Positions 1 through 64,000 of a stretch of 64,000 bases of DNA are shown here, one piece after another. The DNA comes from Escherichia coli (GTDB taxonomy: Bacteria > Pseudomonadota > Gammaproteobacteria > Enterobacterales > Enterobacteriaceae). The stretch lies in NCBI RefSeq assembly GCF_002854065.1, contig NZ_CP024147.1. The stretch is one strand, 5' to 3'. The notes below the pieces were generated by a model. It worked only from the letters and a program-made list of their open reading frames with translations, was not told where the DNA came from and did not search any database. Each line of letters begins with the position of its first letter. Position 1 is the first letter of the stretch. The position numbers were made by a program, and so were the translations under genes.

Positions 1-812
1 TGACGCGTAAAATCTTCGCCGATCTCGGTGCATGGCAGATTGCGCAACTGGCACGCCATCCACAGCGTCCTTATACCCTGGATTACGTTCGCCTGGCATT
101 TGATGAATTTGACGAACTGGCTGGCGACCGCGCGTATGCAGACGATAAAGCTATCGTCGGTGGTATCGCCCGTCTCGATGGTCGTCCGGTGATGATCATT
201 GGCCATCAAAAAGGTCGTGAAACCAAAGAAAAAATTCGCCGTAACTTTGGTATGCCAGCGCCAGAAGGTTACCGCAAAGCACTGCGTCTGATGCAAATGG
301 CTGAACGCTTTAAGATGCCTATCATCACCTTTATCGACACCCCGGGGGCTTATCCTGGCGTGGGCGCAGAAGAGCGTGGTCAGTCTGAAGCCATTGCACG
401 CAACCTGCGTGAAATGTCTCGCCTCGGCGTACCGGTAGTTTGTACGGTTATCGGTGAAGGTGGTTCTGGCGGTGCGCTGGCGATTGGCGTGGGCGATAAA
501 GTGAATATGCTGCAATACAGCACCTATTCCGTTATCTCGCCGGAAGGTTGTGCGTCCATTCTGTGGAAGAGCGCCGACAAAGCGCCGCTGGCGGCTGAAG
601 CGATGGGTATCATCGCTCCGCGTCTGAAAGAGCTGAAACTGATCGACTCCATCATCCCGGAACCGCTGGGCGGCGCTCACCGTAACCCGGAAGCGATGGC
701 GGCATCGTTGAAAGCGCAACTGCTGGCGGATCTGGCCGATCTCGACGTGTTAAGCACTGAAGATTTAAAAAATCGTCGTTATCAGCGCCTGATGAGCTAC
801 GGTTACGCGTAA
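1..812 (+). CDS. accA: acetyl-CoA carboxylase carboxyltransferase alpha subunit, 3' portion (5' end outside window)
   Basis: In-frame translation from window start (…[27 protein letters not shown]… [11 protein letters not shown]…) matches AccA; stop at 810-812. Confidence 0.93.
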
Positions 813-828
813 TTCGCAAAAGTTCTGA

Positions 829-857
829 AAAAGGGTCACTTCGGTGGCCCTTTTTTA
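829..857 (+). terminator. rho-independent terminator after accA
   Basis: GC stem (aagggtcac/gtggccctt) followed by T-run. Confidence 0.6.
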
Positions 858-910
858 TCGCCACGGTTTGAGCAGGCTATGATTAAGGAAGGATTTTCCA
901 GGAGGAACAC

Positions 911-3052
911 ATGAACATCATTGCCATTATGGGACCGCATGGCGTCTTTTATAAAGATGAGCCCATCAAAGAACTGGAGTCGGCGCTGGTGGCGCAAGGC
1001 TTTCAGATTATCTGGCCACAAAACAGCGTTGATTTGCTGAAATTTATCGAACATAACCCTCGAATTTGCGGCGTGATTTTTGACTGGGATGAGTACAGTC
1101 TCGATTTATGTAGCGATATCAATCAGCTTAATGAATATCTCCCGCTTTATGCCTTCATCAACACCCACTCGACGATGGATGTCAGCGTGCAGGATATGCG
1201 GATGGCGCTCTGGTTTTTTGAATATGCGCTGGGGCAGGCGGAAGATATCGCCATTCGTATGCGTCAGTACACCGACGAATATCTTGATAACATTACCCCA
1301 CCGTTCACGAAAGCCTTGTTTACCTACGTCAAAGAGCGGAAGTACACCTTTTGTACGCCGGGTCATATGGGCGGCACCGCATATCAAAAAAGCCCGGTTG
1401 GCTGTCTGTTTTATGATTTTTTCGGCGGGAATACCCTTAAGGCTGATGTCTCTATTTCGGTCACCGAGCTTGGTTCGTTGCTCGACCACACCGGGCCACA
1501 CCTGGAAGCGGAAGAGTACATCGCGCGGACTTTTGGCGCGGAACAGAGTTATATCGTTACCAACGGAACATCGACGTCGAACAAAATTGTGGGTATGTAC
1601 GCCGCGCCATCCGGCAGCACGCTGTTGATCGACCGCAATTGTCATAAATCGCTGGCGCATCTGTTGATGATGAACGATGTAGTGCCAGTCTGGCTGAAAC
1701 CGACGCGTAATGCGTTGGGGATTCTTGGTGGGATCCCGCGCCGTGAATTTACTCGCGACAGCATCGAAGAGAAAGTCGCTGCTACCACGCAAGCACAATG
1801 GCCGGTTCATGCGGTGATCACCAACTCCACCTATGATGGCTTGCTCTACAACACCGACTGGATCAAACAGACGCTGGATGTCCCGTCGATTCACTTCGAT
1901 TCTGCCTGGGTGCCGTACACCCATTTTCATCCGATCTACCAGGGTAAAAGTGGTATGAGCGGCGAGCGTGTTGCGGGAAAAGTGATCTTCGAAACGCAAT
2001 CTACCCACAAAATGCTGGCGGCGTTATCGCAGGCTTCGCTGATCCACATTAAAGGCGAGTATGACGAAGAGGCGTTTAACGAAGCCTTTATGATGCATAC
2101 CACCACCTCGCCCAGTTATCCCATTGTTGCTTCGGTTGAGACGGCGGCGGCGATGCTGCGTGGTAATCCGGGCAAACGGCTGATTAACCGTTCAGTAGAA
2201 CGAGCTCTGCATTTTCGCAAAGAGGTCCAGCGGCTGCGGGAAGAGTCTGACGGTTGGTTTTTCGATATCTGGCAACCGCCGCAGGTGGATGAAGCCGAAT
2301 GCTGGCCCGTTGCGCCTGGCGAAGAGTGGCACGGATTTAACGATGCGGATGCCGATCATATGTTTCTCGATCCGGTTAAAGTCACTATTTTGACACCGGG
2401 GATGGACGAACAGGGCAATATGAGCGAGGAGGGGATCCCGGCGGCGCTGGTGGCAAAATTCCTCGACGAACGTGGGATCGTAGTAGAGAAAACCGGCCCT
2501 TATAACCTGCTGTTTCTCTTTAGTATTGGTATCGATAAAACCAAAGCAATGGGATTATTGCGTGGGTTGACGGAATTTAAACGCTCTTACGATCTCAACC
2601 TGCGGATCAAAAATATGCTACCCGATCTCTATGCTGAAGATCCCGATTTCTACCGCAATATGCGTATTCAGGATCTGGCGCAAGGGATCCATAAGCTGAT
2701 TCGTAAACACGATCTTCCCGGTTTGATGTTGCGGGCATTCGATACTTTGCCGGAGATGATCATGACGCCACATCAGGCATGGCAGAGACAGATTAAAGGT
2801 GAAGTAGAAACCATTGCGCTGGAACAACTGGTCGGTAGAGTATCGGCAAATATGATCCTGCCTTATCCACCGGGCGTACCGCTGTTGATGCCTGGAGAAA
2901 TGCTGACCAAAGAGAGCCGCACAGTACTCGATTTTCTACTGATGCTTTGTTCCGTAGGGCAACATTACCCCGGTTTTGAAACGGATATTCACGGTGCGAA
3001 ACAGGACGAAGACGGCGTTTACCGCGTACGAGTCCTAAAAATGGCGGGATAA
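911..3052 (+). CDS. ldcC: constitutive lysine decarboxylase
   Basis: 713-aa ORF with Orn/Lys/Arg decarboxylase fold (…STHKMLAALSQASLIH…); RBS aggagga upstream; position after accA. Confidence 0.93.
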   Translation: MNIIAIMGPHGVFYKDEPIKELESALVAQGFQIIWPQNSVDLLKFIEHNPRICGVIFDWDEYSLDLCSDINQLNEYLPLYAFINTHSTMDVSVQDMRMALWFFEYALGQAEDIAIRMRQYTDEYLDNITPPFTKALFTYVKERKYTFCTPGHMGGTAYQKSPVGCLFYDFFGGNTLKADVSISVTELGSLLDHTGPHLEAEEYIARTFGAEQSYIVTNGTSTSNKIVGMYAAPSGSTLLIDRNCHKSLAHLLMMNDVVPVWLKPTRNALGILGGIPRREFTRDSIEEKVAATTQAQWPVHAVITNSTYDGLLYNTDWIKQTLDVPSIHFDSAWVPYTHFHPIYQGKSGMSGERVAGKVIFETQSTHKMLAALSQASLIHIKGEYDEEAFNEAFMMHTTTSPSYPIVASVETAAAMLRGNPGKRLINRSVERALHFRKEVQRLREESDGWFFDIWQPPQVDEAECWPVAPGEEWHGFNDADADHMFLDPVKVTILTPGMDEQGNMSEEGIPAALVAKFLDERGIVVEKTGPYNLLFLFSIGIDKTKAMGLLRGLTEFKRSYDLNLRIKNMLPDLYAEDPDFYRNMRIQDLAQGIHKLIRKHDLPGLMLRAFDTLPEMIMTPHQAWQRQIKGEVETIALEQLVGRVSANMILPYPPGVPLLMPGEMLTKESRTVLDFLLMLCSVGQHYPGFETDIHGAKQDEDGVYRVRVLKMAG

Positions 3053-3108
3053 CTTGCCAGAGCGGCTTCCGGGCGAGTAACGTGCTGTTAACAAATAAAG
3101 GAGACGTT

Positions 3109-3498
3109 ATGCTGGGTTTAAAACAGGTTCACCATATTGCGATTATTGCGTCGGATTATGCGGTGAGCAAAGCTTTCTACTGCGATATTCTTGGTTTCAC
3201 GCTGCAAAGCGAAGTCTATCGCGAAGCGCGCGACTCGTGGAAAGGGGATTTGGCGCTTAATGGGCAATATGTGATTGAGCTTTTCTCATTTCCGTTCCCG
3301 CCGGAGCGCCCCAGCCGACCGGAAGCTTGCGGCCTGCGTCATCTGGCTTTTAGCGTTGATGATATCGATGCGGCAGTGGCGCACCTTGAAAGCCATAACG
3401 TGAAGTGTGAAGCCATCCGTGTCGATCCATACACGCAAAAACGCTTCACCTTCTTTAACGATCCGGACGGGCTGCCGTTGGAACTGTATGAGCAGTAA
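3109..3498 (+). CDS. yaeR: glyoxalase/VOC-family protein YaeR
   Basis: ORF with RBS aaaggagacgtt before ATG at 3109; 129 aa MLGLKQVHHIAI…. Confidence 0.85.
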   Translation: MLGLKQVHHIAIIASDYAVSKAFYCDILGFTLQSEVYREARDSWKGDLALNGQYVIELFSFPFPPERPSRPEACGLRHLAFSVDDIDAAVAHLESHNVKCEAIRVDPYTQKRFTFFNDPDGLPLELYEQ

Positions 3499-3562
3499 GG
3501 CTTGTCATTGCCGCATTTGCCCGGTAACGTGCCGGGCATTGCTACTGTAAAATCGCACCATC

Positions 3563-4858
3563 ATGACACTCACGCTCAATAGACAACTTCTCACCTCACG
3601 CCAGATTCTGGTGGCCTTTAGCGGCGGGCTTGACTCCACCGTTCTGCTGCATCAGTTGGTGCAGTGGCGGACGGAAAATCCGGGTGTCGCTCTGCGCGCT
3701 ATTCATGTGCATCACGGTTTAAGTGCCAATGCCGATGCCTGGGTTACGCATTGCGAAAACGTCTGCCAACAGTGGCAGGTGCCGCTGGTGGTCGAACGCG
3801 TACAACTTGCGCAAGAGGGGCTGGGGATTGAGGCCCAGGCGCGACAGGTGCGTTATCAGGCATTTGCCCGCACCTTGTTGCCCGGTGAAGTGCTGGTCAC
3901 CGCGCAACATCTCGACGATCAATGTGAAACTTTTCTGCTGGCGCTAAAACGCGGTAGCGGCCCTGCCGGGCTTTCGGCTATGGCGGAAGTTTCGGAGTTT
4001 GCCGGAACACGGCTTATCCGCCCGTTGCTTGCCCGCACGCGGGGGGAACTGGAGCAGTGGGCATTGGCGCATGGTTTACGCTGGATTGAAGACGAAAGTA
4101 ATCAGGACGACTCATACGATCGTAACTTTCTGCGCCTGCGCGTAGTGCCGTTATTGCAGCAGCGTTGGCCGCATTTTGCCGAAACAACGGCCCGCAGCGC
4201 CGCACTTTGTGCTGAACAAGAGAGCCTGCTGGATGAACTGCTGGCAGATGATTTAGCACACTGTCAATCGCCGCAGGGGACGCTGCAGATTGTGCCAATG
4301 CTGGCGATGAGTGATGCCCGCCGCGCGGCGATTATCCGCCGCTGGCTGGCAGGGCAGAATGCACCGATGCCTTCCCGCGACGCGTTGGTGAGGATCTGGC
4401 AGGAAGTGGCGCTGGCGCGGGAAGATGCCTCCCCCTGTTTACGTTTGGGCGCGTTTGAAATCCGACGCTATCAGTCGCAACTGTGGTGGATTAAATCCGT
4501 CACCGGGCAAAGCGAAAACATTGTGCCGTGGCAGACGTGGCTTCAACCGCTGGAATTACCGGCGGGGCTGGGAAGTGTACAGCTTAATGCGGGAGGCGAT
4601 ATTCGCCCTCCGCGTGCAGACGAAGCGGTCAGCGTGCGTTTCAAAGCGCCAGGATTGCTGCATATTGTCGGGCGTAACGGCGGACGTAAGCTAAAGAAAA
4701 TCTGGCAAGAGCTGGGCGTGCCGCCGTGGCTACGTGACACCACGCCACTGCTGTTTTATGGCGAAACGCTGATTGCGGCGGCAGGGGTATTTGTGACGCA
4801 AGAAGGTGTGGCTGAAGGTGAGAATGGCATAAGTTTTGTCTGGCAGCGAAACGCTTAG
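3563..4858 (+). CDS. tilS: tRNA(Ile)-lysidine synthetase
   Basis: 431-aa ORF with PP-loop motif SGGLDS near N-terminus. Confidence 0.92.
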
Positions 4859-4867
4859 TTAAGTGAA

Positions 4868-4901
4868 GGCCGGATATGACGCATTAAGCGTCGCATCCGG
4901 C
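4868..4901. repeat. REP (repetitive extragenic palindrome) element
   Basis: gccggatatgacgcattaagcgtcgcatccggc palindrome between convergent tilS and rof. Confidence 0.75.
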
Positions 4902-4910
4902 GAAAGTCAA

Positions 4911-5165
4911 TCAGGACTCGCTCACCACCACCGTACCGATTTCTGGGTGGCTAAAGCTGGTAATTTTATCCAGACGTAGCTCACGGGTTTCGCCAGCGGC
5001 CTCGACGACCAGATACTCCACATTTTTGCGGGAGACTAAATCGCTGGCTTTTGCCTGCAATTTTTCGCCATCTTTCAGCTCAAGTGTCAGCATTAAATGA
5101 TGCTGGCAGGCGAGCTCAAGATTATCGTAATCATCACAATTGATTGGTTGATACGTATCATTCAT
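4911..5165 (-). CDS. rof: Rho-binding antiterminator Rof (YaeO)
   Basis: 84-aa [26 protein letters not shown]…. Confidence 0.88.
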
Positions 5166-5358
5166 TGACATAATCGCTCACCAGTAAGTTTGCCGCAGCG
5201 TATGCTGCTTTTTCCCTGACAGCCTCAGAAAGGGCGTCGTCGGCAGCCATTTCATTCAGCACTTTCAAAACGCAGCCCAGCGCGTCCGGAACGTATCCTA
5301 AGTCTCCGCTGGCGATTTCCGCGTACCGCTTGCGTATTAACTCACAATATTTTTCCAC
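5158..5358 (-). CDS. yaeP: small protein YaeP (UPF0253)
   Basis: Short ORF overlapping rof start; probable GTG start. Confidence 0.75.
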
Positions 5359-5523
5359 ATGCCCTCCTGTCAGCACTCTGACTTAACCGTGGATGCAAGT
5401 CTAAGCCTACGAAGATAAACTCTGTTTCGCAAGGTGACTATACCACACTCATTTCTGCAATATCAGCGCCGCAACTGCACGTATTCCGTTACAATGGCCT
5501 CCTGATTCGAAAGGAGTTTTCTT

Positions 5524-6069
5524 ATGGCGCTTAAAGCGACAATTTATAAAGCGACGGTTAATGTGGCCGATCTCGACCGCAACCAGTTTCTCGATGCCTC
5601 TCTGACGCTGGCGCGCCACCCTTCAGAAACCCAGGAGCGTATGATGCTGCGCTTGCTGGCGTGGTTGAAATATGCTGATGAACGTCTGCAATTTACCCGT
5701 GGTTTGTGTGCCGATGATGAGCCGGAAGCGTGGCTGCGTAACGATCACCTGGGCATTGATTTGTGGATTGAGCTGGGGCTGCCGGATGAGCGGCGGATTA
5801 AGAAAGCCTGCACCCAGGCCGCAGAAGTGGCGCTGTTTACCTATAATAGTCGGGCGGCGCAAATCTGGTGGCAGCAAAATCAGAGCAAATGTGTGCAGTT
5901 TGCCAATCTTTCCGTCTGGTATCTGGACGATGAACAACTGGCGAAAGTAAGCGCCTTTGCCGATCGTACCATGACGCTGCAGGCAACGATTCAGGATGGC
6001 GTGATCTGGTTATCGGATGATAAGAATAATCTGGAAGTGAACTTAACCGCCTGGCAACAACCTTCATGA
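5524..6069 (+). CDS. yaeQ: YaeQ family protein
   Basis: 181-aa ORF, conserved position. Confidence 0.88.
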
Positions 6070-6488
6070 TTGTGATTTCCCGACATGTTGCTATTCCCGA
6101 TGGTGAGCTTGTGATCACCGCCATTCGTGCGCAGGGCGCGGGCGGGCAGCATGTTAATAAGACCTCAACGGCTATTCATCTGCGTTTTGACATTCGGGCG
6201 TCCAGCCTGCCAGAGTATTACAAAGAGCGTCTGCTCGCCGCCAGCCATCATTTGATCAGCAGTGATGGCGTGATTGTCATTAAGGCACAGGAATACCGCA
6301 GTCAGGAACTGAACCGCGAAGCAGCTCTGGCCCGGCTGGTGGCTGTGATTAAAGAATTAACAACAGAACAAAAAGCCCGACGACCCACGCGGCCCACCCG
6401 AGCATCGAAAGAGCGCAGGCTGGCATCGAAAGCACAAAAATCAAGCGTGAAGGCGATGCGCGGCAAAGTGCGCAGCGGTCGGGAATAA
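6066..6488 (+). CDS. arfB: alternative ribosome-rescue factor ArfB (peptidyl-tRNA hydrolase, YaeJ)
   Basis: 140-aa ORF with GGQ motif ([20 protein letters not shown]) and basic C-terminal tail; 4-bp overlap with yaeQ. Confidence 0.92.
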
Positions 6489-6501
6489 AAAGAAGGAATG
6501 G

Positions 6502-7212
6502 ATGGTGAAAAAAGCGATAGTGACAGCGATGGCTGTAATCAGCCTCTTTACTCTGATGGGTTGTAATAATCGGGCCGAAGTCGATACGCTTTCTCCGGCG
6601 CAGGCTGCCGAACTGAAACCGATGCCGCAAAGTTGGCGCGGCGTGCTGCCGTGTGCCGATTGCGAAGGAATCGAAACCTCTCTGTTCCTCGAAAAAGACG
6701 GAACATGGGTGATGAATGAGCGTTATCTCGGTGCTCGTGAAGAACCTTCCTCCTTCGCTTCCTACGGTACATGGGCGCGAACCGCTGACAAGCTGGTATT
6801 AACCGACAGCAAAGGTGAAAAGTCATATTATCGGGCGAAAGGCGATGCGCTGGAGATGCTCGATCGTGAAGGCAATCCGATTGAATCGCAGTTCAACTAT
6901 ACGCTGGAACCGGCACAATCCAGTTTACCCATGACGCCGATGACCCTGCGGGGCATGTATTTTTATATGGCTGATGCGGCGACCTTCACTGATTGCGCGA
7001 CCGGAAAACGTTTCATGGTAGCGAATAACGCAGAGCTGGAGCGTGGCTACCTGGCTGCGCGCGGTCACAGTGAAAAACCGGTGTTACTGTCAGTAGAAGG
7101 TCACTTTACGCTTGAGGCTAATCCGGATACCGGTGCGCCGACCAAAATATTAGCGCCCGATACGGCAGGTAAATTTTACCCAAACAAGGATTGCAATAGT
7201 TTGGGGCAGTAA
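6502..7212 (+). CDS. nlpE: outer-membrane lipoprotein NlpE (CutF), Cpx pathway sensor
   Basis: 236-aa ORF with lipoprotein signal peptide (…LFTLMGCNN) and CxxC motif. Confidence 0.9.
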   Translation: MVKKAIVTAMAVISLFTLMGCNNRAEVDTLSPAQAAELKPMPQSWRGVLPCADCEGIETSLFLEKDGTWVMNERYLGAREEPSSFASYGTWARTADKLVLTDSKGEKSYYRAKGDALEMLDREGNPIESQFNYTLEPAQSSLPMTPMTLRGMYFYMADAATFTDCATGKRFMVANNAELERGYLAARGHSEKPVLLSVEGHFTLEANPDTGAPTKILAPDTAGKFYPNKDCNSLGQ

Positions 7213-7287
7213 CCCGTCTTGAGACAGAAACAAACGCAAAACAGGCCAGAAGGATATATTTCAACATTTTGAATTTGCACGTTTTTT

Positions 7288-7372
<85 letters not shown>

Positions 7373-7411
7373 CCCCCCTCATACCTTAAGGCGGATAAGG
7401 CATTTACTTTA

Positions 7412-8245
7412 TCACCGGGTCAGCCCAACAAAGCGACCCGCCTTGATATAAATCCCTGGCTTCAGGTGCCCAACATACTGTAACTGCGTTTCTGGCTTAA
7501 ACGCAGAGACATCACCAATACGCATATGCATCAGATCGGCAGGGCTAATCCAGCCCGATTGCGCCAGCGTAAGCGGATGCCCGGCTTTGGCAAATGCATC
7601 AGTGACAAATTCCGAACAAAACCACGACTTTTTGTCTCCTTCGCCCACACTGCTTAACTGCGCTTTCGCCAGGCCGCTGACGCACTGTTGGCGAAAATCC
7701 TCGGAGAACGGATTCAGTGAGCACATCTGGCGAGTCACCATAAAGGGGATAAATTCGACAATGCCGCGATAGTTATAACCGCTATCTTTGATTTTATTGG
7801 CGAACGCGGTGATTTCTGTGGCTTGTTGCGGGGTAAGATCCGGGACTCGTAAGACGAAAAGTTTATCACTATGCTTCATCGCTTTTTTAAGGGAAACAAT
7901 CTGGACGCCAGCGCCTGTCGCTTCTGCAACGTTATTTTCACCCAGATAGATTGCAACGTGACTCACAGAGGAAGTGCTGAAAACGCGGATCCCAAATGAG
8001 GTTACCCCCAGGCTTGAGGAGAACAGCAAATCGCCGGGTTTGAGATCAGGTACCGTTATTTCTTTTATTGATTGTTCGGTGAAAGAGCTTTGATGCTGGA
8101 ATTTGACAGCCCATGTTTTTGCCTCGACATCTACCGCTGTGGCAGAGGAGTCTGGCTGGCTGATATCAACGGTACAGGCCGAAAGTAAAAGAAAGCTGGT
8201 GAGAAGCAGGCGGTAGTACGCCTTTGGTTTATCCATTTTATACAA
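7412..8245 (-). CDS. yaeF: NlpC/P60-family putative lipoprotein YaeF
   Basis: 277-aa ORF with signal peptide, conserved position. Confidence 0.85.
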   Translation of the reverse strand: MYKMDKPKAYYRLLLTSFLLLSACTVDISQPDSSATAVDVEAKTWAVKFQHQSSFTEQSIKEITVPDLKPGDLLFSSSLGVTSFGIRVFSTSSVSHVAIYLGENNVAEATGAGVQIVSLKKAMKHSDKLFVLRVPDLTPQQATEITAFANKIKDSGYNYRGIVEFIPFMVTRQMCSLNPFSEDFRQQCVSGLAKAQLSSVGEGDKKSWFCSEFVTDAFAKAGHPLTLAQSGWISPADLMHMRIGDVSAFKPETQLQYVGHLKPGIYIKAGRFVGLTR

Positions 8246-8288
8246 TCCATGTAAAAAAGGGCCCTGAAATTCAGGACCCTTTCTGGCA

Positions 8289-10007
8289 TCAGCCTTTAAT
8301 CTGTTTCACCAGATATTCGACGATGTCACCAGTCTTAATTAACTGTTTCTCGCCGTTGCGACGATATTTATATTCGATATCGTCGTTGTCGAGGTTACGG
8401 TCGCCCAGCACAATAGTGTGCGGAATACCGATCAGTTCCATATCAGCAAACATCACGCCCGGACGCTCTTTGCGGTCATCCAGCAGCACTTCGATACCTT
8501 GTGCACGCAGTTCGCTGTAGAGTTTCTCGGCCAGCTCCTGTACGCGGAAGGATTTGTGCATGTTCATCGGCAGAATCGCCACCTGGAACGGCGCGATAGC
8601 GTCAGGCCATACGATGCCGCGCTCGTCGTAGTTCTGCTCAATCGCCGCAGCCACTACGCGCGTTACCCCGATACCGTAGCAACCCATCGTCAGGATTTGG
8701 TTACGGCCATCTTCACCCTGTACGGAGGCTTTCAGTGCTTCGGAGTACTTGGTACCCAGCTGGAAGATGTGACCAACTTCGATACCACGTTTGATCAGCA
8801 GCGTACCCTGGCCATCCGGGCTTGGATCGCCAGCCACCACGTTACGGATATCCGCAACTTCCGGGGTAGCGACATCGCGATCCCAGTTGATGCCGAAGTA
8901 GTGTTTACCATCGATGTTAGCACCAGCAGCGAAATCACTCATCGCCGCAACGGTACGGTCAATCACCACCGGAATCGGCATGTTTACCGGACCCAGTGAA
9001 CCCGGACCGGCTTTAACCACGGCACGAATTTCTTCTTCGGTCGCGAAAGTCAGCGGGCTGGCAACCTGCGGCAGTTTTTCTGCTTTAACTTCGTTCAGCT
9101 CGTGATCACCGCGCACCAGCAGCGCAACCAGCGGGAAGCTACTGCCTTCAACCGCTTTAACCAGCAGAGTCTTAACCGTTTTCTTAATCGGCAGATTGAA
9201 CTGTTCAACCAGTTCCGCGATGGTTTTCGCGTTCGGCGTATCAACCAGCGTCATTTCCTGGGTAGCCGCGCCGCGCGGTTCTTTCGGCGCGATAGCTTCT
9301 GCCAGTTCAATGTTCGCTGCGTAGTCTGAGGTGTCGGAGAAGACCACATCGTCTTCACCGCTCTGCGCCAGCACCTGGAATTCGTGAGAGGCGCTACCGC
9401 CGATAGAACCGGTGTCGGCCTGTACGGCGCGGAAATCCAGCCCCATGCGGCTGAAGATTTTGCTGTAGGCCGCATACATTGCATCGTAGGTTTCCTGCAG
9501 GGATTCCTGAGAAGTATGGAAAGAGTAAGCATCTTTCATCAGGAATTCGCGGGAACGCATGACGCCGAAACGCGGACGCACTTCGTCGCGGAACTTGGTC
9601 TGGATCTGATAGAAGTTCAGCGGCAGCTGTTTGTAAGAGCTAAGCTCGTTACGAATCAGGTCAGTGATAACTTCTTCATGAGTTGGGCCGAGTACGAACG
9701 GACGCTCGCCACGGTCAACAAAACGCAGCAGTTCCGGACCGTACTGTTCCCAACGACCACTCTCTTGCCACAAATCGGCTGGCTGAACCACCGGCATCGA
9801 CACCTCGATTGCACCGGCGTTGTTCATCTCTTCACGCACGATGTTTTCGACTTTTTTCAGAACGCGCACGCCGGTCGGCAGCCAGGTATATAACCCGGAG
9901 GCCAGCTTGCGGATCATCCCGGCGCGCAGCATCAGCTGATGGCTGATCACCTCGGCGTCGGCAGGTGTCTCCTTGAGAGTGGAGAGCAGGTATTGGCTAG
10001 TACGCAT
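8289..10007 (-). CDS. proS: prolyl-tRNA synthetase
   Basis: ORF containing [20 protein letters not shown]… class II aaRS; start placed at the conserved Met (572 aa). Confidence 0.94.
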
Positions 10008-10117
10008 GTTGTTACGGTTCCAGTTGGAAGGTAGAACAGGCTCAAGGCGAGCCTGGGACAAAAAAAGTGATTTAGTTTACCAGTGCAAAAGAAATGTCAA
10101 AAGAGAAGGGCGTGAAT

Positions 10118-10825
10118 TTAACGCGGTTCCAGCGCAAAGACTTCAAAACCTGCGTCGGTGACGCGCCAGCGAACGTTAAAATCATGTAGCCAGACGGCAT
10201 AGGTTTTGCCCGTTTCCTCACCTTTACGATAGGCCGGGCGCGGGTCCTGCGCCAGTACTTCGCGGATAAACAGCGTTAACTGCGGATAACGCTTCTCCAG
10301 CGTCAAAAGCTGCTTTTCGACCTCTGCGGTAAAACTCACCGTCATCTCTGCCGCTGGCGCACTTTGCGCATAGCTGGCACTGGCATCGGGAAGCGATTCG
10401 GCAAAGGGGAGATACGGTTTGATATCCACCACCGGCGTACCATCGACCAGATCCAGACTGCCGAGCTTCAGAATCACGCTGTCTTTATGGCAAACAACCT
10501 CTTTCAGCTCTACCAGCGACATACCAATTGGGTTAGGGCGAAAAGTGGAACGCGTAGCGAAAACACCCATTCTGGCATTACCGCCAAGACGAGGCGGACG
10601 CACAGTCGGACGCCAGCCGCCTTCCATCGTTTGATGAAAGACGAAAAGGATCCATAAATGGCTGAATGCTTCCAGGCCGCGAACGGCGTCAGCCTGGTTG
10701 TAGGGAGCAATGAGATGCAGTTCGCCGTTGGCGCTTTTTACCAGACCTGGCTGGCGCGGAACGGCGAATTTTTCTTTATAGGGCGAGCGAATAACGCCTA
10801 TTTGCTCGAACTGGAAACTGCTCAT
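10118..10825 (-). CDS. tsaA: tRNA (m6t6A37) methyltransferase TsaA (YaeB)
   Basis: 235-aa ORF, conserved synteny with rcsF. Confidence 0.88.
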   Translation of the reverse strand: MSSFQFEQIGVIRSPYKEKFAVPRQPGLVKSANGELHLIAPYNQADAVRGLEAFSHLWILFVFHQTMEGGWRPTVRPPRLGGNARMGVFATRSTFRPNPIGMSLVELKEVVCHKDSVILKLGSLDLVDGTPVVDIKPYLPFAESLPDASASYAQSAPAAEMTVSFTAEVEKQLLTLEKRYPQLTLFIREVLAQDPRPAYRKGEETGKTYAVWLHDFNVRWRVTDAGFEVFALEPR

Positions 10826-11226
10826 TTCGCCGTAATGTTAAGCGCAGAGCCGATACATACAGCCTGACGATAGCAGCCCGGCGTACCGCTGGTGACTTCG
10901 CAGCTATGCAGTAATACAGCATTGGCTTTCATTTTAGAGGCGTTGATTTGCATCCGCTTACGTGCGGTTGGAATGCTCGGCGGAGAGTCCTGATTAGAGG
11001 CCTGGCAAGAGTCGCCACTGACTTCACCGAGATCGCGGAACGGTTTGCCGACTAATTCTTCTGCATTGGTATAAATTCGGACCGGCGTGGCGCGCGGCGC
11101 TTTCGGTTTTGCAGGCTCCGCTTTCGGCTGGGGTGCAGTGCTTTGAACGGGTTCGATAGGGGATCTGCTTAACATGGAACAGCCGCTTAGCATGAGTGCT
11201 ACTAAACAGATCGGTAAAGCACGCAT
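10822..11226 (-). CDS. rcsF: outer-membrane lipoprotein RcsF (Rcs phosphorelay sensor)
   Basis: 134-aa ORF with lipobox (LMLSGCSM) and Pro-rich linker. Confidence 0.92.
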   Translation of the reverse strand: MRALPICLVALMLSGCSMLSRSPIEPVQSTAPQPKAEPAKPKAPRATPVRIYTNAEELVGKPFRDLGEVSGDSCQASNQDSPPSIPTARKRMQINASKMKANAVLLHSCEVTSGTPGCYRQAVCIGSALNITAK

Positions 11227-11343
11227 AGTATTTCCTCAATGTATGATCAAAACGTCAATATTGAATCAGGAGCTTGTAAAAATGACAAGACGGGCAAGCG
11301 CCCGTCCTGAATGATATTACAAATTGTGGAAACAGCCTAAAAA

Positions 11344-12159
11344 TTACCAGCCTTTAACAGCGCCGCCGTTAAACACTTTGTTTGCTGCTTCGTAAACTTC
11401 GTCAGACTGATAAGCCTGGACGAATTTCTTCACGTTCTCGGCGTCTTTGTTATCTTCACGCGTTACGATCAGGTTTACGTACGGGGAGTCTTTATCTTCG
11501 ACAAAGATACCGTCTTTCGCTGGAGTCAGGCCAATCTGGCTGGCATAGGTGGTGTTAATAACTGCCAGAGCGATTTGCGCGTCGTCCAGAGAACGCGGCA
11601 GTTGCGGTGCTTCTAGTTCAACAATTTTCAGATTTTTTGGGTTCTCAACAACATCAAGAACGGTCGGCAGCAGGCCAACGCCATCTTTCAGTTTGATCAA
11701 GCCCACTTTTTGCAGCAGCAGCAGTGAACGACCAAGGTTAGTTGGGTCGTTTGGCACGGCAACCTGCGAACCATCCTGCAGTTCATCCAGTGATTTGATT
11801 TTCTTGGAGTAACCAGCAATCGGATAAACAAAAGTGTTGCCTACTGCGACCAGTTTGTAGCCACGATCTTTCAGTTGCTGATCAAGGTACGGTTTATGCT
11901 GGAAGGCGTTGGCGTCGATATCGCCTTTGCTCAATGCTTCGTTTGGCAGAACATAGTCGTTGAAGGTTACCAGCTCAACGTCCAGGCCATATTTGTCTTT
12001 CGCAACTTTCTGCGCGACTTCTGCAACCTGCTGTTCGGCACCAACAATCACGCCGACTTTAATGTGGTTTGGATCTTTTTCATCCTGACCGCAGCCTACC
12101 AGTGCCAGTGATCCAATCAGGGCTCCCACTGCCGCAAAGGTTTTGAATTTGAACGCCAT
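11344..12159 (-). CDS. metQ: D-methionine ABC transporter substrate-binding lipoprotein
   Basis: 271-aa ORF with lipobox LVGCGQ. Confidence 0.93.
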   Translation of the reverse strand: MAFKFKTFAAVGALIGSLALVGCGQDEKDPNHIKVGVIVGAEQQVAEVAQKVAKDKYGLDVELVTFNDYVLPNEALSKGDIDANAFQHKPYLDQQLKDRGYKLVAVGNTFVYPIAGYSKKIKSLDELQDGSQVAVPNDPTNLGRSLLLLQKVGLIKLKDGVGLLPTVLDVVENPKNLKIVELEAPQLPRSLDDAQIALAVINTTYASQIGLTPAKDGIFVEDKDSPYVNLIVTREDNKDAENVKKFVQAYQSDEVYEAANKVFNGGAVKGW

Positions 12160-12198
12160 ACCTTATTCCTTCTTCAATTATTTATGTTGTGTTGAACG

Positions 12199-12852
12199 TT
12201 ACTTGCGAGTGACAGCCCGGACGATGCGGTCGCCTGCGAACTGAATTAAATAAACCAGAATGACCAGCAATACCAGTACCGTATTCATCACCGTCGCGTT
12301 GTAGCCGATGTAGCCATACTGATAGCCAATCTGACCTAAACCACCGGCACCGACTGCACCACCCATCGCGGAATAACCGACCAGGGTAATCAGGGTGATA
12401 GTTGCCGCATTCACCAGACCCGGCAACGCTTCCGGTAACAGCACTTTACGGACGATCTGCATTGGCGTGGCACCCATTGCGCGGGAAGCTTCAATTAACC
12501 CGGTTGGGATCTCCAGCAGAGCGTTCTCGACCATACGGGCAATAAACGGTGCTGCACCAACGGTTAACGGAACAATTGCTGCCTGCAAACCAATCGATGT
12601 ACCGACAATAACGCGGGTAAACGGAATCATCCATACCAGCAAGATAATGAACGGGATGGAACGGAAAATGTTCACAATCGCAGAAACGGTACGATACAGC
12701 TTCGCGTTAGCAATAATTTGCCCCGGACGCGTGACATAAAGCAGGACGCCAACCGGCAGACCAATCACAAACCCAAAAAATCCGGATACGAAGGTCATTG
12801 CCAGCGTTTCCCATACGCCACGAACCAGCAGCCACATCATCGGCTCAGACAT
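12199..12852 (-). CDS. metI: D-methionine ABC transporter permease
   Basis: 217-aa hydrophobic ORF. Confidence 0.93.
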
Positions 12853-13876
12853 AACCCAGTACCTCTACTTTTACATGGTGTTCCTGCAGCCAGGCAATGG
12901 CGGCTTGCGTATCTTGTTGTGTGCCGTGCATTTCAGTCAGCATGATGCCGAACTTAACGCCACCGGCGTAATCCATCTGCGCGCTAATAATGTTGTTGTT
13001 GACGTTGAAACGACGCGCGGTTTCAGAAAGCAGTGGGGCATCGACCGATTGACCGGTAAACTCCAGACGCAGCATCGGCACGCAGTCAGTAAATGGCTCC
13101 GCTTGCAGACGTTCCTGGTAATCTTCCGGGATATCCAGATGCAGGGTCGACTGAATAAACTTCTGCGCCAGCGGCGTTTTCGGATGCGAGAACACTTCAC
13201 TTACCGTGTCCTGCTCGATCAGTTCGCCATTGCTGATGACCGCCACGCAATCACAAATACGCTTCACAACGTCCATTTCGTGGGTGATCAACAGAATCGT
13301 CAAACCCAGACGGCGGTTGATGTCTTTCAGCAGTTCGAGAATAGAACGTGTCGTTGCCGGGTCCAGCGCGCTGGTGGCTTCATCACACAGCAATACTTTG
13401 GGATTGCTGGCTAATGCACGGGCAATCGCCACACGTTGTTTCTGCCCACCGGAAAGATTCGACGGGTAGCTATCATGCTTATCGCCAAGACCAACCAATG
13501 ACAGCAATTCCGTCACGCGACGTTTGATCTCGTCTTTCGGTGTATTGTCCAGCTCCAGCGGCAGAGCCACGTTGCCAAAAACAGTACGCGAAGAGAGCAG
13601 GTTAAAATGCTGGAAAATCATACCAATCTGGCGACGAGCTTTGGTCAACTCGGATTCTGACAGCGTGGTCAGTTCCTGGCCATCGACCAGCACGCTACCC
13701 TCGGTTGGGCGCTCCAGCAGGTTTACACAACGTATAAGCGTACTCTTACCCGCGCCTGAGGCACCGATAACGCCATAAATTTGTCCAGCTGGCACATGCA
13801 GGCTGACGTTGTTCAACGCCTGGATGGTGCGGGTGCCCTGGTGGAACACTTTGGTGATATTCGAAAGTTTTATCAT
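12845..13876 (-). CDS. metN: D-methionine ABC transporter ATPase
   Basis: 343-aa ORF with Walker A (GASGAGKST) and ABC signature LSGGQKQR. Confidence 0.94.
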
Positions 13877-14063
13877 TGATTATTTATTATCGTCATTAAG
13901 TTAGTCGTGGCATTTCGCATGCCTGAAACGGGCAACGCCGTCAATGAAATGGATGTTAAGGCATCCAGACGTCTAAATCAATCAGGTTTATGCGAAGAGC
14001 ACTTTCTTGCAGGTCGAAACATGCGATACTAGCGTCACATGCCTTATTAAGGAGCTATAAAAG

Positions 14064-14639
14064 GTGGCGAAGAGCGTACCCGCAATTTTTCTTGACCGTG
14101 ATGGCACCATTAATGTCGATCACGGCTATGTCCATGAGATCGACAACTTTGAATTTATCGACGGTGTTATTGACGCCATGCGCGAGCTAAAAAAAATGGG
14201 CTTTGCGCTGGTGGTAGTAACCAACCAGTCTGGCATTGCTCGCGGTAAATTTACCGAAGCACAGTTTGAAACGCTGACCGAGTGGATGGACTGGTCGCTG
14301 GCGGACCGAGATGTCGATCTGGATGGTATCTATTATTGCCCGCATCATCCGCAGGGTAGTGTTGAAGAGTTTCGTCAGGTCTGCGATTGCCGCAAACCAC
14401 ATCCGGGGATGCTTTTGTCAGCACGCGATTATTTGCATATTGATATGGCCGCTTCTTATATGGTGGGCGATAAATTAGAAGATATGCAGGCAGCGGTTGC
14501 GGCGAACGTGGGAACAAAAGTGCTGGTGCGTACGGGTAAACCTATTACACCTGAAGCAGAAAACGCGGCAGATTGGGTGTTAAATAGCCTGGCAGACCTG
14601 CCGCAAGCGATAAAAAAGCAGCAAAAACCGGCGCAATGA
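14064..14639 (+). CDS. gmhB: D-glycero-beta-D-manno-heptose-1,7-bisphosphate 7-phosphatase
   Basis: 191-aa HAD-family ORF (DRDGTIN motif). Confidence 0.93.
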
Positions 14640-14678
14640 TTAAAAGATGAGCGATTGAAATAAAAATGCATTTTTCCG

Positions 14679-14707
14679 CTTGTCTTCCTGAGCCGACTCC
14701 CTATAAT
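14679..14707 (+). promoter_or_regulatory. rrnH P1 promoter (-35 cttgtc / -10 tataat)
   Basis: Canonical rrn P1 architecture …cttgtcttcctgagccgactccctataatgcgcc. Confidence 0.7.
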
Positions 14708-14789
14708 GCGCCTCCATCGACACGGCGGATGTGAATCACTTCACACAAACAGCCGGTTCGGTTGAAGAGAAAAATTCTGAAATTCAGGG

Positions 14790-14817
14790 TTGACTCTGAA
14801 AGAGGAAAGCGTAATAT
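14790..14817 (+). promoter_or_regulatory. rrnH P2 promoter (-35 ttgact / -10 taatat)
   Basis: ttgactctgaaagaggaaagcgtaatat upstream of 16S leader. Confidence 0.7.
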
Positions 14818-15001
14818 ACGCCACCTCGCGACAGTGAGCTGAAAGCCGCGTCGCAACTGCTCTTTAACAATTTATCAGACAATCTGTGTGGGCACTCGAA
14901 GATACGGATTCTTAACGTCGCAAGACGAAAAATGAATACCAAGTCTCAAGAGTGAACACGTAATTCATTACGAAGTTTAATTCTTTGAGCATCAAACTTT
15001 T

Positions 15002-16544
<1,543 letters not shown>

Positions 16545-16611
16545 CTTAAAGAAGCGTTCTTTGTAGTGCTCACACAGATTGTCTGATGAAAATGAGCAGT
16601 AAAACCTCTAC

Positions 16612-16688
<77 letters not shown>

Positions 16689-16730
16689 AATTTGCACGGC
16701 AAATTTGAAGAGGTTTTAACTACATGTTAT

Positions 16731-16806
16731 GGGGCTATAGCTCAGCTGGGAGAGCGCCTGCTTTGCACGCAGGAGGTCTGCGGTTCGATCCCGCATAGCT
16801 CCACCA
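16731..16806 (+). tRNA. alaV: tRNA-Ala (TGC anticodon), 16S-23S spacer
   Basis: GGGGCTATAGCTCAGCTGGGAGAGCGCCTGCTTTGCACGCAGGAGG…TCCACCA. Confidence 0.97.
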
Positions 16807-16989
16807 TCTCTGTAGTGATTAAATAAAAAATACTTCAGAGTGTACCTGCAAAGGTTCACTGCGAAGTTTTGCTCTTTAAAAATCTGGATCAAGCTGAAAA
16901 TTGAAACACTGAACAACGAGAGTTGTTCGTGAGTCTCTCAAATTTTCGCAACACGATGATGAGTCGCAAGAAACATCTTCGGGTTGTGA

Positions 16990-19892
<2,903 letters not shown>

Positions 19893-19985
19893 ACAACGCC
19901 GAAGATGTTTTGGCGGATTGAGAGAAGATTTTCAGCCTGATACAGATTAAATCAGAACGCAGAAGCGGTCTGATAAAACAGAATT

Positions 19986-20105
19986 TGCCTGGCGGCCGTA
20001 GCGCGGTGGTCCCACCTGACCCCATGCCGAACTCAGAAGTGAAACGCCGTAGCGCCGATGGTAGTGTGGGGTCTCCCCATGCGAGAGTAGGGAACTGCCA
20101 GGCAT
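19986..20105 (+). rRNA. rrfH: 5S ribosomal RNA
   Basis: TGCCTGGCGGCCGTAGCGCGGTGG…GGAACTGCCAGGCAT. Confidence 0.98.
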
Positions 20106-20157
20106 CAAATTAAGCAGTAAGCCGGTCATAAAACCGGTGGTTGTAAAAGAATTCGGT

Positions 20158-20234
20158 GGAGCGGTAGTTCAGTCGGTTAGAATACCTGCCTGTCACGCAG
20201 GGGGTCGCGGGTTCGAGTCCCGTCCGTTCCGCCA
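20158..20234 (+). tRNA. aspU: tRNA-Asp (GTC anticodon), distal gene of rrnH
   Basis: GGAGCGGTAGTTCAGTCGGTTAGAATACCTGCCTGTCACGCAGGGGGTCGCGGGTTCGAGTCCCGTCCGTTCCGCCA. Confidence 0.97.
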
Positions 20235-20244
20235 CTTATTAAGA

Positions 20245-20274
20245 AGCCTCGAGTTAACGCTCGAGGTTTTTTTT
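20245..20274 (+). terminator. rrnH operon rho-independent terminator
   Basis: Perfect stem cctcgag/ctcgagg followed by T8. Confidence 0.8.
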
Positions 20275-20396
20275 CGTCTGTATATCTATTATTGCCAGAA
20301 TCGCAAAAATCCTCTGCATTTTACGCTCTTTTTCCTCAACAGTCTGAAGCCCATAATCACCTCAGTTAACGAAAATAGCATTAAAAGAGGCATATT

Positions 20397-21201
20397 ATGG
20401 CTATCCCTGCATTTGGTTTAGGTACTTTCCGTCTGAAAGACGACGTTGTTATTTCATCTGTGAAAACGGCGCTTGAACTTGGTTATCGCGCAATTGATAC
20501 CGCACAAATCTATGATAACGAAGCCGCAGTAGGTCAGGCGATTGCAGAAAGTGGCGTGCCACGTCATGAACTCTACATCACCACTAAAATCTGGATTGAA
20601 AATCTCAGCAAAGACAAATTGATCCCAAGTCTGAAAGAGAGCCTGCAAAAATTGCGTACCGATTATGTTGATCTGACGCTAATCCACTGGCCGTCACCAA
20701 ACGATGAAGTCTCTGTTGAAGAGTTTATGCAGGCGCTGCTGGAAGCCAAAAAAACAAGGGCTGACGCGTGAGATCGGTATTTCCAATTTCACGATCCCAT
20801 TGATGGAAAAGGCGATTGCTGCTGTTGGCGCTGAAAACATCGCTACTAACCAGATTGAACTCTCTCCTTATCTGCAAAACCGTAAAGTGGTTGCCTGGGC
20901 TAAACAGCACGGCATCCATATTACTTCCTATATGACGCTGGCGTATGGTAAGGCCCTGAAAGATGAGGTTATTGCTCGTATCGCAGCTAAACACAATGCG
21001 ACTCCGGCACAAGTGATTCTGGCGTGGGCTATGGGGGAAGGTTACTCAGTAATTCCTTCTTCTACTAAACGTAAAAACCTGGAAAGTAATCTTAAGGCAC
21101 AAAATTTACAGCTTGATGCCGAAGATAAAAAAGCGATCGCCGCACTGGATTGCAACGACCGCCTGGTTAGTCCGGAAGGTCTGGCTCCTGAATGGGATTA
21201 A
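20397..21201 (+). pseudogene. dkgB: 2,5-diketo-D-gluconate reductase B (aldo-keto reductase) interrupted by +1 frameshift in an A7 run (20748-20754)
   Basis: Two overlapping ORFs (20397-20771 and 20704-21201) that join into one AKR protein; total span 805 nt = 804+1; frame switches at …[17 protein letters not shown]. Confidence 0.85.
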
Positions 21202-22112
21202 GCCTCTCTGACAGCTCCTCCGGGAGCTGTTTTTACATGCTCACTAAGGAAATCGATAAAAGCCCGGATGCGCGTATTTACCGCACGGTCGCTGTAATAG
21301 ACGGCACTGAATGGCATTTCCACTGGCAACACTTTATCTGCCATTAACTCCACCAATTCTCCGCGAGCGATTTCTTTGTCGATCATGTAGTCGGACAAAC
21401 ACGCAATCCCGTTGCCACTCAGGCAAAGCTGTTTCAGTGTTTCCCCACTATTGGATGACAAACCGTACTTCACCTCATGTAATTGTCCATCGCTATAGGC
21501 TATCGGCCAGGTATTGAGGGAAGCGGGTTCAGTGAATCCCAGGCAAACATGTTGCTTTAAATCGTCGATCGTTTCTGGCTTCCCGTAGCGGGAAATATAA
21601 TCGGGGGAGGCGATAATTTTTCGATAACTGTTAAATAACGGCCTGGCACGTAAGCTGGAATCCGTTAACGTACCGGCGCGTATCGCGACATCCACTTTTC
21701 TTTCGATCAAATTAATAATCGTTTCGGAGGAGACTAGCGATAAAGTGACTTCCGGATAGCGTTCACGGAAAGGCTTAATTAACGGCATCAGAAAGTGCAG
21801 CACCACTGGAGTTGCGGCATCGATCCGTAACAGTCCACGCGGTGTATTACGCGTCTCCATAATTTCTGATTCTGCCGCTGCCATCTCCTGCAAAATTGAC
21901 TGTACGCGACGAAAATAACGCTCGCCTTCTTCCGTCAGGCTAAGTTGTCGCGTGGTCCGATTAAGCAGGCTAACGCCAAGTTTCATCTCCAGCTTTTTCA
22001 CCGCCCGGCTTACCGCTGAGTTTGCTTGCCCTAATTGTTCCGCTGCCCGGCTAAAGCTGCCGCTTTCTACGACCGAAACAAAAATGGCGAGTTCTTCCGA
22101 CGTGGCTTTCAT
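21198..22112 (-). CDS. yafC: LysR-family transcriptional regulator YafC
   Basis: 304-aa ORF with N-terminal HTH (…[23 protein letters not shown]…). Confidence 0.9.
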
Positions 22113-22301
22113 TTTTGCTCCTGTTGCAAAATAGAAGAGATATTTTGAATTTATTTGTCATTAAACCATCAGGATGCGTGATATGTCATCCGATTTAATG
22201 TTCTCAATAATGAGCAAAATTCTGACCGGTGTAAGCACTTGCTTACATAACAATATACAATTGCTCGTTGAAAGAGTGAGCTAAAATCCCTATAACAGTA
22301 G

Positions 22302-23153
<852 letters not shown>

Positions 23154-23230
23154 GGTATGTCAGGTCTGCCACAGGGCAGACCAACGTTTGGCGCTGTCCT
23201 TTTATACTCAAATAACAAAAGGACAGCGCA

Positions 23231-24001
23231 ATGACAATACAATCCCACCATGACCATGTAGAAAAGCAGTTTAGCTCTCAAGCCAGCGAATATCTGACCA
23301 GTACCGTACATGCATCCGGACGAGATTTACAGCGCCTGGCGGTGCGTCTGGCTGATTATCCTGATGCAAGTGTACTTGATATGGGCTGCGGAGCAGGGCA
23401 TGCCAGCTTTGTCGCTGCGCAAAACGTGAGCACGGTGGTGGCGTATGACTTATCTGCCCAAATGCTGGATGTCGTGGCACAAGCTGCCGAAGTCCGGCAA
23501 CTGAAAAATATCACCACCCGCCAGGGTTATGCCGAAAGTCTGCCATTTGCCGATAACGCATTTGATATTGTTATCAGCCGTTATTCTGCCCATCACTGGC
23601 ATGATGTTGGTGCAGCATTGCGTGAAGTGAACCGGATATTGAAACCTGGCGGTAGGCTGATTGTGATGGACGTAATGTCTCCGGGGCACCCAGTGCGCGA
23701 CATCTGGTTACAGACGGTAGAAGCATTACGCGATACCTCTCACGTACGAAACTACGCCAGCGGTGAGTGGTTGACGTTAATCAATGAAGCCAATCTGATA
23801 GTTGATCATTTAATCACGGATAAGTTACCGCTGGAATTTTCTTCATGGGTCGCGAGAATGCGTACGCCAGAAGCGTTAGTAGACGCTATTCGCATTTACC
23901 AACAGAGCGCATCGACAGAGGTGAAAACGTATTTTGCTTTGCAGAATGATGGCTCTTTCACCAGTGATATCATCATGGTAGAAGCACATAAATCGGCATA
24001 A
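23231..24001 (+). CDS. yafE: SAM-dependent methyltransferase YafE
   Basis: 256-aa ORF with SAM-binding motif LDMGCGAGH. Confidence 0.85.
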   Translation: MTIQSHHDHVEKQFSSQASEYLTSTVHASGRDLQRLAVRLADYPDASVLDMGCGAGHASFVAAQNVSTVVAYDLSAQMLDVVAQAAEVRQLKNITTRQGYAESLPFADNAFDIVISRYSAHHWHDVGAALREVNRILKPGGRLIVMDVMSPGHPVRDIWLQTVEALRDTSHVRNYASGEWLTLINEANLIVDHLITDKLPLEFSSWVARMRTPEALVDAIRIYQQSASTEVKTYFALQNDGSFTSDIIMVEAHKSA

Positions 24002-24004
24002 ATG

Positions 24005-24037
24005 AAAAAGGCACCGGGGGAATCGGTGCCTTTCTAT
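24005..24037. terminator. bidirectional rho-independent terminator between yafE and mltD
   Basis: aaaaaggcaccgggggaatcggtgcctttctatt hairpin. Confidence 0.65.
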
Positions 24038-24048
24038 TATCTGGTTTG

Positions 24049-25407
24049 TCAGGAGTCTGGCATGCTGTTGTTTTTCACAAACAACGTCAGCTTATCGCCT
24101 GGTTGCAGATTCGCAGTATCGCTGTTCCAGCGCATCACATCTTTGATGTTCACGCCGTGGCGTTTAGCAATGCTTGAAAGCGAATCGCCTTTGCGCACAC
24201 GATACGTAATGCTATCGCTGTTGTTTGCCAGTCGCTGTGCGCTACTGCCTGCACCAATCGTCAAACTTTGGCCTGTCTTCAGCTTAGATCCGCGCAGTTT
24301 GTTCCACTGCTGCAAATCTTTGGTGCTTACGCCGAGACGTGAAGCGATGCTTGAAAGCGTGTCGCCAGAGCGTACGGTGTAAACACGGCTGTTAAGCGGC
24401 GTATTGTCGGCAACCAGCGTCGACTGTACAGCAGCAATTTCGCCTGAAGCCAGAGATTCACGCAGTTGATCTGCATGCTTCTTTGGCACCATCACGTACT
24501 GCGGACCACTTGCGCCCAGCGTGGAGCCTTTCACGCCAGCGTTGAATGTCTTCAGCTTGCTGACGGAAATCCCCGCCATATCTGCAACCTTCGCCATTTC
24601 AACCGGGCTGCTCAGGTGCACACGCGCCAGAGCACGGCTTTCATCGGTCGTTGGCAGACGTACGCCATAACGCTTGCTGTTTTTGAGAATATCACTCAAT
24701 GCCAGCATTTTAGGCACGTACTGCTTCGTTTCCTGCGGCAACGGTAACGACCAGAAGTCCGTGGATTTCCCACGCGCTTTGTTCGTTTTAATTGCCTTCA
24801 TGACCCGACCTTCGCCGCTGTTATAAGCCGCTACGGTCAGAAGCCAGTCGCCGTCAAACATTTTGTTCAGACGCTGCATCATGTTCAGCGCGGCAGTTGT
24901 TGAAGCAACAACATCGCGACGCGCGTCATAATTGCGGGTCTGTTTCAAACCATAATTGCGCCCCGTGCTCGGAATGATCTGCCAGATGCCTGCGGCATTG
25001 GCACCAGACGTTGCGTGAGGATCAAAAGCGCTCTCCACTATGGGTAGTAGTACCAGTTCCATAGGCATGTTACGTTTTTTAACTTGCCCGGCTATCCAGT
25101 ACATATACGGCTCTGCCCGTAAAGTTACATCGTGGAGATAGCTCTTATTGCGTAAATATTTCTGTTTCTGTTCGCGAATCCGGTCATTTTCCGGAATTCC
25201 CATCTTTAGCTCGTCGCCAATGAAAGCCCACAAGTCACCATCTGGCGCGATAGACGTCCCATCGTCCATCCATCGTGCCTGACTTGTAAACTTTGCTGCT
25301 TCCCCTTGACCAGCTGCAGAAAGGCTCTGTGCGTGCTGTTGTACGTTGCCGGTACTCTGGCAACCCACGAGCAGGACAGAGGCGAGTAATATCGCTTTTG
25401 CCTTCAT
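24049..25407 (-). CDS. mltD: membrane-bound lytic murein transglycosylase D (LysM repeats)
   Basis: 452-aa ORF with lipoprotein signal (LLVGCQS), SLT domain and C-terminal LysM repeats. Confidence 0.93.
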   Translation of the reverse strand: MKAKAILLASVLLVGCQSTGNVQQHAQSLSAAGQGEAAKFTSQARWMDDGTSIAPDGDLWAFIGDELKMGIPENDRIREQKQKYLRNKSYLHDVTLRAEPYMYWIAGQVKKRNMPMELVLLPIVESAFDPHATSGANAAGIWQIIPSTGRNYGLKQTRNYDARRDVVASTTAALNMMQRLNKMFDGDWLLTVAAYNSGEGRVMKAIKTNKARGKSTDFWSLPLPQETKQYVPKMLALSDILKNSKRYGVRLPTTDESRALARVHLSSPVEMAKVADMAGISVSKLKTFNAGVKGSTLGASGPQYVMVPKKHADQLRESLASGEIAAVQSTLVADNTPLNSRVYTVRSGDTLSSIASRLGVSTKDLQQWNKLRGSKLKTGQSLTIGAGSSAQRLANNSDSITYRVRKGDSLSSIAKRHGVNIKDVMRWNSDTANLQPGDKLTLFVKNNSMPDS

Positions 25408-25478
25408 GTGTGTGTCAATAGTTGCTTAAAAGACGACCGATCATAACGGCGAACGGAGCCGATGACAAGAAAGTTTTA

Positions 25479-26237
<759 letters not shown>

Positions 26238-26264
26238 TTACCTCTCAGTGTAAAACGGAAGGTT

Positions 26265-26990
26265 GTGATGAAACCGGCAAGAGTCCCTCAAACTGTCGTG
26301 GCTCCTGATTGCTGGGGCGATTTGCCCTGGGGAGAGCTTTATCGCAAGGCGCTGGAGCGCCAGCTCAACCCGTGGTTCACTAAAATGTATGGTTTTCATC
26401 TGCTTAAGATTGGCAATTTAAGCGCAGAAATCAATTGCGAAGCGTGCGCGGTTTCTCATCAAGTGAATGTTTCTGCTCAAGGAATGCCCGTCCAGGTGCA
26501 GGCGGATCCACTTCATCTTCCTTTTGCCGATAAATCCGTTGATGTTTGTCTACTGGCACATACATTGCCGTGGTGCACCGATCCGCATCGTTTATTGCGT
26601 GAAGCCGATCGGGTATTGATTGATGATGGCTGGCTGGTGATTAGTGGCTTCAATCCCATTAGTTTAATGGGATTACGCAAACTTGTGCCGGTATTGCGCA
26701 AAACCTCGCCCTATAACAGCCGGATGTTTACTCTGATGCGGCAACTGGACTGGCTCTCTTTGTTGAATTTTGAAGTGCTGCACGCCAGCCGTTTCCATGT
26801 TCTCCCGTGGAACAAACACGGAGGAAAACTTTTGAATGCGCATATTCCTGCGCTTGGTTGCTTACAACTTATTGTTGCCCGGAAACGGACTATTCCTTTA
26901 ACGCTAAATCCGATGAAACAGAGTAAAAACAAGCCACGAATTCGCCAGGCGGTTGGAGCCACCCGGCAATGTCGTAAACCACAGGCTTAA
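26265..26990 (+). CDS. yafS: putative SAM-dependent methyltransferase YafS
   Basis: 241-aa ORF, conserved synteny. Confidence 0.85.
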
Positions 26991-27454
26991 ACTTCGACTT
27001 GGTAGCCCGTATCTTCCAGTGTGGGATTCATCGCCGCGGCACGAGCCAGTTCATCACAGCGTTCGTTTTCCGGGTGTCCGGCATGGCCTTTAACCCATTC
27101 CCATTTGATTTGATGCTGCCCCAGCGCAGCATCAAGACGTTGCCAGAGATCGACATTTTTAACTGGTTTTTTGTCTGCTGTTTTCCAGCCACGTTTTTTC
27201 CAGTTATGGATCCACTGGGTGATACCCTGGCGGACATACTGGCTGTCGGTACTCAAAATGACTTCGCAATGTTCTTTTAACGCCTCCAGCGCGACAATAG
27301 CGGCCATCAACTCCATGCGGTTGTTGGTGGTGCGGGTGTAGCCAGCGCTAAAGGTTTTCTCGCGTCCGCGATAGCGTAAAATAGCGCCATAACCCCCAGG
27401 TCCAGGATTGCCCAGACACGAACCATCGGTGAAAATTTCTACCTGTTTAAGCAT
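26987..27454 (-). CDS. rnhA: ribonuclease HI
   Basis: [26 protein letters not shown]… 155 aa; the ORF-track entry is extended upstream. Confidence 0.95.
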
Positions 27455-27518
27455 CTCTGGTAGACTTCCTGTAATTGAATCGAACTGTAAAACGACAAGT
27501 CTGACATAAATGACCGCT

Positions 27519-28250
27519 ATGAGCACTGCAATTACACGCCAGATCGTTCTCGATACCGAAACCACCGGTATGAACCAGATTGGTGCGCACTATGAAGGCC
27601 ACAAGATCATTGAGATTGGTGCCGTTGAAGTGGTGAACCGTCGCCTGACGGGCAATAACTTCCATGTTTATCTCAAACCCGATCGGCTGGTGGATCCTGA
27701 AGCCTTTGGCGTACATGGTATTGCCGATGAATTTTTGCTCGATAAGCCCACGTTTGCCGAAGTAGCCGATGAGTTCATGGACTATATCCGCGGCGCGGAG
27801 TTGGTGATCCATAACGCAGCGTTCGATATCGGCTTTATGGACTACGAGTTCTCGTTGCTCAAGCGCGATATTCCGAAGACTAATACCTTCTGTAAGGTCA
27901 CCGATAGCCTTGCGGTGGCGAGGAAAATGTTTCCCGGTAAACGCAACAGCCTCGATGCGTTATGTGCCCGCTACGAAATAGATAACAGTAAACGAACGCT
28001 GCACGGGGCATTACTCGATGCCCAGATCCTTGCGGAAGTTTATCTGGCGATGACCGGTGGTCAAACGTCGATGGCTTTTGCGATGGAAGGAGAGACACAG
28101 CAGCAACAAGGTGAAGCAACAATTCAGCGCATTGTACGTCAGGCAAGTAAGTTACGCGTTGTTTTTGCGACAGATGAAGAGCTTGCAGCACATGAAGCCC
28201 GTCTCGATCTGGTGCAGAAGAAAGGCGGAAGCTGCCTCTGGCGGGCATAA
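27519..28250 (+). CDS. dnaQ: DNA polymerase III epsilon subunit (3'-5' proofreading exonuclease)
   Basis: [18 protein letters not shown]… DEDD exonuclease motifs; divergent from rnhA. Confidence 0.95.
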
Positions 28251-28382
28251 ATACATGTAAAAGGCGTTAAAAATAGCGACTTGGGCGATTTTTGCAGCAA
28301 ACGATTCAAAAGATGAGAAAAACCGTTGACGAAGGTCGAGGCAATCCGTAATATTCGCCTCGTTCCCAACGGAACACAACGC

Positions 28383-28459
28383 GGAGCGGTAGTTCAGTCG
28401 GTTAGAATACCTGCCTGTCACGCAGGGGGTCGCGGGTTCGAGTCCCGTCCGTTCCGCCA
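28383..28459 (+). tRNA. aspV: tRNA-Asp (GTC); integration site of the downstream island
   Basis: Identical 77-nt sequence to aspU at 20158-20234. Confidence 0.97.
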
Positions 28460-28467
28460 ATATTCAG

Positions 28468-28505
28468 AAAGCCCGAATCAGTAATGATTCGGGCTTTCGT
28501 CGTTT
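28468..28505 (+). terminator. terminator hairpin after aspV
   Basis: aaagcccgaatcagtaatgattcgggcttt followed by T-rich tract. Confidence 0.7.
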
Positions 28506-28590
28506 TGGTGAAGTGAGAATTTTTCACTCCGGAAGTAAAACGGATATGATTTAAAAAATGGCCAGACATTATAAATTCTGGCCACTTCTG

Positions 28591-29637
28591 TTACTCCAGC
28601 GCATCCCATTTCTCCAGCAGTTCTACTGGAATTTCATTTATTACCTCCGAGAAGCGTTTTCCGACCAGGCGTTCTGCCTGGCGCAGCAAAGGAATGGACG
28701 GGCTGCTCGGTTCGCTGTGCTCAAACCAGCGACGGATAACACGCAGGCGTTCCAGCGCGTCGTTCCGGTCGCGGATTTGCCGGGGTTCTGCGCCGGTCAT
28801 CGGTGATATTTCCTCCGAGATACGCACCGGTAGCGCAATCTGCTCTGCCTGCATCTGTTCAGTATGATCGATGGTGGCGTTCTCCGGCTGTTCAGCCTGT
28901 GGTTGTGGCAGGATCTCCGGCGTGGTGCTCTGCACTGCTCCCGGCAACAGGGCTAGCAGTTGCGTCAGACGGGAGAAGTCCGGTGCCTGGTCATTCAGCG
29001 TTTCACGCGCATGGCGTTGCAGCCGCTCAGTGGTCTCTGCTGCCTGGCGAAAGGCATCCAGCGGCAGTGTGCCGCGCGCTTCCAGGTCTGCCAGTTGCTG
29101 GCGTACCGATTCTGGTGCCAGCGCATCCGCCGGACGTAATGCAGATAGCGAACGCTCCACATCCCGTACCTGAAGGCGCATGGCAGCATTATTTGACAGT
29201 GTAATGCCACGAATATCCGCCATTACGCCTTCGTGGTCCAGCAACGCCGCCAGCGCGTTACTGCGTGCCACCGCAGCATCTTCGGCGGTGATATCTTCAG
29301 TCGCGAGCAGTTGAGGATGGATGGCGTCCGGGTACGTGGCGCACAACGTTTCCAGCAGCGTGAGCGTCTCCGCCAGTCCCCTGGCACCGGCCTGCTGGAT
29401 ACGGCAGCGCAGCAGGACAACCAGAATGCGGATATCTTTGCTGCGCATCAGCAGACGATGGGCGTCCCGCTCAAGCTCCGCCCAGTTAATGTTTTCAGGC
29501 GTACTGACAAAATCGCCATATTGCGCTTCTTCACGCGGTGCGGCGCGGGTGAACAGCAGCAGGTATTCCGGATCGTACTCCAGATCCGGGCCGCAGGGGC
29601 ATTCCGCCGAAATTGGGTCAGACAGGAATATTTCCAT
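28591..29637 (-). CDS. tssA: T6SS ImpA-N-domain protein (TssA-like)
   Basis: 348-aa ORF; N-terminus …ISAECPCGPDLEYDPEYLLL… resembles the ImpA_N signature. Confidence 0.7.
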   Translation of the reverse strand: MEIFLSDPISAECPCGPDLEYDPEYLLLFTRAAPREEAQYGDFVSTPENINWAELERDAHRLLMRSKDIRILVVLLRCRIQQAGARGLAETLTLLETLCATYPDAIHPQLLATEDITAEDAAVARSNALAALLDHEGVMADIRGITLSNNAAMRLQVRDVERSLSALRPADALAPESVRQQLADLEARGTLPLDAFRQAAETTERLQRHARETLNDQAPDFSRLTQLLALLPGAVQSTTPEILPQPQAEQPENATIDHTEQMQAEQIALPVRISEEISPMTGAEPRQIRDRNDALERLRVIRRWFEHSEPSSPSIPLLRQAERLVGKRFSEVINEIPVELLEKWDALE

Positions 29638-29647
29638 TTAATTATCC

Positions 29648-30676
29648 TCAGTGCGCCAGGTAGTGTTCTGGTTCGAAAATCATGCCCGTCACCGGGTTGT
29701 CGTGCATGGCTTTACCCGCCCATGCGGTCCAACCCAGTTGGTACGGACCACCGGTAACAGCCGGAGGGGCGGCGTGGGGCTTTAGCTGTAGCTCAATTTC
29801 CCAGCAGTATTCAAAACCACTAAAGGCGCGGACCAGTTCGGTCAGGACAGGCAGGTTATTGCCGCCAGGCAGAAAACGTCGGTAATCCTCCAGCGTCAGC
29901 GGGCCGATAACCAGCCGGAACTTATACTGCATGTCCGGCACGGCCTGGCCGATAAGTGCACCATTGCCAATAACGGAAGAGGGGGCAGGCATCCCCAGCC
30001 GGGTTATCTCATCGTCCGCCACGGCTATCCAGTGCAGCACATACTCTTGTATCCGGAAAGGTACACCGAAATAGTGCGCCAGCGTGGTGGCCAGACCGTC
30101 CGGATTGCGGGACTCACGCACCAGATGGGCCGATGCCGCCAGACGAGCGTGAGCCGGCAACGGGCTGTCGGCACTCTCCCGCAAATCCTGCCCGCTGAGG
30201 CTGGCGACATAAAAGGCAAAGCGGTCATGTTGCGGTTTATCCAGACCGCCCCCGGCGGACTGGGCGCTGCGCCATGCCTGGTAAAACTGCGTCAGCCAGC
30301 GGTGATGAAAAAGATCAGAAAAACGGGTTAGCGTCGGGTCTCTTCGGCTTTCAGTCCGGTTGCGCGCCAGTTCGCTGTAGTGCAGCGGCAGTGGACCGTT
30401 CGGCCCCCACAGCCCGAGACTGTACAAACTGATGTGCAAGCGCTCTTCCTGCCAGCTCACACTGGCGATTTCCCGTGGCGCAAAGGTTAGCGCGGGCGTT
30501 TGTCCGAGGCGAAATTTTTCTATCCGTGGTTGCCAGGTGTTGCCCGCCGGAACGCTACACAACTGCACATCAACGCGGCGCATCAGGTTCAGAAAACCGT
30601 AACGCCAGGGGGTTTCCTGCGCCTGAGTGAAATCGTTGCTCATACGCTTCCCCGCTGTCCCGCCCTGACAGGCCAA
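29648..30676 (-). CDS. tssG: T6SS baseplate protein TssG
   Basis: 342-aa ORF immediately downstream of and overlapping the tssF-like ORF; size and operon position fit TssG. Confidence 0.7.
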   Translation of the reverse strand: MACQGGTAGKRMSNDFTQAQETPWRYGFLNLMRRVDVQLCSVPAGNTWQPRIEKFRLGQTPALTFAPREIASVSWQEERLHISLYSLGLWGPNGPLPLHYSELARNRTESRRDPTLTRFSDLFHHRWLTQFYQAWRSAQSAGGGLDKPQHDRFAFYVASLSGQDLRESADSPLPAHARLAASAHLVRESRNPDGLATTLAHYFGVPFRIQEYVLHWIAVADDEITRLGMPAPSSVIGNGALIGQAVPDMQYKFRLVIGPLTLEDYRRFLPGGNNLPVLTELVRAFSGFEYCWEIELQLKPHAAPPAVTGGPYQLGWTAWAGKAMHDNPVTGMIFEPEHYLAH

Positions 30677-32523
30677 GTCATAATTTTACCGCGCTGCATG
30701 CTGTGCAGCGTCATCTGCGAGAAGGTATTAATGGAAACATGGCGGGCGATATAGTGTTCCAGCACCAGGCCGAACAGATACGGACTGATGCCGGAAAAAC
30801 CTTCTTCATCCACCGTCAGTTCACAACTGACGCCACGCCCATAGACCAGTAGTCCGGAACCGGGCAGACGGCGGGTGACCGGGGTCGTTTTACAACCAAT
30901 CAGGCTGCGCACCTGGCGCGATTGCGGACTGTCATGAGCAGGAATAAACAGGTTCAGCAGATCTCGCAACGCCTGGCCGCCGGTACGGTGATCCAGATCG
31001 GCCAGCGGCAGATAATTAAAAGATAACTGGCGGATCAACCGCCATGCCATCTCACGTTCAGCCAGCGGGGGCTGCGGCGAGCGTGGCGGGCGGATAAGCC
31101 CTACGCCCGCCACCGGGATGGCCGCATCCACGGTTAGATCGTCCCGGCCATTGCGGGCAATAAGACAGGGCAGATCGCGGTTAGTGACCATGGCCGTGAT
31201 GGTGATGTGGCGCAGATTTTCCGGGTACGGCGCTTCATACTGGTCAACCAGCGACAGGAACACTTCCGAGCCCGTATAGGGGGTACGGGTGCCGTAACGG
31301 CGGGCGTTTTCTGATAAGCGGCGGGGCTCCCGGCGCAGGGAAAAATAACGTCCGTGATTGCCTTCATCATTATTGCGGGTGTGGTAGAGCGGGCGAAAGG
31401 CCATCTTCCGTGTGGTGTCGGTTTCCAGCCCTTCCACTTCCTGGACCGAGAACACCTCATAATCCAGCGGATGGGTTCTGTCCACCACCAGATGCTGTTC
31501 CGTCGTGCTGTGCGTGACATCGATCCGGGCGGTGACGCGGGGAAACAGGTTGATAACCGGGGTACAGAACAGGCTGAACTGTGCCGCATTTGTCTGGTGG
31601 ATCAGCCAGTCCGGCGGCAGGCGGTTCAGCAGGATAACAATCTCCGCCACGCCACCGTCAATTTTCTGTAATCCGGCAGACAGGCCTGTCGGGGTGAAAA
31701 AATAGAAGCGTTCCGGACAGGCAAAATATTCATGCAGCAGGTTATGACCGTGAAACACGTTCCACGCCAGCGGCAGCAGCCCCTGATCCGGCTCCAGGCC
31801 TTCGTACATAACGGGCTGTTGCAGATTCACATCCAGCGCGCCGTCAAAATGTCCCGGAATGCCAGCCAGGGTCGCGATGGCGCTGGTATGTAGAAGTTCT
31901 AACATGTGTGAGGCCGTACGCTCCTCGCCGCAGAGATAAAACGGCAGCCTATCCAGTCCTGCAAGCTGACTGAATGTTAGTTCACCAAAGGTGCGCAGGG
32001 TAATACGCAGCGCCCCGGCGACGTGAATGTTGGCCGGCAGGTAGCGGTGCAGGGCAGGCATATCCGGTGGCGCGGCGGTCAGTCGCGCCTCTTCGATGGC
32101 GAGCGGCCACAGCGTTACATCCTGGCTGCTGCGAAACTGGCAGGCAGTGCTTTCGCCTTCCGGAATGGCGGAGAAAAAGGCCGTGTCGCGCGGGACGGTA
32201 AATCCTTTCGCCAGATCGCCTTCTTCCGTATCGGGATGCAACTGCGCCACGCTCATTGAGGGCGTGGGTGTGACGTAATTGGGGCTGACCACTTCCAGCA
32301 GGCGCTGGGTGAAACGGGGGAATTCAGCGTCAATTTTTAGCTGCGTGCGGGCGGTCAGGAAGCTGAAGGCCTCGACCATTCGCTCTACATACGGATCGGC
32401 AATATCCGTTCCCTGCATGCCCAGCCGGGCGGCGACTTTGGGATGACGGGCGGCAAATTCGGCTCCCGTTTCCCGCAGATAGCTCAGTTCGCGGTTGTAG
32501 TATTCCAGTAGCCGTGGATCCAT
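30640..32523 (-). CDS. tssF: T6SS baseplate protein TssF
   Basis: 627-aa ORF; N-terminus MDPRLLEYYNRELSYLRETGAEFAARHPKVAARLG… is typical of TssF. Confidence 0.75.
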   Translation of the reverse strand: MDPRLLEYYNRELSYLRETGAEFAARHPKVAARLGMQGTDIADPYVERMVEAFSFLTARTQLKIDAEFPRFTQRLLEVVSPNYVTPTPSMSVAQLHPDTEEGDLAKGFTVPRDTAFFSAIPEGESTACQFRSSQDVTLWPLAIEEARLTAAPPDMPALHRYLPANIHVAGALRITLRTFGELTFSQLAGLDRLPFYLCGEERTASHMLELLHTSAIATLAGIPGHFDGALDVNLQQPVMYEGLEPDQGLLPLAWNVFHGHNLLHEYFACPERFYFFTPTGLSAGLQKIDGGVAEIVILLNRLPPDWLIHQTNAAQFSLFCTPVINLFPRVTARIDVTHSTTEQHLVVDRTHPLDYEVFSVQEVEGLETDTTRKMAFRPLYHTRNNDEGNHGRYFSLRREPRRLSENARRYGTRTPYTGSEVFLSLVDQYEAPYPENLRHITITAMVTNRDLPCLIARNGRDDLTVDAAIPVAGVGLIRPPRSPQPPLAEREMAWRLIRQLSFNYLPLADLDHRTGGQALRDLLNLFIPAHDSPQSRQVRSLIGCKTTPVTRRLPGSGLLVYGRGVSCELTVDEEGFSGISPYLFGLVLEHYIARHVSINTFSQMTLHSMQRGKIMTWPVRAGQRGSV

Positions 32524-32538
32524 CGGTCTCTCTCTGAA

Positions 32539-33033
32539 TTAAAAAAACGTAATGCGGCTCTGCTCCATATCCAGCGCGCTACGTACCCGGAATGCAGTCG
32601 GATACGGCTGCGTGAGGATCTCGCCGCGAATTTCAAACTGTAATGTGTTATGGCCACTCTGGCGGCGCTCATCCTGAAGTGGGATGATTTGCAGGGTGGA
32701 CGCTTTCAGCCGGGGTTCAAACCGGGTGATGGTTCGCAAAATGGCCCTGCGGATATCGTCCCACTTGTGCTCATACAGAAAGCTGCCCGCCAGTGGCGGC
32801 AGGCCGTAGTTAAGTACGGATGCTGCCGCGTACGGATAACGTGCAGCATCAATATCATCTTCATGGCTGACGGTGTTGAGCAGAAATGACAAATCCCGGC
32901 GGATGATCTCCTTAAGCTGAACCGGGCTGACGCTGATACCGTGGTCGCGTTTCTGGTTTGGGGCGTCGTCACACAGGCGGTCAAACAGCGTGGGCAGCAG
33001 GTGATTGCCTGGACGCTGGCGGGAAGCGCTCAC
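32539..33033 (-). CDS. tssE: T6SS baseplate protein TssE (gp25-like)
   Basis: 164-aa ORF …LFDRLCDD… with GTG start overlapping the upstream stop (GTGA). Confidence 0.7.
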   Translation of the reverse strand: MSASRQRPGNHLLPTLFDRLCDDAPNQKRDHGISVSPVQLKEIIRRDLSFLLNTVSHEDDIDAARYPYAAASVLNYGLPPLAGSFLYEHKWDDIRRAILRTITRFEPRLKASTLQIIPLQDERRQSGHNTLQFEIRGEILTQPYPTAFRVRSALDMEQSRITFF

Positions 33034-33860
33034 GCGTCGCTTCCTTCAGCGGTGTTAAAGGTACAGGTGGACAAATCCAGCAGGCTGATATCGCCGTGAC
33101 CGGTGAGCCACACCCTCTGACCCAGCGCCTGTACCAGTGTCTCTCCCGGACCGTCCTGCCAGACTGTTTCCCGGCACAGACGCAGGGAGTCGGCAGCCTT
33201 TTCAGAGCCGCTGTAGCGGGGAAACAGCTAGGCACTGTGTGTATCGCCATTGTTCAGGGTGACGTTGACGGGTTTCCAGATCAAATCGATCAGATGCGCA
33301 GGCTGCGGCGATTTCAGCGAACAGATTTGTGAAAACGGCAGCCAGATATATGCTCCGCCCGCGATCAGTTCGAGTACCGGACCGGTACGGGAGTCGCTGT
33401 CGCTAATCCAGTCAAATGCGCCGCCATTCCACTGCCCGGAAGTGTCTGTTATGGCCTCAAGCGCGCGGCTGCGGTGGGTGTCAGCTTCCTGCGCTTCACC
33501 ACGGGCGTTACAGGCGAGGGCGGTCAGCAGATCCTCCATCCAGGCGGGCGGCGGGAGAATAACACCGGGTCGCTGTTCGCCCTGAAAGCAGACGTGGCGG
33601 TATATCTCACAGCGGATCAGCTCGCCAAATACCTGCGCTTCGCGGGTATAATTTGCGTCCATCCGGGCGCATAGCTGGATCTGTTGCAGTGCCCGCGACC
33701 AGTCGCCTGCCACGCAAAATAACTGAAACAGGCTGTGGCGGCTGGAGGCCTGCGCTGGGTGCATCCTGACCTGCAGCTCTGCCATCTGAATGCCCTCCGC
33801 CAGGGAATAATCCCGCAGCAGTGCCGACAAGGTAGTCGGTAGCTTGTTAATGTTTGTCAT
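33030..33860 (-). pseudogene. tagJ: T6SS accessory protein TagJ/ImpE (SciE)-like, interrupted by an in-frame amber codon at 33228-33230
   Basis: 210-aa ORF stops at TAG; the same frame continues about 65 codons to a TGA that overlaps the tssE start, giving about 275 aa in total. Confidence 0.55.
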
Positions 33861-34761
33861 GAGATATCTCTCCGTGTTGTGCCGGGTTTATCCGGTAATG
33901 GCTGTCAATGCCAATGATGCGATGCTCTTTCCGTGTCAGATCGGGCAGTACGGTGCTATGCGCTGTTTCCGGGGCGTATTCCGGGGAAAGTAAATGCAGG
34001 ATATCAGGGGGAGTCTTTTCGACAGGCCAGGCTGTTTCACCTTCGCCGGTGGCATCCAGTACATTGAGAATAGCGTCAATGCTTAACCCGCCAGTGACCA
34101 TATCCTGCAATGTCTCGGCTTCGGTGACCAGGTCACGCAATGAATCCAGATCCTGCGAGGTGGGCTCTTCGTTAAAGGGAAAAGGATCAGCATGGCGATG
34201 AAGATCTTGTTCGGGAGATAACAACGCCTCGCGGTATTCCTGATAAAGTCGGGTCAGGGCATTCCCTTTTTCCGCACCTTCTCCGGTGGAGGAGGCTCCA
34301 TGAACAGGAATGATATCGAATGGATTTTGTGATGTCAGATGCTGCTGCCTGAACCAATCCAGATCCAGATATTCGGTTATTGCTTCCGACGTGATGGCAG
34401 TCTGCGATATCGTTTTTACTGCGCTCAGGTCCGGAGATGATGGATTGCCATGTACAAGGCACCATGAAGATAACCCCCATTCTATCAGGTCGCCTTCATT
34501 CAGACGCATACGGTGATGAGGTTCCACAATCTGGTCGTTTACCGTACAGCAATATTCGGTAGACTGATTGATAATCCACCATGCTTCTTCGTGGCGGGTC
34601 AGAGTGAGGGCAATCTTTACATCATCATTCACCTTAAAAACAGGAATCCAGGGAGAGGTAACGGTGAAGATAATTTGTGTTCCTTCAGTCGCGTAAATTG
34701 TGTTATCGGCGATCCCGTGCGCCTGTATTTTTTGGAGTCCCCACGTAATATTTGGTTTCAT
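33847..34761 (-). CDS. tagH: T6SS-associated FHA-domain protein (TagH/Fha-like)
   Basis: 304-aa ORF; N-terminal region fits an FHA-like pattern (…WWIINQSTEYCCTVNDQIV…LNEGDLIEWG…); first gene of the minus-strand T6SS block. Confidence 0.5.
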   Translation of the reverse strand: MKPNITWGLQKIQAHGIADNTIYATEGTQIIFTVTSPWIPVFKVNDDVKIALTLTRHEEAWWIINQSTEYCCTVNDQIVEPHHRMRLNEGDLIEWGLSSWCLVHGNPSSPDLSAVKTISQTAITSEAITEYLDLDWFRQQHLTSQNPFDIIPVHGASSTGEGAEKGNALTRLYQEYREALLSPEQDLHRHADPFPFNEEPTSQDLDSLRDLVTEAETLQDMVTGGLSIDAILNVLDATGEGETAWPVEKTPPDILHLLSPEYAPETAHSTVLPDLTRKEHRIIGIDSHYRINPAQHGEISHDKH

Positions 34762-35208
34762 TGTGTATCACTGTGTAGAGTGTTTCTTTCAAAAGAATAA
34801 GTTTTCTAAATTTTTAGATAAGCAATGCTGATCAATTTACTTTATCAATATAAGTTTTCGCGGAAATATATAGTGGTGATTTTTAATTTAATATATTCAT
34901 GGTGTGTATGAAATTGACTTGCTCTATTGAATATCACCATGAAAAAGATACTACCTGCTATATTACATAGTGTTCTGTGATATGCATCATTGTTTCATTC
35001 TGCCTTTTTGATAATTCTATTAATTAGAAGTTTTAATCGGTACAGTTATGTTTATGTATCATTTATATGTTATTACATCATTAGGTGTAACAGATGGACA
35101 CTCCTGTTTCGCGCAGTGCACTATATGGAAAGCTAACCAAATCTTTGTTTAGATCTTTGGAATCTGCGACAACGTTCTGTAAATTACGTGCTAACCCTTA
35201 TGTCGAAC
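34762..35208. promoter_or_regulatory. AT-rich intergenic region upstream of the minus-strand T6SS operon (former divergent promoter region)
   Basis: About 450 bp of strongly AT-rich non-coding sequence between tagH start and IS2. Confidence 0.45.
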
Positions 35209-35219
35209 TGGATTTGCCC

Positions 35220-36125
35220 CTATATTTCCAGACATCTGTTATCACTTAACCCATTACAAGCCCGCTGCCGCAGATATTCCCGTGGCGAGCGATAACCCAG
35301 CGCACTATGCGGATGCCATTCGTTATAATGCTCGAACGCCTCTGCAAGGTTCTTTGCTGCCGTTAACCCGTCTGGTTTGGGCATGATACTGATGTAGTCA
35401 CGCTTTATCGTTTTCACGAAGCTCTCTGCTATTCCGTTACTCTCCGGACTCCGCACCGCCGTGTTCTTCGGTTCAAGTCCCAACATCCGGGCGAACTGGC
35501 GTGTTTCATTAGCCCGGTAGCATGAACCATTATCCGTCAGCCACTCCACTGGAGACGACGGAAGATCGTTGCCGAAGCGGCGTTCCACCGCTCCCAGCAT
35601 GACGTCCTGTACTGTTTCACTGTTGAAGCCGCCGGTAGTGACCGCCCAGTGCAGTGCCTCACGATCACAGCAGTCCAGCGCGAACGTGACACGCAGTCTC
35701 TCTCCGTTATCACAGCAGAACTCGAACCCGTCAGAGCACCATCGCTGATTGCTTTCTTTCACGGCCACTCTGCCTGTATGTGCCCGTTTCGATGGCGGTA
35801 CAGCAGGTTTTCGCTCAAGCAACAGCGCATTCTGGCGCATGATCCGGTAAACACGTTTGGCATTGATCGCAGGCATACCATCAAGTTCTGCCTGTCTGCG
35901 AAGCAGCGCCCATACCCGACGATAACCATACGTGGGCAGCTCTCCGATAACATGGTGTATACGGAGAAGCACATCCGTATCATCAGTGTGACGACTGCGG
36001 CGGCCATCCATCCAGTCATCGGTTCGTCTGAGAATGACGTGCAACTGCGCACGCGACACCCGGAGACAACGGCTGACTAAGCTTACTCCCCATCCCCGGG
36101 CAATAAGGGCGCGTGCGCTATCCAC
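35220..36125 (-). CDS. insD: IS2 transposase OrfB (InsD)
   Basis: 301-aa DDE transposase ORF inside IS2. Confidence 0.92.
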
Positions 36126-36448
36126 TTTTTTGCCCGTCCATATTCAACGGCTTCTTTGAGGAGTTCATTTTCCATCGTTTTCTTGCCGAGCAGGCGCTGG
36201 AGTTCTTTAATCTGCTTCATGGCGGCAGCAAGTTCAGAGGCAGGAACAACCTGTTCTCCGGCGGCGACAGCAGTAAGACTTCCTTCCTGGTATTGCTTAC
36301 GCCAGAGAAATAACTGGCTGGCTGCTACACCATGTTGCCGGGCAACGAGGGAGACCGTCATCCCCGGTTCAAAGCTCTGCTGAACAATTGCGATCTTTTC
36401 CTGTGTGGTACGCCGTCTGCGTTTCTCCGGCCCTAAGACATCAATCAT
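36083..36448 (-). CDS. insC: IS2 OrfA (InsC) HTH regulator
   Basis: [25 protein letters not shown]… inside IS2. Confidence 0.9.
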
Positions 36449-36539
36449 CTGTTCTCCAATGACTAGTCTAAAAACTAGTATTAAGACTATCACTTATTTA
36501 AGTGATATTGGTTGTCTGGAGATTCAGGGGGCCAGTCTA

Positions 36540-39390
36540 CGAACTGACGCATTGGTTGCATCAGTTAATACAACAACCAGAGAATGACATTCACAATGTG
36601 CTTCGACATTATCAAATAACATCTGCTGATGTTGAGAAGGCGTTAATTCAGCAATTGAATATATTGCCTGCCGGAGCGAGTGTAATTAACGATTTTTCCC
36701 ATCATATCGATCTTTCTGTTGAAAAAGCCTGGATGTTGGCAAGTATCCGCTTTGGCGATCAAAAAATTCGTAGTGGATGGTTATTACTTGCCTGGTTAAC
36801 CACGCCAGAATTGTGTCGGGTGTTAAAAAATATTTGTGCGCCATTGGCAGAGCTACCGGTAGATGAACTATTAGATATTCTTCCGTCTTTAATCACTTCA
36901 TCTCCTGAATTAACAGAAATGCCTTATGACGGCTCGGATTTAAATTCTGCAGTACCGGGGGAAGCTAGCCAGGTCTTTGCCGGCGAATCAACTGGAAGCA
37001 AATCCGCGCTGGCGAAATACTGTCAGGACATGACTGCGCTGGCCCGTGAAGGCAATATCGATCCGGTCACCGGTCGCGAACACGAGATCCGTACTATGAC
37101 GGATATTCTGCTGCGCCGTCGCCAGAACAACCCGCTACTGACCGGCGAAGCGGGAGTCGGGAAAACGGCAGTGGTGGAAGGATTCGCGCTGGCGATTGCC
37201 GGGGGGGAAGTACCGCCTTCACTGCGTAACGTGCGGTTGCTTTCACTGGATGTTGGCGCGCTGCTGGCTGGGGCGTCCATGAAGGGTGAGTTTGAATCTC
37301 GCCTGAAAGCGTTGCTGGAAGAGGCCGCGCACTCGCCGCAGCCGGTAATCCTTTTTGTTGATGAAGTTCACACGCTGGTGGGCGCTGGTGGGCGCTGGTG
37401 GTACATCCGGCACCGTCGCATCACGGGCAGTGTGCAGTCCTGGCAGTATACGCCGCGCGGGCTGCTGGCGCTCCATACGGATGAAGAGAAACGGGAGACG
37501 CGCTGGCAGTACACCCCGGAAGGGCTGGTTGCCAGTCTGAGCAACGGCAATGGGGCTCAGTACCGGTTCAGCTACGACGGCGACGGACGGCTGACGGGAG
37601 AACAGCGCCCGGACGGTCTGATACGGATGTTTGCGCTGAATGCGGGCGGGTTCCCGGTCATCATCCAGACGCAGGGCACAGAAGGAGGGATGCGTAATGA
37701 GCGACAGGAGCGTGATGCGCTGGGCCGCCTGCTGCGCAGTGACACGCAGCACAGTACACGGACCTTCAGCTACAACCGTCTTGACCAGATAACGGAAGTG
37801 ACGCTCACCCCCACGGAAGAAGGGGAACGGCTGCACCACATGCAGGCGGACAGGGTGCGCTTTGCGTATGACCGCAGCGGCTGGCTGACGGCAGAGCACA
37901 GCGTGCACGGCAGCATAAAGTACCGGCGCGATGCGCTGGGCAATCCCACCGATATCACCTTACCGGACGGGCAGCATCTCAGCCATCTTTACTACGGCAG
38001 CGGGCATCTGCTCCAGACGGCACTGGACGGTATCACGGTCAGCGAATATGAGCGTGACAGTCTGCACCGTCAGGTGATACGCACGCAGGGGAAACTGGCG
38101 ACGTTCAGCGGCTACAACGCCGACAACCGGTTAAGCTGGCAGCGCAGCCTGCCAGGTGGCAGCCAGAATCCACAGCAGGCCGGTACTCCCCCGGCGCAGA
38201 ACGACAGCGTGACGGCGCGGGACTATATCTGGAACGCAGACGGTGAAGTCGGCGGCATCAATGACAAACTGCGCGGTTGCCTGGTGTTCAGCTATGACCG
38301 CAGCGGCTGGCTGACCAGCCGCACGGGGCAGATGTATGACCATGACCATTATTATTACGATAAAGCGGGCAACCTGCTGACGGATGAGTATCAGGGAGCG
38401 GTGCTGGACAACCGCCTGCCGGGCTACGGGCGTGACCGTTACCGCTATAACGAATGGGGCGAACTGACAGAGCGCAGGGACCAGCAGCTGGAGTGGAACG
38501 CGCAGGGCCAGTTAACGCGGGTCATCAGCAGCAACAGCGAGACGCGGTATCAGTACGATGCGCTGGGCAGGCGCATCATCAAGGCGACCAGCAATCTCCA
38601 TACCGACCGGGGAGAACGAAGCCGGACAACGTTTGTGTGGGAAGGGTTCCGGCTGTTGCAGGAGACAACGTGGCAGGGAAAGCGGACATACCTGTACGAC
38701 GCGGAACAGCCGTACACGCCGGTGGCGGCCATCACCGGGCGCGGAGAGAGTCAAAAAATCTGGTATTACCATACGGACCTGACGGGCACGGTACAGGAGG
38801 TGACCGCGCCGGACGGGACGCTGGTGTGGGCGGGCTACCAGGCGGGATTTGGTGAAAACCGGGGCGACATCAGCAACAGCGGGGCGTACTTTGAACAGCC
38901 GCTGCGGCTGCCGGGGCAGTATTATGATGAAGAGACGGGGCTGCACTATAATCTGTTCAGATATTATGCGCCGGAGTGCGGGAGGTTCATAAGTCAGGAT
39001 CCGATAGGGCTGGCGGGTGGAATAAACCTCTATGCTTATGCTCCTAACCCAATTAGCTGGATCGATCCCTTTGGACTGGATTTACACCATATAATACAGC
39101 AAGAAATTTGGAAGGAGTTCAAAACAGATCTTAAAAAAGTCACCGGATATGTACAAAATGTCACGAAAAAGGCAGCCGACATGACAAACCTAATCGATCT
39201 GGATAAACCTTTTCATGGTAATCACCCAGCTTATAGTCAATATGTAAGAGAAGCAATCGAAGACCTGAAGGCTAATAATAACTTAACGTTGAAAGGATTA
39301 AGAGATTTACAAGATGATCTTAAAAAGAAAATAGGTGAAGCTCAAAAGTCTGGCAAAAATCTAAATGATTATTTTAAATCGGGGTGCTGA
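36540..39390 (+). CDS. chimeric ORF: 5'-truncated ClpV/TssH N-domain and AAA+ D1 Walker A region fused in frame to an Rhs YD-repeat core with a C-terminal toxin domain
   Basis: Residues …[13 protein letters not shown]…[13 protein letters not shown] are ClpV-like, then YD-repeat sequence (…[13 protein letters not shown]…), then the DPFGL junction and a roughly 110-aa C-terminal tip; no native start codon, as the track start lies inside the IS2 inverted repeat. Confidence 0.75.
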
Positions 39391-39845
39391 TTATGAGATA
39401 CAAAAAGGTAACTGTTTCTTATGAGCCTGCAATCACAGGAAATAGTAAAGGAGGGTATTCAGTAGAAATAAAAGATAGACTCTCTTTTAATAGTCCTACG
39501 GAGAGAAAATACTTTGAGTCTTTTTTTGAAAATAATGATGAAAACTATAATAGAGTTTTTATCAATAATTTTGAAACTATTGATACAGTTTATCTAAAAA
39601 ATTTAATTTTATTTCCAAAACAAAAAAGGATAAAGGAAATTGATATGCTAATATTTTCCCCGCACAAACTCGGACTTAGTTTTATGATATCGGAGAAATT
39701 ATATAATATTATAACTAAATTTAAACTTCCTCCGTTCAATAAGATACCAGCTCAAATCAATACATTCAATACGAAGTATTTTTTGATCGGTTTCCCAATG
39801 ATACCAAAAGAAAGAATTGATTTAGATAAATCTATATTTTTTTGA
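39384..39845 (+). CDS. putative Rhs immunity protein (cognate to the toxin tip at 39060-39390)
   Basis: 153-aa AT-rich ORF whose ATG overlaps the rhs stop (ATGA); typical toxin/immunity arrangement. Confidence 0.6.
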
Positions 39846-41038
39846 TACAAAAAAAAGAAGTGAATTTAATTTCAAATCATATGATGAATTCATCAAAATG
39901 GATTACTCTATTATACCTAAAAAAATATACCCAGATGTATTTTATGATGTCGATGTTATCGGTTTTCAGGGCAAAGGGCTATTTTTTTCTGACAGACTGC
40001 TTGATGCAATACAAAATGCCGGGATTGTAGGGTTGCATATCGGTGACACGGAAATGGAAATGAATCCGTAGATTGATACAGGAACTTTCACTTTTAAAGG
40101 GATCTTTGGTGTCTGCGATTTTATCTTTCTGTTGGTTATTTAGCAATCCGGGAACGATATTAATCCGCTGAAGATCCTGATTTATCTACGGGGTAAATGC
40201 CCGAAATATAGAAGGTTTTATATTGGATCATATGAAAGGGGATCTTAACCTTGAAAATGCCATCAGGAAAGATGGTGGATTTTATCATAGTTATAATGAA
40301 AATAATCTTGCAGAGGGACGAAAATATTTAAGCACGGAAGAAATTAGCAAAATCCTCGAAAAGGGTAGTGTAACTGATGTTGATAGTAAAGGGCACTTTA
40401 AAGCAGGAGGATGTTGAATGAATAGTATAATAAATAAAAATATAAAAAAATAGATATGATTACTAAGGGTATTAAAAAATATCCTCTTGGAGAGGACAAG
40501 CAAGAGATCTCAAAATTAATTTGCGATTTTGAAAAAATGCCACGTAAAGAATGTAGTGTGTTTTATGGTGTTTTTTTTAATGATAGTGAACTAGTAGATA
40601 AATTAATTAAGATTGCAAGATTTTATGAGGGTGATGATAAAATAACCATAAACGTAATATCCTCTTTGGGAAATATGTTCGTGCGATACAAAATATATCC
40701 ATCAGAAGAATTATATAATCTTTTTTTTCAACTTGAAAAGTAAGAGGAAAGTTAATTATTATGTTTCTTTGTTCATTTTTAGATTTCCTCAATTTAGGAA
40801 TTATAAATTTAAATGGGACTATATTTTATCTATTCCAGATATTTCACCAAAAGATAAATCAAAAAGAAACTTTTACTCTATAGTCAATAATATCGTTTTG
40901 TCGGGAGAAACGATCCCTGTTGAGTATAAAAATAGAGTTATTAGCTTGCTGGAAATGTTTAGTAAGGGAAATATGGGAAGCGTGTATAATGATGAATATA
41001 TAGATTTAATTAATAGGCTAGTTAAGCAACACGGCTAA
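39846..41038 (+). other. AT-rich array of degenerate orphan toxin-tip and immunity ORFs (39898-40071, 40223-40417, 40456-40743, 40733-41038)
   Basis: Short ORFs in shifting frames, homopolymer A/T runs at frame breaks, and a degenerate Rhs junction-like sequence near 40160-40195. Confidence 0.45.
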
Positions 41039-41322
41039 GTCGGAACGTAATAATCTCGGTGAATATTGGTTTTTATTCTCCCGGATCTCCGCCAGTACTA
41101 ACAGGCGAAAATCCGGGAGGACTGATATTACGGCTGGATAATATCGTCAATAAACACCACACCATCAGTAGTACGCAACCAGCGCGGCGCTTTCAGTTTT
41201 GCCGCAAAGAACCAGATCAGTTCACAAAGCAGCCCCGTCAGGGGTTGTTCCATTTTAGATCCCTGCGCCTGTTCCGTCAGGATCTGGAGTAATACCTCGC
41301 AATATTCACACAATTGTAGTGG

Positions 41323-42735
<1,413 letters not shown>

Positions 42736-42973
42736 TGACACTCTATAAGAGTTTCAGCGAAGCGATCGCAGTGATCGGCCAGGTCTGTGAAATCGGTGGC
42801 AGAACTGAAAGGAATGGACAGTAAATCATAATCAGGGGTGAGGATTGTAGCCATAAGGCAACCTCCGATAAGTAGGCGTTAAAACCACCACCGAAGAGAC
42901 CAATCTTACGGGTGGTGGAATCGGGCGGAGTTGGTCTTACCGGCCTTATCGGATACCGGCGCATCTTTCGATG

Positions 42974-43811
42974 CTGGCAGGGAAAGCGGACATACCTGTA
43001 CGACGCGGAACAGCCGTACACGCCGGTGGCGGCCATCACGGGGCGCGGAGAGAGCCAGAAAATCTGGTATTACCACACGGACCTGACGGGCACGGTACAC
43101 GAGGTAACCGCGCCGGACGGGACGCTGGTGTGGGCGGGCTACCAGGCGGGATTTGGTGAAAACCGGGGCGACATCAGCAACAGCGGGGCGTACTTTGAGC
43201 AGCCGCTGCGGCTGCCGGGGCAGTATTATGATGAAGATACGGGGCTGCACTATAATCTGTTCAGATATTATGCGCCGGAGTGCGGGCGGTTTATCAGTCA
43301 GGACCCGATAGGGCTGGCGGGAGGAATAAACCTATATGCTTATGCGCCTAATCCGCTAAGTTATATTGATCCTCTTGGGCTTTGTAAATTAAGGGGAAGC
43401 GATGGGCGCTACAGAAGTGCACAGAATATTCAGGAAGAAATAGGCGGCCTACCCAATTTTGCAGGAAAAACTCCAGGAGAAATACGACAAACTTTGCGTA
43501 ATCGAGGTTATTCGTCGGTACAAGCGTATAGTGGAGGAGAGGTCTGGACAAAAGCATTACCTGACGGAAATACTGTTGCAGTGAGGCTTGATCCGGCAAA
43601 TCCTCGCTCACCTTCACATTATGCTGATGCTGTACCTCATGCTCATATTGAAACAGTTCCAACATCCAGTGTTTCTAATGGGAATTATCGCCCGCGAGAC
43701 GTGACTGGCAGGCATACTGCCACTGGTGGGGTTTCTGATCGAGGAACAAATCCGAATCATAACGCTGATGTTTACATTCCAATGTCTCCGGGACGATTCC
43801 CATATGATTAA
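42974..43811 (+). CDS. orphan Rhs C-terminal fragment (conserved core end plus alternative toxin tip); no upstream rhs body
   Basis: About 400 bp that are nearly identical to 38672-39070 by eye (core end through the DPxGL junction), followed by a different roughly 140-aa C-terminal domain. Confidence 0.7.
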
Positions 43812-43822
43812 TGTGAGGTTTT

Positions 43823-44086
43823 ATGAATATCCGAAATCAATATAATGAAGCCTTAAATAAATTAGAAGTTGATGTTAATGATGGTTTGAGAGATTTAATA
43901 AACATATATTGTGTGGCTATTGATTCTTTTGAAAATGATATCGTTGACTCGATTGCTTTATACGTGATTGATATGGGAAATAAAGATACTTGTCGATATC
44001 TACAAGAAGTCTTATCAGAGAATGAAGATCCTTATTTAGTAAAAGAATTTAATGCATGGATAAAAGAAATTAAGAAAAAATATTAA
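43823..44086 (+). CDS. putative immunity protein for the orphan Rhs toxin tip
   Basis: 87-aa AT-rich ORF 11 bp downstream of the toxin-tip stop. Confidence 0.55.
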   Translation: MNIRNQYNEALNKLEVDVNDGLRDLINIYCVAIDSFENDIVDSIALYVIDMGNKDTCRYLQEVLSENEDPYLVKEFNAWIKEIKKKY

Positions 44087-44091
44087 AATAA

Positions 44092-44133
44092 AAGCCGGGA
44101 AGGTTATAAAATCTTCCCGGCTTTTTATTTTTA
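44092..44133. terminator. bidirectional rho-independent terminator
   Basis: agccgggaag…cttcccggct stem flanked by A- and T-runs, between convergent ORFs. Confidence 0.75.
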
Positions 44134-44364
44134 ATTCTCGTTCAGTACACTAAACATCCCGTCCCGCATCCCCTTAACCGCCTGTTTAACCTGATAAAGT
44201 TCCCTGCGCAGTTCCTGTACTTCGTTGTTATCGGCAAGCAGGATCAGGCAGCCTTCCGAGATCTTCACAGTAACGCCCGTGCCGATCGAAAATTCCGCTT
44301 CTCTCAGCCATTTGGCGCTGATTTTGATCACCGGCGTGTCGCTGCTGTTGGGCAGATATCCCAC
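44131..44364 (-). CDS. SymE-like (AbrB-fold) toxin homolog
   Basis: 77-aa ORF …ISAKWLREAEFSIGTGVTVKISEGCLILL… resembles the SymE/SpoVT-AbrB swapped-hairpin family. Confidence 0.5.
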   Translation of the reverse strand: MGYLPNSSDTPVIKISAKWLREAEFSIGTGVTVKISEGCLILLADNNEVQELRRELYQVKQAVKGMRDGMFSVLNEN

Positions 44365-44477
44365 GGTACAACGGCGTTGTGTTTTGGAAATGGTGACTTC
44401 TGGCGTAATATCATGTTTAAGTTAGGGGCTTTCGTAGTCATACCCCGACTCTCCCCGGCCCTAAACACAACCCCCAC

Positions 44478-45257
44478 TCACCACAACCTAAACTCATCCG
44501 CATCCTGCCATGCCGGAAACTTTTCTCTATATTCCCGCAATGCCATCATCGACAGCTCCGCATCAATGCGCGTTGCCTGATGCGCGTCGGCAGTAGCGAT
44601 AATCTCGCCTTGTGGATTAATCACCCGGCTGTCACCGCGATAATGGCAGCCGTTGCCATCGCTGCCGACGCGATTGCATCCCGCCACATACGCCTGATTC
44701 TCAATCGCGCGGGCCGTCAGCAATGCCTGCCAGTGCAGAGAGCGCGGAGCAGGCCAGTTGGCGACGTACAGGGCGAGGTCATAATCGTTGAGATTGCGCG
44801 ACCACACAGGAAAACGTAAGTCGTAGCACACCAGCGGCAAAATACGCCAGCCGCGCCATTCCACAATCACTCGCGCATTGCCCGCTTTATAATGCAGATG
44901 CTCATCAGCCATTCGGAACAGATGACGCTTATCATAAAAATGTACCGTGCCGCCCGGCTCAACCAGCAAAAAGCGGTTAACTGAACCAGACTCCGTTTGT
45001 AATGCAACACTGCCTGCAATCAGCGCATTGCACTGCTGCGCTTTAGCTGTCATCCAGTTCACTACGTCATCTTGCGCTAGCGACGAAGCTGCCGCTTCCA
45101 TGGCAAAGCCGCTGGTAAACATCTCCGGTAGAACGATCACATCGCGCCCGGTAATACCTTCCAGTTGACGATCAAAATGACGCAGGTTGGCAGGACCATC
45201 CATCCACACCAGTGGTTGCTGCAAAAGCGTAATCTTCAAACCAGGCACGGTGTACAA
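44478..45257 (-). CDS. yafV: 2-oxoglutaramate amidase (C-N hydrolase) YafV
   Basis: Nitrilase-superfamily ORF; true start probably a few codons inside the track ORF. Confidence 0.9.
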   Translation of the reverse strand: MYTVPGLKITLLQQPLVWMDGPANLRHFDRQLEGITGRDVIVLPEMFTSGFAMEAAASSLAQDDVVNWMTAKAQQCNALIAGSVALQTESGSVNRFLLVEPGGTVHFYDKRHLFRMADEHLHYKAGNARVIVEWRGWRILPLVCYDLRFPVWSRNLNDYDLALYVANWPAPRSLHWQALLTARAIENQAYVAGCNRVGSDGNGCHYRGDSRVINPQGEIIATADAHQATRIDAELSMMALREYREKFPAWQDADEFRLW

Positions 45258-45401
45258 CTCCTTTATGCGAAGGGTTTTATAACTTTAACACCTTATCAGG
45301 CAGTTGCCTTAGCGCAGAATAAATTGATAACAAATGCTGATATTGGAAATATCTGATTTGCAAATTATCGTGTTATCGCCAGGCTTTAGGAGGTTAATAA
45401 C

Positions 45402-45875
45402 ATGGGCAGGATAAGCTCGGGAGGAATGATGTTTAAGGCAATAACGACAGTCGCCGCTCTGGTCATCGCCACCAGTGCAATGGCGCAGGATGATTTAACC
45501 ATTAGTAGCCTTGCAAAGGGCGAAACCACCAAAGCTGCGTTTAATCAGATGGTGCAAGGGCATAAGCTGCCTGCATGGGTGATGAAAGGCGGTACTTATA
45601 CTCCCGCACAAACCGTAACGTTGGGAGATGAGACGTATCAGGTGATGAGCGCGTGCAAACCGCATGACTGTGGCTCGCAACGTATCGCTGTGATGTGGTC
45701 CGAGAAATCTAATCAGATGACGGGGCTGTTCTCGACTATTGATGAGAAAACGTCGCAAGAGAAACTCACCTGGTTGAATGTGAACGATGCGCTTTCGATT
45801 GATGGTAAAACGGTGCTGTTCGCGGCGTTGACCGGCAGCCTGGAAAACCATCCGGATGGCTTTAATTTTAAATAA
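45402..45875 (+). CDS. ivy: inhibitor of vertebrate lysozyme
   Basis: 157-aa ORF with signal peptide and CKPHDC motif. Confidence 0.93.
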   Translation: MGRISSGGMMFKAITTVAALVIATSAMAQDDLTISSLAKGETTKAAFNQMVQGHKLPAWVMKGGTYTPAQTVTLGDETYQVMSACKPHDCGSQRIAVMWSEKSNQMTGLFSTIDEKTSQEKLTWLNVNDALSIDGKTVLFAALTGSLENHPDGFNFK

Positions 45876-45888
45876 TTAGCGGATAAAG

Positions 45889-45914
45889 AAACGGAGCCTT
45901 TCGGCTCCGTTATT
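45889..45914. terminator. bidirectional terminator between ivy and fadE
   Basis: aaacggagcctttcggctccgtt hairpin. Confidence 0.75.
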
Positions 45915-45917
45915 CAA

Positions 45918-48362
45918 TTACGCGGCTTCAACTTTCCGCACTTTCTCCGTCAACTTTACCGGCTTCGTCGCCAGCTCTTCCGGATCAAAGTCATCAACGT
46001 TAATACTGCGCAGACGGCTTTCTTCCGCTTTCACCAAAATGGCGGCTTCATCTTTATCAATCAGCCCCTTCGCCAGCGCGTTGTGCGCCAGTTCATCCAG
46101 ACGGGTAAATGGCAGATTTTTACCCAGCTCTTTACAGATCCGCTGATGAATCGGGTCGGCGGCAATCACATCCACCAACGCCTCTTCCAGTAAACCAACC
46201 GGATTATGCTCGCTCGGCGTCAGGTACTGACCGCGACCAATACGTGAGCGAGTGGCGTTCGGCACTTGTAAAATCTTCGCCACTTTATGATCCAGCTTGT
46301 CAGACGGTGCCAGATAATGACGTCCGGTCGGGAAGATCACTACATTCAGCAGCCCGGCAACCACGCGGTTCGGGAAGTTTTGCAGTAAATCGTCCATCGC
46401 CTGTTCAGCCTTATACAGCGCATCCTGTACGCCCCAGTGCACCAGCGGCAGATCGGCTTCATTACGGCCTTCGTCGTCATAACGCTTCAGAACGGCGGAG
46501 GCGAGGTAGAGCTGGCTTAAAATATCCCCCAGACGTGCCGAGATACGCTCACGACGTTTCAGGCTGCCGCCCAGCACTGCCATCGAGACATCAGAAAGCA
46601 GGGCGAGGTTGGCGCTCAGGCGGTTCAGGTGCTGATAGTAGCGTTTAGTGGCATCGCCGGTTGGCGTGCTGCTGGTTAAACCGCGCGTCAGGCCCAGCCA
46701 GAAGCTGCGAACTTTGTTGCTACCGACGTGACCGATATGTTTGAACAACAGTTTATCGAACGCGTTGACGTCATTGTTCTTCGCCGCTTCCATCTCTTCC
46801 AGCACGTACGGATGGCAACGAATCGCTCCTTGTCCGAAGATCATCATGCTGCGGGTCAGAATGTTAGCCCCTTCAACGGTGATGGCAATCGGTGCGCCCT
46901 GGTAAGCACGCGCCAGGAAGTTGCTTTGCCCGAGCATAATGCCTTTACCGCCGGTAATATCCATCGCATCAATAATCGACTGCTGCCCGCGGTGGGTACA
47001 GTGATACTTAACGATAGCCGACAGCACGGCAGGTTTTTCGCCGAGCATAATGCCGTAGGTAATCAGCGATGCCGCAGCATCCATTACATAAGCGTTCCCG
47101 GCAATACGCGCCAGCGGCTCTTCAATCCCTTCCATCTTACCGATAGAGATTTTGAACTGACGGCGAATGTGAGCATACGCGCCGGTTGCCAGCGCTACCG
47201 ATTTCACGCCGCCGGTTGAGTTGGAAGGCAGTGTGATGCCGCGGCCTACCGAGAGGCACTCCACCAGCATCCGCCAGCCTTGCCCGGCCATTTTCGGCCC
47301 GCCGATGATGTAATCGATCGGCACGAAGACATCTTTACCGCGCGTCGGTCCGTTCTGGAACGGTACGTTCAGCGGGAAGTGGCGACGACCAATTTCCACG
47401 CCCGGCGTGGTGGTCGGGATCAGCGCACAGGTAATGCCTAAATCTTCTGCACCGCCGAGTAATTTTTCCGGGTCGGAGAGTTTAAACGCCAGACCCAGCA
47501 CGGTCGCAATCGGTGCCAGCGTAATGTAGCGTTTGTTCCAGGTCAGACGCATCCCCAGCACCTGCTGGCCCTGCCATTCGCCCATGCAGACAATCCCGGT
47601 GTCCGGAATCGCGCCCGCATCGGAACCCGCTTCCGGGCTGGTTAGTGCAAAGCAAGGGATTTCCTGACCACGCGCCAGACGCGGCAGATAGTGATCTTTC
47701 TGCTCGTCAGTGCCGTAATGTTGCAGCAGCTCGCCCGGGCCTAATGAGTTCGGCACGCCGACGGTAATCGCCAGGATCCCGCTCACGCCGGAGAGTTTTT
47801 GCAGCACGCGAGACTGGGCATAAGCCGAGAACTCCAGCCCGCCGTACTCTTTTTTGATGATCATCGCGAAGAAACGATGCTCTTTAAGGTACGCCCACAA
47901 CTCCGGCGGCAGATCCGCCAGCTCATGAGTAATCTGGAAATCATTCGCCATCCGGCAGGCTTCTTCTACCGGGCCGTCGAGAAACGCTTGCTCTTCAGCG
48001 GTCAGGCGCGGCTGCGGATAGTTATGCAGCTTTTTCCAGTCCGGCTTGCCCTGGAACAAGTCGCCCTCCCACCAGGTGGTGCCCGCATCAATCGCTTCTT
48101 TCTCAGTGCGCGACATCGGCGGCATCACCTTACGGAAACCGCGAAATACCGGCGCGGAAATCATCGACTTACGCATAGGCGCAAAGTTAAATGGCACGAG
48201 GATAATGGCCAGAGGCACCAGTACCCACGCCGACCACAGACCAGCAACGCCGAGGGCGGCTGTCCAGGCGAGCAAAATCAGACTGCTGATAAATAAGCTC
48301 ACGCGGTGATAGAACAACGCGCCGAGCAGGACAACCGTAGCGAGAATACTCAAAATCATCAT
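45918..48362 (-). CDS. fadE: acyl-CoA dehydrogenase
   Basis: Start placed at [14 protein letters not shown]… (814 aa); the track ORF is extended upstream. Confidence 0.93.
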
Positions 48363-48601
48363 AACGAAAAGCCCCTTACTTGTAGGAGGTCTGACCACTT
48401 GTGATGATATGGTTGTAGTGGATGTAAAAACATTTAGCAATGCGTTTACAATATAATTACAACAAAGCTCACATTGTTGCTGTTTTTATCCGCACTTCAG
48501 GTCAAAAAGTCCTGGTCATAGCACCTGCCCGTACTTCTCGCTTTTGGCGGTATCCGGTACACTGCATTTTGTCTATTACATTTATGCTGAAGGATATCCT
48601 C

Positions 48602-49180
48602 ATGTACCAGGATCTTATTCGTAACGAACTGAACGAAGCGGCGGAAACGCTGGCTAACTTTTTAAAAGATGACGCCAATATTCACGCCATTCAGCGCGCG
48701 GCGGTCCTGTTAGCAGATAGCTTTAAATCCGGTGGCAAAGTGCTTTCCTGCGGCAACGGCGGCTCCCATTGCGACGCCATGCACTTTGCCGAAGAGTTGA
48801 CCGGTCGCTACCGTGAAAACCGTCCGGGCTACCCGGCGATTGCTATTTCTGACGTTAGTCATATTTCATGCGTCGGTAACGATTTCGGTTTCAATGATAT
48901 TTTCTCCCGTTACGTTGAAGCGGTAGGTCGCGAAGGCGATGTACTGCTGGGGATCTCCACCTCCGGTAACTCTGCAAACGTGATCAAAGCGATCGCAGCG
49001 GCGCGTGAGAAGGGAATGAAAGTGATCACCCTGACCGGTAAAGACGGCGGCAAAATGGCTGGCACGGCGGATATCGAAATTCGCGTACCGCACTTTGGTT
49101 ATGCCGACCGCATTCAGGAGATTCACATTAAAGTGATCCATATCCTGATCCAGTTGATTGAAAAAGAGATGGTTAAGTAA
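48602..49180 (+). CDS. gmhA: sedoheptulose-7-phosphate isomerase
   Basis: [21 protein letters not shown]… 192 aa SIS-domain protein. Confidence 0.94.
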
Positions 49181-49320
49181 GTCTGGCGTAGGCCGGATAA
49201 GACGTTTACGCCGCATCCGGCAATTGTGCACCGATGCCTGATGCGACGCTGACGCGTCTTATCATGCCTACAAATCTGTACGCGAACCGTAGGCCGAATA
49301 ATGCGTTCACGCCGCATCCG
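49181..49320. repeat. REP/BIME repeat cluster
   Basis: Repeated gccggataagacgtttacgccgcatccggca and gcctgatgcgacgctg motifs. Confidence 0.75.
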
Positions 49321-49385
49321 ACCTGAAAATTCTTAAATCAATCTTCGCCGGGGGCCATGCGCTCCCGCTGTTGTGGAGGTTACCC

Positions 49386-50153
49386 ATGTGCGAATTGCTC
49401 GGGATGAGCGCCAACGTCCCTACCGATATCTGCTTTAGTTTCACCGGTCTGGTGCAGCGTGGTGGTGGAACCGGGCCACATAAAGATGGCTGGGGCATTA
49501 CCTTTTACGAAGGTAAAGGCTGTCGCACATTTAAAGATCCGCAACCCAGCTTTAACTCACCTATCGCCAAACTGGTCCAGGACTACCCGATAAAATCCTG
49601 TTCGGTGGTGGCTCATATTCGCCAGGCTAATCGGGGCGAGGTGGCGCTGGAAAATACTCACCCATTTACCCGCGAGTTATGGGGGCGTAACTGGACTTAT
49701 GCCCATAACGGACAACTGACGGGCTACAAATCACTGGAAACCGGCAACTTCCGCCCGGTAGGCGAAACCGACAGTGAAAAAGCCTTCTGCTGGCTCCTGC
49801 ATAAATTAACGCAGCGTTACCCGCGCACACCGGGCAACATGGCGGCGGTATTTAAATATATCGCCTCACTGGCGGATGAACTGCGGCAGAAGGGCGTTTT
49901 CAACATGCTGCTTTCGGACGGGCGCTATGTAATGGCGTATTGCTCGACTAATTTACACTGGATCACCCGCCGCGCGCCGTTTGGCGTGGCAACGTTGCTG
50001 GATCAGGATGTGGAAATCGACTTCAGCTCGCAGACCACACCGAATGATGTGGTCACGGTGATTGCGACACAGCCGCTGACGGGCAATGAAACCTGGCAAA
50101 AAATTATGCCAGGCGAATGGCGCTTATTTTGCCTCGGGGAGCGTGTAGTTTGA
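49386..50153 (+). CDS. yafJ: class II glutamine amidotransferase-like protein YafJ
   Basis: [21 protein letters not shown]… N-terminal Cys nucleophile. Confidence 0.9.
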
Positions 50154-50864
50154 TGCCAGCTGTGGTTGCACAACTTCGTGGCTTAACGGCTTGCTGACCA
50201 CGTAACGACCATTGACCACAGAAACGGTCGGTGGCTTACGGGTTTGCTCAAAGTAGTCGTAACCCGGCTTCAGTTGCTCCCAGAAGTCCTTAAAGTTGGA
50301 ATATTTGTGGCGCTTCATATTAGCGTCGGTCATGCGGAACGGGTAAATGCTCACTTGCACGCTCGGCTGACCAAATACCAGTGCGCCAGTAACGAACTGG
50401 AAAATCTCGTCAATGCCCTGATTGGTCATCGCGTAGCAGCCGATGGAAACACAATCGCCGTGGATCATCAGGTATTTCCCTTCATAACCATGCGCACGGT
50501 CATAGGCATTGGGGAAACCAATATTAATCGCTTTGTAGTAACGGCTGTCTGGTTTTAACTGATTACGCTGGATGCTATAAAACCCTTCCGGGCTTTTGAA
50601 ATCGCCCTGACGCTGTTTTGGCCCTAAGCCGCCGGAATATTTACAGATTTTATAGCTGTCGAGCAGTTGATATTGCTCGCCCATTTTGACGTAGAGATCG
50701 AGCGTACGTTCTTCCTTGAAGATCTGGATGTAGACAGGGGATCCCATCAACTGCTGCTTATACTCTTTGCTCACTGGCGTGGTCGAGCTACTGCTGCCCA
50801 GCAAACCGGCAAACGAAACGCACGGGATCAACAACATCGCAAGAATTAATGCGATTTTACGCAT
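50124..50864 (-). CDS. yafK: L,D-transpeptidase-family protein YafK
   Basis: 246-aa ORF with signal peptide. Confidence 0.88.
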
Positions 50865-51019
50865 ACTGCTTATTCCTTGATAAAACGGTTACACACGCCA
50901 GGACGGCAAAATGGATCCCAAATCGGAATAGTCTGGATTTGGAAGGCTCACATTATCACCAAAAGAGTTTTACGCAAGCCTGTCGGCGCAGGGTTTACAA
51001 ATTTCATCGGCAGCGGGCT

Positions 51020-51298
51020 TTACCCAAAGAGCGCCGCGTGAGTTCCAGTTCTCTCAAATCGTAAAAGTTTATCGGTAAGTTTGTAAATCAGGATCCAGTC
51101 CGGTTCGACATGAGCATCGCGATAACCTTTCCATGAACCTTGCAGCGGGTGGTCTTTATAAACAGCTGGAAGCGGTAAAGTATTATTGATAAGAAGCGTC
51201 ATAAGATATTTCAATTTATTCATATCCTTATGACGCTTTTGTGCAAGTTTTACATCCTTTGAAAATTGTCCCGAGTATTCAATATCCCTTTGAATCAT
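51020..51298 (-). CDS. yafQ: RelE-family mRNA interferase toxin YafQ
   Basis: 92-aa ORF directly downstream of dinJ. Confidence 0.92.
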   Translation of the reverse strand: MIQRDIEYSGQFSKDVKLAQKRHKDMNKLKYLMTLLINNTLPLPAVYKDHPLQGSWKGYRDAHVEPDWILIYKLTDKLLRFERTGTHAALFG

Positions 51299-51300
51299 AT

Positions 51301-51561
51301 TTAAATTCCTAATTTATCAAATAAATCATCGGCGTCTTTGGCCTTATGAACATCAACGCCAGCTTCGCTGTTTTTGATTGATTGAATGGTTAATTGATTA
51401 GGCTCGCGTAAATCAAACGGCAATGCCTTTTCACGCGCGACCTTTGTGAGGGTTATGCGAACCAGGTCAGAGATGGTCAGCCCCATCCCGGCCAGTACGT
51501 CCGCCGCCTGATTCTTCAGATCTTCATCGATTCGGGCGCGAACAAACGCGTTAGCAGCCAT
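51301..51561 (-). CDS. dinJ: antitoxin DinJ
   Basis: 86-aa ORF MAANAFVRARIDEDLKNQAADVLAGMGLTISD…. Confidence 0.92.
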   Translation of the reverse strand: MAANAFVRARIDEDLKNQAADVLAGMGLTISDLVRITLTKVAREKALPFDLREPNQLTIQSIKNSEAGVDVHKAKDADDLFDKLGI

Positions 51562-51770
51562 TGGGGTATCTCCTGTGCTGTATATTTATTCAGCTTGAAT
51601 TGTAGCTCAAATGAGCAACAGCGACAATCTATGAGTAATTTAATAAACGGATGTTTTTACATAATTCACTGAAATATATTTATTAATTTTATAATAATGG
51701 TTTATTAAGTTTGTTCAGGTACGGGCCGGGATACACTGTAACATCAATGCATGACCAGCCATTATTGAAT

Positions 51771-52520
51771 ATGTCCTTGCCGTCGATTCCCTCTTTTGTG
51801 TTGTCGGGATTACTGTTGCTTTGCTTGCCGTTTTCTTCATTTGCCAGCGCCACCACATCACATATCTCTTTCAGCTACGCCGCCCGCCAGCGGATGCAAA
51901 ACCGTGCGCGTTTATTAAAACAGTACCAAACCCATCTGAAAAAGCAGGCCAGCTATATTGTGGAAGGCAATGCCGAAAGCAGAAGGGCGCTACGCCAGCA
52001 CAACCGCGAACAGATAAAACAGCATCCAGAATGGTTTCCTGCGCCGCTCAAGGCGAGTGACAGACGCTGGCAGGCGCTGGCGGAAAACAACCACTTTTTA
52101 AGCAGCGACCATCTGCATAACATTACCGAAGTGGCGATTCACCGCCTGGAGCAGCAGCTTGGCAAGCCTTACGTCTGGGGCGGCACGCGGCCTGATAAAG
52201 GCTTTGACTGTAGCGGGTTGGTTTTTTATGCCTACAACAAGATCCTCGAGGCGAAGCTCCCGCGTACGGCTAATGAGATGTATCACTACCATCGGGCAAC
52301 GATTGTGGCGAATAACGACCTGCGCCGGGGAGATTTGCTGTTTTTCCATATCCACAGCCGCGAGATTGCCGACCATATGGGGGTATATCTGGGCGACGGT
52401 CAGTTTATTGAGTCACCGCGCACCGGGGAAACCATTCGGGTAAGTCGGTTAGCTGAACCTTTCTGGCAGGATCATTTTTTAGGCGCGCGCCGGATTTTGA
52501 CGGAGGAGACGATTTTGTAG
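51771..52520 (+). CDS. yafL: NlpC/P60-family peptidase lipoprotein YafL
   Basis: ORF with signal peptide and Cys peptidase motif (DCSGLV); start chosen at MSLPSIPSF. Confidence 0.85.
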   Translation: MSLPSIPSFVLSGLLLLCLPFSSFASATTSHISFSYAARQRMQNRARLLKQYQTHLKKQASYIVEGNAESRRALRQHNREQIKQHPEWFPAPLKASDRRWQALAENNHFLSSDHLHNITEVAIHRLEQQLGKPYVWGGTRPDKGFDCSGLVFYAYNKILEAKLPRTANEMYHYHRATIVANNDLRRGDLLFFHIHSREIADHMGVYLGDGQFIESPRTGETIRVSRLAEPFWQDHFLGARRILTEETIL

Positions 52521-52612
52521 GACGGATAAGGCATTCACGCCGCATCCGGCAGTTGTACGCAGGTGCCTGATGCGACGCTGGCGCGTCTTATCATGCCTAC
52601 AAATCTGTGCGT
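52521..52612. repeat. REP/BIME repeats upstream of rayT
   Basis: ggacggataaggcattcacgccgcatccggca… gcctgatgcgacgctggcgcgtcttatcatgcctacaa. Confidence 0.75.
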
Positions 52613-52695
52613 TTTTGCGAGCCGCTTTCCCGATATAACACAGCGTCATTGTCGGCCTTTCCTTTTCCTCTTACCGTTGAGAAAAAGGAGTCGCT

Positions 52696-53193
52696 ATGTC
52701 GGAATATCGTCGTTATTACATCAAAGGGGGAACATGGTTTTTCACGGTAAATTTACGCAATCGTCGAAGCCATCTTCTGACCTCCCAATTCCAGGCGCTC
52801 CGTAACGCCATTATTAAAGTTAAGCGAGACAGACCTTTTGAAATTAACGCCTGGGTCGTTTTGCCGGAGCATATGCATTGCATATGGACATTACCCGAAA
52901 GCGATGATGATTTTTCCTCCCGCTGGCGGGAGATTAAAAAGCAGTTCACCCATGCTTGCGGATTGAAAAATATCTGGCAACCGCGTTTTTGGGAGCACGC
53001 CATTCGCAATACCACAGATTATCGCCATCATGTTGATTATATTTATATAAATCCAGTGAAACATGGCTGGGTAAAGCAGGTGAGAGATTGGCCATTCTCA
53101 ACGTTCCATCGCGATGTCGCGCGAGGGTTATATCCCATCAATTGGGCGGGAGACATAACGGATTTGAGCGCTGGGGAGCGTATCATTTTATAA
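52696..53193 (+). CDS. rayT: REP-associated tyrosine transposase (IS200/IS605-like HUH)
   Basis: 165-aa ORF; flanked by REP clusters on both sides. Confidence 0.9.
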   Translation: MSEYRRYYIKGGTWFFTVNLRNRRSHLLTSQFQALRNAIIKVKRDRPFEINAWVVLPEHMHCIWTLPESDDDFSSRWREIKKQFTHACGLKNIWQPRFWEHAIRNTTDYRHHVDYIYINPVKHGWVKQVRDWPFSTFHRDVARGLYPINWAGDITDLSAGERIIL

Positions 53194-53199
53194 TTTTGC

Positions 53200-53320
53200 G
53201 CTGGTGCCGGATGTGCTTACGCTTATCCGGCCTACGAATCGTGCTTTAACGGTAGGCCGGATAAGGCGTTCACGCCGCATCCGGCAATTGTGCACCAATG
53301 CCGGATGCGCCCCTTAAAGG
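53200..53320. repeat. REP/BIME repeats downstream of rayT
   Basis: ccggatgtgcttacgcttatccggcctac… ggtaggccggataaggcgttcacgccgcatccggca. Confidence 0.75.
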
Positions 53321-53324
53321 CCAA

Positions 53325-55034
53325 TCAACTCAACGCCCCCATAATCTTCAACTCCAGCTCATCCGGCACTTCGTTATACGACAGCACATGCAGCCCCGGC
53401 GCAAACAACCTTGCATAACGCGCCAGCAAAGGGCGCAGCTGAGGCGGCACCAGCAGCACCGGGTCTTTCCCCGCTGCTTTCATCTGCTCCTTCACCTGCG
53501 GCATCGTGCTCTGGAACTGGTTGAGCATGTTCGGGTCGACCGGCACGCTGTCGAGCATCACTTTACCGCCCTGTTGCGCCTGATTCACCACATTGGTGAG
53601 CAGATTTTCCAGCTCATTATTCAGCGTATACACCGTCAGCTCCTGCTTGCGAACGAACGGATGGGTAATGCTGCGCCGCAGCGCCAGGCGTACATCGGCC
53701 GCCAGCAGAATATGATCTTTAGTCACCGCGCTACTGGCGACCAGCACGGTGGCGATGGTGACGATATCGCGCAGGGAAACGCCTTCGGTCAGTAGTGTGC
53801 GGTACACTTTCAGCAACTGGCTGTAATTCAGCGCCGCGCTTAAGTCTTCTGCCAGGCGCGGTGCCATCGACGACAAACGGTTATGCAACTGTGTGATGTC
53901 GTCATAGTTAAACAAATCAGGAATATAGCTGCGTACAATCTTATTCACATGGGTGGCAATCACGCTGGCGCTGTCGATCACCTGATACCCCATATTCAGC
54001 GCCTTCGCTTTCTGCGCAGGCTGGATCCAGGTCACCGGCATCCCGTACGCCGGGTCGTTCCCCAGCACGCCGTCAATCTCGCCGTAGGTTTCGCTGGAGG
54101 GCAGGGCCATCAGTTTATCCGCCGGAATATCCGCTTCATCAGCCTTAATGCCGTTGATGAAAATAGCGTACTGGCTGGGCTTAAGGCGGAAGTTTTCCCG
54201 AATGCGGATCTCCGGCAGCAGCACGCCGTTGCCGTCGGATATCACCTGTCGCACGCCGCGAATACGCTGGGTGAGCGGGTTGCCCTGGGCTTTGTCCACC
54301 AGCGCCACCAGCTTGTAACCGAGGCTTAAACTGATAGGCTCGATCAGCGGTATCGTTTCCCAACTGACCTGTTGCTCGCTGGTTTCGGTGATGGTGCGGG
54401 TCAGCGTTTCGAGACTTTTCTCCTCCGCCTTCGCTGCCTGCGGGCGTTTGCTCATCCGCCAGCCGGTAAAGCCAAGCAGGGCGCTGAACAGCAAAAACGG
54501 CAGATGCGGCATTCCCGGCACCACCGCCAGCACAAACATAATCCCGGTGGCGGTGTAGAGCACCGACGGGCTTGCCAGCAGCTGGTGGCGCACGTCATGG
54601 GCGATATCGCCGTTGTCGCTGACGCGGGTGACGATAATCGCCGCCGCGGTGGAGAGCAGCAGGGAAGGGATCTGCGCCACCAGCCCGTCGCCGATGGTCA
54701 TCAGCACATATTGCTGGAAGGCAGCATCGGCGCTCAGGTTGTATTTGAAGATCCCGATACAGACACCGCCGATCAGGTTGATCGCCAGAATCATCATCCC
54801 GGCGATGGCGTCCCCGCGCACAAACTTTGATGCCCCGTCCATCGCGCCGTAGAAATCGGCCTCGCTGGCGACATCTTTACGCCGGGTTTGCGCCTGCGCC
54901 TGGTTGATCAACCCGGCGTTAAGGTCGGCGTCAATCGCCATCTGTTTGCCGGGCATCGCGTCCAGGGTAAAGCGGGCAGAAACCTCGGAAATACGCTCGG
55001 CCCCTTTGGTGACGACGATAAAGTTGATTGTCAA
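53325..55034 (-). pseudogene. lfhA: Flag-2 lateral flagellar export protein FlhA homolog, 5'-truncated remnant
   Basis: FlhA-like sequence (…FYGAMDGASKFVRGDAIAG…) lacking the N-terminal region; no ATG start. Confidence 0.85.
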
Positions 55035-55043
55035 CAGCGTCAG

Positions 55044-55794
55044 TCAATCCGAGCGTGAAAGCATTATCGCCGCGCTGCACGGGCAGTCGATTTTTAACGG
55101 TGGCGGGCTGTCGCCGTTAAATAACATCAGCCCGACTCTTCCGCCGAAACCTGCTACCGTGGCGGTGCCGGAAGAGACGGAGAAAAAAGCGCGCGACGTC
55201 AACGAGAAAACGGCGCTGCTGAAGAAGAAATCCGCCACCGAGCTTGGCGAGCTGGCAACCAGTATCAACACCATCGCCCGCGATGCGCATATGGAAGCAA
55301 ATCTGGAGATGGAGATTGTCCCGCAGGGATTACGCGTACTGATTAAAGACGACCAGAACCGCAATATGTTTGAACGCGGCAGCGCGCAGATTATGCCGTT
55401 CTTTAAAACGCTGCTGGTGGAGCTCGCGCCAGTGTTCGACTCGCTCGATAACAAAATTATTATTACCGGGCATACCGATGCGATGGCCTACAAAAACAAT
55501 ATCTACAACAACTGGAACCTTTCGGGTGACCGCGCGCTTTCGGCTCGTCGGGTGCTGGAAGAGGCCGGAATGCCGGAAGATAAAGTGATGCAGGTGAGCG
55601 CGATGGCGGACCAGATGCTGCTGGATGCCAAAAATCCGCAAAGCGCGGGCAATAGGCGTATTGAAATTATGGTGCTGACCAAAAGTGCGTCCGATACGCT
55701 GTATCAATACTTTGGTCAGCATGGGGATAAAGTGGTGCAGCCGCTGGTGCAAAAGCTGGATAAGCAGCAGGTGCTTTCGCAGCGAACGCGCTAA
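55044..55794 (+). pseudogene. lafU: Flag-2 MotB-like stator protein, 5'-truncated remnant
   Basis: OmpA/MotB C-terminal domain ORF without N-terminal TM segment; abuts lfhA remnant. Confidence 0.85.
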
Positions 55795-55831
55795 ATGCTG
55801 AATCTTTACGCATTTCTCAAACCCTGAAATC

Positions 55832-55849
55832 ACTGTATACTTTACCAGT
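55832..55849 (+). promoter_or_regulatory. LexA (SOS) box in dinB promoter
   Basis: CTGTATACTTTACCAG matches the CTGT-N8-ACAG LexA consensus. Confidence 0.85.
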
Positions 55850-55864
55850 GTTGAGAGGTGAGTA

Positions 55865-56920
55865 ATGCGTAAAATCATTCATGTGGATATGGACTGCTTT
55901 TTCGCCGCAGTGGAGATGCGCGACAATCCCGCCCTGCGCGATATCCCTATTGCTATTGGCGGCAGCCGCGAACGTCGGGGGGTGATCAGCACCGCCAATT
56001 ATCCCGCGCGTAAATTTGGCGTACGCAGCGCTATGCCGACAGGGATGGCGCTCAAATTATGCCCACATCTCACCTTGCTTCCGGGGCGCTTTGACGCCTA
56101 CAAAGAAGCCTCAAATCATATCCGTGAAATCTTCTCGCGCTACACCTCTCGCATTGAACCGTCGTCACTGGATGAGGCTTATCTCGATGTCTCCGACAGC
56201 GTCCATTGCCACGGTTCTGCGACCCTCATCGCCCAGGAAATCCGCCAGACGATTTTCAGCGAGCTGCAACTGACGGCGTCTGCGGGCGTGGCACCAGTAA
56301 AGTTTCTCGCCAAAATCGCCTCCGACATGAATAAACCCAACGGCCAGTTTGTGATTACGCCGGCAGAAGTTCCGGCATTTTTACAAACCTTACCACTGGC
56401 AAAAATCCCCGGCGTCGGCAAAGTCTCGGCGGCAAAACTGGAAGCGATGGGGCTGCGGACCTGCGGTGATGTACAAAAGTGTGATCTGGTGACGTTGCTT
56501 AAACGCTTTGGCAAATTTGGCCGTATTTTATGGGAGCGTAGTCAGGGCATTGACGAGCGCGACGTTAACAGCGAACGGTTGCGAAAATCCGTCGGCGTGG
56601 AACGCACGATGGCGGAAGATATTCATCACTGGTCTGAATGTGAAGCGATTATCGAGCGGCTGTATCCGGAACTTGAACGCCGTCTGGCAAAGGTAAAACC
56701 TGATTTACTGATTGCTCGCCAGGGGGTGAAATTAAAGTTCGACGATTTTCAGCAAACCACCCAGGAGCACGTCTGGCCGCGGCTGAATAAAGCTGACTTA
56801 ATCGCCACCGCGCGTAAAACCTGGGATGAACGCCGCGGCGGGCGAGGTGTGCGTCTGGTGGGGCTGCACGTGACGTTGCTTGACCCGCAAATGGAAAGAC
56901 AACTGGTGTTGGGATTATGA
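55865..56920 (+). CDS. dinB: DNA polymerase IV (translesion Y-family polymerase)
   Basis: 351-aa [25 protein letters not shown]…. Confidence 0.95.
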
Positions 56921-56971
56921 TGTATACTATTATGTCTATTCTGGTGTGCATTATTATGAGGGGATCACTGT

Positions 56972-57265
56972 ATGCATCGAATTCTCGCTGAAAAATCGGT
57001 CAATATCACTGAGTTACGTAAAAACCCAGCTAAATACTTTATTGATCAACCGGTTGCGGTTCTTTCTAATAATCGCCCCGCAGGATATCTCTTAAGTGCC
57101 AGCGCATTCGAAGCGTTAATGGACATGCTTGCTGAACAAGAGGAGAAAAAGCCCATAAAGGCGCGCTTCCGTCCAAGTGCTGCAAGATTAGAGGAAATTA
57201 CACGCCGCGCTGAACAATATCTTAATGATATGACGGATGATGATTTCAATGACTTTAAGGAATAA
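56972..57265 (+). CDS. yafN: antitoxin YafN (Phd/YefM family)
   Basis: 97-aa ORF in dinB operon. Confidence 0.9.
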   Translation: MHRILAEKSVNITELRKNPAKYFIDQPVAVLSNNRPAGYLLSASAFEALMDMLAEQEEKKPIKARFRPSAARLEEITRRAEQYLNDMTDDDFNDFKE

Positions 57266-57267
57266 GG

Positions 57268-57666
57268 ATGCGGGTATTCAAAACAAAACTTATTCGCCTG
57301 CAACTTACAGCAGAGGAACTTGATGCGTTAACGGTGGATTTTATTTCCTATAAGCGTGACGGTGTTTTGCCAGATATATTTGGTCGCGATGCACTCTACG
57401 ACGACTCGTTTACCTGGCCATTAATCAAATTTGAGCGAGTTGCTCATATTCATCTGGCAAATGTGAATAATCCATTTCCGCCACAGTTGCGCCAATTCAG
57501 CAGAACGAATGACGAATCGCATTTGGTATATTGTCAGGGTGCGTTTGATGAGCAAGCATGGTTGCTCATTGCCATTCTGAAACCTGAACCTCATAAACTG
57601 GCTCGAGATAACAACCAAATGCATAAAATTGGGAAAATGGCAGAAGCGTTTCGCATGCGTTTTTGA
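57268..57666 (+). CDS. yafO: ribosome-dependent mRNA interferase toxin YafO
   Basis: 132-aa ORF immediately after yafN. Confidence 0.9.
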   Translation: MRVFKTKLIRLQLTAEELDALTVDFISYKRDGVLPDIFGRDALYDDSFTWPLIKFERVAHIHLANVNNPFPPQLRQFSRTNDESHLVYCQGAFDEQAWLLIAILKPEPHKLARDNNQMHKIGKMAEAFRMRF

Positions 57667-57675
57667 ATTTATATT

Positions 57676-57933
57676 ATGAATAACATACAAATAAGAAACT
57701 ATCAGCCTGGCGATTTTCAGCAACTATGCGCTATTTTCATTAGAGCGGTTATGATGACCGCCAGTCAGCATTATTCACCACAACAAATTGCCGCCTGGGC
57801 GCAGATTGACGAATCTCGCTGGAAGGAGAAACTCGCGAAATCACAAGTGCGGGTTGCAGTCATTAATGCACAACCGGTTGGTTTTATTTCCCGCATTGAA
57901 CATTATATCGATATGTTATTTGTTGACCCTGAA
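57676..57933 (+). pseudogene. yafP: GNAT-family acetyltransferase YafP, 5' part (first 86 codons) interrupted by IS1
   Basis: ORF terminates just inside IS1; remaining 64 codons resume in frame after the element. Confidence 0.88.
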
Positions 57934-57988
57934 GGTGATGCTGCCAACTTACTGATTTAGTGTATGATGGTGTTTTTGAGGTGCTCCA

Positions 57989-58264
57989 GTGGCTTCTGTT
58001 TCTATCAGCTGTCCCTCCTGTTCAGCTACTGACGGGGTGGTGCGTAACGGCAAAAGCACTGCCGGACATCAGCGCTATCTCTGCTCTCACTGCCGTAAAA
58101 CATGGCAACTGCAGTTCACTTACACCGCTTCTCAACCCGGTACGCACCAGAAAATCATTGATATGGCCATGAATGGCGTTGGATGCCGGGCAACTGCCCG
58201 CATTATGGGCGTTGGCCTCAACACGATTTTACGTCACTTAAAAAACTCAGGCCGCAGTCGGTAA
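57989..58264 (+). CDS. insA: IS1 InsA
   Basis: [43 protein letters not shown]…. Confidence 0.92.
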
Positions 58265-58534
58265 CCTCGCGCATACAGCCGGGCAGTGACGTCATCGTCT
58301 GCGCGGAAATGGACGAACAGTGGGGCTATGTCGGGGCTAAATCGCGCCAGCGCTGGCTGTTTTACGCGTATGACAGTCTCCGGAAGACGGTTGTTGCGCA
58401 CGTATTCGGTGAACGCACTATGGCGACGCTGGGGCGTCTTATGAGCCTGCTGTCACCCTTTGACGTGGTGATATGGATGACGGATGGCTGGCCGCTGTAT
58501 GAATCCCGCCTGAAGGGAAAGCTGCACGTAATCA

Positions 58535-59818
<1,284 letters not shown>

Positions 59819-59962
59819 CCACTACATAACCTGAATCTGAGGCAGCACCTGGCACGGCTGGGACGGAAGTCGCTGTCGTTCTCAAAATCGGTGGAGCTGC
59901 ATGACAAAGTCATCGGGCATTATCTGAACATAAAACACTATCAATAAGTTGGAGTCATTACC

Positions 59963-60166
59963 GACCCTGAATACACCCGCCGTGGGGTTGCCAGTGCTTT
60001 GTTAAAACCTTGGATTAAGTCTGAATCCGAACTTACGGTGGACGCCAGCATAACCGCAAAACCCTTTTTTGAACGTTATGGTTTTCAGACAGTTAAGCAG
60101 CAGCGCGTTGAATGCCGGGGAGCGTGGTTTACTAATTTTTCTATGCGATATAAACCGCAACATTAA
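59963..60166 (+). pseudogene. yafP: yafP 3' part (64 codons) downstream of IS1
   Basis: Frame continues from 57933 once IS1 and one copy of the 9-bp duplication are removed. Confidence 0.85.
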
Positions 60167-60380
60167 ATCCAGCTTGCAAGGAAAATAACGCCCGCCTGGT
60201 ATGTGCGCGTTTTCTTATTCCACAAACTGCAAGGAGGTAAATCATGACAAATCCTTTATCAATGACTCTTTGCAGACCTTTCCAGGATTAATTCTTTTTT
60301 TCTTGCCCTGGATTCGTCTGCCATTTCCTGATTTTTATATTTATATACTCTAAATAATTCGAGTTGCAGGAAGGCGACAA

Positions 60381-60412
60381 GCGAGTGAATCCCCAGTCAC
60401 TTACATAAGTAA
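60381..60412. repeat. perfect 14-bp-arm palindrome ccccagtcactta-cat-aagtaagtgactgggg
   Basis: Read directly; lies about 60 bp upstream of the ykfJ'-prfH ORF. Confidence 0.8.
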
Positions 60413-60471
60413 GTGACTGGGGTGAACGAACGCAGTCGCAGTTCATGCAACTTGAAGTATGACGAGTATAA

Positions 60472-61020
60472 ATGGAATGGTACATGGGCAAATATATTCG
60501 TCCCTTATCCGATGCGGTATTTACCATCGCATCTGATGACCTGTGGATCGAGAGTTTAGCGATCCAACAATTACACACCACGGCAAATTTACCCAACATG
60601 CAGCGCGTAGTGGGGATGCCAGATTTACACACCCCGGACGCGGCTACCCGATTGGCGCAGCGTTCTTCTCTGTTGGTCGTTTTTACCCGGCAAGACGTCG
60701 CGGTAACGGTGCTGGAAACCGAAGCCGGGCGTTATCCTGACACGCTGCGTTCGTCGGGGCCGGGCGGTCAACATGTCAATAAAACCGACTCGGCGGTACG
60801 CGCCACGCATCTGGCATCCGGTATTAGCGTGAAGGTTCAGTCAGAGCGCAGCCAGCATGCTAACAAACGGCTGGCGCGATTGCTGATTGCCTGGAAGCTG
60901 GGGCAGCAGCAACAGGAAAATAGCGCGGCGCTGAAATCGCAGCGGCGAATGTTCCATCACCAGATTGAACGTGGCAACCCGCGACGGACATTTACAGGGA
61001 TGGCTTTTATCGAAGGATAA
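60472..61020 (+). pseudogene. prfH: fusion remnant: RtcB-like N-terminus (ykfJ) joined to release-factor homolog PrfH
   Basis: N-terminal …[11 protein letters not shown]… is an RtcB-type motif; C-terminal part has the release-factor motif [16 protein letters not shown]. Confidence 0.75.
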
Positions 61021-61076
61021 TGAAGGATGAAACTGCCGGAAGGTGATTGAACGCCATCCGGCAGCAAATCAAATAA

Positions 61077-62534
61077 TTACTTCGTCGGAATTTCTTTCAG
61101 CAGTTCAGTCAGCAGTGTCCAGTAATGACCTACGCTTTCGATGTGAACTTGCTCATCCGGAGAGTGTGGACCGGTGATAGTTGGCCCGATAGAAACCATG
61201 TCCATTTCCGGATACGGTTTTTTGAACAGACCACATTCCAGGCCCGCGTGGATAATCTGGATGTTCGGCGTCTTGTTGAACAGGCGCTGATAGGTTTCAC
61301 GTACCAGATGCATCACCGGAGAATTAGCGTCCGGCTGCCAGCCAGGATATGCGCCTTTCGCTTCGGTTTTCGCGCCAGCCAGTTTACCCAGCGAATCCAG
61401 CATGCTCACCACGTAGTCTTTACCGCTGTCGATCAGAGAACGGATCAGGCAGTGAATTTCTACGTTATTGTCAGTCATGGTCACCACACCGACGTTCAGG
61501 GAGGTTTCGACCACACCTTTTGCCACGTCGGAATTGCGGATCACACCGTTCGGGGTGGCGTTCAGCAGACGAATAAAGGTATCGCGAGATTTCGCAATCA
61601 GGGCAGCTTTATCGTTCGCTACAGAGTCCAGCAACAAGGCCAGATTTTTCTCTTTCTCTGCCAGCTCGTTTTTCAGGATCTCCTGATAGGTATTCACCAG
61701 AGATTTCAGGGCGTCGACTTTATCAGCTGCGACAGCAATGGTCGCAAAGGCTTCACGCGGGATGGCGTTACGCAGTGTGCCGCCGTTGAAATCAATAAGA
61801 CGCAGATCCAGTTCTTCTGCATGACCCGCCAGGAAGCGCACCAGCAGTTTGTTGGCATTACCCAGGCCAACGTGGATTTCACCGCCGGAGTGACCGCCTT
61901 TCAGACCTTTTAAGGTTAACTTGAAGGTTTCAAAACCAGCTGGAACCGCTTCACGATCTAAATGCAGGTTGGAGGTGAAGTCGATACCCCCCGCGCAACC
62001 CATGTAGATTTCACCTTCTTCTTCGGAGTCGGTGTTAATCAGAATATCAGCCTGCAACCAGTTGCTCTGTAAGCCAAAAGCACCGTCCATACCGGCTTCT
62101 TCGGTCATGGTTAGCAGCACTTCCAGCGGACCGTGAACCACGTTTTCGTCAGCCAGAACCGCCAGTGCAGAGGCCATACCAATGCCGTTATCCGCACCCA
62201 GCGTGGTGCCGCGCGCTTTAACCCATTCGCCATCAATATAAGGCTGGATAGGATCTTTCGTGAAGTCATGCACGGTGTCGTTATTTTTCTGCGGCACCAT
62301 ATCGAGGTGGGCCTGCAAGACGACCGGTTTACGATTTTCCATACCTGCTGTAGCAGGTTTACGAATCAGGATATTACCTACCTGATCGCGTTCGACATGG
62401 AAACCTTTCTCTTTTGCCCAACCAACAATGTATTCAGCGAGTTGCTCTTCATGATAGGACGGGTGAGGAATAGAACAGATTTTGGCAAAAATATCCCACA
62501 GCGGCTGTGGAGATAATTGAGACAGTTCAGACAC
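61077..62534 (-). CDS. pepD: cytosol nonspecific dipeptidase (aminoacyl-histidine dipeptidase)
   Basis: 485-aa M20-family ORF MSELSQLSPQPLWDIFAKICSIPHPSYHEE…. Confidence 0.95.
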   Translation of the reverse strand: MSELSQLSPQPLWDIFAKICSIPHPSYHEEQLAEYIVGWAKEKGFHVERDQVGNILIRKPATAGMENRKPVVLQAHLDMVPQKNNDTVHDFTKDPIQPYIDGEWVKARGTTLGADNGIGMASALAVLADENVVHGPLEVLLTMTEEAGMDGAFGLQSNWLQADILINTDSEEEGEIYMGCAGGIDFTSNLHLDREAVPAGFETFKLTLKGLKGGHSGGEIHVGLGNANKLLVRFLAGHAEELDLRLIDFNGGTLRNAIPREAFATIAVAADKVDALKSLVNTYQEILKNELAEKEKNLALLLDSVANDKAALIAKSRDTFIRLLNATPNGVIRNSDVAKGVVETSLNVGVVTMTDNNVEIHCLIRSLIDSGKDYVVSMLDSLGKLAGAKTEAKGAYPGWQPDANSPVMHLVRETYQRLFNKTPNIQIIHAGLECGLFKKPYPEMDMVSIGPTITGPHSPDEQVHIESVGHYWTLLTELLKEIPTK

Positions 62535-62794
62535 GTTAAGTCTCCTTGTCGATCACCCGCAAAACAGTATTGCAGGTCACAGGGTTAGCAGAAAATGTTG
62601 TCAACACAAGACAGGCTTGCGAGATATGTTTGAGAATACCACTTTATCCCGCGTCAGGGAGAGGCAGTGCGTAAAAAGACGCGGACTCATGTGAAATACT
62701 GGTTTTTAGTGCGCCAGATCTCTATAATCTCGCGCAACCTATTTTCCCCTCGAACACTTTTTAAGCCGTAGATAAACAGGCTGGGACACTTCAC

Positions 62795-63253
62795 ATGAGC
62801 GAAAAATACATCGTCACCTGGGACATGTTGCAGATCCATGCACGTAAACTCGCAAGCCGACTGATGCCTTCTGAACAATGGAAAGGCATTATTGCCGTAA
62901 GCCGTGGCGGTCTGGTACCGGGTGCGTTACTGGCGCGTGAACTGGGTATTCGTCATGTCGATACCGTTTGTATTTCCAGCTACGATCACGACAACCAGCG
63001 CGAGCTTAAAGTGCTGAAACGCGCAGAAGGCGATGGCGAAGGCTTCATCGTTATTGATGACCTGGTGGATACCGGTGGTACTGCGGTTGCGATTCGTGAA
63101 ATGTATCCAAAAGCGCACTTTGTCACCATCTTTGCAAAACCGGCTGGTCGTCCGCTGGTTGATGATTATGTTGTTGATATCCCGCAAGATACCTGGATCG
63201 AACAGCCGTGGGATATGGGCGTCGTATTCGTCCCGCCAATCTCCGGTCGCTAA
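62795..63253 (+). CDS. gpt: xanthine-guanine phosphoribosyltransferase
   Basis: 152-aa [23 protein letters not shown]… PRPP-binding motif [11 protein letters not shown]. Confidence 0.96.
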
Positions 63254-63344
63254 TCTTTTCAACGCCTGGCACTGCCGGGCGTTGTTCTTTTTAACTTCAG
63301 GCGAGTTACAATAGTTTCCAGTAAGTATTCTGGAGGCTGCATCC

Positions 63345-64000
63345 ATGACACAGGCAAACCTGAGCGAAACCCTGTTCAAACCCCGCTTTAAACATCCTGA
63401 AACCTCGACGCTAGTCCGCCGCTTTAATCACGGCGCACAACCGTCTGTGCAGTCGGCCCTTGATGGTAAAACCATCCCTCACTGGTATCGCATGATTAAC
63501 CGTCTGATGTGGATCTGGCGCGGCATTGACCCACGCGAAATCCTCGACGTCCAGGCACGTATTGTGATGAGCGATGCCGAACGTACCGACGATGATTTAT
63601 ACGATACGGTGATTGGCTACCGTGGCGGCAACTGGATTTATGAGTGGGCCACCCAGGCGATGGTGTGGCAACAAAAAGCCTGTGCGGAAGAAGATCCGCA
63701 ACTCAGTGGTCGTCACTGGCTGCATGCGGCTACGTTGTACAACATTGCCGCCTATCCTCATCTGAAAGGAGATGACCTGGCCGAGCAAGCGCAGGCTTTG
63801 TCAAACCGCGCCTATGAAGAGGCCGCTCAGCGTCTACCGGGCACGATGCGGCAGATGGAGTTTACCGTACCCGGCGGTGCGCCCATCACCGGCTTTTTGC
63901 ATATGCCGAAAGGCGATGGCCCGTTCCCGACGGTATTAATGTGTGGTGGTCTGGATGCGATGCAGACGGACTATTACAGCCTGTATGAACGTTATTTTGC
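63345..64000 (+). CDS. frsA: esterase FrsA, 5' portion (runs off window end)
   Basis: ATG at 63345 with RBS ggaggc upstream; [23 protein letters not shown]…. Confidence 0.9.

Follow-up and report, generated by a model that had tools for sequence, protein, structure and literature searches.

Frameshifts such as those in ilvG and rph-1 of K-12 are examples of ordinary pseudogenes, specific to a strain or a lineage. In enterobacteria, the ordinary homopolymer pseudogene combines a single-base indel with a non-essential gene, is clonally fixed, and is labeled “frameshifted” by PGAP. Homopolymers that serve other ends tend to be longer: typical phase-variation tracts exceed six or seven adenines, productive transcriptional slippage usually takes place on runs of 9 nt or longer, and transcriptional slippage at poly(A) tracts reportedly rescues genes in endosymbionts (a result ascribed to Tamas et al. 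in 2008). E. coli itself can bypass frameshifting indels in homonucleotide repeats of 3–8 nt to yield functional protein, the bypassed repeats including 8A ±1 and runs of no more than 4–5 nt; the same study gives the tract length for transcriptional slippage as “usually >=10” (Rockah-Shmuel et al, 2013; PMC3812077).

The gene considered here, dkgB, lies in a stretch of 64,000 nt of Escherichia coli DNA (contig NZ_CP024147.1 of RefSeq assembly GCF_002854065.1; hereafter, the window). Its intact counterpart, encoding DkgB (YafB) in K-12 MG1655, has the same synteny, and the K-12 allele (MG1655 228,997–229,800) and the window DNA are 99.3% identical, with 6 SNPs between them. Relative to intact DkgB, the window has an extra A at codons 118–120, leaving only 119 native residues. 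Set against the ordinary homopolymer pseudogenes of enterobacteria, which it resembles in all four respects given above, the allele shows no difference of substance; what can be documented in this case is that the allele extends throughout a lineage and probably arose a second time.

Comparison with systems in which a shifted frame is put to use gives a different picture. As in the alleles studied by Rockah-Shmuel et al, the lesion is a ±1 indel in a repeat, from which slippage would restore the wild-type protein. The slippage rescue systems, however, have strong-slippage tracts of 9–10 nt or longer, whereas the dkgB run is 7 nt, unconserved and without sign of selection; it is not the long conserved run of a transcriptional slippage site. 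Read-through of dkgB would need a +1 shift, as in programmed frameshifting of the prfB type, but the gene lacks the in-frame stop or hungry codon, the upstream Shine–Dalgarno stimulator and the conserved arrangement of that system; neither the conservation nor the stimulatory elements of a programmed +1 site are found. Tract-length polymorphism among relatives or in the population, the mark of a phase-variable gene, is likewise absent at dkgB. The titles and abstracts of literature on dkgB and frameshifting held nothing relevant to the A7 allele.

The A7 insertion and its consequences for DkgB

The start codon of dkgB, an ATG at 20397, is preceded by an AGAGG Shine–Dalgarno sequence, and the frame that it opens is interrupted at a run of seven adenines. 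The features of the locus are as follows (window coordinates).

20158–20234, plus strand: tRNA-Asp (aspU position), at the end of the upstream rRNA operon
20247–20266: hairpin CCTCGAG-N6-CTCGAGG, 3′ of tRNA-Asp and followed by T8 at 20267–20274 (read from the sequence)
20397–21201, plus strand: dkgB pseudogene, 805 nt; 2,5-didehydrogluconate/methylglyoxal reductase B, an aldo-keto reductase
20397–20771, plus strand: truncated frame of 124 aa, comprising native residues 1–119, the out-of-frame residues TRADA and a premature TGA at 20769–20771
20748–20754, plus strand: A7 homopolymer, where the extra nucleotide was inserted; the A6 of the ancestor corresponds to Lys118, Lys119 and the first base of Gln120
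20755–21201, plus strand: leftover DkgB coding sequence for residues 120–267, now in the +1 frame and detached from the start codon
21127–21132, plus strand: second A6 run of dkgB, unaltered in the window
21198–22112, minus strand: yafC (LysR-type regulator), intact, 304 aa, convergent with dkgB, the stop codons overlapping

The original prediction placed dkgB downstream of rrnH and held that the A7 run splits it into two overlapping ORFs, in a locus of 805 rather than 804 nt. The sequence and the list of ORFs agree with the split: past the A7 tract, the +1 frame contains ORFs at 20704–21201 (165 aa, reaching the normal stop) and from an ATG at 20803 (132 aa), with no Shine–Dalgarno-like motif visible in the sequence upstream of ATG 20704 or ATG 20803. 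The length difference is borne out by the next-best E. coli complete genomes and strain XH990, in which dkgB measures 804 nt, and deletion of one A in silico gives a continuous ORF of 804 nt and 267 aa. The 20748–20754 tract and the 21127–21132 run are the only homopolymers of this length in the gene, and its longest. The placement also proves correct, with 16S, tRNA-Ile, tRNA-Ala, 23S, 5S and tRNA-Asp upstream of dkgB in that order, both here and in a collinear sister genome, CUWW06; the resulting gene order is that of K-12 (rrnH-aspU-dkgB-yafC), the conserved position for DkgB. Neither in the window nor in the A7 loci fetched is a gene adjoining dkgB disrupted. A scan for promoters and terminators around dkgB gave nothing useful.

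NF008377, the NCBIfam equivalog profile for DkgB, has a curated cut-off of 327 bits, which the repaired 267-aa product exceeds with 534 bits over positions 1–267 of 267. Both fragments fall below the cut-off, the 124-aa product at 238 bits and the 132-aa fragment from ATG 20803 at 246 bits (profile positions 136–267). Judged by its sequence, the locus is the dkgB gene by descent and not the DkgB protein as encoded. The N-terminal fragment retains the motifs DTAQIY (D34, Y39), TTK (K64) and HWP (H97), conserved in an alignment to PDB 3up8, which we take to be the Asp-Tyr-Lys-His catalytic tetrad of the aldo-keto reductases. No single polypeptide carries the complete (α/β)8 barrel, residues 120–267 being out of frame, and because the 124-aa product lacks these residues (over half of the barrel, most NADPH contacts and the C-terminal cofactor-binding segments) it should be inactive.

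Among members of the A7 lineage dkgB is identical, and by the translated sequence the gene is without decay since the insertion, because the repaired protein is identical to a common intact DkgB (P0001, on more than 1000 contigs). Such absence of decay fits what would be a young lineage, with a flank divergence of 0.01–0.04%.

Tract lengths in independent assemblies

Of the E. coli complete genomes in RefSeq, CUWW06 (NZ_CP182139.1; wastewater, Thailand) alone matches all 805 nt, and its dkgB is labeled a “frameshifted” pseudogene by PGAP; in the literature searched, the strain comes up solely in connection with its plasmid. The window and CUWW06 are collinear and 99.94% identical over window positions 1–33842, and have different structures beyond, among them an Rhs-containing, AT-rich block, deletions and other IS positions; because the structure differs beyond 33.8 kb, we treat CUWW06 as a sister strain and as an independent observation of the A7 allele, its annotation being applied only to window positions below 33.8 kb. 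RefSeq holds no very close complete genome across the whole window, the best structural matches being XJ34 and XJ6-3 at 99.0%.

At least 63 public contigs encode the exact 124-aa product (P0016), which is indexed in 144 blocks of a public protein collection; among its entries in GenBank are proteins of E. coli 1-250-04_S3_C1. A7 stands in all eight of the loci fetched that encode this product, three of them from human gut metagenome assemblies and five from isolate assemblies. Seven independently produced assemblies share the 805-nt allele without a single difference: CUWW06, L004, L006, L007, L009, L010, and L011. The last five (three isolates, two human gut metagenomes) are 99.96–99.99% identical to the window over 10.6–13.8 kb with 0 gaps. 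L004, an NCTC assembly, is 99.94% identical to the window with six extra 1-nt insertions, none of them inside dkgB and five of the six lengthening a run of the same base; we gave it little weight as support.

These comparisons bear on the choice that the original prediction had posed, between a genuine slippage inactivation and a homopolymer sequencing error, and for which it had suggested comparison with other dkgB alleles of E. coli: elsewhere the tract is A6, and in near-identical strains A7 recurs unchanged. Were A7 an error of sequencing or assembly, the true genome would have A6 and an intact dkgB, and errors of ±1 at this tract do happen in public data (the A5 “alleles” described below); outside the tract, there are the L004 insertions and an mltD frameshift in contig L005. 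Against such an error stand the seven assemblies that share A7, five of them without any other indel relative to the window in 10–14 kb, the single indel that separates the window from CUWW06 in 33.8 kb (situated in the 23S–5S spacer), and the intact neighbor genes of the window. Since the identical A7 is found in many independent assemblies of near-identical strains, an error is not credible, and we rate it as improbable in the extreme; the inactivation is supported, the sequencing error effectively excluded by seven independent assemblies, and on the sequences compared dkgB A7 is a real mutation, fixed across the lineage.

Two further A7 loci have more distant flanks. Contig L005 (ADJG01000004.1) has A7 in dkgB with flanks ~2% divergent and a T6-to-T5 frameshift in mltD (window 25075); on account of the latter, it was left out as an independent origin. 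In L008, from gut metagenome ERZ28588267 (window 20063–30616), A7 is accompanied by 1 SNP in dkgB and by flanks 0.3–0.4% divergent, and the contig departs from the window at ~23130–23230, between genes on the downstream side of yafD; this locus may have branched off early within the A7 lineage or may be recombinant.

Shortening of the tract has a different character. An A5 tract yields a 121-aa product ending in EAKNKG, found for three backgrounds on 69, 16, and 10 contigs (P0046, on 69 contigs, P0048 and P0059). The P0046 loci that we read come mostly from single-contig assemblies with 3–18 gaps relative to the window per ~3 kb (two gaps in each count being the A7-to-A5 difference itself) and with yafC and yafD fragmented; an A5 metagenome contig, L021, has 129 gaps relative to the window. 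We had considered the A5 truncations as evidence of a natural hotspot operating in both directions and rejected this for the P0046 loci read, whose assemblies are full of other indels. In these loci A5 looks like an artefact, with the signature of uncorrected long-read data, and such homopolymer-deletion artefacts appear to be spreading into protein databases as a 121-aa “DkgB” (L013–L022). P0024 and P0026–P0028, examined as possible frameshift members, proved uninformative: the in-frame KKQGLTR is present, and they are apparently partial sequences at contig edges.

Comparison of the window with CUWW06 also yielded observations away from dkgB. Most differences in the shared 33.8 kb lie inside the rRNA operon (15475–16039 and 18433–19918, covering 16S, 23S, and the 23S–5S spacer), with 9 changes in a 16S patch at 16003–16039; their location suggests operon heterogeneity, gene conversion or an assembly choice between copies. 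Between dinJ and yafQ, an IS1 is present in CUWW06 and absent from the window. Downstream of aspV, the type VI secretion cluster (33000–42600) is decayed: a TagJ-like ORF is shortened (33228–33860; “internal stop” in the CUWW06 annotation), TagK is intact (33847–34761), an IS2 lies at about 35220–36493, and a chimeric ORF of 962 aa (36502–39390) has ~300 aa of a TssH/ClpV N-terminus fused to Rhs core and tail sequence. The stretch at 39100–41000 has 24–34% GC, is rich in A/T runs of 7–8 nt and contains small ORFs that lack annotation. The block 33843–41310 is missing from CUWW06 (L003, L012), and copies of IS3 are located at 41311–42573 and 58566–59826 of the window.

Frequency and recurrence of the allele

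Tract length in the species was typed with 72–74-nt queries that differ in tract length only, run against RefSeq complete genomes. Genomes with identical flanks number 3574 for A6, one for A7 (CUWW06) and none for A5; no other of the 5,162 RefSeq complete genomes that match the 74-nt tract region has A7. A 78-nt query returned the same single genome, and none of its listed scores pointed to an A7 allele one or two mismatches away. The gene itself was matched in 5418 of 5426 complete genomes, the match covering at least 80% of its length in 5319. The RefSeq complete genomes did not yield an exact DNA match to the A6 parent haplotype, the nearest being 2 SNPs away. Other alterations of dkgB were seen in CE0026a (NZ_CP119003.1), where an IS1 insertion splits the gene, and in GF130 (NZ_CP172140.1), which has an allele of 803 nt.

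A7 is also found on a second haplotype (L025, L026, and L028–L032, including Logan assemblies of sequencing runs), which differs from the window at six sites flanking the tract (20464, 20787, 20799, 20811, 20829, and 21171) and shows no other gap in 3–3.6 kb. With A6, this haplotype is 100% identical to the dkgB of K-12 MG1655 and very common. Because A7 stands on two dkgB haplotypes, the allele probably arose at least twice, independently. A further and more divergent A7 product is P0060. Such recurrence is as mutation bias predicts, and is to be expected because the tract is one of the gene's two longest homopolymers; each repeat nucleotide added raises indel frequency about 2.5-fold (PMC3812077). 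In one assembly, L027 (GCA_017942545.1), A7 is accompanied by a register shift from 21133, right after the second A6 run; the shift points to a second 1-nt indel, and could reflect a mutator background, or else an assembly prone to errors.

Origin of the allele and its significance

The comparisons above make it very probable that a redundant reductase has lost its function through replication slippage, and that the loss is fixed in the lineage. Strand slippage during DNA replication would have added one A to the A6 tract of dkgB in the lineage ancestor, and the insertion would since have become fixed. Translation from the normal start would pass Lys119, read five wrong codons (TRADA) and stop at the TGA at 20769–20771. 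The loss would be tolerated, and may well be neutral, given overlapping NADPH-dependent aldehyde reductases (DkgA, YqhD, YeaE, YghZ, and others).

One challenge to a complete loss of function is that dkgB might be leaky or recoded, slippage by RNA polymerase (A7 to A6) or by tRNA-Lys (+1) maintaining a physiologically useful level of DkgB. Either slip on AAA-AAA-A would restore exactly the wild-type KKQ, the downstream coding sequence shows no decay, and the repeats bypassed to functional protein in E. coli (PMC3812077) span this tract length. The frameshift is nevertheless absent from 3574 of the 3575 complete genomes with identical flanks, the 0-frame A-site codon that follows the Lys codons is ACA (neither a stop nor an obvious hungry codon), no Shine–Dalgarno-like stimulator is visible upstream of the tract, the downstream RNA (86 nt) folds no better than its shuffles (z = −1.2), and the young age of the lineage (0.01–0.04% divergence) explains the absence of decay equally well; we hold useful leaky expression to be highly unlikely. 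The proposal that A7 is an attenuated allele, in which slippage gives low but useful DkgB and the tract, hit independently in at least two lineages, acts as a recurrent, potentially reversible dimmer of the reductase in natural E. coli populations, we regard as quite unlikely. Reversible A6/A7 switching, which would make dkgB a phase-variable contingency locus, might be suspected from the occurrence of +A on at least two dkgB haplotypes (and perhaps also on L005 and P0060); it is scarcely conceivable given that A7 is present in every near-identical relative checked (L004, L006, L007, L009–L011, and CUWW06), set against the species-wide tally of A6 3574, A7 1 and A5 0.

Whether the null allele drifted to fixation or was positively selected in the lineage is a separate matter. 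In favor of adaptive loss, the gene is otherwise near-universal, yet the null persists in a lineage sampled from human gut metagenomes, culture collections and wastewater, and a second background bears the identical insertion. Mutation bias alone, however, predicts that recurrence, and null alleles are very rare overall; positive selection appears unlikely by this sequence comparison.

The biological weight of the finding is small, one redundant NADPH-dependent aldehyde reductase having been lost in one E. coli lineage. dkgB A7 is an ordinary pseudogene and already known, being flagged by PGAP in the sister genome and its product having been in GenBank for years; what is added here is a resolution of the question of real mutation or error, and evidence that the mutation probably arose a second time. 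For annotation, the dkgB frameshift should be kept as a pseudogene and not “corrected”. The contrast at one tract is instructive in this respect: in clean assemblies, A7 reflects a true mutation, whereas A5 in indel-ridden ones looks artefactual. As a marker, the A7 allele identifies a lineage known from wastewater, from collected isolates and from human gut metagenomes; if leaky expression were true, it would also offer a naturally occurring case in which to study the bypass of frameshifts at short A-runs.

Follow-up and report, generated by a model that had tools for sequence, protein, structure and literature searches.

Within the 64,000-nt stretch of Escherichia coli DNA analysed here (contig NZ_CP024147.1; hereafter the window), tagJ, an ImpE-family accessory gene of a T6SS, is closed by an amber codon, and the same reading frame stays open beyond it. 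The question was whether this codon is the natural end of the gene, an error of sequencing or assembly, a codon that is read through, or a nonsense mutation, and, if the last, by what route and in which order relative to the other lesions of the locus it arose. Translation placed the ATG of tagJ at position 33860 on the minus strand and the TAG at codon 211 (33230..33228). Past the TAG the frame contains 65 stop-free codons and then a TGA at 33032..33030, giving an original frame of 277 codons (33030..33860, minus strand), and the TAG shortens the product from 276 aa to 210 aa. The ORF that can still be translated (33228..33860, minus strand) covers a TPR-like N-terminal part and the first half of the ImpE domain. 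The orphaned 3' part (33030..33227, minus strand), 65 codons and the TGA, has no usable start; a separate C-terminal TagJ fragment would be unlikely, because no in-frame start precedes codon 250, the earliest in-frame GTG. A preliminary description of the window had reported an ORF ending at TAG 33228-33230, a frame open for about 65 further codons, and a TGA overlapping the GTG of tssE, and these coordinates and the arithmetic proved correct.

An open run of this length is unremarkable by itself. At 59% GC, the probability of 65 open codons was about 0.11 by calculation and shuffling, which is not significant alone, so that the case for tagJ rests on homology and not on the open frame. The restored 276-aa TagJ matched the Pfam ImpE profile (PF07024) with 138.7 bits over profile positions 1-122, that is, all 122 positions, whereas the encoded 210-aa product scored 75.5 bits over positions 1-64 only. 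The 65-aa tail alone matched positions 69-122 of 122 with 50.1 bits (E 3.5e-13), twice the gathering cut-off of 25 bits. On this profile evidence, the orphaned 65 codons have to be regarded as real coding sequence. Among proteins of known structure, TagJ/HsiE1 of Pseudomonas aeruginosa (PDB 4UQX, 4UQY, 4UQZ) aligned over residues 11-269 of TagJ (E 3e-47), and Vibrio VPA1032 (1ZBP) aligned over residues 17-264. Full-length relatives recovered from 5.8 billion searched proteins, in Escherichia, Shigella, Salmonella, Enterobacter and other genera, had 274-276 aa and retained an SAWLF/GAWLF motif around the affected tryptophan. NCBIfam gave no match for either the 276-aa or the 210-aa sequence, and the name TagJ therefore rests on Pfam, PDB and RefSeq annotation.

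These comparisons bear on the simplest objection, that residue 210 is close to the natural end of this type of TagJ and that the frame downstream is open by chance, as a run with P of about 0.11 could be. The tail would then have no reason to resemble the second half of ImpE, and homologs would end near the TAG, the outcome that the preliminary description had named as speaking against a truncation when it proposed alignment to full-length homologs. The alignments gave the opposite result, conservation at the protein level after the TAG (ImpE positions 69-122, HsiE1 through residue 269) and homologs of full length. The tagJ ORF of each of the 10 other annotated E. coli genomes inspected was 831 nt long and ended at the GTGA overlap with tssE, and, of the 104 complete genomes matching a 61-mer around the TAG, 52 differed from the 61-mer at one base. 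A natural end near residue 210 can thus be taken as already refuted by the sequence comparisons. The full-length architecture of the family, a TPR-like N-terminal part followed by a complete 12-stranded ImpE barrel in about 260-280 aa, is present in the ancestral frame and absent from the encoded product. With its score above the PF07024 gathering threshold, tagJ descends from a member of the TagJ/ImpE family and is a pseudogene now.

The lesion itself was located by comparison with the intact tagJ of E. coli PapRG-06-5 (WP_045178072.1, 831 nt). Only two of the 831 nt differed: nt 144, which changes leucine 48 to phenylalanine (L48F), and nt 632, which changes TGG (Trp211) to TAG. The G-to-A change on the sense strand at codon 211 (amber codon at 33228..33230, minus strand) corresponds to C to T at 33229 on the plus strand, and in the alignment all relatives with TGG carried C at this position. 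Because the 198 nt past the stop contained no further change from the intact alleles, the lesion is indicated to be young. A premature stop relative to the orthologs, with the rest of the frame still recognisable, is what a pseudogene made by nonsense mutation looks like. We conclude, with a probability of about 0.92, that tagJ is a recently formed pseudogene that arose by a single substitution of Trp211 to amber. The preliminary description, which had deduced from the window that one nonsense mutation cuts a protein of about 275 aa to 210 aa, is thus borne out, with 276 aa as the actual length.

A difference of one base from intact alleles could in principle be an error of sequencing or assembly in an intact gene, but this reading is already refuted by independent assemblies. 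Among independent public assemblies, from NCBI isolates, ENA metagenomes and Logan runs, 68 blocks contained the exact 210-aa product of the window allele, with Shigella dysenteriae or E. coli as source names. When 10 of these loci were fetched from NCBI, ENA and Logan assemblies, all 10 carried the TAG and the same 831 nt as the window, with one synonymous site differing in two of them. The TAG was also present in all eight loci of the allele that lacks L48F (the L48 allele) and in genomes of Shigella flexneri. The window allele is also carried by E. coli CUWW06, a complete genome (NZ_CP182139.1), where PGAP lists it as the pseudogene ACNHKQ_RS05200 on account of an 'internal stop'.

The gene lies in the remnant of a T6SS island. 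On its 3' side is tssE (32539..33033, minus strand; baseplate, GPW_gp25), which is intact and whose GTG overlaps the original TGA of tagJ (GTGA, 33033-33030), followed by open frames for tssF (30640-32523), tssG (29648-30643) and tssA (28591-29637), all on the minus strand, and by the tRNA-Asp gene aspV (28383..28459, plus strand), the chromosomal anchor of the island. On its 5' side is an intact tagK (33847..34761, minus strand), which overlaps the start of tagJ by 14 nt and shows no difference from PapRG-06-5. Farther on, an IS2 of 1331 bp (35209..36539, minus strand) with a 5-bp target duplication, CGAAC, is inserted 115 nt into tssH (clpV). The 5' remnant of tssH (36540..37410, plus strand) continues in frame into the C-terminal portion of an Rhs gene (37411..39390, plus strand). 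About 24 kb of PapRG-06-5 is absent here, namely the rest of tssH, tssB, tssC, tae4/tai4, hcp, tssJ, tssK, tssL, tssM, tagF and vgrG, and the tssH-Rhs junction, at which the tssH remnant ends, evidently marks a deletion of these T6SS core genes. Three tandem Chi sites lie in the tssH remnant (37374-37401), one of them made by a 10-nt duplication. A short 'AAA family ATPase' annotated in 2012C-4221 was considered as a third event near the Chi sites and rejected, as it reflects an unrelated internal deletion in tssH (nt 1087 to 2225). ARAGORN also called a 'tRNA-His' inside tssF, which is probably false and was set aside.

The two nearest relatives frame the state of the locus. The aspV-linked T6SS of PapRG-06-5 has the same neighbours of tagJ, namely tagK, tssE, tssF, tssG and tssA, together with the GTGA overlap and 829 of 831 identical nt in tagJ; unlike the window, it lacks W211* and L48F and retains a complete cluster (tssH through tssM, vgrG and rhs). 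The window was colinear with E. coli CUWW06 at 99.94% identity over 33.8 kb. The tagJ pseudogene of CUWW06 shares both the TAG and F48 with the window, but decay has gone further in that genome, which has an IS3-family element in place of the first 18 nt of tagJ and no longer contains tagK, the tssH remnant or most of the Rhs fragment.

What the stop does to the protein can be judged from HsiE1 (PA0086), the TagJ of the P. aeruginosa H1-T6SS. HsiE1 has two parts, a tetratricopeptide domain at the N terminus and a barrel of 12 beta-strands known as the 'ImpE fold', and the TssB N terminus is wrapped around it (Forster et al. 2014, PMC4239648). Phe10 of TssB sits in a pocket formed by Phe154, Trp171 and Pro181, and Arg18 of TssB forms a salt bridge with Glu273, where only Glu or Asp occurs (PMC4239648). 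The tagJ frame resembles HsiE1 from end to end, with a TPR-like part and an ImpE beta-barrel, and its gene likewise lies in a T6SS cluster beside tssE and divergent from tssH. In the alignment, with the offset between paper and PDB numbering inferred from residue spacing, the four HsiE1 residues (Phe154, Trp171, Pro181 and Glu273) map to L134, W151, P161 and D257 of TagJ, so that the tagJ frame appears to keep W151, P161, a hydrophobic residue at 134 and an acidic one at 257. By the same offset, L134, W151 and P161 precede the stop and D257 is encoded only after it. TAG211 thus removes D257, the acidic residue that would pair with Arg18 of TssB, and positions 65-122 of the ImpE profile, half of the domain, with 64 of 122 positions kept. 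Judging from the HsiE1 structure, the 210-aa product would be unable to fold or to dock ClpV to the sheath, and it is probably non-functional.

Unlike HsiE1, the TagJ of the window has also lost its partners, since the locus no longer encodes TssB, TssC or most of ClpV. The substitution would be neutral decay of a useless gene. Translation now terminates 198 nt from the original stop/start overlap of tagJ and tssE. Whether this has a polar effect on tssE is uncertain because a Shine-Dalgarno-like sequence, AAGGAAG, is kept upstream of tssE, and the effect is moot in a cluster without a sheath.

Termination at TAG is relatively weak in E. coli when the next base is C. The TAG at codon 211 is followed by C, and the frame downstream is still perfectly intact, as would be expected if the amber codon were read through, by programmed recoding or a suppressor tRNA, and full-length TagJ were still made. 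Several observations make this highly improbable. Codon 211 was TGG in every inspected locus with an intact T6SS, and TAG211 was found in decayed loci only. None of the five tRNAs in the window is a candidate for a Gln, Trp or Tyr suppressor, and readthrough would serve nothing, as TssB, TssC and full-length ClpV are deleted.

The position of the substitution suggested how the nonsense mutation at Trp211 arose. Read on the plus strand, positions 33228..33232 are CTAGG in the window and CCAGG in the intact alleles, so that the changed base, 33229, is the internal, methylatable cytosine of a Dcm site (CCWGG). Deamination of 5-methylcytosine to thymine at Dcm sites is the cause of the classical amber hotspots in lacI (Coulondre et al. 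1978, reviewed in PMC12606429), and it is normally countered by Vsr-dependent very-short-patch repair (PMC2715241). As at those hotspots, a G:C to A:T change at the second C of CCAGG created an amber codon in tagJ, and the change appears to have recurred independently. Unlike in lacI, the methylatable cytosine of tagJ is on the antisense strand, the codon change is TGG to TAG instead of CAG to TAG, the site is known from its motif, and the case comes from natural populations and not from a collection of selected mutants. There are three Dcm sites in tagJ, two of them the CCTGG sites at nt 317-321 (W107) and nt 629-633 (W211). Of the 88 single-nucleotide changes that could create a nonsense codon in the gene, 36 are G:C to A:T transitions, and only two of the 88, at W107 and W211, fall on a methylated cytosine of a Dcm site.

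If Dcm sites are the hotspots of tagJ, W107 should also be found mutated. A targeted search confirmed this prediction: exact 106-aa products were on record, and their DNA showed CCTGG changed to CCTAG at codon 107. These W107* alleles occurred on two backgrounds that differ by SNPs 3 nt to either side of the mutation. As the alleles were found by a targeted search, they test the hotspot prediction and give no unbiased rate. We consider it probable that TAG211 arose by deamination of 5-methylcytosine at CCAGG, giving a CTAGG that would have escaped very-short-patch repair. Such an origin would explain both the mutation of codon 211 on two haplotypes, described below, and the mutation of W107.

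W107 and W211 might be hypermutable sites dependent on Dcm and Vsr, at which tagJ is inactivated time and again in natural populations of E. coli and Shigella. Vsr can also promote changes from CTAGG to CCAGG (PMC2715241), and tagJ could therefore be switched back on, which would make it a locus with reversible on and off states at low frequency. We consider this reading very improbable.

The TAG at codon 211 occurs in alleles of three backgrounds, those of the window, the L48 allele and S. flexneri. The L48 allele, identical to the window allele except for L48F, was found in 112 blocks of independent assemblies, and because an allele with L48 and TAG exists, the TAG preceded L48F; the other possible intermediate, with F48 and W211, was looked for and is not on record. 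The S. flexneri allele differs from the window allele at 19 nt. Its closest TGG allele in complete E. coli genomes was 97.7% identical, and since it has no TGG neighbour with a single difference, the nearest variable sites flanking codon 211, nt 557 and nt 696, were used as a test. The ancestral G..G is present at these sites in the S. flexneri allele, and A..A in the window, PapRG-06-5, XJ6-3 and M18; TAG and TGG each occur on both backgrounds. Between nt 558 and nt 695, the two TAG alleles were identical, except that four of the five S. flexneri-type loci differ at nt 580. The flanking sites require either two mutations or the transfer of one by conversion over no more than 138 nt.

Homologous recombination could have carried a TAG that arose once between the S. 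flexneri-type and window-type alleles. The locus is indeed a mosaic, with 0 to 22 differences per 300 nt between the locus L019 and the window, and the near-identity of the two TAG alleles between nt 558 and nt 695 would fit a transferred tract. The tract, however, must fit within the 138 nt between sites 557 and 696, and where heteroduplex DNA contains a T:G mismatch, very-short-patch repair favours CCAGG over CTAGG (PMC2715241). Conversion also leaves the two mutations at W107 inexplicable, given that their flanking SNPs differ 3 nt away. Furthermore, the two lineages lost the remaining T6SS by different events, the window lineage by the tssH-Rhs deletion and the S. flexneri lineage with IS2 beside a broken tagK. 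Like the window, S. flexneri retains a tagK-tagJ-tssE-tssF-tssG-tssA remnant at aspV with TAG at codon 211; unlike the window, its tagK is broken, its tssG has a 10-bp deletion, and IS2 lies directly upstream of tagK. A single origin with later spread is therefore unlikely in our view. Independent mutation would place TAG211 on two haplotypes, as W107* stands on two backgrounds in the targeted search.

Finally, we considered the order of the nonsense mutation and the loss of the core genes. The preliminary description had interpreted the truncation as decay after core-gene loss. Core loss was evident, together with the IS2 in tssH and the tssH-Rhs fusion, but the proposed order was found to be compatible with the data rather than fixed by them. 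The IS2 insertion was later than both the TAG and the deletion, because two relatives, L005 and L009, carry the TAG and the deletion without IS2. Every contig with the window-type tssH remnant also carried the 210-aa TagJ, and no allele that combined the window-type junction with TGG was found. Conversely, no TAG211 allele with an intact cluster was found; every TAG211 locus long enough to judge was a remnant.

In the reverse order, tagJ would have been inactivated within an intact T6SS, possibly under selection, and the core deleted only later. This order would agree with the lack of a window-type junction with TGG among the alleles found. It would also agree with the W107* alleles, which adjoin tssH, tssB, tssC, hcp, tssJ and tssK that are still present. 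On the other side stand the lack of a TAG211 allele with an intact cluster among those found and the strain XJ6-3, which has a tssH-Rhs deletion with tagJ intact, and nothing points to selection. We regard tagJ inactivation before core loss as rather doubtful. XJ6-3 had been considered as a case of the same deletion with an intact tagJ; this was rejected since its Rhs-side junction differs, making it an independent deletion. Loss of the core first and the nonsense mutation later would be compatible with the data. The lineage-specific changes in the remnant were one synonymous, two missense and one nonsense, plus one missense change unique to the window, and this count includes too few events to demonstrate relaxed selection.

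The tagJ lesion is already known, as RefSeq annotates it, its mechanism has been textbook knowledge since 1978, and it presents nothing new in kind. The literature describes remnants of a T6SS in S. flexneri and, for the T6SS of Shigella sonnei, inactivating mutations that are widespread (PMC10924462). For annotation, positions 33030-33860 should be treated as one pseudogene, in place of the 210-aa 'impE family protein' and the 65-aa ORF found in some public records. Caution is needed in using the TAG211 SNP as a marker of common descent, because the lesion lies at a Dcm site and has apparently recurred. W211* of tagJ would then be a natural and apparently repeated instance of the classical amber hotspot at 5-methylcytosine. 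It also adds a step to the erosion already known for the aspV-linked T6SS of Shigella and related E. coli.

Amber mutation of tagJ was found at a second tryptophan codon. In other natural alleles, W107 was replaced by a stop codon through the change CCTGG to CCTAG, again at a Dcm site, and the affected alleles (L044 10001-10831; L045 5012-5842; L046 1667-2254) represent two different backgrounds. At these loci tssH, tssB, tssC, hcp, tssJ, and tssK still adjoin tagJ, with tssH split in L044.

The deletion that joins tssH to the C-terminal part of Rhs in the window (37410/37411) was compared with the corresponding deletion in E. coli XJ6-3 (L015 15056-15069). The tssH breakpoints are 2 nt apart, falling after ..TACATCCGG in the window and after ..TACATCCGGTA in XJ6-3, and the Rhs breakpoints are separated by about 250 nt. 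The two deletions are thus apparently independent events. Both tssH breakpoints lie 9-11 nt 3' of tandem Chi sites, and this proximity in the sequence could reflect Chi/RecBCD-associated illegitimate recombination.

Intact tssH contains two Chi sites (gene nt 945 and 955), whereas the remnant in the window carries three (GCTGGTGG) in tandem at 10-nt spacing, within 37374-37411. A 10-nt tandem duplication (GCGCTGGTGG) accounts for the extra copy and changes the frame so that the 5' part of tssH runs in frame into the C-terminal toxin region of Rhs, giving an open reading frame at 36502-39390 in the window. Relatives that bear the duplication and lack IS2 encode a 986-aa ClpV-N/AAA-Rhs-AHH fusion; in relatives without the duplication there are two separate ORFs of 354 and 652 aa. 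In some relatives with the amber codon at position 211 of tagJ (TAG211), a Tn3-family transposon directly follows the 354-aa tssH remnant (L024-L026, upstream of tagK/tssH'), and its cargo is tetR and an MFS efflux gene of the tetracycline-resistance type.

In the window, tssH is interrupted 115 nt into the gene by a 1331-bp IS2 (35209-36539) flanked by a 5-bp target duplication, CGAAC. This element is 100% identical to the copies that other E. coli carry, and it is missing from tssH in two otherwise near-identical relatives (L005 and L009). An IS3-family element also occurs twice in the window (41311-42573 and 58566-59826). In E. coli CUWW06, one copy of this element (L003 37713-38975) is inverted and abuts the start of tagJ. 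CUWW06 also lacks the segment corresponding to 33843-41310 of the window, where the first 18 nt of tagJ, tagK, IS2, the tssH remnant, and the greater part of the Rhs fragment lie. This arrangement suggests IS-mediated rearrangement or deletion.

Elsewhere in the window, dkgB is a further pseudogene of this lineage: it is present as two overlapping ORFs of 124 and 165 aa (20397-21201), and its annotation in CUWW06 reads 'frameshifted'. A 94-nt 'tRNA-His' called by ARAGORN within the tssF coding sequence (30764-30857, minus strand) is probably a false positive because of its length and position.

The S. flexneri-type remnant (L020, CP026810.1, 9100-15259; also L019) has TAG211 in common with the window. 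In this remnant tagK is broken into pieces of 99 and 97 aa, tssG is split by a 10-bp deletion, and the sequence immediately upstream of tagK is IS2, beyond which lies phage and IS material. The S. flexneri-type remnant and the window have followed different paths of decay.

Follow-up and report, generated by a model that had tools for sequence, protein, structure and literature searches.

IS2 in codon 39 of a tssH'-rhs' deletion remnant: a probable late step in the decay of an Escherichia coli T6SS island

A complete copy of IS2 interrupts codon 39 of tssH (clpV) in the T6SS island carried by the 64-kb stretch of DNA analysed here (hereafter the window). Very probably, the gene that it entered had already been truncated by a deletion of about 24 kb and fused to rhs, and the insertion belongs among the late events in the locus's decay. 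In the scenario that we favor, the ~24-kb deletion would have come first and fused tssH, at codon ~323, to a mid-gene position in rhs. Tandem duplication of 10 bp would then have brought the two remnants in frame, creating a 986-aa TssH'-Rhs' chimera. Finally, IS2 would have entered nucleotides 111–115 of tssH and split the chimera, leaving a stub of 38 codons and, beyond the element, a remainder without a promoter. We infer a polar effect: most likely, IS2 stops transcripts begun at the tssH promoter from extending into the chimera. Probably near-neutral, the insertion came late in the decay of the T6SS island, whose function had been lost by then.

The IS2 element and its target

The element occupies positions 35209–36539 on the minus strand (1331 bp), with its IRR end at 35209 and its IRL end at 36539. 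It starts with TGGATTTGCCCC (IRR) and ends with GGGGGCCAGTCTA (IRL); read further inward, the first bases are TGGATTTGCCCCTATATTTCCAGAC and the last ...CTGGAGATTCAGGGGGCCAGTCTA. The 41-bp IRR (TGG..., 35209–35249, minus strand) holds an outward -35 pointing toward tagK, and the 42-bp IRL (TAG..., 36498–36539, minus strand) presents its TAGACT tip to the tssH'-rhs' remnant; the two terminal inverted repeats align as described for IS2 (PMC3299598). The transposase is encoded on the minus strand by orfA (insC, 121 aa, 36083–36448) and orfB (insD, 301 aa, 35220–36125), and the A6G window for -1 frameshifting is intact at 36125–36131 (IS2 position 409). OrfB matches the NCBIfam model NF006918, “IS2 transposase TnpB”, over residues 1–301 of 301 with 727.6 bits. 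In a nucleotide comparison, many RefSeq copies annotated as “IS3-like element IS2” proved 100% identical over the full 1331 bp. Length, inverted repeats, orfA/orfB organization with A6G, 5-bp duplication and nucleotide identity all identify the element as IS2, and it is the only copy in the window.

Two copies of CGAAC, the target-site duplication, flank the element, at 35204–35208 (nucleotides 111–115 of tssH) and at 36540–36544. The joints read CCCTTATGTCGAAC/TGGATTTGCC on the left and GGCCAGTCTA/CGAACTGACG on the right; the chance of five matching flank bases is 1 in 1024. The earlier note had described a complete IS2 with CGAAC on both sides and had proposed a comparison with IS2-free alleles. 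The comparison bears this description out: four related loci lacking IS2 (L001, L002, L003 and L004) carry the empty site ...CCCTTATGTCGAACTGACGCATTGG... with a single CGAAC, and in genomes with intact tssH the two flanks are exactly 1336 bp (1331 + 5) nearer each other. An assembly artefact was considered as the source of the joint between IS2 and its flank, and was ruled out because the joint recurs in two independent assemblies, L006 and L007. The event is confirmed as a simple IS2 insertion, by ordinary copy-out/paste-in transposition with a 5-bp target duplication.

To the left of IS2, an AT-rich intergenic region (34762–35093; 27–34% GC) separates the divergent genes tagK (minus strand) and tssH (plus strand). 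It covers the 332 bp left of the tssH ATG and ends 115 nt left of IS2. The ATG, codons 1–38 and the first base of codon 39 fill the interval 35094–35208 (plus strand), which is 100% identical to intact TssH; the reading frame from the ATG at 35094, MDTPVSRSALYGKL..., runs for 38 codons up to the end of IS2. This start agrees with the RefSeq CDS in L002, and the RefSeq tssH CDS of strain A34 begins 110 nt before CGAAC. To the right of IS2, tssH' resumes at codon 39 and continues to about codon 323 (36540–37410, plus strand), comprising the N-domain along with Walker A and Walker B of D1, and stopping at the deletion junction. When IS2 and one CGAAC are removed in silico, an uninterrupted 986-aa ORF emerges (35094..39390), whose residues 1–321 are 100% identical to the 877-aa TssH of E. 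coli A34 and whose remainder is the C-terminal half of an Rhs toxin. A full-length TssH/ClpV has an N-domain, D1 and D2; here only residues 1 to ~323 are present and D2 is deleted. The tssH of the window is thus a pseudogene remnant, the 5' third of the gene, and the IS2 insertion site is its codon 39.

The core deletion and the order of events

The true junction of the T6SS-core deletion lies at 37410/37411, 871 bp downstream of IS2, where the sequence switches abruptly from tssH to Rhs YD-repeat. At the breakpoint, intact tssH reads ...GGTGGTACATCCGG/TACGGGGGATG and full-length rhs ...TTACTGAGCAGC/CACCGTCGCATCAC; the window reads ...GGTGGTACATCCGG/CACCGTCGCATCAC, a joint that can also be written ACATCCGG/CACCGTCGC. 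Gauged against the intact island of strain PapRG-06-5, the missing DNA amounts to 24,355 bp with the full-length rhs as partner (broken at nt 2085 of 4125) and to 28,469 bp with the orphan rhs in that role. Lost were the 3' two-thirds of tssH, tssB, tssC, tae4/tai4, hcp, tssJ, tssK, tssL, tssM and tagF, together with vgrG, a DcrB-like chaperone gene and the 5' half of rhs. The surviving rhs' fragment (37411–39390, plus strand) starts at nt ~2086 of the 4125-nt rhs and supplies its C-terminal 660 codons. It carries YD repeats, the RHS core, PxxxxDPxGL at 39049 and an AHH-type toxin domain (Pfam RHS and AHH matches), and it lacks the N-terminal ~695 residues of a complete Rhs T6SS effector. Starting 3 nt after the rhs' stop is a 150-aa ORF (39393–39845, plus strand), the candidate cognate immunity gene, for which a family search gave no match. 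A T7 run in this ORF is T8 in L003 and L006 and varies independently of IS2 status.

Leftward of tssH, the island has kept tagK (33847–34761, minus strand; NF033418, 551.8 bits), the first gene of the retained tagK-tagJ-tssE-tssF-tssG-tssA operon. The genes tssA, tssG, tssF and tssE are also retained, as intact ORFs, and tagJ carries a nonsense codon, W211*, at 33228–33230. The island is sited at the tRNA-Asp gene aspV (28383–28459), between dnaQ and yafV. An IS3 element of 1258 bp is found at 41315–42572 and is present also in the IS2-free locus L003.

The tssH side of the deletion ends beside a tandem array of Chi. Three 10-bp units, GCTGGTGGGC, GCTGGTGGGC and GCTGGTGGTA, each opening with a Chi octamer, occupy 37374–37403 (plus strand). 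The octamers, at 37374, 37384 and 37394, are the sole Chi sites in the island, and the deletion junction falls 9 nt 3' of the last one. Native tssH has a pair of octamers at a 10-bp interval (GCTGGTGGGCGCTGGTGG), which code for LVGAGG in the D1 module; the extra unit shifts the frame and places tssH' in frame with rhs'. RecBCD recognizes Chi only from one side, and the DNA deleted here lies on that approach side. Strain XJ34 has a different junction, ...ACATCCGGTA/TCCGGTCATC, with GGTA microhomology (XJ34-type joint ACATCCGGTATCCGGTCATC). This junction lies 245 nt further into rhs and is without the 10-bp duplication; its tssH end is 2 nt from that of the window and about 11 nt past the Chi motif. 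An intact cluster of 27.4 kb holds Chi at five plus-strand locations, and chance would place a left endpoint within 12 nt of one of them in about 0.2% of cases. These features suggest that Chi-limited resection, followed by illegitimate joining, may be behind these deletions; the idea is drawn from two alleles, that of the window lineage and that of XJ34. Alternatively, the XJ34 junction could be a secondary deletion of a window-type allele. The candidates for a third Chi-adjacent truncation of tssH were rejected: BS90R-A carries an IS1/IS26 insertion, and 2012C-4221 breaks elsewhere, at query position 422.

One could envision a more elaborate role for these repeats. The tandem Chi of tssH would act as a RecBCD stop that fixes the left ends of deletions, slippage of the 10-bp unit would bring TssH' and Rhs' into one frame as a chimera under the tssH promoter, and IS2 would have been kept because it silences a useless, possibly harmful chimera. 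Taken as a whole, this proposal strikes us as rather unlikely.

Involvement of IS2 in the deletion itself can be rejected because the target duplication is intact, the junction being well removed from the element and IS2-free alleles carrying the same deletion. Two sequences without IS2, an E. coli NCTC genome (GCA_900449015.1) and an ENA metagenome contig, code for precisely this chimera of 986 aa; the NCTC protein, STH34264.1, bears the label “chaperone clpB”. Left and right of the site, these two IS2-free assemblies align colinearly with the window at 99.92–99.98% identity, and each has a single CGAAC. Among the alleles that have IS2, L007 matches the window without a difference over 3465 nt, and L006, which has an extra T at 39521, is colinear with it from a point within IS2 across the right IS2/flank joint; the contigs of both break inside IS2. 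Position 39378 is A in the IS2-bearing alleles (the window, L006 and L007) and G in the IS2-free alleles and in the outgroup XJ34. The window has a private derived T at 31905 and shares a derived T at 34884 with the IS2-free L004. Two claims of the earlier note thus stand, namely that IS2 did not cause the deletion, which IS2-free alleles carry in identical form, and that it arrived afterwards, as indicated by the deletion shared with those alleles and by the derived SNPs that mark the IS2-bearing haplotype. The most parsimonious order, as read from the sequences, would be the deletion, then the 10-bp duplication, and IS2 last.

The deletion allele is rare and was found only via an exact-protein index. 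Its sample comprises five assemblies, and the order of events is drawn from this small but internally consistent set. In 117 complete E. coli genomes tssH is intact across the deletion site. IS2 occurs at this site in none of 5426 complete E. coli genomes, the 117 included, and a megablast search with the deletion junction region returned no spanning record among the same 5426, a collection without the source strain. An exact-match scan for the junction GGTACATCCGGCACCGTCGCATCAC gave 0 hits in JGI metagenome contigs and 0 in GTDB species-representative genomes.

These data also bear on the reverse order, in which IS2 would have entered an intact tssH, the deletion and the 10-bp duplication would have followed, and precise excision would have restored the site in the L003 and L004 lineages. 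Insertion sequences do enter intact tssH, as the tssH::IS1/IS26 allele of BS90R-A attests. The reverse order nevertheless appears very improbable: at least one precise excision would have had to take a copy of the duplication with it, which seldom happens; IS2 is absent from the site in all the genomes searched that have an intact cluster; and the IS2-bearing haplotype is derived at 39378 and 31905, with the IS2-free L004 sharing the derived 34884T.

Promoters around IS2 and within rhs

A different picture was drawn in the earlier note, in which IS2 sits where the old divergent promoter region meets a clpV fragment lacking its 5' part, the intergenic DNA runs straight into mid-clpV once the element is removed, and a hybrid promoter possibly drives the Rhs toxin/immunity ORFs. 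We give this model very little credence. The 332 bp left of the tssH ATG are indeed AT-rich intergenic DNA, but 115 nt of tssH coding sequence, with the ATG at 35094 and 38 codons, separate that DNA from IS2. What remains of tssH is its 5' third, and the junction with foreign sequence is found 871 bp further right. An intact clpV start next to the site is an outcome that the earlier note had itself named as refuting, and the positional part of the model is refuted by the sequence already.

As to the hybrid promoter, a fusion promoter formed by IS2 at ampC was reportedly described by Jaurin and Normark in 1983. The model can draw on the fusion promoters that IS2 makes at ampC, acrEF and neo; those at ampC and other genes use the -35 of IRR (PMC9330008). 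This outward -35 is located in the right end of the element (PMC3219604), and in the junction promoter, Pjunc, it works together with IRL's TAGACT tip, from which an obligatory spacer of 17 bp separates it (PMC3219604, PMC3299598). From this spacer geometry we deduced the -35 hexamer to be TGGAAA, the reverse complement of 35225–35230. In the window, IRR is the left end of IS2, and the documented -35 points to tagK, away from rhs. At spacings of 15–19 bp beyond IRR, the hexamers that could serve as -10 are AGTTCG, GTTCGA, TTCGAC, TCGACA and CGACAT, none of which is -10-like or fits TAnnnT. A promoter consensus scan of 34600–37000 returned 3 sites against 4.0 expected by chance, with none at either IS2 end; the scan is crude, and a weak or non-sigma-70 promoter at the IRL end could escape it. 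Around the rhs C-terminal region the promoter scan was likewise at chance level. IS2 thus shows neither the IRR orientation toward rhs nor the spaced -10 of an IS2 fusion promoter. A hybrid promoter supplied by IS2 toward the Rhs toxin/immunity ORFs is not supported, because the transposase gene and the IRR -35 face tagK.

The model finds one further point in its favor in a 962-codon ORF that starts with a GTG at 36502, inside IRL, and reads in frame into tssH'-rhs'. Against this, no Shine-Dalgarno sequence is found upstream of the GTG. To judge from its sequence, the ORF is a gene-calling artefact, yet one already in public databases.

Effects of IS2 in the leftward direction are also worth considering. 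Read-through from the transposase promoter, or a fusion promoter at IRR, might raise expression of tagK-tagJ-tssE-tssF-tssG-tssA, and antisense RNA to the tssH stub might be made. IS2 transcription and the IRR -35 both aim at tagK, whose start codon is 447 bp away, and tssE, tssF, tssG and tssA are still intact ORFs in the window. We think such an effect most unlikely, however, given that no -10 lies at 15–19 bp from the IRR -35, that P_IRL is described as weak and repressed by OrfA (PMC3299598), that tagJ already has the W211* codon, and that with the sheath, Hcp and membrane-complex genes gone the effect would have no obvious selective value.

In the homologous SPI-6 locus of Salmonella, an internal promoter, P2, drives the Rhs-CT and immunity genes, with transcription starting 89 nt upstream of the PxxxxDPxGL codons (PMC7043789). 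The equivalent point in the window, 89 nt before the PxxxxDPxGL codons, is 38960. A perfect TATAAT in conserved rhs sequence (38947–38952, plus strand), 7 nt upstream of that point, is a candidate for the internal Rhs-CT promoter; the second rhs fragment has this motif too, at 43248. Expression of the Rhs-CT/immunity pair, if there is any, probably relies on this internal rhs promoter, about 2.4 kb downstream of IS2, and is probably independent of anything near IS2.

Comparison with known systems

The locus is known biology throughout, the insertion of an IS element into a pseudogene of a decayed T6SS island, and only the Chi-adjacent endpoints and the frame-restoring duplication are mildly unusual. 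Its significance beyond correct annotation is small. In annotation, tssH'::IS2 within a tssH'-rhs' deletion chimera is the appropriate reading; what gene callers produce automatically is a 962-aa ORF starting in the IS2 inverted repeat or, for the IS2-free form, “chaperone ClpB”. The locus also allows the steps of T6SS decay in this lineage to be put in order (deletion, 10-bp duplication, IS2), and the Chi-adjacent endpoint offers a small hint as to how such islands lose their core genes.

The element itself does not differ from reference IS2, the E. coli member of the IS3 family; only its insertion site, codon 39 of tssH, is particular. The known fusion promoters at ampC, acrEF and neo involve the same element and the same outward -35 in IRR. 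In contrast to those cases, IRR here faces away from the supposed target genes, the flank offers no -10 at 16–18 bp, and the insertion lies within coding sequence and not between a gene and its promoter. A closer parallel is provided by E. coli BS90R-A (tssH::IS1/IS26), where an insertion sequence likewise entered tssH of the same type of island. There the element is IS1/IS26 instead of IS2, the site is at about nt 1580 and the remaining cluster is still present, whereas IS2 in the window struck a gene that was, in the order proposed here, already a deletion remnant. The island as a whole belongs with the SPI-6-like T6SS islands at aspV (SPI-6 of Salmonella Typhimurium and the islands of E. 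coli A34 and PapRG-06-5), which carry Rhs modules of the main and the orphan kind. It occupies the same site, dnaQ-aspV/yafV, and shares with them the divergent tagK...tssA and tssH...tssM operons and a distal Rhs array; Tae4/Tai4 is present in its intact relatives. The window differs from these islands in having all sheath, tube, spike and membrane-complex genes deleted, so that of the cluster there remain tssA, tssG, tssF, tssE, tagJ (W211*), tagK, a third of tssH and C-terminal pieces of rhs.

Chi sites at the deletion junction

At the junction left by deletion of the T6SS core, the last Chi site lies 9 nt to the 5' side (window 37401-37411), and the side from which RecBCD approaches Chi is that of the deleted T6SS-core DNA. 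In E. coli strain XJ34, which carries a different tssH/rhs deletion, the rhs-side junction differs from that of the window; the tssH end is just 2 nt off, with GGTA microhomology. Judging from the only two alleles known (the window and 11256-11270 in L001, a related locus without IS2), deletion endpoints may have been set by Chi-limited resection.

At window 37374-37403, GCTGGTGGGC is duplicated in tandem (10 bp), giving three consecutive Chi octamers, against two in native tssH. Owing to the additional 10 bp, the tssH and rhs remnants share one reading frame and form a TssH'-Rhs' chimera of 986 aa. The duplication is present in L003 and L004, IS2-free loci that share the deletion allele, and absent from XJ34.

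Decay and annotation of the retained genes

Gene callers report a 962-aa ORF (window 36502-39390) whose GTG start falls within the IS2 left inverted repeat, and public protein collections already hold this IS2/tssH'/rhs' chimeric "protein"; the IS2-free form was deposited as "chaperone clpB". Both entries are annotation artefacts stemming from one pseudogene. An additional sign of decay among the retained T6SS genes is the nonsense codon W211* in tagJ (window 33228-33230, minus strand; numbered on the 276-aa TagJ of XJ34), a 210-aa ORF results, and L004 has it too. Within the tssF coding sequence, ARAGORN calls a 94-nt "tRNA-His" (window 30764-30857, minus strand), probably a false positive.

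Variation beyond the IS2 insertion

The candidate immunity ORF (window 39393-39845) contains a T7 homopolymer at 39514-39520. This tract is T8 in L003 and in the IS2-bearing assembly L006, in both of which the ORF is frameshifted. Since the T7/T8 variation is uncorrelated with IS2 status, it reflects either slippage that has recurred or an error of sequencing. IS2 is not the only insertion sequence here: a 1258-bp member of the IS3 family (window 41315-42572), whose transposase gene is on the minus strand, sits among the orphan rhs fragments; as IS2-free L003 has it too, this element is either older than the IS2 insertion or independent of it.

A candidate internal promoter in rhs

Both rhs fragments of the window contain a perfect TATAAT (38947-38952 and 43251-43256) in conserved rhs coding sequence, at codons HYNL. 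Its end lies 7 nt upstream of the position that precedes the PxxxxDPxGL codons by 89 nt. This is where an internal Rhs-CT promoter was mapped in Salmonella (PMC7043789), which makes the TATAAT part of a candidate promoter for Rhs-CT.

Follow-up and report, generated by a model that had tools for sequence, protein, structure and literature searches.

In the window, which comprises 64,000 nt of Escherichia coli DNA, the T6SS gene clpV (tssH) is split by the insertion sequence IS2 and, further downstream, joined to an rhs gene of which only the 3′ part, with a C-terminal toxin domain, is left (Table 1). The surviving left arm of the T6SS-1 island was 99.7% identical to and syntenic with the annotated XJ34. 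Within this arm, tagJ carries the nonsense mutation W211* (TGG>TGA, stop codon 33228-33230), which represents further decay. A true orphan rhs fragment is located further on at 42912-43811.

Table 1. Features of the clpV-rhs locus and its surroundings in the window
Feature	Position	Strand	Basis or remark
tRNA-Asp, beside the left arm	28383-28459		
Surviving T6SS-1 left arm: tssA/impA, tssG, tssF, tssE, tagJ, tagK	28591-34761	-	Synteny
clpV (tssH) 5′ end: ATG, codons 1-38 and one base	35094-35208	+	Severed by IS2
IS2, 1331 bp, in clpV codon 39	35209-36539	-	TSD CGAAC at 35204-35208 and 36540-36544
clpV continuation: N-domain and first part of AAA module D1, up to native nt 971	36545-37410	+	Alignment
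Three tandem 10-bp units: CACGCTGGTG (37371-37380), GGCGCTGGTG (37381-37390), GGCGCTGGTG (37391-37400)	37371-37400	+	Each gives Chi GCTGGTGG
Deletion junction clpV nt 971/rhs nt 2086	37410/37411	+	Base-level alignment to tssH (L001) and rhs parents (L002, L003, L222)
rhs 3′ part: C-terminal half of YD-repeat shell, RHS core, AHH toxin, stop codon	37411-39390	+	
RHS core	about 38758-38856	+	Pfam
AHH-family nuclease toxin, C-terminal	about 39064-39324	+	Pfam
Candidate AHH immunity gene, 150 aa	39393-39845	+	Inferred from position only

The clpV fragment and its interruption by IS2

In agreement with the original prediction, the region 36540-37402 codes for a ClpV N-domain and the first AAA module, including the Walker A motif GEAGVGKT and the conserved 13-residue stretch; the Walker B motif FVDEVH is present as well. 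The clpV part was 99.3% identical to intact tssH as far as the breakpoint, and Pfam AAA was assigned to aa 236-320 of the reconstructed protein. The functional ClpV/TssH of this lineage comprises the N-domain and complete D1 and D2 modules in ~877 aa. From its gene, nt 1-971 of 2634 were kept, so that D1 is retained through Walker B and the AAA_lid, AAA_2 and ClpB_D2-small domains of the intact copies are lacking.

The interruption of the clpV fragment by IS2 was likewise confirmed. The element was assigned to IS2 (IS3 family) by its length, its 5-bp TSD and the scores of its repressor TnpA and transposase TnpB, which reached 275.8 and 727.6 bits against curated NCBIfam cut-offs of 229 and 597, respectively. 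It is missing from the sister loci L011, L017 and L018. The clpV reading frame had been thought to lack a start codon even after excision of IS2, a view that had to be abandoned: clean excision (35094-35208 joined to 36545-39390) restores an uninterrupted ORF of 986 aa from the ATG at 35094, which starts with MDTPVSRSALYGK... and is identical to GenBank entry STH34264.1, and two relatives without IS2 are complete. Candidate promoters for the ORF behind IS2, either borne by IS2 or internal, were no more common than in shuffled sequences (3 promoter-like sites versus 3.6 expected), and its expression from such a promoter is unsupported.

Junction, repeat and reading frame

The Rhs sequence follows in the same frame, as had been predicted, and, compared with full-length PAAR/RHS genes, shows 94-96% identity starting at their nt 2086. 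Pfam analysis of the 986-aa chimera identified RHS_repeat, RHS at aa 777-809 and the AHH nuclease at aa 879-965 (E = 2.3e-8), i.e. the C-terminus of a PAAR-Rhs effector, in which an RHS core is followed by a variable toxin domain. The full YD-repeat shell and the N-terminal domains PF05488 (PAAR) and PF20148 (DUF6531), which full-length Rhs relatives of about 1348-1376 residues carry, are absent. The candidate immunity ORF immediately 3′ of the toxin, which overlaps the toxin's stop, is called as a 150-aa gene in L018 and matched no NCBIfam family.

Originally, the fusion had been placed at the 10-bp repeat. Alignment to intact tssH and full-length rhs genes mapped it 10 nt 3′ of the repeat instead: clpV still runs through 37401-37410 (GTACATCCGG) before rhs begins. 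At this junction clpV (...ATCCGG/TACG) and rhs (...GCAGC/CACC) have 0 nt of microhomology, and thus the shared breakpoint bases of which a microhomology-mediated deletion keeps one copy were not found. That a large deletion fused the 5′ part of clpV to the 3′ part of rhs was borne out, but the loss is far larger than the original list of vgrG, the end of clpV and the start of rhs. Relative to E. coli VE-T9, about 22,020 bp with roughly 20 genes are missing and with them nearly the whole T6SS core. The 3′ two-thirds of clpV, tssB, tssC, an effector/immunity pair, hcp, tssJ, tssK, tssL, tssM, tagF, vgrG, a gene for a DcrB-like chaperone and the 5′ half of rhs all lie in the missing interval, and clpV is therefore no longer surrounded by a complete T6SS core.

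The repeat itself was found as described, with GGCGCTGGTG twice in tandem at 37381-37400 and the near-copy CACGCTGGTG before it; TRF agreed, reporting a period of 10, 2.9 copies and 100% match. Both copies of GGCGCTGGTG are clpV sequence. Native clpV contains one copy and the near-copy, and holds CGCTGGTGG twice at period 10 as a direct near-repeat of 9/10 nt; the extra unit of the window is either 37381-37390 or 37391-37400. In nature, alleles with one (L221), two (native) and three units (window, L011 and L018) occur, and the -10 allele sits in an otherwise intact cluster (L221/P0138). Judged from these alleles, the repeat is a slippage hotspot and the additional 10 bp most likely a slippage duplication separate from the deletion. 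As in other slipped-strand indels at short tandem repeats, one unit was gained or lost at a native direct repeat. Unlike the usual cases, the unit contains Chi, and its gain makes up for the frameshift caused by a deletion nearby.

The deletion alone joins phase 2 to phase 0, i.e. out of frame with a stop codon near 37540. The duplication of 10 bp corrects this mismatch, and therefore ClpV and Rhs are in frame. The product consists of ClpV residues 1-321, a scrambled linker of 6 aa (RWWYIR) and Rhs from parental residue 696 on, with the architecture ClpV-N/AAA′-Rhs′-AHH. Two other independent assemblies, one an NCTC contig of 4.7 Mb and one from a metagenome, contain the identical junction and three-unit repeat and encode the exact 986-aa chimera without IS2. 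No complete E. coli genome in RefSeq has this junction. Among relatives, E. coli assembly GCA_900449015.1 is the nearest; L011 is 99.94-99.96% identical to the window over 21 kb, collinear except for IS2, and encodes the exact chimera. A protein database search with the 949-aa ORF behind IS2 missed the chimera, which was retrieved via the exact sequence of a neighbour and exact look-up.

The locus is best explained, with a probability of roughly 0.8, by a deletion of ~22 kb, a slippage duplication of 10 bp and a later IS2 insertion in the T6SS-1 island. No substantial counter-evidence emerged for this core history. By an illegitimate deletion, clpV nt 971 became fused to nt 2086 of the PAAR-rhs effector gene downstream, and slipped-strand duplication within the native clpV near-repeat, 10 nt upstream of the junction, shifted the frame by +1. 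These two lesions may have arisen in either order or in one complex event. The insertion of IS2 was the last of the three lesions, since sister loci without IS2 already carry the chimera. By entering codon 39 it cut the chimera off, and because IS2 separates the promoter and start codon from the remaining frame, the chimera is a pseudogene in the window.

A recurrent deletion endpoint in clpV

The Chi octamers of the three repeat units lie on the plus strand at 37374, 37384 and 37394. The deleted DNA lay 3′ of them, and an enzyme coming from there would meet them in the active orientation. Native tssH has two Chi sites only (nt 945 and 955); on the same strand, another Chi follows ~15 kb downstream. 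The window, which is in K-12 orientation, contains 12 Chi sites on the plus strand and 4 on the minus strand.

Three independent deletions end at clpV nt 971-973, 9-11 nt 3′ of the tandem Chi sites: the window-type deletion (W), the deletion in XJ34 and related strains (X), and L081/P0137, which was found by a pattern that forced the endpoint at this position. The scan of metagenome and genome contigs with a 17-nt pattern gave ~200 matches; the pattern was too short for such large databases, nearly all matches were chance ones in unrelated taxa, and only L081 was real. Common ancestry of W and X had seemed possible from an 8.8-kb flank and was rejected once the comparison was limited to island sequence and extended to intact islands. 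W and X are regarded as independent in view of the divergence of their rhs sides (3-6%, versus 0.3% in the left flank) and of the intact strains L012 and L015, which fall between them.

It is tentatively proposed, from a coincidence noticed after the fact, that the left endpoint was set by the tandem Chi sites acting as an anchor for RecBCD, a reading that may well be wrong. In vitro, Chi-dependent nicking occurs 4-6 nt from Chi, and the endpoints here are 9-11 nt 3′ of it. A downstream break, e.g. at a collapsed rightward-moving fork, would be resected leftward by RecBCD to the first correctly oriented Chi, which would be the clpV doublet. The Chi-protected 3′ end would then be joined or primed ectopically via alternative end-joining or MMBIR-like restart. 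Both RecBCD/Chi resection and RecBCD-dependent end-joining with microhomologies of 1-9 nt are established (PMC3375238, PMC6393298, 10.1101/605246). In the Chayot model for E. coli, summarised in 10.1101/605246, RecBCD-dependent A-EJ and microhomology-mediated illegitimate recombination share with the present case deletions with 0-9 nt of microhomology after resection; the junctions of X, L081 and the tssA-rhs and tssF-rhs deletions L223 and L224 have 4-7 nt and that of W none. A-EJ is described for laboratory-induced breaks, whereas the clpV-rhs deletions are natural. The literature searched contained no case of natural deletion endpoints clustering immediately 3′ of a Chi doublet.

It is quite possible, if short of even odds, that the recurrence is unrelated to Chi and came about by replication slippage or end-joining via local similarity, namely the CCGGTA/GGGTA and ATCCGG motifs that clpV has in common with its partner sites. 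The X and L081 junctions have the microhomology GGTA, and GGGTATCCG is the sequence of both partners. In rhs, the site used by X recurs in the otherwise unrelated L223 with a 6-nt microhomology (CGGGTA), and L224 used 7 nt. With GGTA in two of the junctions and a partner site common to X and L223, sequence similarity alone may favour the endpoint. However, a microhomology of 4 nt is far too common to account for three independent uses of one position, W reached the same endpoint without any, and no stable secondary structure is present. Indeed, a DNA hairpin or other secondary structure as cause of the hotspot was discarded with z-scores near zero (-0.3 to +0.6).

Chi was also rejected as a general feature of clpV-rhs fusions, as a Salmonella fusion gene has no Chi. 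Other deletions in the same island start without Chi: in tssA (L223), tssF (L224), tagJ (MB53) and at clpV nt 1087 (2012C-4221). That the clpV Chi doublet is a natural deletion-endpoint anchor for breaks anywhere in the ~15-kb Chi-free stretch downstream is a speculative extension of the Chi reading and is considered rather unlikely.

Alternative histories and decay of the island

Compared with the three-lesion history, a single complex repair event by serial template switching (MMBIR-like), which gave both duplication and junction, is conceivable though doubtful. The 3′ end at the second Chi (nt about 962) would have annealed anew, out of register, with the first Chi unit; extension by some 20 nt would have brought it to nt 971, where the template changed to rhs. 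Accordingly written, the junction reads clpV 1-961, a 20-nt templated copy of clpV 952-971 and rhs; moreover, the duplication is only 10 nt from the junction, and a W junction without the duplication was not found in any collection searched. However, the unit slips alone in an intact cluster, as seen from the -10 allele, so an independent hotspot event suffices, and the missing intermediate is weak evidence with one W lineage sampled.

Selection of the in-frame chimera as a new gene, e.g. a cytoplasmic or re-targeted Rhs toxin under the clpV promoter with the +10 duplication selected to restore the frame, is very unlikely. The frame is exactly restored, the RHS core, AHH toxin and downstream ORF are intact, and the IS2-free allele is complete with its native start. 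Nevertheless, a very large collection yielded just two further assemblies with the chimera, and IS2 knocks it out in the window. PAAR, the N-terminal half of the shell and the entire delivery machine are lost, and the sister lineage X has an out-of-frame junction and is more widespread than W. The prior chance of frame restoration is about 1 in 3, and accident is the most probable source of the in-frame fusion.

According to the original prediction, a single microhomology-mediated deletion between 10-bp sequences of clpV and rhs had created both repeat and fusion, on a clpV gene already without its 5′ end; this is highly improbable and is refuted by the alignment to both parental genes. The repeat is indeed close to the fusion, and the rhs parents have a 7-nt match (GCGCTGG) 21 nt upstream of the breakpoint, but the window lacks this 7-mer and the following 14 nt, no copy of the repeat occurs at the breakpoint of the rhs parents, both repeat copies and the next 10 nt are 100% clpV, such a deletion would leave one copy rather than two, and a start codon is present upstream of IS2. 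Although misassembly is a classic problem of short tandem repeats and of repetitive rhs genes, the chance that repeat or junction is an assembly artefact is practically negligible because the two independent assemblies carry the same junction, the three-unit repeat and the exact chimera.

The three-lesion history can be set beside known cases. Salmonella T6SS islands with internal deletions of about 15 kb (SPI-6 of SARA29) and about 24 kb (SPI-19 of Enteritidis) have been described (Blondel et al. 2009, PMC2907695). They share with the E. coli counterpart island, which here adjoins a tRNA-Asp gene, the loss of most core genes and a non-functional remnant beside a tRNA gene. In contrast to them, the window junction is mapped to the base, its in-frame chimera came about only via a second event of 10 bp, and IS2 was added. 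An independent in-frame fusion of clpV to an rhs 3′ part with a retained toxin (Tox-ART-HYD1) and with immunity-like genes behind it is the Salmonella chimera P0067 of 933 aa, named 'AAA family ATPase' and listed in 2680 blocks of the collection. It differs in its breakpoint at ClpV aa 611, after the D1 module, and has neither Chi in the gene nor a nearby duplication; P0067 is very widespread, whereas the window allele is rare. With orphan rhs-CT/immunity modules the window copy shares the N-terminally truncated rhs with core, toxin and candidate immunity gene kept. Those modules are promoterless and derive from rhs-rhs recombination, whereas here the main rhs gene was truncated by deletion and fused to clpV.

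The window locus is a dead, decayed remnant of the T6SS-1 island in which an AHH toxin and a candidate immunity gene survive. Since the secretion machine is gone, delivery of the toxin is impossible, and the toxin/immunity module is plausibly what the locus retains. This is ordinary genome decay, with the curious detail that in other strains, too, independent deletions begin at this position beside the Chi pair. The locus thus provides a well-resolved case of T6SS loss by deletion, slippage indel and IS insertion. It also calls for caution in annotation, as the IS2-free chimera was deposited as 'chaperone clpB' and its widespread Salmonella analogue bears the name of an ATPase family. If the tentative Chi anchor reading were true, independent lineages would repeatedly lose the T6SS from nt 971-973, where the Chi-containing unit also slips by +10 or -10, and this would be population-genomic evidence of Chi positions shaping gene loss during enterobacterial genome decay. 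If Chi-limited resection fixes where deletions start, deletion maps of decaying islands would be partly predictable from Chi positions.

Structure and reading frame of the clpV-rhs junction

The window was aligned to intact tssH (clpV, the T6SS ATPase gene) of E. coli E189 (L001) and to the full-length PAAR/RHS genes of strains MB53 (L003), PapRG-06-5 (L002) and VE-T9 (L222). The original prediction of a ClpV N-domain and first AAA module, of a tandem 10-bp repeat and of Rhs sequence downstream in the identical frame was borne out. It had also taken the repeat as the fusion point and mediating microhomology, and here the alignment decided otherwise. Native clpV reads …CACGCTGGTG GGCGCTGGTG GTACATCCGG TACGGGGG… and the window reads …CACGCTGGTG GGCGCTGGTG GGCGCTGGTG GTACATCCGG CACCGTCGC…, so that the extra unit is a duplication inside clpV and the next 10 bases are also clpV. 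The rhs sequence starts at 37411, equivalent to rhs nt 2086 (codon phase 0, residue 696), and the parents have 0 bases in common at the join (clpV …ATCCGG/TACG vs. rhs …GCAGC/CACC; slashes mark breakpoints). The rhs parents hold only the 7-mer GCGCTGG, 21 nt upstream of the breakpoint and absent from the window; therefore the repeat is not the deletion-mediating microhomology. The clpV part ends at nt 971 (phase 2) and the rhs part starts in phase 0; by itself the deletion leads out of frame to a stop near 37540, and the Rhs frame is regained through the +10 duplication (+1 mod 3), with a scrambled six-residue linker, RWWYIR, in between. Overall, the observation is partly confirmed and its interpretation partly supported.

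In native clpV, CGCTGGTGG occurs twice at period 10. In Logan contig L221 one unit is lost from an otherwise intact cluster, which yields a 328-aa product (P0138) whose tail, VVHPVRGMLPTC followed by a stop, was reproduced by in silico deletion of one unit. Natural alleles with 1, 2 or 3 units mark the 10-bp unit as a slippage hotspot, and the duplication needs no link to the deletion. A single complex template switch generating both is possible, since no junction of the window's allele (W) was found without the duplication.

The junction was spanned by none of the 5,426 complete RefSeq E. coli genomes. The exact 986-aa protein, with identical junction and three-unit repeat and without IS2, was present in two other places, namely E. 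coli assembly GCA_900449015.1 (STH34264.1, under the deposited name 'chaperone clpB') and a metagenome contig (ERZ27239107), which rules out assembly artefacts for both junction and repeat. Over 21 kb, GCA_900449015.1 and the window share 99.94-99.96% identity and are collinear but for IS2, so the IS2 insertion was the last event. Both IS2 proteins exceeded the curated IS2 cut-offs. The clpV frame had been said to lack a start codon even after excision of IS2; this was wrong, because removal of IS2 and one CGAAC copy joins the ATG at 35094 (MDTPVSRSALYGK…) in frame to the remainder, giving the 986-aa ORF. For the post-IS2 ORF, promoter-like sites were at chance level, with no sign of expression.

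The chimera is neither a functional ClpV (D2 module and cluster absent) nor a PAAR-Rhs effector that could be delivered (PAAR, vgrG and chaperone are missing and half a shell is left), and the RHS core and AHH toxin are retained. A 150-aa ORF in the immunity position 3' of the toxin matched no known family; an immunity gene is probably kept beside core and toxin.

Gene losses in the T6SS-1 island

The gene order of the window is K-12-like (metQIN–gmhB–rrnH–tRNA-Asp–yafC…dnaQ–tRNA-Asp, the T6SS-1 island, followed by yafV–ivy–fadE). At this chromosomal position VE-T9 carries the full layout, and by comparison the window lacks 22,020 bp: the 3' 1.66 kb of clpV, tssB, tssC, an effector/immunity pair, hcp, tssJ, tssK, tssL, tssM, tagF, several small ORFs, vgrG, a DcrB-like chaperone and rhs nt 1-2085. 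Comparison with E189 gave a matching picture. The tagJ nonsense codon is older than the IS2 insertion, since in the metagenome sister contig (L018) tagJ is also called as a 210-aa truncated product. The T6SS in the window is dead.

VE-T9 (NZ_AP027963.1) is itself decaying, with tssH and tssL annotated as frameshifted and an internal stop in tssK; BS90R-A (L006) carries IS1 and IS26 inside tssH, and 2012C-4221 (L021) an in-frame 1.1-kb internal tssH deletion. Inactivation of T6SS-1 in E. coli seems frequent and varied in mechanism. The tRNA-His call in tssF is probably a false positive. The inverted IS3-family pair, the first copy of which has the Rhs immunity region on one side and an orphan rhs fragment on the other, could invert yafV-ivy-fadE and neighbours.

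Features of the window and domains of the chimera
Feature	Position	Strand	Remarks
T6SS-1 left arm (tssA, tssG, tssF, tssE, tagJ, tagK)	28591-34761	minus	surviving; 99.7% identity to annotated E. coli XJ34
ARAGORN tRNA-His call, 94 nt	30764-30857	minus	within tssF coding region; no Rfam tRNA match there
tagJ nonsense codon W211*	33228-33230	minus	TGG>TGA vs. XJ34
clpV (tssH) start	35094		divergent from left arm
IS2	35209-36539		exact limits; 1331 bp; 5-bp duplication CGAAC on both flanks
ClpV N-domain, first AAA module	36540-37402		GEAGVGKT plus 13-residue stretch
Tandem GGCGCTGGTG, two units	37381-37400		preceded by near-copy CACGCTGGTG
Chimera, Pfam AAA	aa 236-320
Chimera, Pfam RHS repeats	aa 340-720
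Chimera, Pfam RHS core	aa 777-809
Chimera, Pfam AHH nuclease toxin	aa 879-965
IS3-family copies	41315-42572; 58569-59826	minus; plus	1258 bp; 100% identical, inverted, ~16 kb apart
Rfam isrC matches	42382-42504; 58637-58759		one in each IS3-family copy
Orphan rhs C-terminal fragment	42912-43811		RHS-associated core, different C-terminal domain
Candidate immunity ORF, small	43823-44086		after orphan rhs fragment
SymE-like toxin gene	44131-44364	minus	weak NCBIfam match, below cut-off
Rfam naRNA4 (CssrE) matches (n=3)	7291-7367; 49191-49268; 52520-52597		intergenic
Second Chi pair	54296; 54305	minus	CCACCAGC on plus strand; 9 nt apart; opposite orientation

Recurrent clpV endpoint and the Chi doublet

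In the X allele (XJ34 and several other genomes; L005, L007, L009, L013) clpV is truncated at the same place as in W, and rhs is joined 243 nt further in; the junction …GGTACATCCGGTA/TCCGGTCATC has a 4-nt microhomology (GGTA), is out of frame and lacks the duplication. W and X diverge by 3-6% on the rhs/toxin/immunity side, ~2% in yafV–fadE and 0.3% in the left flank. SNPs in the island-only flank number 21 (W–X), 17 (W–L012) and 14 (X–L012), with intact-cluster strains between W and X, and a four-point test of this flank groups W with L015 and X with L012. By these comparisons X is independent of W, because of the rhs-side divergence, the intervening intact strains and the four-point grouping. 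In a third allele, L081 (also P0137), from a lineage with an island of just ~87% identity, clpV nt 973 is joined to nt 1405 by a 435-bp in-frame deletion with GGTA microhomology; it counts less because the search pattern that found it forced this endpoint. An unbiased look at nt 672-1271 in 120 close copies of clpV from complete genomes gave only X-type events and a single ordinary deletion (nt 1087, 15-nt overlap). The rhs site …GCGGGCGGGTA/TCCGGTCATC (~ window 37650) is the right endpoint of two deletions, the XJ34-type clpV-rhs (L005 junction) and a tssA-rhs deletion in GDSC2227PM (L223, at about 2501-2506); the tssA-rhs deletion may have arisen independently or secondarily from the XJ34 type.

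Each 10-bp unit holds a Chi octamer, 5'-GCTGGTGG-3'. Native tssH has exactly two, arranged in tandem (nt 945 and 955). Counted from the second, the shared endpoint is 9-11 nt further 3', and in the intact island no other Chi on this strand follows for ~15 kb. Chi counts in the window are 12 (plus strand) and 4 (minus strand), with tandem pairs twice in 64 kb. The behaviour of RecBCD at Chi is established (PMC3375238, PMC6393298), and RecBCD-dependent end-joining in E. coli uses 1-9 nt of microhomology (10.1101/605246). The clpV Chi are oriented to be active for RecBCD coming from the deleted side, which also fits collapse of a left-to-right fork; we infer replication in that direction from the K-12-like gene order, the direction of rrnH and the Chi 12:4 strand bias. 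In the model considered, a break downstream would be resected back to the clpV doublet, and the Chi-protected end would then be joined ectopically. This model is supported, not proven, and is given a probability of about one in three. However, the association was spotted after the fact, and deletions in tssA of GDSC2227PM (6-nt microhomology CGGGTA), tssF of GF3-3 (7 nt) and tagJ of MB53 all start at places lacking Chi; the gene of a Salmonella ClpV–Rhs fusion (P0067) contains no Chi. The reuse of X's rhs partner site by the tssA deletion points to a contribution of sequence similarity to deletion sites in the island. DNA secondary structure as an alternative cause gained no support, nothing unusual being seen at the site.

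Relation to other T6SS deletions

Large internal deletions disabling T6SS islands are well documented for SPI-6 and SPI-19 (PMC2907695). P0067 (933 aa; 3001-5802 in L019/L020 of Salmonella enterica; named 'AAA family ATPase', with a Tox-ART-HYD1 toxin) is a SPI-6-type deletion fusion listed in 2680 blocks of an assembly collection. It is independent and very widespread, whereas the window allele is rare, and its junction (…KPV/PGCGRDRY…) differs from that of the window and its gene lacks Chi. P0067 shows that fusions between clpV and rhs form recurrently. The window chimera is a new, rare instance of a T6SS-disabling deletion, and the locus shows genome decay of an ordinary kind, mapped here at nucleotide resolution, with the Chi-adjacent recurrent endpoint as a testable side lead.

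Follow-up and report, generated by a model that had tools for sequence, protein, structure and literature searches.

Orphan rhs-CT/rhsI modules that arise by C-terminal displacement have been described for rhs loci (Poole et al. 2011, PMC3150448; PMC5727410), and both of these papers cite Jackson et al. 2009 on such modules. The Rhs arrays of Snodgrassella alvi hold pseudogenized orphan toxins together with immunity genes (Steele et al. 2017, PMC5727410), and recombination between main and orphan modules in rhs loci is referred to there by citation of Koskiniemi 2014. Furthermore, PAAR-RhsA-AHH and PAAR-RhsA-GIY-YIG (1,374 aa) are candidate T6SS effectors of Salmonella SPI-6 (PMC10469887, PMC11669294).

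Here, we describe an interval (39846-41038) of a 64,000-nucleotide stretch of Escherichia coli DNA, called the window in the following, which is very probably the downstream array of a locus for Rhs polymorphic toxins within a decaying T6SS island (aspV-yafV) of an E. coli lineage. The array contains the immunity gene of the current tip (Imm1) and an older, cut-down toxin fragment (CT2) with its immunity gene (Imm2), broken by one-base slips in T or A runs. The members of each pair are assigned as presumptive toxin and immunity protein from their position and conserved linkage. As the first-pass annotation had pointed out, the region is AT rich, with a GC content of 0.26 to 0.37 across 39200-41000 versus 0.5 to 0.63 in the flanks; A/T runs of at least 6 bases occur at 7.9 per kb in the array versus 0.94 per kb across the window (8.4 times denser). 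All four open reading frames (ORFs) that had been listed are present, at 39898-40071 (57 aa), 40223-40417 (64 aa), 40456-40743 (95 aa), and 40733-41038 (101 aa). The features of the locus are as follows.

35211-36539: IS2, separating the first ~37 codons of the clpV-rhs ORF from the rest.
36540-39078, plus strand: chimeric ORF of clpV (N-terminal ~330 codons) and rhs (C-terminal half), carrying CT1; first ~37 codons cut off by IS2.
39079-39390, plus strand: CT1, the tip after the DPFGL motif, an AHH nuclease of the HNH/EndoVII superfamily (PF14412).
39393-40071, plus strand: Imm1, whole gene, 225 aa when corrected, presumed immunity gene of the AHH tip.
39393-39845, plus strand: 5' part of Imm1, 150 codons and then a premature TGA, aligning with codons 1-150 of the intact GF3-3 gene.
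39837-39843, plus strand: Imm1 frameshift site, a T7 run (T6 in intact alleles), seen as a one-base gap versus GF3-3.
39847-40071, plus strand: 3' part of Imm1, codons 151-225 in the +1 frame by alignment to GF3-3, holding the 57-aa ORF.
40072-40190, no strand: non-coding spacer of 119 bp that travels with the AHH/Imm1 cassette, judged from cassette conservation, and contains the alleged junction-like motif.
40191-40214, plus strand: putative recombination junction, a 24-bp overlap in the alignments between the spacer side of GF3-3 and the CT2 coding sequence of PapRG-06-5.
40193-40417, plus strand: CT2 remnant, the last 74 codons and the stop of a 123-aa GIY-YIG-type Rhs toxin domain, including the 64-aa ORF.
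40418-41038, plus strand: Imm2, whole gene, 206 aa when corrected, broken twice; intact in PapRG-06-5 and AR_0077.
40418-40453, plus strand: native start of Imm2, an ATG after AGGAGG, 11 codons, and then a TAG resulting from an A8→A7 deletion.
40444-40450, plus strand: first Imm2 frameshift site, an A7 run (A8 in intact alleles, A6 in L017).
40456-40743, plus strand: middle part of Imm2, the 95-aa ORF from internal Met14, by alignment to the intact gene.
40721-40728, plus strand: second Imm2 frameshift site, a T8 run (T7 in intact alleles).
40729-41038, plus strand: 3' part of Imm2, by alignment to the intact gene, holding the 101-aa ORF (40733-41038).
41317-42569, minus strand: IS3-family insertion (NCBIfam transpos_IS3, E = 5e-91), the right boundary of the array, which splits a minus-strand hypothetical gene.

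A megablast search with 39000-41100 against 5426 RefSeq complete E. coli genomes gave matches in only five genomes and divided the query into two blocks. Block 1 (39057-40214) is found in GF3-3, XJ34, and XJ6-3, and block 2 (40191-41100) is found in PapRG-06-5 and AR_0077.

The resident Rhs ORF stops at 39390 and ends with a Rhs core end carrying the PxxxxDPxGL motif, followed by a 103-aa tip, and the array lies directly downstream. The tip matches the Pfam family AHH (PF14412) with an E value of 3e-10 over model positions 13-105 of 111. Adjacency of CT1 and Imm1 is also seen in GF3-3 and in five further loci (L017-L021); in all of these, AHH and Imm1 form an orphan pair located after a different tip. 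In E. coli GF3-3, an intact gene for a 225-aa Imm1 is located downstream of the AHH tip (L001, 6337-7014). In the window, an extra T in the run at 39837-39843 creates a TGA at 39843-45. The frame break had earlier been placed in the A8 run at 39849-39856; this run does exist, but it has the same length in the intact allele, and the indel is instead the T6→T7 change. The observation that protein-like sequence continues behind the stop of the immunity gene is borne out, since the 57-aa ORF can be extended upstream without a stop to 39847, directly behind the TGA. The ORF itself corresponds to Imm1 codons 169-225, and its ATG at 39898 arises from a T→M substitution that is absent in GF3-3.

Single-base correction restores uninterrupted proteins of 225 aa (Imm1) and 206 aa (Imm2). 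Corrected Imm1 has the same sequence (100% identity) as P0006, an E. coli protein of 225 aa, the locus of which is 99.9% identical to the window, and corrected Imm2 is 95 to 99% identical to P0001 and L002. Neither corrected protein has a Pfam match even at E ≤ 10 or an NCBIfam match at E ≤ 0.1, and both belong to small families with members in Escherichia, Salmonella, and Citrobacter only. Compared to GF3-3, Imm1 has 7 synonymous and 9 nonsynonymous differences, which are too few for a formal test of relaxed selection.

The spacer between Imm1 and the CT2 remnant is 97.7 to 98.5% identical in GF3-3, XJ34, and XJ6-3, and a distant BLAST search of the 5426 E. coli genomes gave no further match to 40072-40190 beyond those three. 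A degenerate Rhs-junction-like sequence had been proposed at 40160-40195. Its best local alignment to nine Rhs core ends scored 22, compared to 18.6 ± 2.4 for shuffled sequences, and 33 of 300 shuffles reached the observed score; the proposal is thus not upheld. In the intact relatives, the true DPxGL junction is located about 50 codons upstream of the start of homology, and that portion is absent in the window.

Upstream of the 64-aa ORF, its frame stays open as far as 40181, with homology to a Rhs tip setting in at about 40191-40193. From there on, the sequence (40193-40417) is 97 to 99% identical to the end of a 1374-aa Rhs protein of E. coli PapRG-06-5 and AR_0077, which is encoded downstream of VgrG and a DcrB-like gene; the gene next to it, for 206 aa, is intact. 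Taken together, the CT2 remnant and Imm2 (40193-41038) are 98 to 99% identical to the corresponding sequence of these strains. In these two strains, the full CT2 domain comprises the 123 residues after DPLGL. As a single sequence, CT2 matched GIY-YIG only weakly (E = 0.01), but 12 of the 27 aligned family members matched PF01541 (GIY-YIG), the best with an E value of 5e-10. The family has 45 cluster-level relatives, several of which are located at the C termini of long proteins and many behind Rhs/YD-type core ends, and its invariant residues are Y19, G21, R30, H34, R57, and E60. Furthermore, the AlphaFold model of the domain (pLDDT 93.6) shows the beta-beta-alpha-beta-alpha core fold. A Foldseek comparison of the model with the PDB gave no significant match, and a PDB sequence-profile search with the family returned only UvrC (E = 0.16). 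The family-level sequence matches and the predicted fold identify the full-length CT2 domain as a GIY-YIG nuclease. In the window, the remnant covers only about residues 51-124; the half with GIY, YIG, Arg30, and His34 is missing, as is the Rhs core. Because only the part from R57/E60 onward is kept, the fragment cannot be an active nuclease. The CT2-Imm2 pair is also linked in Salmonella, with 82% identity for CT2 and 55% for Imm2.

The two overlapping ORFs downstream of CT2 had been suspected to be one gene split by a frameshift, and this is indeed the case: the run at 40721-40728 is T8 versus T7 in intact alleles. A further break had been overlooked, that is, the A7 run at 40444-50 (A8 in intact alleles), which detaches the native start at 40418. 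The 95-aa ORF between the two breaks also occurs in at least 27 public contigs, and in sister strains, its ATG at 40456 opens an intact 193-aa Imm2 ORF. Imm2 is predicted, with moderate confidence (pLDDT 75), to be an all-helical protein forming a generic ARM/HEAT-like solenoid of 11 helices, and the T8 break lies in the middle of it.

The interval had been read as displaced Rhs tips and immunity genes left behind after tip replacement. This reading holds for 40193-41038, that is, for the CT2 remnant and Imm2, which have clear counterparts in other Rhs loci. It does not hold for the 57-aa ORF, which is no orphan but the C-terminal third of the resident Imm1, intact with 225 aa in GF3-3 and another E. 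coli. The suggestion that some of the leftovers still protect is unlikely to apply to the alleles of the window, because both immunity genes are interrupted, Imm2 within its predicted helical-repeat fold. The intact Imm1 (225 aa) and the 193-aa Imm2 of the sister strains could confer protection.

Between 40191 and ~43383, the window and PapRG-06-5 are collinear, the IS3-family insertion aside, and collinearity with L002 resumes at 42570. In our model, the ancestor would have had a PapRG-like order of rhs, CT2, and imm2. A cassette of AHH, Imm1, and the spacer would then have recombined into this rhs gene and replaced its end. The right-hand crossover may have occurred within CT2, deleting the core end and the catalytic half and leaving the 3' 60% of the tip behind. 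GF3-3 keeps the 24 bp of 40191-40214 and then jumps into a Rhs core end (EETGLHYN...); with these 24 bp of the CT2 remnant retained, GF3-3 therefore appears to be derived from a window-like arrangement by further deletion. Slip-strand mutation in the homopolymers would have added one T to the T6 run of Imm1, removed one A from the A8 run of Imm2, and added one T to its T7 run. These mutations were probably fixed under relaxed selection, after loss of most T6SS structural genes and the clpV-rhs fusion. The decay of the island itself is directly visible: an internal stop interrupts tagJ, the remaining T6SS structural genes are missing between tagH and the array, two IS elements have inserted, and in a genome 99.9% identical over 44000-64000 (CUWW06), everything from tagJ to the IS3-family element is deleted. 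With most T6SS genes lost and clpV fused to a truncated rhs, the lineage can therefore presumably no longer fire these toxins.

All three breaks are single-base changes in runs of 7 to 8 bases, a kind of error to which some sequencing platforms are prone, and the window's own genome is absent from the 5426 RefSeq complete E. coli genomes. The breaks could thus be sequencing or assembly errors in genes that are really intact. However, the T7, A7, and T8 alleles are identical in eight of eight independent assemblies (L004-L011) from different projects, short-read metagenomes included, and the truncated products are recorded in 16 to 53 contigs each, all labeled E. coli except for one Shigella flexneri record. 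Furthermore, near-identical loci have been assembled with T6 and with T7, and therefore, the methods do resolve these runs. Recurrence in independent assemblies effectively refutes the error explanation, to which we assign next to no probability. The alleles of related loci differ in informative ways. Imm1 has T6 in L012, L013, and L017-L021 and is intact in L012 and L013. In L017-L021, the T6 run in Imm1 is combined with T7 in Imm2 and with A7 or A6 in the upstream Imm2 run; with T7 in Imm2, the 193-aa ORF from ATG 40456 is therefore intact in these strains. Additional run-length variants are T8 at 39521-27 (L004 and L011) and A6 at 39919-25 (L019 and L021), and the T run of Imm1 is T5 in P0008; homologs with only 60% identity also carry a frameshift in this T run.

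If the breaks are real, it is imaginable that the tracts are functional, either as a reversible, phase-variable immunity switch or by leaky recoding that yields protective full-length Imm1 and Imm2. This would agree with the different run lengths seen in close relatives (T5, T6, or T7 at 39837; A6, A7, or A8 at 40444), and the exact wild-type amino acid sequence would result from a +1 slip either at TTT-TGA or inside T8. The A7 leader of 11 codons stops 2 nt before ATG 40456 and so permits reinitiation, and the 193-aa ORF is intact in sister strains. Moreover, strains with the T7 allele retain an intact ORF ending in AHH, in L005 and L010 an uninterrupted one of 986 aa with an apparently intact AHH domain, and low-level recoding could explain this coexistence. 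An intact AHH ORF next to a truly dead Imm1 would be hazardous if expressed, so that there must be either a silent or inactive chimera or residual protection by the 150-aa fragment or by leaky full-length Imm1. A phase-variable contingency locus is characterized by a long repeat tract with frequent, reversible length changes in a gene that is otherwise maintained, and known contingency loci and slippage sites have tracts longer than 6 to 8 bases. The tracts in the array are only 6 to 8 bases long, their existence is explained by FF and KK codons in an AT-rich gene, and the indels are spread over at least five different runs, as random decay predicts. In addition, the T6SS no longer works, and the entire array is gone from a near-identical genome. 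On balance, a function of the tracts is improbable. The possible recoding routes, +1 slippage of the ribosome at the shifty stop UUU UGA (T7 followed by GA) or transcriptional slippage on T7, A8, or T8, are likewise doubtful; no Shine-Dalgarno-like stimulator was seen upstream of the T7-TGA site. It is still less probable, and indeed very unlikely, that the fragments of 57, 64, 95, and 101 aa are independent small genes with functions of their own. Every fragment has a start codon and is called by gene finders in many assemblies, but each aligns end to end with a portion of a longer intact gene at 95 to 100% identity, the 57-aa ORF owes its ATG to a lineage-specific substitution, and the start of the 101-aa ORF is a TTG located within the overlap. 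The Pfam, NCBIfam, Rfam, and promoter/terminator scans gave no signal in favor of separate small genes. Rfam found no RNA family within 39-41 kb, and the 15 promoter or terminator sites, compared to 10.4 ± 3.5 expected, are uninformative in AT-rich DNA. ORFs on the minus strand of the interval were dismissed as short, without homologs, and expected by chance in AT-rich sequence.

Decay of an Rhs array by one-base slips thus remains our preferred reading, and its value is modest: the locus clearly illustrates the assembly of Rhs arrays through tip replacement and their erosion after loss of the delivery machine. Two families of "hypothetical proteins" without a Pfam or NCBIfam model can now be regarded as presumptive immunity proteins for Rhs nucleases of the AHH and GIY-YIG types. 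The AT-rich toxin/immunity cassettes have unusually many A/T runs, and sister strains have repeatedly acquired frameshifts at the same sites; such fragments should be merged in annotation as pseudogenes rather than listed as four small genes. The natural pairs of intact and broken alleles, at 99.5 to 99.9% locus identity, would make simple immunity assays easy.

As in loci with orphan rhs-CT/rhsI modules, an array of paired toxin tips and small ORFs follows the rhs gene and is AT rich, in contrast to the GC-rich core. Other strains have a full-length Rhs protein with a near-identical counterpart of the displaced tip, and the neighboring array is conserved between strains with different main tips. 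The occurrence of AHH/Imm1 as an orphan behind other tips fits, by analogy, the pattern of C-terminal displacement and orphan modules in enterobacterial rhs loci (PMC3150448; PMC5727410). Unlike in textbook orphan modules, the displaced CT2 has no core sequence, no DPxGL motif, and no catalytic half, and therefore, it cannot be recruited again by core-mediated recombination. The main rhs gene also differs from that of orphan-module loci, being a clpV-rhs chimera without the N-terminal delivery region. With respect to main-orphan recombination, as far as it is reported in PMC5727410, the AHH/Imm1 pair, an orphan in sister strains, could have been joined to the main core in the window by the same process, although the product here would be a chimera that cannot be delivered.

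The Salmonella SPI-6 effectors carry the same two types of nuclease tips on Rhs, and the CT2 carrier of E. coli is also 1374 aa long. The Salmonella CT2 homolog, 82% identical, is likewise followed by an Imm2 homolog; the loci of the SPI-6 paper were compared by description only. In contrast to the window, the SPI-6 units are intact, bicistronic effector/immunity units within T6SS clusters, and the partner of the GIY-YIG effector has a CdiI-type annotation there, while Imm2 has no Pfam or NCBIfam match.

The arrays of S. alvi come close to the window in their decay: immunity genes that outlive their toxin gain inactivating mutations, and N-terminally truncated toxin fragments accumulate (PMC5727410). 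Nonsense mutations are described for S. alvi, whereas the lesions here are homopolymer frameshifts; moreover, the immunity gene of a current tip that is still intact is broken too, and the T6SS is largely deleted. In sum, C-terminal displacement followed by pseudogenization is an already known phenomenon, and the interval is well-documented genomic debris with two uncharacterized immunity families. The features of the array fit slip-strand decay under relaxed selection, and pseudogenized orphan immunity genes have already been reported (PMC5727410).

The window's T6SS genes (28591-34761) are reduced to tssA/impA, tssG, tssF, tssE, tagH and a tagJ pseudogene, and the Rhs array that follows combines a chimeric reading frame, mobile elements and a third module. 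The features concerned are as follows.

33030-33860, minus strand: tagJ (ImpE family), pseudogene with an in-frame stop after codon 210
35211-39390 (IS2 included): clpV-rhs chimeric ORF, consisting of a clpV part, half of the Rhs core and the AHH tip
41128-41313 and 42702-42854, minus strand: parts of a 154-aa hypothetical gene, split by an IS3-family element
41317-42569: the IS3-family element
42382-42504, minus strand: match to isrC "Hfq-binding sRNA" (Rfam, full-length, 150 bits)
42912-43811: orphan Rhs core end with a ~140-aa tip, third module of the array
43823-44086: 87-aa ORF 3' of the ~140-aa tip
58637-58759, plus strand: match to isrC "Hfq-binding sRNA" (Rfam, full-length, 150 bits)

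The complete genome of E. coli CUWW06 is 99.9% identical to the window across 44000-64000 and carries the same annotated internal stop in tagJ. It is missing the segment corresponding to ~33860-41316, which comprises tagH, the clpV-rhs chimera, the presumed immunity gene Imm1, the remnant of the GIY-YIG-type tip CT2 and its partner gene Imm2. Since an IS3-family element directly adjoins tagJ in CUWW06, these data suggest that the whole array was lost by an IS-adjacent deletion.

In the chimera, clpV codons 1 to ~330, with the AAA+ Walker region, are followed by the C-terminal half of an Rhs core, which begins near codon 695 of a 1,374-aa Rhs, and by the AHH tip. IS2 (35211-36539) cuts its first ~37 codons off from the remainder; in sister assemblies without IS2, the 986-aa chimeric ORF is unbroken. 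The 154-aa hypothetical protein, which had no match in NCBIfam, is encoded by an unbroken gene in PapRG-06-5 (L002 6938-7402). Four sister assemblies carry, within the same IS3-family element at window position 41801/41802, a 2.27-kb insertion whose reverse transcriptase (RVT_1+GIIM) is of the group II intron type. Just 3' of Imm2, between this gene and the convergent minus-strand hypothetical gene, lies an inverted repeat with perfectly matching 9-bp arms (CTCCCGGAT...ATCCGGGAG, 41089-41121); it is also kept in PapRG-06-5 and AR_0077, and may be a terminator shared by both genes.

The first isrC match falls within the IS3-family element and overlaps orfA. The second has an equal score and is located just upstream of an ORF (58772-59818) of the same length as the element's transposase, and therefore, site and ORF are probably a second copy of the element. 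The isrC model appears to pick up IS sequence at both sites.

In contrast to Imm1 and Imm2, both ORFs of the third module (42912-44086) are unbroken in the window; neither was matched by NCBIfam. Homopolymer frameshifts in this lineage are not limited to the Rhs array, because the core gene dkgB (20396-21201) is broken across two frames at an A7 run (20748-20754; ...EAKK|...) and is annotated as frameshifted in CUWW06 as well. Imm2 of AR_0077 (L003 6228-6848) differs at codons ~18-23 (GVKNISLGE versus GIKKYPLGE) because an A run has lost one base and the frame is restored a few bases downstream, and is otherwise intact; this is a repaired frameshift within a functional-looking allele. Between Salmonella enterica (L014-L016) and E. 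coli, the GIY-YIG tip shares 82% identity but the downstream immunity homolog only 55%; divergence has been much faster in the immunity protein than in the toxin.

Follow-up and report, generated by a model that had tools for sequence, protein, structure and literature searches.

Between positions 42975 and 44125 of the 64-kb Escherichia coli window (the whole stretch of DNA that was analyzed), the plus strand carries, in order, the end of an Rhs core, a C-terminal tip, a small open reading frame (ORF), and a terminator. Judged by synteny with annotated genomes, from which the identity of the locus was taken, this is an orphan rhs-CT/immunity module at the yafV (distal) end of the decayed E. 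coli aspV-yafV T6SS-1 island. The aspV-yafV interval keeps only tssA, tssG, tssF, tssE, tagJ', tagK, and clpV'; no vgrG, hcp, tssB/C, tssK/L/M, or Eag chaperone gene lies between aspV and yafV. The remnant of the “main” rhs gene is found upstream, behind IS2, at 36502-39390 (+). It is an in-frame ClpV/TssH-Rhs chimera, with a match to NCBIfam VI_ClpV1 on aa 13-298 (E 1e-99) and matches to RHS_core and Rhs_assc_core on aa 750-859, past Rhs YD repeats, and its tip is an AHH nuclease (Pfam PF14412, E 3e-10). It has neither a prePAAR/PAAR N-terminus nor a VgrG-binding region. As a ClpV'-Rhs chimera with no delivery N-terminus, the upstream rhs body is, on its sequence, undeliverable as an Rhs protein.

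The first-pass annotation had reported, by eye, that positions 42974-43378 repeat 38672-39070 at high identity, and alignment confirmed the homology. Counted base by base, 42975-43352 and 38671-39048 form a direct repeat with 16 mismatches in 378 bp (95.8% identity), 8 of which fall within the first 300 bp (97.3%), and with perfect-match runs of 92 and 65 bp. The upstream core-end copy can be followed over 38671-39074 (+), where identity is 93.8% over 404 bp; it drops to 92.9% at 410 bp, and homology is gone past ~43384. On the 5' side, the adjoining 60 bp are unrelated between the copies (13/60 identical). The two copies lie 4,304 bp apart in the same orientation, and no third copy of the core end exists in the 64 kb; a repeat search of the window returned a single direct-repeat family (38671-38970 and 42975-43274, 97%). 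Both copies are in frame, with two amino acid differences ahead of the PNP motif. Past DP(F/L)GL, the upstream and orphan proteins are unrelated and cannot be aligned, as the reported divergence into a different tip of about 140 aa had it.

The orphan ORF is 299 aa long and opens at a GTG at 42912. Its core end (42975-43382, +), assigned with NCBIfam RHS_core, TIGR03696, and Pfam RHS, comprises the last ~136 core codons through PNPLSYIDPLGL, which forms the PxxxxDPxGL core end. RHS_core (NCBIfam) covers residues 48-157, corresponding to model positions 1154-1261 of 1261, and Rhs_assc_core (TIGR03696, NCBIfam) covers residues 90-157. These are the sole Rhs matches of the ORF; the N-terminal delivery region and the repeats are absent, and the description as an orphan core end holds. 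Upstream of the fragment, in the same orientation, is a main rhs gene that has a near-identical core end and is itself a truncated ClpV'-Rhs chimera; the tip of the fragment differs from the main tip and ends a full-length Rhs elsewhere (strain JNE151685, see below). The list of start codons contains no in-frame ATG ahead of the tip; in-frame CTG and GTG codons are present in the frame that is open from 42912. A sigma-70 consensus scan, crude enough to make this a weak negative, found no plus-strand site within 42975-43380, the nearest being at 42805-42832 and 43545-43574, each with 9/12 matches.

The tip (43383-43811, +) has 142 aa plus a stop codon (CKLRGSDGRY...GRFPYD) and is predicted to be a PT7-like metal-dependent DNase domain. 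It is present once in the window, and its GC content is 46% compared to 60% in the core. Searches of Pfam-A and NCBIfam with the orphan ORF, the tip, and 32 tip-domain sequences gave no significant toxin match, only weak PASTA/RecX noise; precomputed Pfam annotation was empty for close relatives covering the toxin domain. Of the six annotated RefSeq records that we inspected, four (CUWW06, F2_81, E2348/69, and E105) have no annotation for the tip. The tip family nevertheless gathers 121 clusters, formed at 50% identity, with E<=1e-3, and the domain ends 0-5 residues from the C-terminus in nearly all of them, on Rhs, PAAR, Tox-PAAR-like, eCIS core, and DUF6861 carriers.

The residues invariant in this family are R, D, H, H, E, GNY, and H. 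In the window, the VRLDP motif lies at 43581-43595 (+), its Arg and Asp being invariant in 85/85 aligned sequences, and the HAHIE motif, for which the family consensus is HxHKE, lies at 43638-43652 (+). At the position of the histidine in the family HIP motif, which is His in 80 of the 85 aligned relatives, the window has TAC (43773-43775, +), encoding Tyr131 of the tip. This codon is CAC in the related loci L003 and L005-L012, among them the one that encodes the full-length Rhs of JNE151685, and all other loci that were checked likewise encode His.

How does this domain relate to known toxins? The first-pass annotation could not assign the tip to one; this stands for the family libraries, but remote-homology alignment places it beside the PT7 DNase toxins. 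Comparing 85 tip-family with 21 PT7 sequences, hhalign gave E 1e-4 (local) and 2.6e-6 (global) at a probability of only 58-76%, and E 0.0056 on small alignments. It aligned the RIDP, HxH, and HIP motifs of the two families colinearly, matching the invariant Asp with PT7 Asp37, the first His of HxH with His47, and the HIP histidine with His73. In PT7, D37A, H47A, and H73A each abolish toxicity, and the mutant proteins degrade DNA with Mg2+, an activity that EDTA blocks and that leaves tRNA untouched (Nachmias et al., bioRxiv 10.1101/2021.10.19.465003). The equivalents are conserved in the tip family (D 85/85, H 85/85, H 80/85); the window allele keeps the Asp and the first His and has Tyr at the third position. 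Among structural matches of the tip, PT7 leads by a wide margin and is almost fully covered. HMMER profiles gave no connection between the two families, searches of the PDB by sequence (one single-sequence and two profile searches) returned nothing meaningful for the tip, and a Foldseek search of the tip model, which is of moderate confidence (pLDDT 74), did not recover 8owu from the PDB (best E-value, 0.29). Taken together, we infer that the tip family adjoins the PT7 DNase toxins. Tyr131 is probably an inactivating substitution specific to the yafV-locus orphan allele. The Escherichia clade also departs from the family consensus in having HxHIE rather than HxHKE and in lacking the DD. Its chemistry may therefore differ from that of the family, and the Tyr might be tolerated.

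Past the tip, an 87-aa ORF (43823-44086, +; GC content, 26%) encodes an acidic protein (pI 4.4) and is likewise a single copy in the window. A GAGG Shine-Dalgarno sequence (43815-43818) precedes its ATG by four bases. The AlphaFold2 (AF2) model is a confident five-helix structure (pLDDT 94.7). Pfam and NCBIfam searches with this ORF found nothing, and the label “MafI family immunity protein” that UniRef attaches to a 90%-identical cluster is backed by no model. A PIM7-like fold was rejected, since the protein is all-helical and its matches are generic helical repeats only; it is thus not a PIM7-like partner. As to gene context, the ORF follows the tip in 13/13 related loci fetched, and at all loci examined, which come from Escherichia, Brenneria, and Pectobacterium, it begins 8-14 nt past the tip. 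The two also diverge together, a 64%-identical tip being followed by a 41%-identical ORF. Adjacency, co-divergence, and acidic pI point to a putative cognate immunity gene, as the first-pass annotation had proposed.

The immunity ORF has homologs in 45 clusters in Enterobacterales and is found much more widely than the toxin, with one cluster on at least 1,000 contigs. Fourteen genomes have immunity-only remnants, and the one inspected lies beside yafV. The ORF is intact where the toxin is frameshifted, IS disrupted, or deleted (E2348/69, where the neighboring toxin is frameshifted; Pectobacterium; and PapM-32-1), and the window protein differs by only two amino acids from the copy beside the full-length Rhs of JNE151685. 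The immunity gene is probably the sole working part of the module.

The strong terminator reported downstream of the 87-aa ORF was recovered as a hairpin at 44090-44125, with a 16-bp stem, a T run, and a folding energy of -26.9 kcal/mol (z -7.8 versus shuffles). Since an A run and a T run flank it, it can serve both strands as a bidirectional intrinsic terminator, common to the immunity gene (+) and a convergent symE-like gene (-). The latter (44131-44364, -) encodes a 77-aa protein of the SymE family (Pfam SymE_toxin, E 2.6e-8; NCBIfam SymE, E 5e-9; also in the RefSeq annotation); the Rhs module ends with this gene, which is found again past Rhs-CT/immunity modules in related loci. Ssr1 was considered as the identity of the 3' part and set aside, because the alignment to the Rfam model takes in only its terminator and symE-antisense half and scores far under the gathering cutoff.

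On the other side, an IS3-family element separates the two modules (41323-42573, -), as delimited by ORF translations, RefSeq annotation in CUWW06, and blastn, which places the right end at ~42547-42573. It encodes orfB (41323-42369, -) and orfA (42189-42536, -) and contains an Rfam isrC match (42382-42504, -). Between this element and the module, a spacer (42570-42974) holds the decayed remnant of a minus-strand hypothetical gene, a pseudogene in the CUWW06 annotation. The same gene normally precedes orphan rhs fragments. The spacer is 97% identical to related loci (L002, 4400-4803; L013, 834-1237; L004, 10118-10522), and it ends on the right at a deletion junction, as comparison with F2_81/E105-type loci shows: in L002, the match resumes ~5.2 kb farther on. 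Relative to F2_81/E105, the orphan core has been cut back to 405 bp by a deletion of ~5 kb.

Is this tip ever part of a complete effector? The tip and immunity pair occur together in only 21 of 5,426 complete E. coli genomes, and nine close-relative proteins, all short fragments, suggested that the tip is always an orphan. A genome search overturned this idea: in E. coli JNE151685, a 96.5%-identical tip ends an intact Rhs of 1,577 aa (L011, 4701-9431) whose N-terminus has the prePAAR motif AARxxDxxxH and whose gene is preceded by one for a DcrB-related chaperone.

The reading that we favor, and consider probable though well short of certain, is that 42975-44125 is an orphan rhs-CT/rhsI module of a decayed T6SS-1 island, composed of a PT7-like DNase tip and its cognate immunity gene, which cannot be used for attack here and in which the immunity gene is most likely still useful. 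On a full-length Rhs, the tip would come free past DPxGL and reach the target cell through the T6SS, where it would act as a PT7-like, Mg-dependent DNase. The predicted active site combines the Asp that is invariant in VRxDP with the histidines of HxH(K)E and, toward the C-terminus, that of HIP. The 87-aa protein, acidic and built of five predicted helices, would bind and block the tip, and its gene, the part most likely still useful, may protect against neighbors that deploy the active toxin. The module itself is unusable for attack: a delivery domain is missing, no translation start is obvious, the ClpV'-Rhs pseudogene is all that it could recombine with, most T6SS genes are absent, and the HIP histidine is replaced by Tyr. 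It appears to be silent in this strain.

Part of the first-pass interpretation was that the repeat is a ready substrate for swapping this tip onto the upstream rhs body. A functional spare toxin of this kind, fused to the upstream rhs by RecA-mediated recombination across the ~400-bp repeat and then deployed, as in evolved Salmonella LT2, draws on a repeat whose length, identity, perfect runs, orientation, and reading frame fit an experimental precedent (522 bp at 95% identity; PMC3967940), and the tip ORF is intact and found on a full-length Rhs elsewhere. The substrate is therefore there, but the body onto which the tip would be moved is the ClpV(13-298)-Rhs chimera behind IS2; because this body is undeliverable and the island has lost most T6SS genes, with no vgrG, hcp, tssB/C, tssK/L/M, or Eag chaperone gene in the aspV-yafV interval, a swap would only delete 4.3 kb and arm nothing at the locus. 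With Tyr at the PT7-His73 position and a core already shortened by the ~5-kb deletion, we regard this scenario as very improbable. Only slightly less so is an internally expressed pair resembling a type II toxin-antitoxin system, with a promoter in the core end and an effect on host growth, as reported for Salmonella rhs CTs. There, transcription of main and orphan rhs begins 89 nt ahead of the sequence that encodes PxxxxDPxGL, CTG or ATG serve as start codons, and internal promoters drive orphan Rhs-CT expression (PMC7043789). The open frame with CTG and GTG codons and the good Shine-Dalgarno sequence of the immunity gene would suit such a pair; the scan without a sigma-70 site in the core end, the lack of an in-frame ATG ahead of the tip, and a His-to-Tyr change that would blunt the toxin effect speak against it.

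The whole module, immunity gene included, might instead be functionless debris of a decaying island that persists by drift. The surroundings invite this view, since IS2, an IS3-family element, deletions, the chimeric pseudogene, and the remnant of the minus-strand gene all lie around the module; the pair is rare, and its tip goes unannotated in four RefSeq records. Against it, the immunity ORF is intact where the toxin is broken or gone, is much commoner than the toxin, and is only two residues away from the copy that accompanies a full-length Rhs; we think this quite unlikely. A different doubt concerns the target: the tip could be toxic without being a DNase, its likeness to PT7 reflecting a common small alpha/beta scaffold and its target being RNA or something else. 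The weak sequence links, the negative Foldseek result, and an N-terminal helical extension and GNY-containing insertion (~25-30 residues by the hhalign alignment) that PT7 lacks would agree with this. Yet all three residues whose loss abolishes PT7 toxicity align, in the same order, with invariant or near-invariant residues of the family, and PT7 is the best and almost fully covered structural match; a target other than DNA is therefore unlikely. The orphan module with a probably disabled, PT7-like DNase tip and an immunity gene that is likely still useful remains our preferred reading. It could be extended, as a doubtful proposal, to a still unnamed, widely distributed toxin family (Rhs, PAAR, eCIS, and filamentous carriers) that is an enlarged offshoot of the PT7 fold, in which the extra helix and GNY insertion might change substrate or mode of action from the non-specific DNase of PT7, and in which the Tyr131 allele would be a naturally detoxified orphan kept only for its linked immunity gene.

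As an element, the module is of an ordinary kind, a leftover “spare” Rhs cassette in a wrecked secretion island; only its toxin family lacked a name. For the biology of the strain it carries little weight, because the locus delivers nothing. What it offers is a family assignment and a proposed active site for an E. coli Rhs tip that most inspected RefSeq records leave blank, and it would extend the PT7 fold, described in LXG-type toxins and in genomes of Firmicutes and Proteobacteria, to cargo of T6SS Rhs, PAAR, and eCIS proteins. It is also a clear example of orphan-module decay, in which the immunity gene survives unbroken as the toxin is altered at its active site, frameshifted, interrupted by an IS, or deleted.

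One of the closest known systems is the full-length Rhs of JNE151685 (WP_286347636.1) at the ybfA-ybgA (rhsC-type) locus. Its tip and immunity gene are 96.5% and 97.7% identical to those of the window, and the layout of tip, 11-nt gap, immunity gene, and convergent symE is the same. It differs in being an intact prePAAR Rhs with a chaperone gene, in belonging to another core lineage at another chromosomal site, and in having His at the HIP position. PT7(Bc)/PIM7 of Bacillus cereus (PDB 8OWU, in which PT7 is chain C) shares the colinear RIDP, HxH, and HIP motifs; PT7, like the tip, forms the C-terminal cargo of polymorphic toxins, and a small acidic protein, PIM7 in the one case and the putative immunity protein in the other, comes next. 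PT7 is, however, a 78-aa domain tied to LXG/T7SS proteins in Firmicutes and has His73, whereas the tip domain spans ~120-140 aa on Rhs, PAAR, and eCIS carriers, has the extra N-terminal helix and GNY-bearing insertion, and in the window has Tyr. The immunity proteins also differ in fold class, the 87-aa protein being all-helical and PIM7 having an alpha1-betaA loop.

The organization of the module is that of the rhs-CT orphan STM0292 and its rhsI in Salmonella Typhimurium LT2 (Koskiniemi et al. 2014, PMC3967940; Starsta et al. 2020, PMC7043789). Both are co-oriented fragments downstream of a main rhs gene, share a few hundred base pairs of ~95% identical core end with it, continue into a different tip and its own immunity gene, and are without translation-initiation or export signals; the window repeat (~380-400 bp at 94-96%) matches in size and identity the 522 bp at 95% across which the LT2 main and orphan genes recombined. 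LT2 has kept a whole main rhs and a whole T6SS, which lets recombination produce a deliverable chimera, while the partner in the window is a ClpV'-Rhs pseudogene whose island has lost most T6SS genes. The two orphans have unrelated toxin domains, and that of the window has a probable active-site substitution. The orphan immunity arrays at T6SS effector loci, such as those of Vibrio cholerae (PMC5361080), differ in that the toxin ORF of the window is still complete and its partner is a putative immunity gene. As in these arrays, the immunity gene is kept after its effector has been lost or disabled, and immunity-only remnants occupy the same site in other strains.

The repeat search of the window reported a single direct-repeat family, pairing 38671-38970 with 42975-43274 at 97%. 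Counted base by base, the copies are 97.3% identical across 300 bp and 95.8% identical across 378 bp (38671-39048 versus 42975-43352), with a longest perfect run of 92 bp. Identity drops to 92.9% by 410 bp, similarity is gone past approximately 43384, and the 60 bp 5' of the repeat show no relatedness between copies. The repeat of about 400 bp described in the first-pass annotation is thus real. Both copies are in frame and encode an Rhs core end up to PNP(I/L)S(W/Y)IDP(F/L)GL, and the orphan ORF (42912-43811) matches NCBIfam RHS_core (positions 1154-1261 of 1261) and Rhs_assc_core. Past DPxGL, the upstream and orphan proteins are unrelated, in line with the claimed divergence into a different tip of about 140 aa: the upstream protein ends in an AHH nuclease (PF14412, E 3e-10) and the orphan in a 142-aa tip. 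Within the window there are exactly two copies of the core end and one each of the tip and the 87-aa ORF. This ORF (43823-44086) starts 11 nt past the tip stop codon, with GAGG four bases 5' of its ATG, and the strong terminator said to follow it is a hairpin at 44090-44125 (16-bp stem, -26.9 kcal/mol, z -7.8) with an A run 5' and a T run 3'.

The window is chromosomal, running from rrnH through housekeeping genes to dnaQ, aspV (tRNA-Asp, 28383-28459), the T6SS-1 island, yafV, ivy, and fadE. Positions 42600-44400 are 100% identical to strain CUWW06; from 42975 on, this region is identical in F2_81 and 99.9% identical in PE164, and E105 matches at 100% over the core end (42975-43400), with identical tip and immunity gene too. 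In related strains, this site usually holds vgrG, the gene for a DcrB-like chaperone, and a full-length rhs paired with its immunity gene; a small minus-strand gene and at least one orphan rhs fragment then precede yafV, and every fragment has its own tip and immunity gene plus a symE-family gene in convergent orientation. Relative to F2_81 and E105, the orphan Rhs fragment is trimmed to 405 bp, with a deletion of about 5.2 kb whose junction falls exactly at 42974/42975. On the minus strand, 42570-42974 is a decayed remnant of a hypothetical gene whose intact form encodes about 154 aa (e.g., 9938-10402 of related locus L004) and which, in related strains, has the main immunity gene on one side and the first orphan rhs fragment on the other; no family match was found for it.

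Between aspV and yafV, the only T6SS genes left are tssA, tssG, tssF, tssE, a tagJ remnant, tagK, and a clpV fragment, and a T6SS cannot be assembled from this island. Within the tssF coding region, ARAGORN called a 94-nt tRNA-His (30764-30857, minus strand), which is probably a false positive. The plus-strand ORF at 36502-39390 (962 aa), previously taken as the rhs body, proved to be a chimera that starts directly behind an IS2 (35.1-36.5 kb): residues 13-298 are ClpV/TssH (TIGR03345, E 1e-99), after which YD repeats, the core end, and the AHH tip continue in the same frame, and the Rhs N-terminal region is missing from it. It is a deletion chimera in which the opening third of the T6SS ATPase runs into the middle portion of an Rhs protein. 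After the AHH tip, 39384-41040 (plus strand) holds an AT-rich series of small ORFs (153, 57, 64, 95, and 101 aa) that match nothing in Pfam or NCBIfam and probably represent the immunity gene of the AHH tip together with what is left of other orphan toxin and immunity genes. Between the two modules lies an IS3-family element (41.3-42.57 kb). Its left end and orfA leader contain a minus-strand match to the Hfq-binding RNA isrC of Rfam (42382-42504; 150 bits versus a gathering score of 39); strain CUWW06 has the same IS inverted relative to the orphan module.

Given this arrangement, the proposal that the repeat could recombine to place the orphan tip on the upstream rhs body holds in part. Recombination is mechanistically plausible, with a Salmonella precedent across 522 bp at 95% (PMC3967940), but no usable rhs body would receive the tip: the sole effect would be loss of the AHH tip, of the immunity-like ORFs in between, and of the IS3 element, leaving a ClpV'-Rhs-tip pseudogene.

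By sequence, the tip has no match in Pfam, NCBIfam, or the PDB, and a word-indexed search of 5.8 billion proteins returned only nine short relatives. An exhaustive profile search of 1.84 billion representatives retrieved 121 proteins at E<=1e-3, 80 of these at E<=1e-10. The domain ends 0-5 residues from the C terminus in nearly all members and is carried by Rhs cores, PAAR, Tox-PAAR-like, eCIS core (DUF4157), and DUF6861 proteins, as well as by very long proteins of up to 5789 aa; among 20 members scanned, all shorter than 1200 aa, one had a weak Fil_haemagg repeat match. Pfam matched the domain itself in 0 of 32 members. The family is a bona fide polymorphic-toxin cargo domain. Its consensus reads ...GK.kaEIe..L...GYt.v.a.sGG.VWTK..pDGnTaaVRiDP...R.pp.g.ADEvpHaHKE.VpT..V.nGNY.....t..DD.G......d.HIP., and across 85 aligned sequences conservation is complete (85/85) for the R and D of VRxDP and for the first H of HxH, with the second H and the E present in 84 and the HIP histidine in 80.

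A remote-homology search, suggested in the first-pass annotation, aligned the tip family to PT7, a Bacillus cereus toxin. PT7 is a short polymorphic toxin with a new fold, and PDB entry 8OWU is the complex of PT7(Bc) D37A with its immunity protein PIM7; upon PT7 expression nucleoids contract or vanish, PT7 mutant proteins digest both plasmid and genomic DNA in the presence of Mg2+, EDTA blocks this activity, tRNA is left uncut, and D37A, H47A, and H73A each abolish toxicity completely (Nachmias et al., bioRxiv 10.1101/2021.10.19.465003, Table S11 for the mutants). We recovered and aligned the PT7 family after partly rebuilding its sequence from mutagenesis primers; one member is a 78-aa protein (P0128) annotated as "transposase [Bacillus cereus]". 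Profile-profile comparison gave E 0.0056 with small alignments and, with 85 versus 21 sequences, E 1e-4 (probability 58%) in local mode and E 2.6e-6 (probability 76%) in global mode, covering all of PT7. The alignment pairs RID37P with VRxDP, H47-V-H49 with HxH, and H73-I-P with HIP; therefore, predicted fold, motif order, and experimentally critical residues appear to agree between the tip family and PT7. Foldseek gave no match linking the tip to PT7, and HMMER profiles did not bridge the two families; the AlphaFold model of the tip, built from seven close relatives, has a pLDDT of 74 and a pTM of 0.74, with block means of 74-89 over residues 11-100. On balance, we favor, with moderate confidence, the prediction that the tip is a PT7-like metal-dependent DNase.

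The 87-aa ORF lies 8-14 nt behind the tip in 13/13 related loci fetched from Escherichia, Brenneria, and Pectobacterium, and in P0010, an orphan in an array with a 64% identical tip, the next ORF is 41% identical to it. It is AT-rich (26% GC) and encodes an acidic protein (pI 4.4 versus 9.2 for the tip) predicted with confidence as five helices (pLDDT 94.7). Its gene context points to a putative immunity gene for the tip. The ORF is intact where the toxin has suffered a frameshift (E2348/69) or an IS insertion (Pectobacterium) or has been lost altogether, as beside yafV in PapM-32-1, and its clusters are much commoner than the toxin's, one occurring on at least 1000 contigs. Among 5426 complete E. 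coli genomes, 21 carry tip and immunity gene and 14 the immunity gene alone; of the latter, PapM-32-1 was inspected, and the other 13 match just the immunity-gene part of the query. In PapM-32-1, the intact homologue (5041-5304 of its locus, about 89% DNA identity) adjoins yafV, the toxin is gone, and an ISAs1 lies upstream. In Pectobacterium brasiliense (6338-7986 of its locus), a rve-type IS breaks the tip and the immunity gene 3' of it is intact, within a vgrG/DUF4123/Tox-REase-5/PAAR effector island.

E. coli JNE151685 carries a 96.5% identical tip at the end of an intact 1577-aa Rhs whose N terminus has an AARxxDxxxH prePAAR with hydrophobic helices. At its locus, ybfA-ybgA, this gene is preceded by one for a DcrB-related chaperone, and the same immunity gene and a symE gene come after it. 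The tip is presumably a real Rhs weapon outside the window. By analogy with known Rhs proteins and with PT7, the tip of a full-length protein would be enclosed in the Rhs shell, freed past the DPxGL motif, delivered by a T6SS, and degrade target DNA, while the 87-aa protein would shield the producer.

The copy in the window has TAC at tip codon 131 (43773-43775), giving DVYIPM; CAC (His) stands there in all other loci examined, namely, the full-length Rhs of JNE151685, 06-00048, E2348/69, Enterobacterales loci L008-L010, Brenneria, and Pectobacterium. In the family alignment, His occupies position 131 in 80/85 sequences and Tyr in the window copy alone. Sequencing error is excluded because the orphans at the yafV locus of CUWW06, F2_81, E105, and PE164 have the same Tyr allele, as does a metagenomic cluster (P0005). 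Since PT7 H73A is nontoxic, the Tyr131 tip may have lost its activity or be strongly attenuated, and a disabling change is probable. Tips of the Escherichia clade, among them that of the presumably active JNE151685 protein, are already off consensus (HAHIE, no DD); PT7 site rules may therefore not carry over exactly to the tip.

The orphan module has no delivery region, in-frame ATG, or intact partner. It might instead be expressed internally as a toxin-antitoxin-like pair (cf. PMC7043789), which we consider improbable: a promoter scan gives no support, and Tyr131 would blunt any effect. What the module most plausibly still provides is immunity to neighbours armed with the active toxin.

A 77-aa SymE-family gene (44131-44364, minus strand) runs toward the immunity gene, and the two use a common terminator; such a convergent symE gene typically ends Rhs-CT/immunity modules in the related loci L003, L004, and L007-L013. 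Antisense to its 5' half, 44261-44344 (plus strand) weakly resembles Rfam isrA, at 28 bits against a gathering score of 51, and could be a candidate SymR-like antitoxin RNA. A partial match to Ssr1 (RF02627) spans 43953-44394 (plus strand) at 249.6 bits, far under the gathering score of 820; just the 3' half of the model aligns well, over the terminator and antisense to the symE-like gene. The published Ssr1 locus of Shigella flexneri 301 is flanked by SF0268, which encodes an Rhs-family protein, and by SF0269, and therefore seems to represent the end of an Rhs module like this one.

Neither orphan Rhs modules nor orphan immunity genes are new in kind, and recombination of such modules with main genes is likewise well known. 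The new findings are modest: a hitherto unannotated E. coli Rhs tip is placed in a family, an orphan allele shows a naturally occurring active-site substitution, and there is evidence to view a fairly widespread, unnamed cargo domain as a larger relative of the 78-aa PT7.

Follow-up and report, generated by a model that had tools for sequence, protein, structure and literature searches.

A decayed symE-like gene at the end of an Rhs array in Escherichia coli and the SymR-like antisense RNA of its intact relatives

Does the short SymE-like open reading frame that lies between an Rhs array and yafV in some strains of Escherichia coli encode a toxin governed by an antisense RNA, as K-12 symE is, or is it what remains of such a gene? 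The frame is found in a 64,000-nucleotide stretch of E. coli DNA (NCBI RefSeq assembly GCF_002854065.1, contig NZ_CP024147.1), referred to here as the window. It had been noticed in the bare sequence as a SymE-like toxin gene, possibly SOS-induced and repressed by an antisense RNA overlapping its 5′ end. Our analysis favors a different answer, to which we give a probability of roughly three in four: the window gene is a decayed copy of a SymE-family gene, from a subfamily whose members close off Rhs toxin/immunity cassettes of the Enterobacterales on the distal side, in convergent orientation. It belongs to the SymE family, is truncated, has lost the SymR-like RNA and has no LexA box; in its relatives both the RNA and the 5′ end of the gene are intact.

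The symE-like frame and its setting

The features on which the argument depends are, in order of position:

42912–43811, plus strand: orphan Rhs fragment, consisting of the core end and the C-terminal toxin region (Pfam RHS; TIGR03696 at 90 bits)
43823–44086, plus strand: 87-aa ORF that occupies the immunity position in the orphan Rhs module
44090–44125, both strands: bidirectional intrinsic terminator, common to the immunity-position ORF and the symE-like gene
44131–44364, minus strand: 77-aa SymE-family ORF with a GTG start, equivalent to codons 21–97 of intact 97-aa relatives
44134–44421, minus strand: full open frame of 96 codons, homologous to codons 3–97 of intact 97-aa SymE-like proteins, e.g. 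WP_000807559.1
44384–44411, plus strand: relic of a SymR-type antisense promoter in the 5′ coding region (TTGGAA at 44384–44389, a 16-nt spacer, TAATAT at 44406–44411), homologous by position to the K-12 symR −10
44417–44425: truncation junction, TAA CTT AAA in place of the relatives' ATG GCT GAA
44426–44447, plus strand: 22-nt relic of the right end of ISEc1 (ISAs1 family, H-rpt), matching GGGCTTTCGTAATCTTGCCCTG at 18 of 22 positions
44478–45257, minus strand: yafV (2-oxoglutaramate amidase), with which the backbone genes begin; it lies upstream of the symE-like relic, on the same strand

Homology to the K-12 backbone (the yafV flank) starts at 44426, and the symE-like gene therefore does lie at the boundary of island and backbone, as originally predicted. 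Beyond yafV come ivy (45402–45875, plus strand) and fadE (45918–48440, minus strand), all three named after the annotation of genomes that are identical over the region. To the left of the relic, the orphan Rhs fragment is accompanied by T6SS genes, insertions of the IS3 family and an Rhs gene whose tip is an AHH nuclease; this array is the aspV-linked T6SS/Rhs island, at the position of which K-12 has yafT-ykfM-yafU-yafF instead. The placement of the gene after an orphan Rhs module and behind a shared terminator also proved correct. It is convergent to the orphan Rhs-CT/immunity module with the terminator between them, which is the layout of the distal unit of an Rhs cassette, and the hairpin at 44090–44125 is flanked by an A-tract and a T-tract, making it a bidirectional terminator, with strong predicted folding on the plus strand (−26.9 kcal/mol, z −7.8) and on the minus strand (−23.7 kcal/mol, z −6.6). 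The 87-aa ORF in the immunity position matched no known family in profile searches. Further to the left, in a 962-aa ORF (36502–39390, plus strand), an N-terminal region resembling AAA-ATPases is joined to RHS repeats, an RHS core end and an AHH nuclease tip; the ORF is flanked by two IS3-family transposase genes (35220–36125 and 41323–42536, both minus strand), and its N-terminal fusion looks like the product of a rearrangement.

The SymE-like character of the 77-aa minus-strand ORF was confirmed by Pfam family PF08845 (SymE_toxin), which it matches at 34.6 bits (E 2e-8) against a cut-off of 29; extending the open frame upstream raises the score to 44.1 bits. Against the NCBIfam equivalog NF010128 ("endoribonuclease SymE") the same ORF reaches 36 bits, far below the cut-off of 132, and the relic therefore belongs to the family without being SymE itself. 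An intact 97-aa paralog scores 46.6 bits against this model. The window frame shares 94.7% amino acid identity with its intact relatives over residues 3–97 (tblastn). The intact E. coli relatives have a length of 97 aa and an N-terminus that reads MAEHDITPEVTISKTQRRCTVGY; of 5426 complete E. coli genomes, 190 contain the subfamily, with as many as 8 copies in one genome. The AbrB/MazE-like swapped-hairpin fold is an obligate dimer, and the AlphaFold monomer model of the window protein is of low confidence (mean pLDDT 60, pTM 0.34, residues 1–24 below 50). The relic already carries a PGAP annotation, with the RefSeq label "type I addiction module toxin"; it is a decayed member of an already known family and, as such, an ordinary annotated relic.

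The deletion junction and what it removed

The open frame is closed on its upstream side by a TAA codon at 44422–44424, at the point where homology to the 5′ end of the intact genes is lost. Where the relatives read GAGGTAGTTAATC ATG GCT GAA CAC GAT, the window reads ...GAAAGCCCC TAA CTT AAA CAT GAT, and in the alignment with intact relatives everything beyond the junction is missing: Shine-Dalgarno sequence (SD), 5′UTR, promoter and the body of the SymR-like RNA. The window copy consequently has no start codon and ribosome-binding site of its own, the GAGG of the relatives being absent, and no SD can be read in the 20 nt before the annotated GTG, which corresponds to Val-21 of the ancestral protein. 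In the near-identical strain E. coli PE164, a single G-to-A change (equivalent to window position 44362) turns this GTG into GTA, and the RefSeq/PGAP call there is only 66 aa, a "hypothetical protein"; the annotated GTG start is therefore an ORF-calling artefact. A frameshift pseudogene, made up of the ATG of a 49-aa ORF (44328–44477) and the symE frame, was considered and rejected, as the alignment is that of a deletion junction and not of an indel.

The truncation is probably an old IS-associated deletion, since it ends directly beside the ISEc1 right-end relic, whose sequence, lying between the truncated gene and yafV, folds into a small hairpin. The end of ISEc1 was defined by the point at which other genomic copies cease to match. 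In K-12 and most E. coli, yafF, an ISAs1 remnant, ends at the junction position, and other strains have, at rhsC-ybgA, an ISEc1 end of 34 nt within the SymR-like region. The symE/yafV junction occurs in 11 of the 5426 complete E. coli genomes and does not vary among the six junction copies aligned, although these diverge from one another by up to 6%; a further copy, in strain 18KM2445, has lost its C-terminus too. One rhsC-ybgA-like locus (L009) was examined as a candidate for the orthologous yafV locus with an intact gene and was rejected, there being no yafV homology upstream of it.

The clustering of H-rpt elements at Rhs loci is an old puzzle. ISEc1 right-end relics stand where symE meets the backbone at two Rhs loci, those of yafV and ybgA (window 44426–44447; L009 3945–3978; L081 2899–2932), and in K-12 IS copies occupy these loci in place of symE (L008 3599–3889). 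Such relics may bear on the clustering.

The suggestion that the window copy is induced by the SOS response finds no support in its sites. No LexA box (CTGT-N8-ACAG, up to two mismatches) was found in 44340–44520 by a search that recovered the K-12 control at −93, and 43800–44700 contains no minus-strand promoter-like site, so that there is none upstream of the ORF. At the place where K-12 has its box, the relatives, too, generally have none; a LexA-type site is present elsewhere in four of them, in three of these at about −55, inside the SymR-like stem-loop. LexA-box-like sites are present in the backbone part of the window at 51578–51593 (CTGTATATTTATTCAG) and 55833–55848 (CTGTATACTTTACCAG), which, going by K-12 gene order, we take to be probably the dinJ-yafQ and dinB sites. 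No intrinsic terminator was detected between yafV and the relic (fold z −2.1, no U-tract), and read-through from yafV is for this reason plausible, and the sole plausible source of transcription of the symE-like frame.

From these features we propose that the deletion took all that lay upstream of codon 3, namely start codon, SD, 5′UTR, the gene's own promoter and the whole body of the antisense RNA. Left over would be an open frame devoid of its own translation signals, transcribed at most as the 3′ tail of the yafV mRNA as far as the terminator, together with an orphaned antisense promoter. We infer that the window copy is not expressed as protein.

The alternative that best survives, and that we nevertheless consider unlikely, is a functional, shortened SymE-like DNA-binding protein of 77 aa, initiated at the GTG at 44364 on yafV read-through transcripts and still possessing the C-terminal helix and the greater part of the AbrB/MazE-like domain. 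Such a product would still exceed the Pfam cut-off, transcripts from yafV would run into the ORF without passing a terminator, and weak initiation at a GTG does not require an SD. In its favor, too, the N-terminal ~24 residues are of low confidence in the AlphaFold model, and the N-terminal tail of K-12 SymE has been described as disordered (PMC11894785). However, the 20 residues lost from the window copy (MAEHDITPEVTISKTQRR) are nearly invariant across the subfamily, the Pfam score falls from 44 to 35 bits without the N-terminal residues, no SD precedes the GTG, the GTG itself is lost in PE164, and the copy in 18KM2445 would make a protein lacking its C-terminus as well. The pattern of substitution can be read in two ways. 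The 96-codon frame is open in all six aligned junction copies at nucleotide divergence of up to 6%, with dN/dS of 0.09–0.41 among these copies apart from one pair at 0.89 that has only four differences; these values are above those of intact copies (0.02–0.09). A dN/dS below 1 could mean that the protein is still selected, but it could equally result if intact paralogs had supplied the 3′ part again and again, along with each new cassette.

SymR-like antisense RNA: conserved in relatives, lost in the window copy

The antisense RNA that was predicted to overlap the gene fares differently at the level of the family and at that of the window copy. Among the relatives, the Rfam symR model matched two Salmonella loci at 47–50 bits, both matches being antisense, beginning 6 nt within the CDS and extending over the 5′UTR; its gathering score of 61 misses both of these loci, and in two E. 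coli loci (L007 and L009) it gave no match at E ≤ 0.01. When aligned, 14 such regions from about ten genera have in common a −10 element (TAGAAT, TAATAT, TACAAT or TAAAAT), a sequence complementary to start codon and SD, and a stem-loop at the 3′ end; across the alignment, 13 of 15 predicted pairs are maintained by double (compensatory) changes. A covariance model built from this alignment, which we call R1, gave 31 matches in 30 loci at E ≤ 0.01 (e.g. L073 3930–4006, minus strand; L075 3931–4006, minus strand; L007 2844–2921, plus strand; and 27 further loci), and 29 of the 30 have a match whose start lies 6 nt into the CDS, at codon 2 of the SymE-like gene. The alignment and its covariation identify a structured, SymR-like antisense RNA gene, as predicted by R1, which many Enterobacterales conserve at the 5′ end of their SymE-like genes. 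[quoted passage not shown]

Kawano et al. anticipated SymR-type regulation for SymE genes that have no neighbouring regulator gene (PMC1891008). Both in Salmonella and in E. coli D6, the SymR-like RNA co-occurs with an upstream HTH gene on the same strand and a divergent gene for a DnaG-type primase; the Salmonella loci also have an integrase. As the RNA is present beside an HTH gene, the alternatives posed in 2007, a protein regulator or an sRNA, are not exclusive. The possibility that the 3′ end of ISEc1 is itself homologous to the SymR-like RNAs was explored and abandoned: a profile that included L009 matched K-12 yafF because L009 itself holds the 34-nt ISEc1 end, a profile without L009 gave no match at E ≤ 100, and only a ~20-nt patch of ~80% similarity remains.

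In the window copy, only the putative antisense promoter is left and the RNA body is absent. Of the plus-strand promoter and terminator sought near 44300–44480, the former is represented by the relic at 44384–44411, whose TAATAT is the positional homolog of the K-12 symR −10 (TAGAAT) and of the TAATAT, TAGAAT, TACAAT or TAAAAT of the relatives; an overlapping promoter-like site (44385–44414) was flagged by the promoter scan, and the predicted start (~44419) falls at the deletion junction. No plus-strand terminator was found after it. By nhmmer, the window keeps only the first 38 profile positions (44381–44418), that is, the promoter within codons 3–15, and hence no cis-antisense RNA over a start codon and 5′UTR. 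Rfam symR gave no match in the window at E ≤ 10, with the K-12 control recovered at its known place at 95 bits; R1, run with filters off, found nothing near 44380–44480 (its best score in the window, 17 bits, lies elsewhere) and had no match in any other yafV-junction copy. As a subsidiary reading, the orphaned promoter may now drive antisense transcription into the 3′ end of yafV.

A working type I toxin-antitoxin pair of the SymE/SymR kind, SOS-induced and with its antisense sRNA at ~44330–44470, is very improbable in this copy: the retained promoter homologous to PsymR, the use of a SymR-like RNA by the family as a whole and the overlap of Salmonella IsrA, inversely expressed, with a SymE-like gene (PMC2330248) would favor it, but the RNA body is deleted and its region is matched by no model, the relic promoter leads to no terminator, LexA box and ORF promoter are lacking, the SD and ATG that such an RNA would mask no longer exist, and the ORF is not a SymE equivalog.

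Two other Rfam sRNA families, Ssr1 (RF02627) and isrA (RF01385), match the plus strand of the window, and both matches come with the warning that they are driven by protein-coding homology to symE-like genes. The Ssr1 model takes in all 654 nt of the predicted interval that separates yafV from an Rhs-family gene in Shigella flexneri 301; the mapped 5′ end of the RNA is at model position 131, and the northern band is ~150 nt (Wang 2016, PMC4782007). The match in the window covers 43953–44394 (plus strand), with model positions ~345–654 aligned to 44085–44394 (plus strand), so that the part matched is the terminator plus the antisense strand of the symE-like relic. Three things fall within the model in E. 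coli TB06052: a 106-aa ORF that is annotated, the terminator, and the strand opposite the truncated symE-like gene. A large share of the model thus consists of protein-coding sequence. It also matches L006 at 2131–2785 (plus strand). Ssr1 was rejected as a sign of an antisense sRNA over the symE-like gene, since the position mapped for the RNA is on the upstream side of the terminator (PMC4782007).

The isrA match (44261–44344, plus strand) is sub-threshold, at 28 bits against a cut-off of 51, and arises because the coding sequence is homologous to symE-like genes. In a Salmonella enterica contig the same model scores 122 bits (L073 4072–4200, minus strand), inside and antisense to a 109-aa SymE-like CDS. 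IsrA was reported as a cis-antisense RNA to STM0294.1n, with inverse expression of the two (Padalon-Brauch 2008, PMC2330248). The Rfam match, which is in another Salmonella contig and not in LT2, suggests that STM0294.1n is a SymE-like gene and implies that IsrA, a published island sRNA, would be antisense to a SymE-family gene. With IsrA there is a real precedent for a long antisense transcript running over a SymE-like gene.

Rhs cassettes and comparison with known systems

In a wider survey of 64 symE-like loci, one genome per species, a convergent Rhs core end was found within 2.5 kb in 29 of the 45 loci with at least 46% identity and in none of the 19 more distant ones, and no surveyed locus had an Rhs fragment on the same strand beside the symE-like gene. 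In three loci (L034, L011 and L039), from several genera, Rhs core-end fragments alternate with 5′-truncated symE-like fragments, always convergent; such alternating arrays hold up to four symE pieces and six Rhs pieces in 8 kb. The CT/immunity/symE block of the window (43302–44391) recurs with 95.8% identity over 1091 nt in Entomohabitans teleogrylli (L010 1047–2137). At the rhsC-ybgA locus of E. coli JNE151685 (L081 2274–2876), a full-length Rhs gene is followed by an 87-aa ORF, the same length as that in the window, and an intact SymE gene, and the DNA is 94% identical to window 44050–44417. Unrelated modules have only the terminator and symE block in common (44079–44417). The likeness to Entomohabitans and JNE151685 points to exchange of cassettes between loci and genera.

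In the cited literature, symE genes have been noted in passing in Rhs, T6SS and CDI clusters, without explanation (PMC1891008, PMC3942780, PMC7764402, PMC11278526, PMC8386352). We suggest, tentatively and with distinctly less confidence than we place in the decay of the window gene, that the SymE-like gene, the SymR-like RNA and the terminator form a conserved distal end of mobile Rhs (and CdiA) cassettes, which, paired with the Rhs core, would act as the downstream homology arm for the acquisition of new toxin tips. Displacement would leave 5′-truncated symE genes as scars, of which the window copy would be the last, clipped by ISEc1. The terminator plus symE block would be the part that serves as downstream arm in Rhs-CT/immunity exchange. 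This pattern of SymE/SymR-like units at Rhs ends could help to explain both the exchange of Rhs toxin tips and the clustering of H-rpt (ISEc1) elements, for which the support is circumstantial, and such units are of greater interest than the window copy itself. The latter has very little significance beyond the correction of an over-reading: because it has neither translation signals nor antitoxin RNA, the RefSeq label and the SymR model of regulation do not apply to it.

The known systems closest to the window gene include the orphan Rhs-CT/immunity modules and C-terminal displacement arrays, one of which it closes; in other genera, symE-like genes or their 5′-truncated fragments likewise alternate with Rhs core-end fragments in convergent orientation. 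The intact 97-aa paralogs (WP_000807559.1 of strain D6 and WP_182533178.1 of JNE151685) also stand convergent after an Rhs-CT/immunity module, with a terminator of the same type; they differ from the window copy in keeping the ATG, the SD (GAGG), the 5′UTR and at least part of the SymR-like gene. In D6 the symE-like gene follows an Rhs gene and a small ORF, and, unlike the window, this locus has the upstream HTH gene and the primase gene. The Ssr1 locus of S. flexneri occupies the orthologous place, the interval between an Rhs-family gene and yafV, but where the mapped RNA lies, upstream of the terminator, the window has a different immunity-position ORF. The Salmonella SPI-6-type SymE-like gene with IsrA belongs to the same protein subfamily as the window gene; the difference is that no promoter or terminator of the IsrA type was identified in the window.

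With the K-12 SymE/SymR pair (b4347/b4625, type I toxin-antitoxin), the window gene has in common the Pfam domain, 43% identity over 68 residues and a homologous 5′ coding region that includes the embedded antisense −10, and its intact relatives, like K-12, have a homologous structured SymR-like RNA. The window copy itself, unlike the K-12 pair, is without start codon, SD, 5′UTR, LexA box and SymR body. PMC11894785, citing Thompson 2022, presents K-12 SymE as a DNA-binding, nucleoid-condensing protein and not an RNase, and its RefSeq annotation is that of a nucleoid-associated DNA-binding protein, so that the label "toxin" should be read with caution even for intact members of the family. The genomic settings differ as well, the window gene standing at the end of an Rhs array and K-12 symE in the hsd-mcr restriction-modification island.
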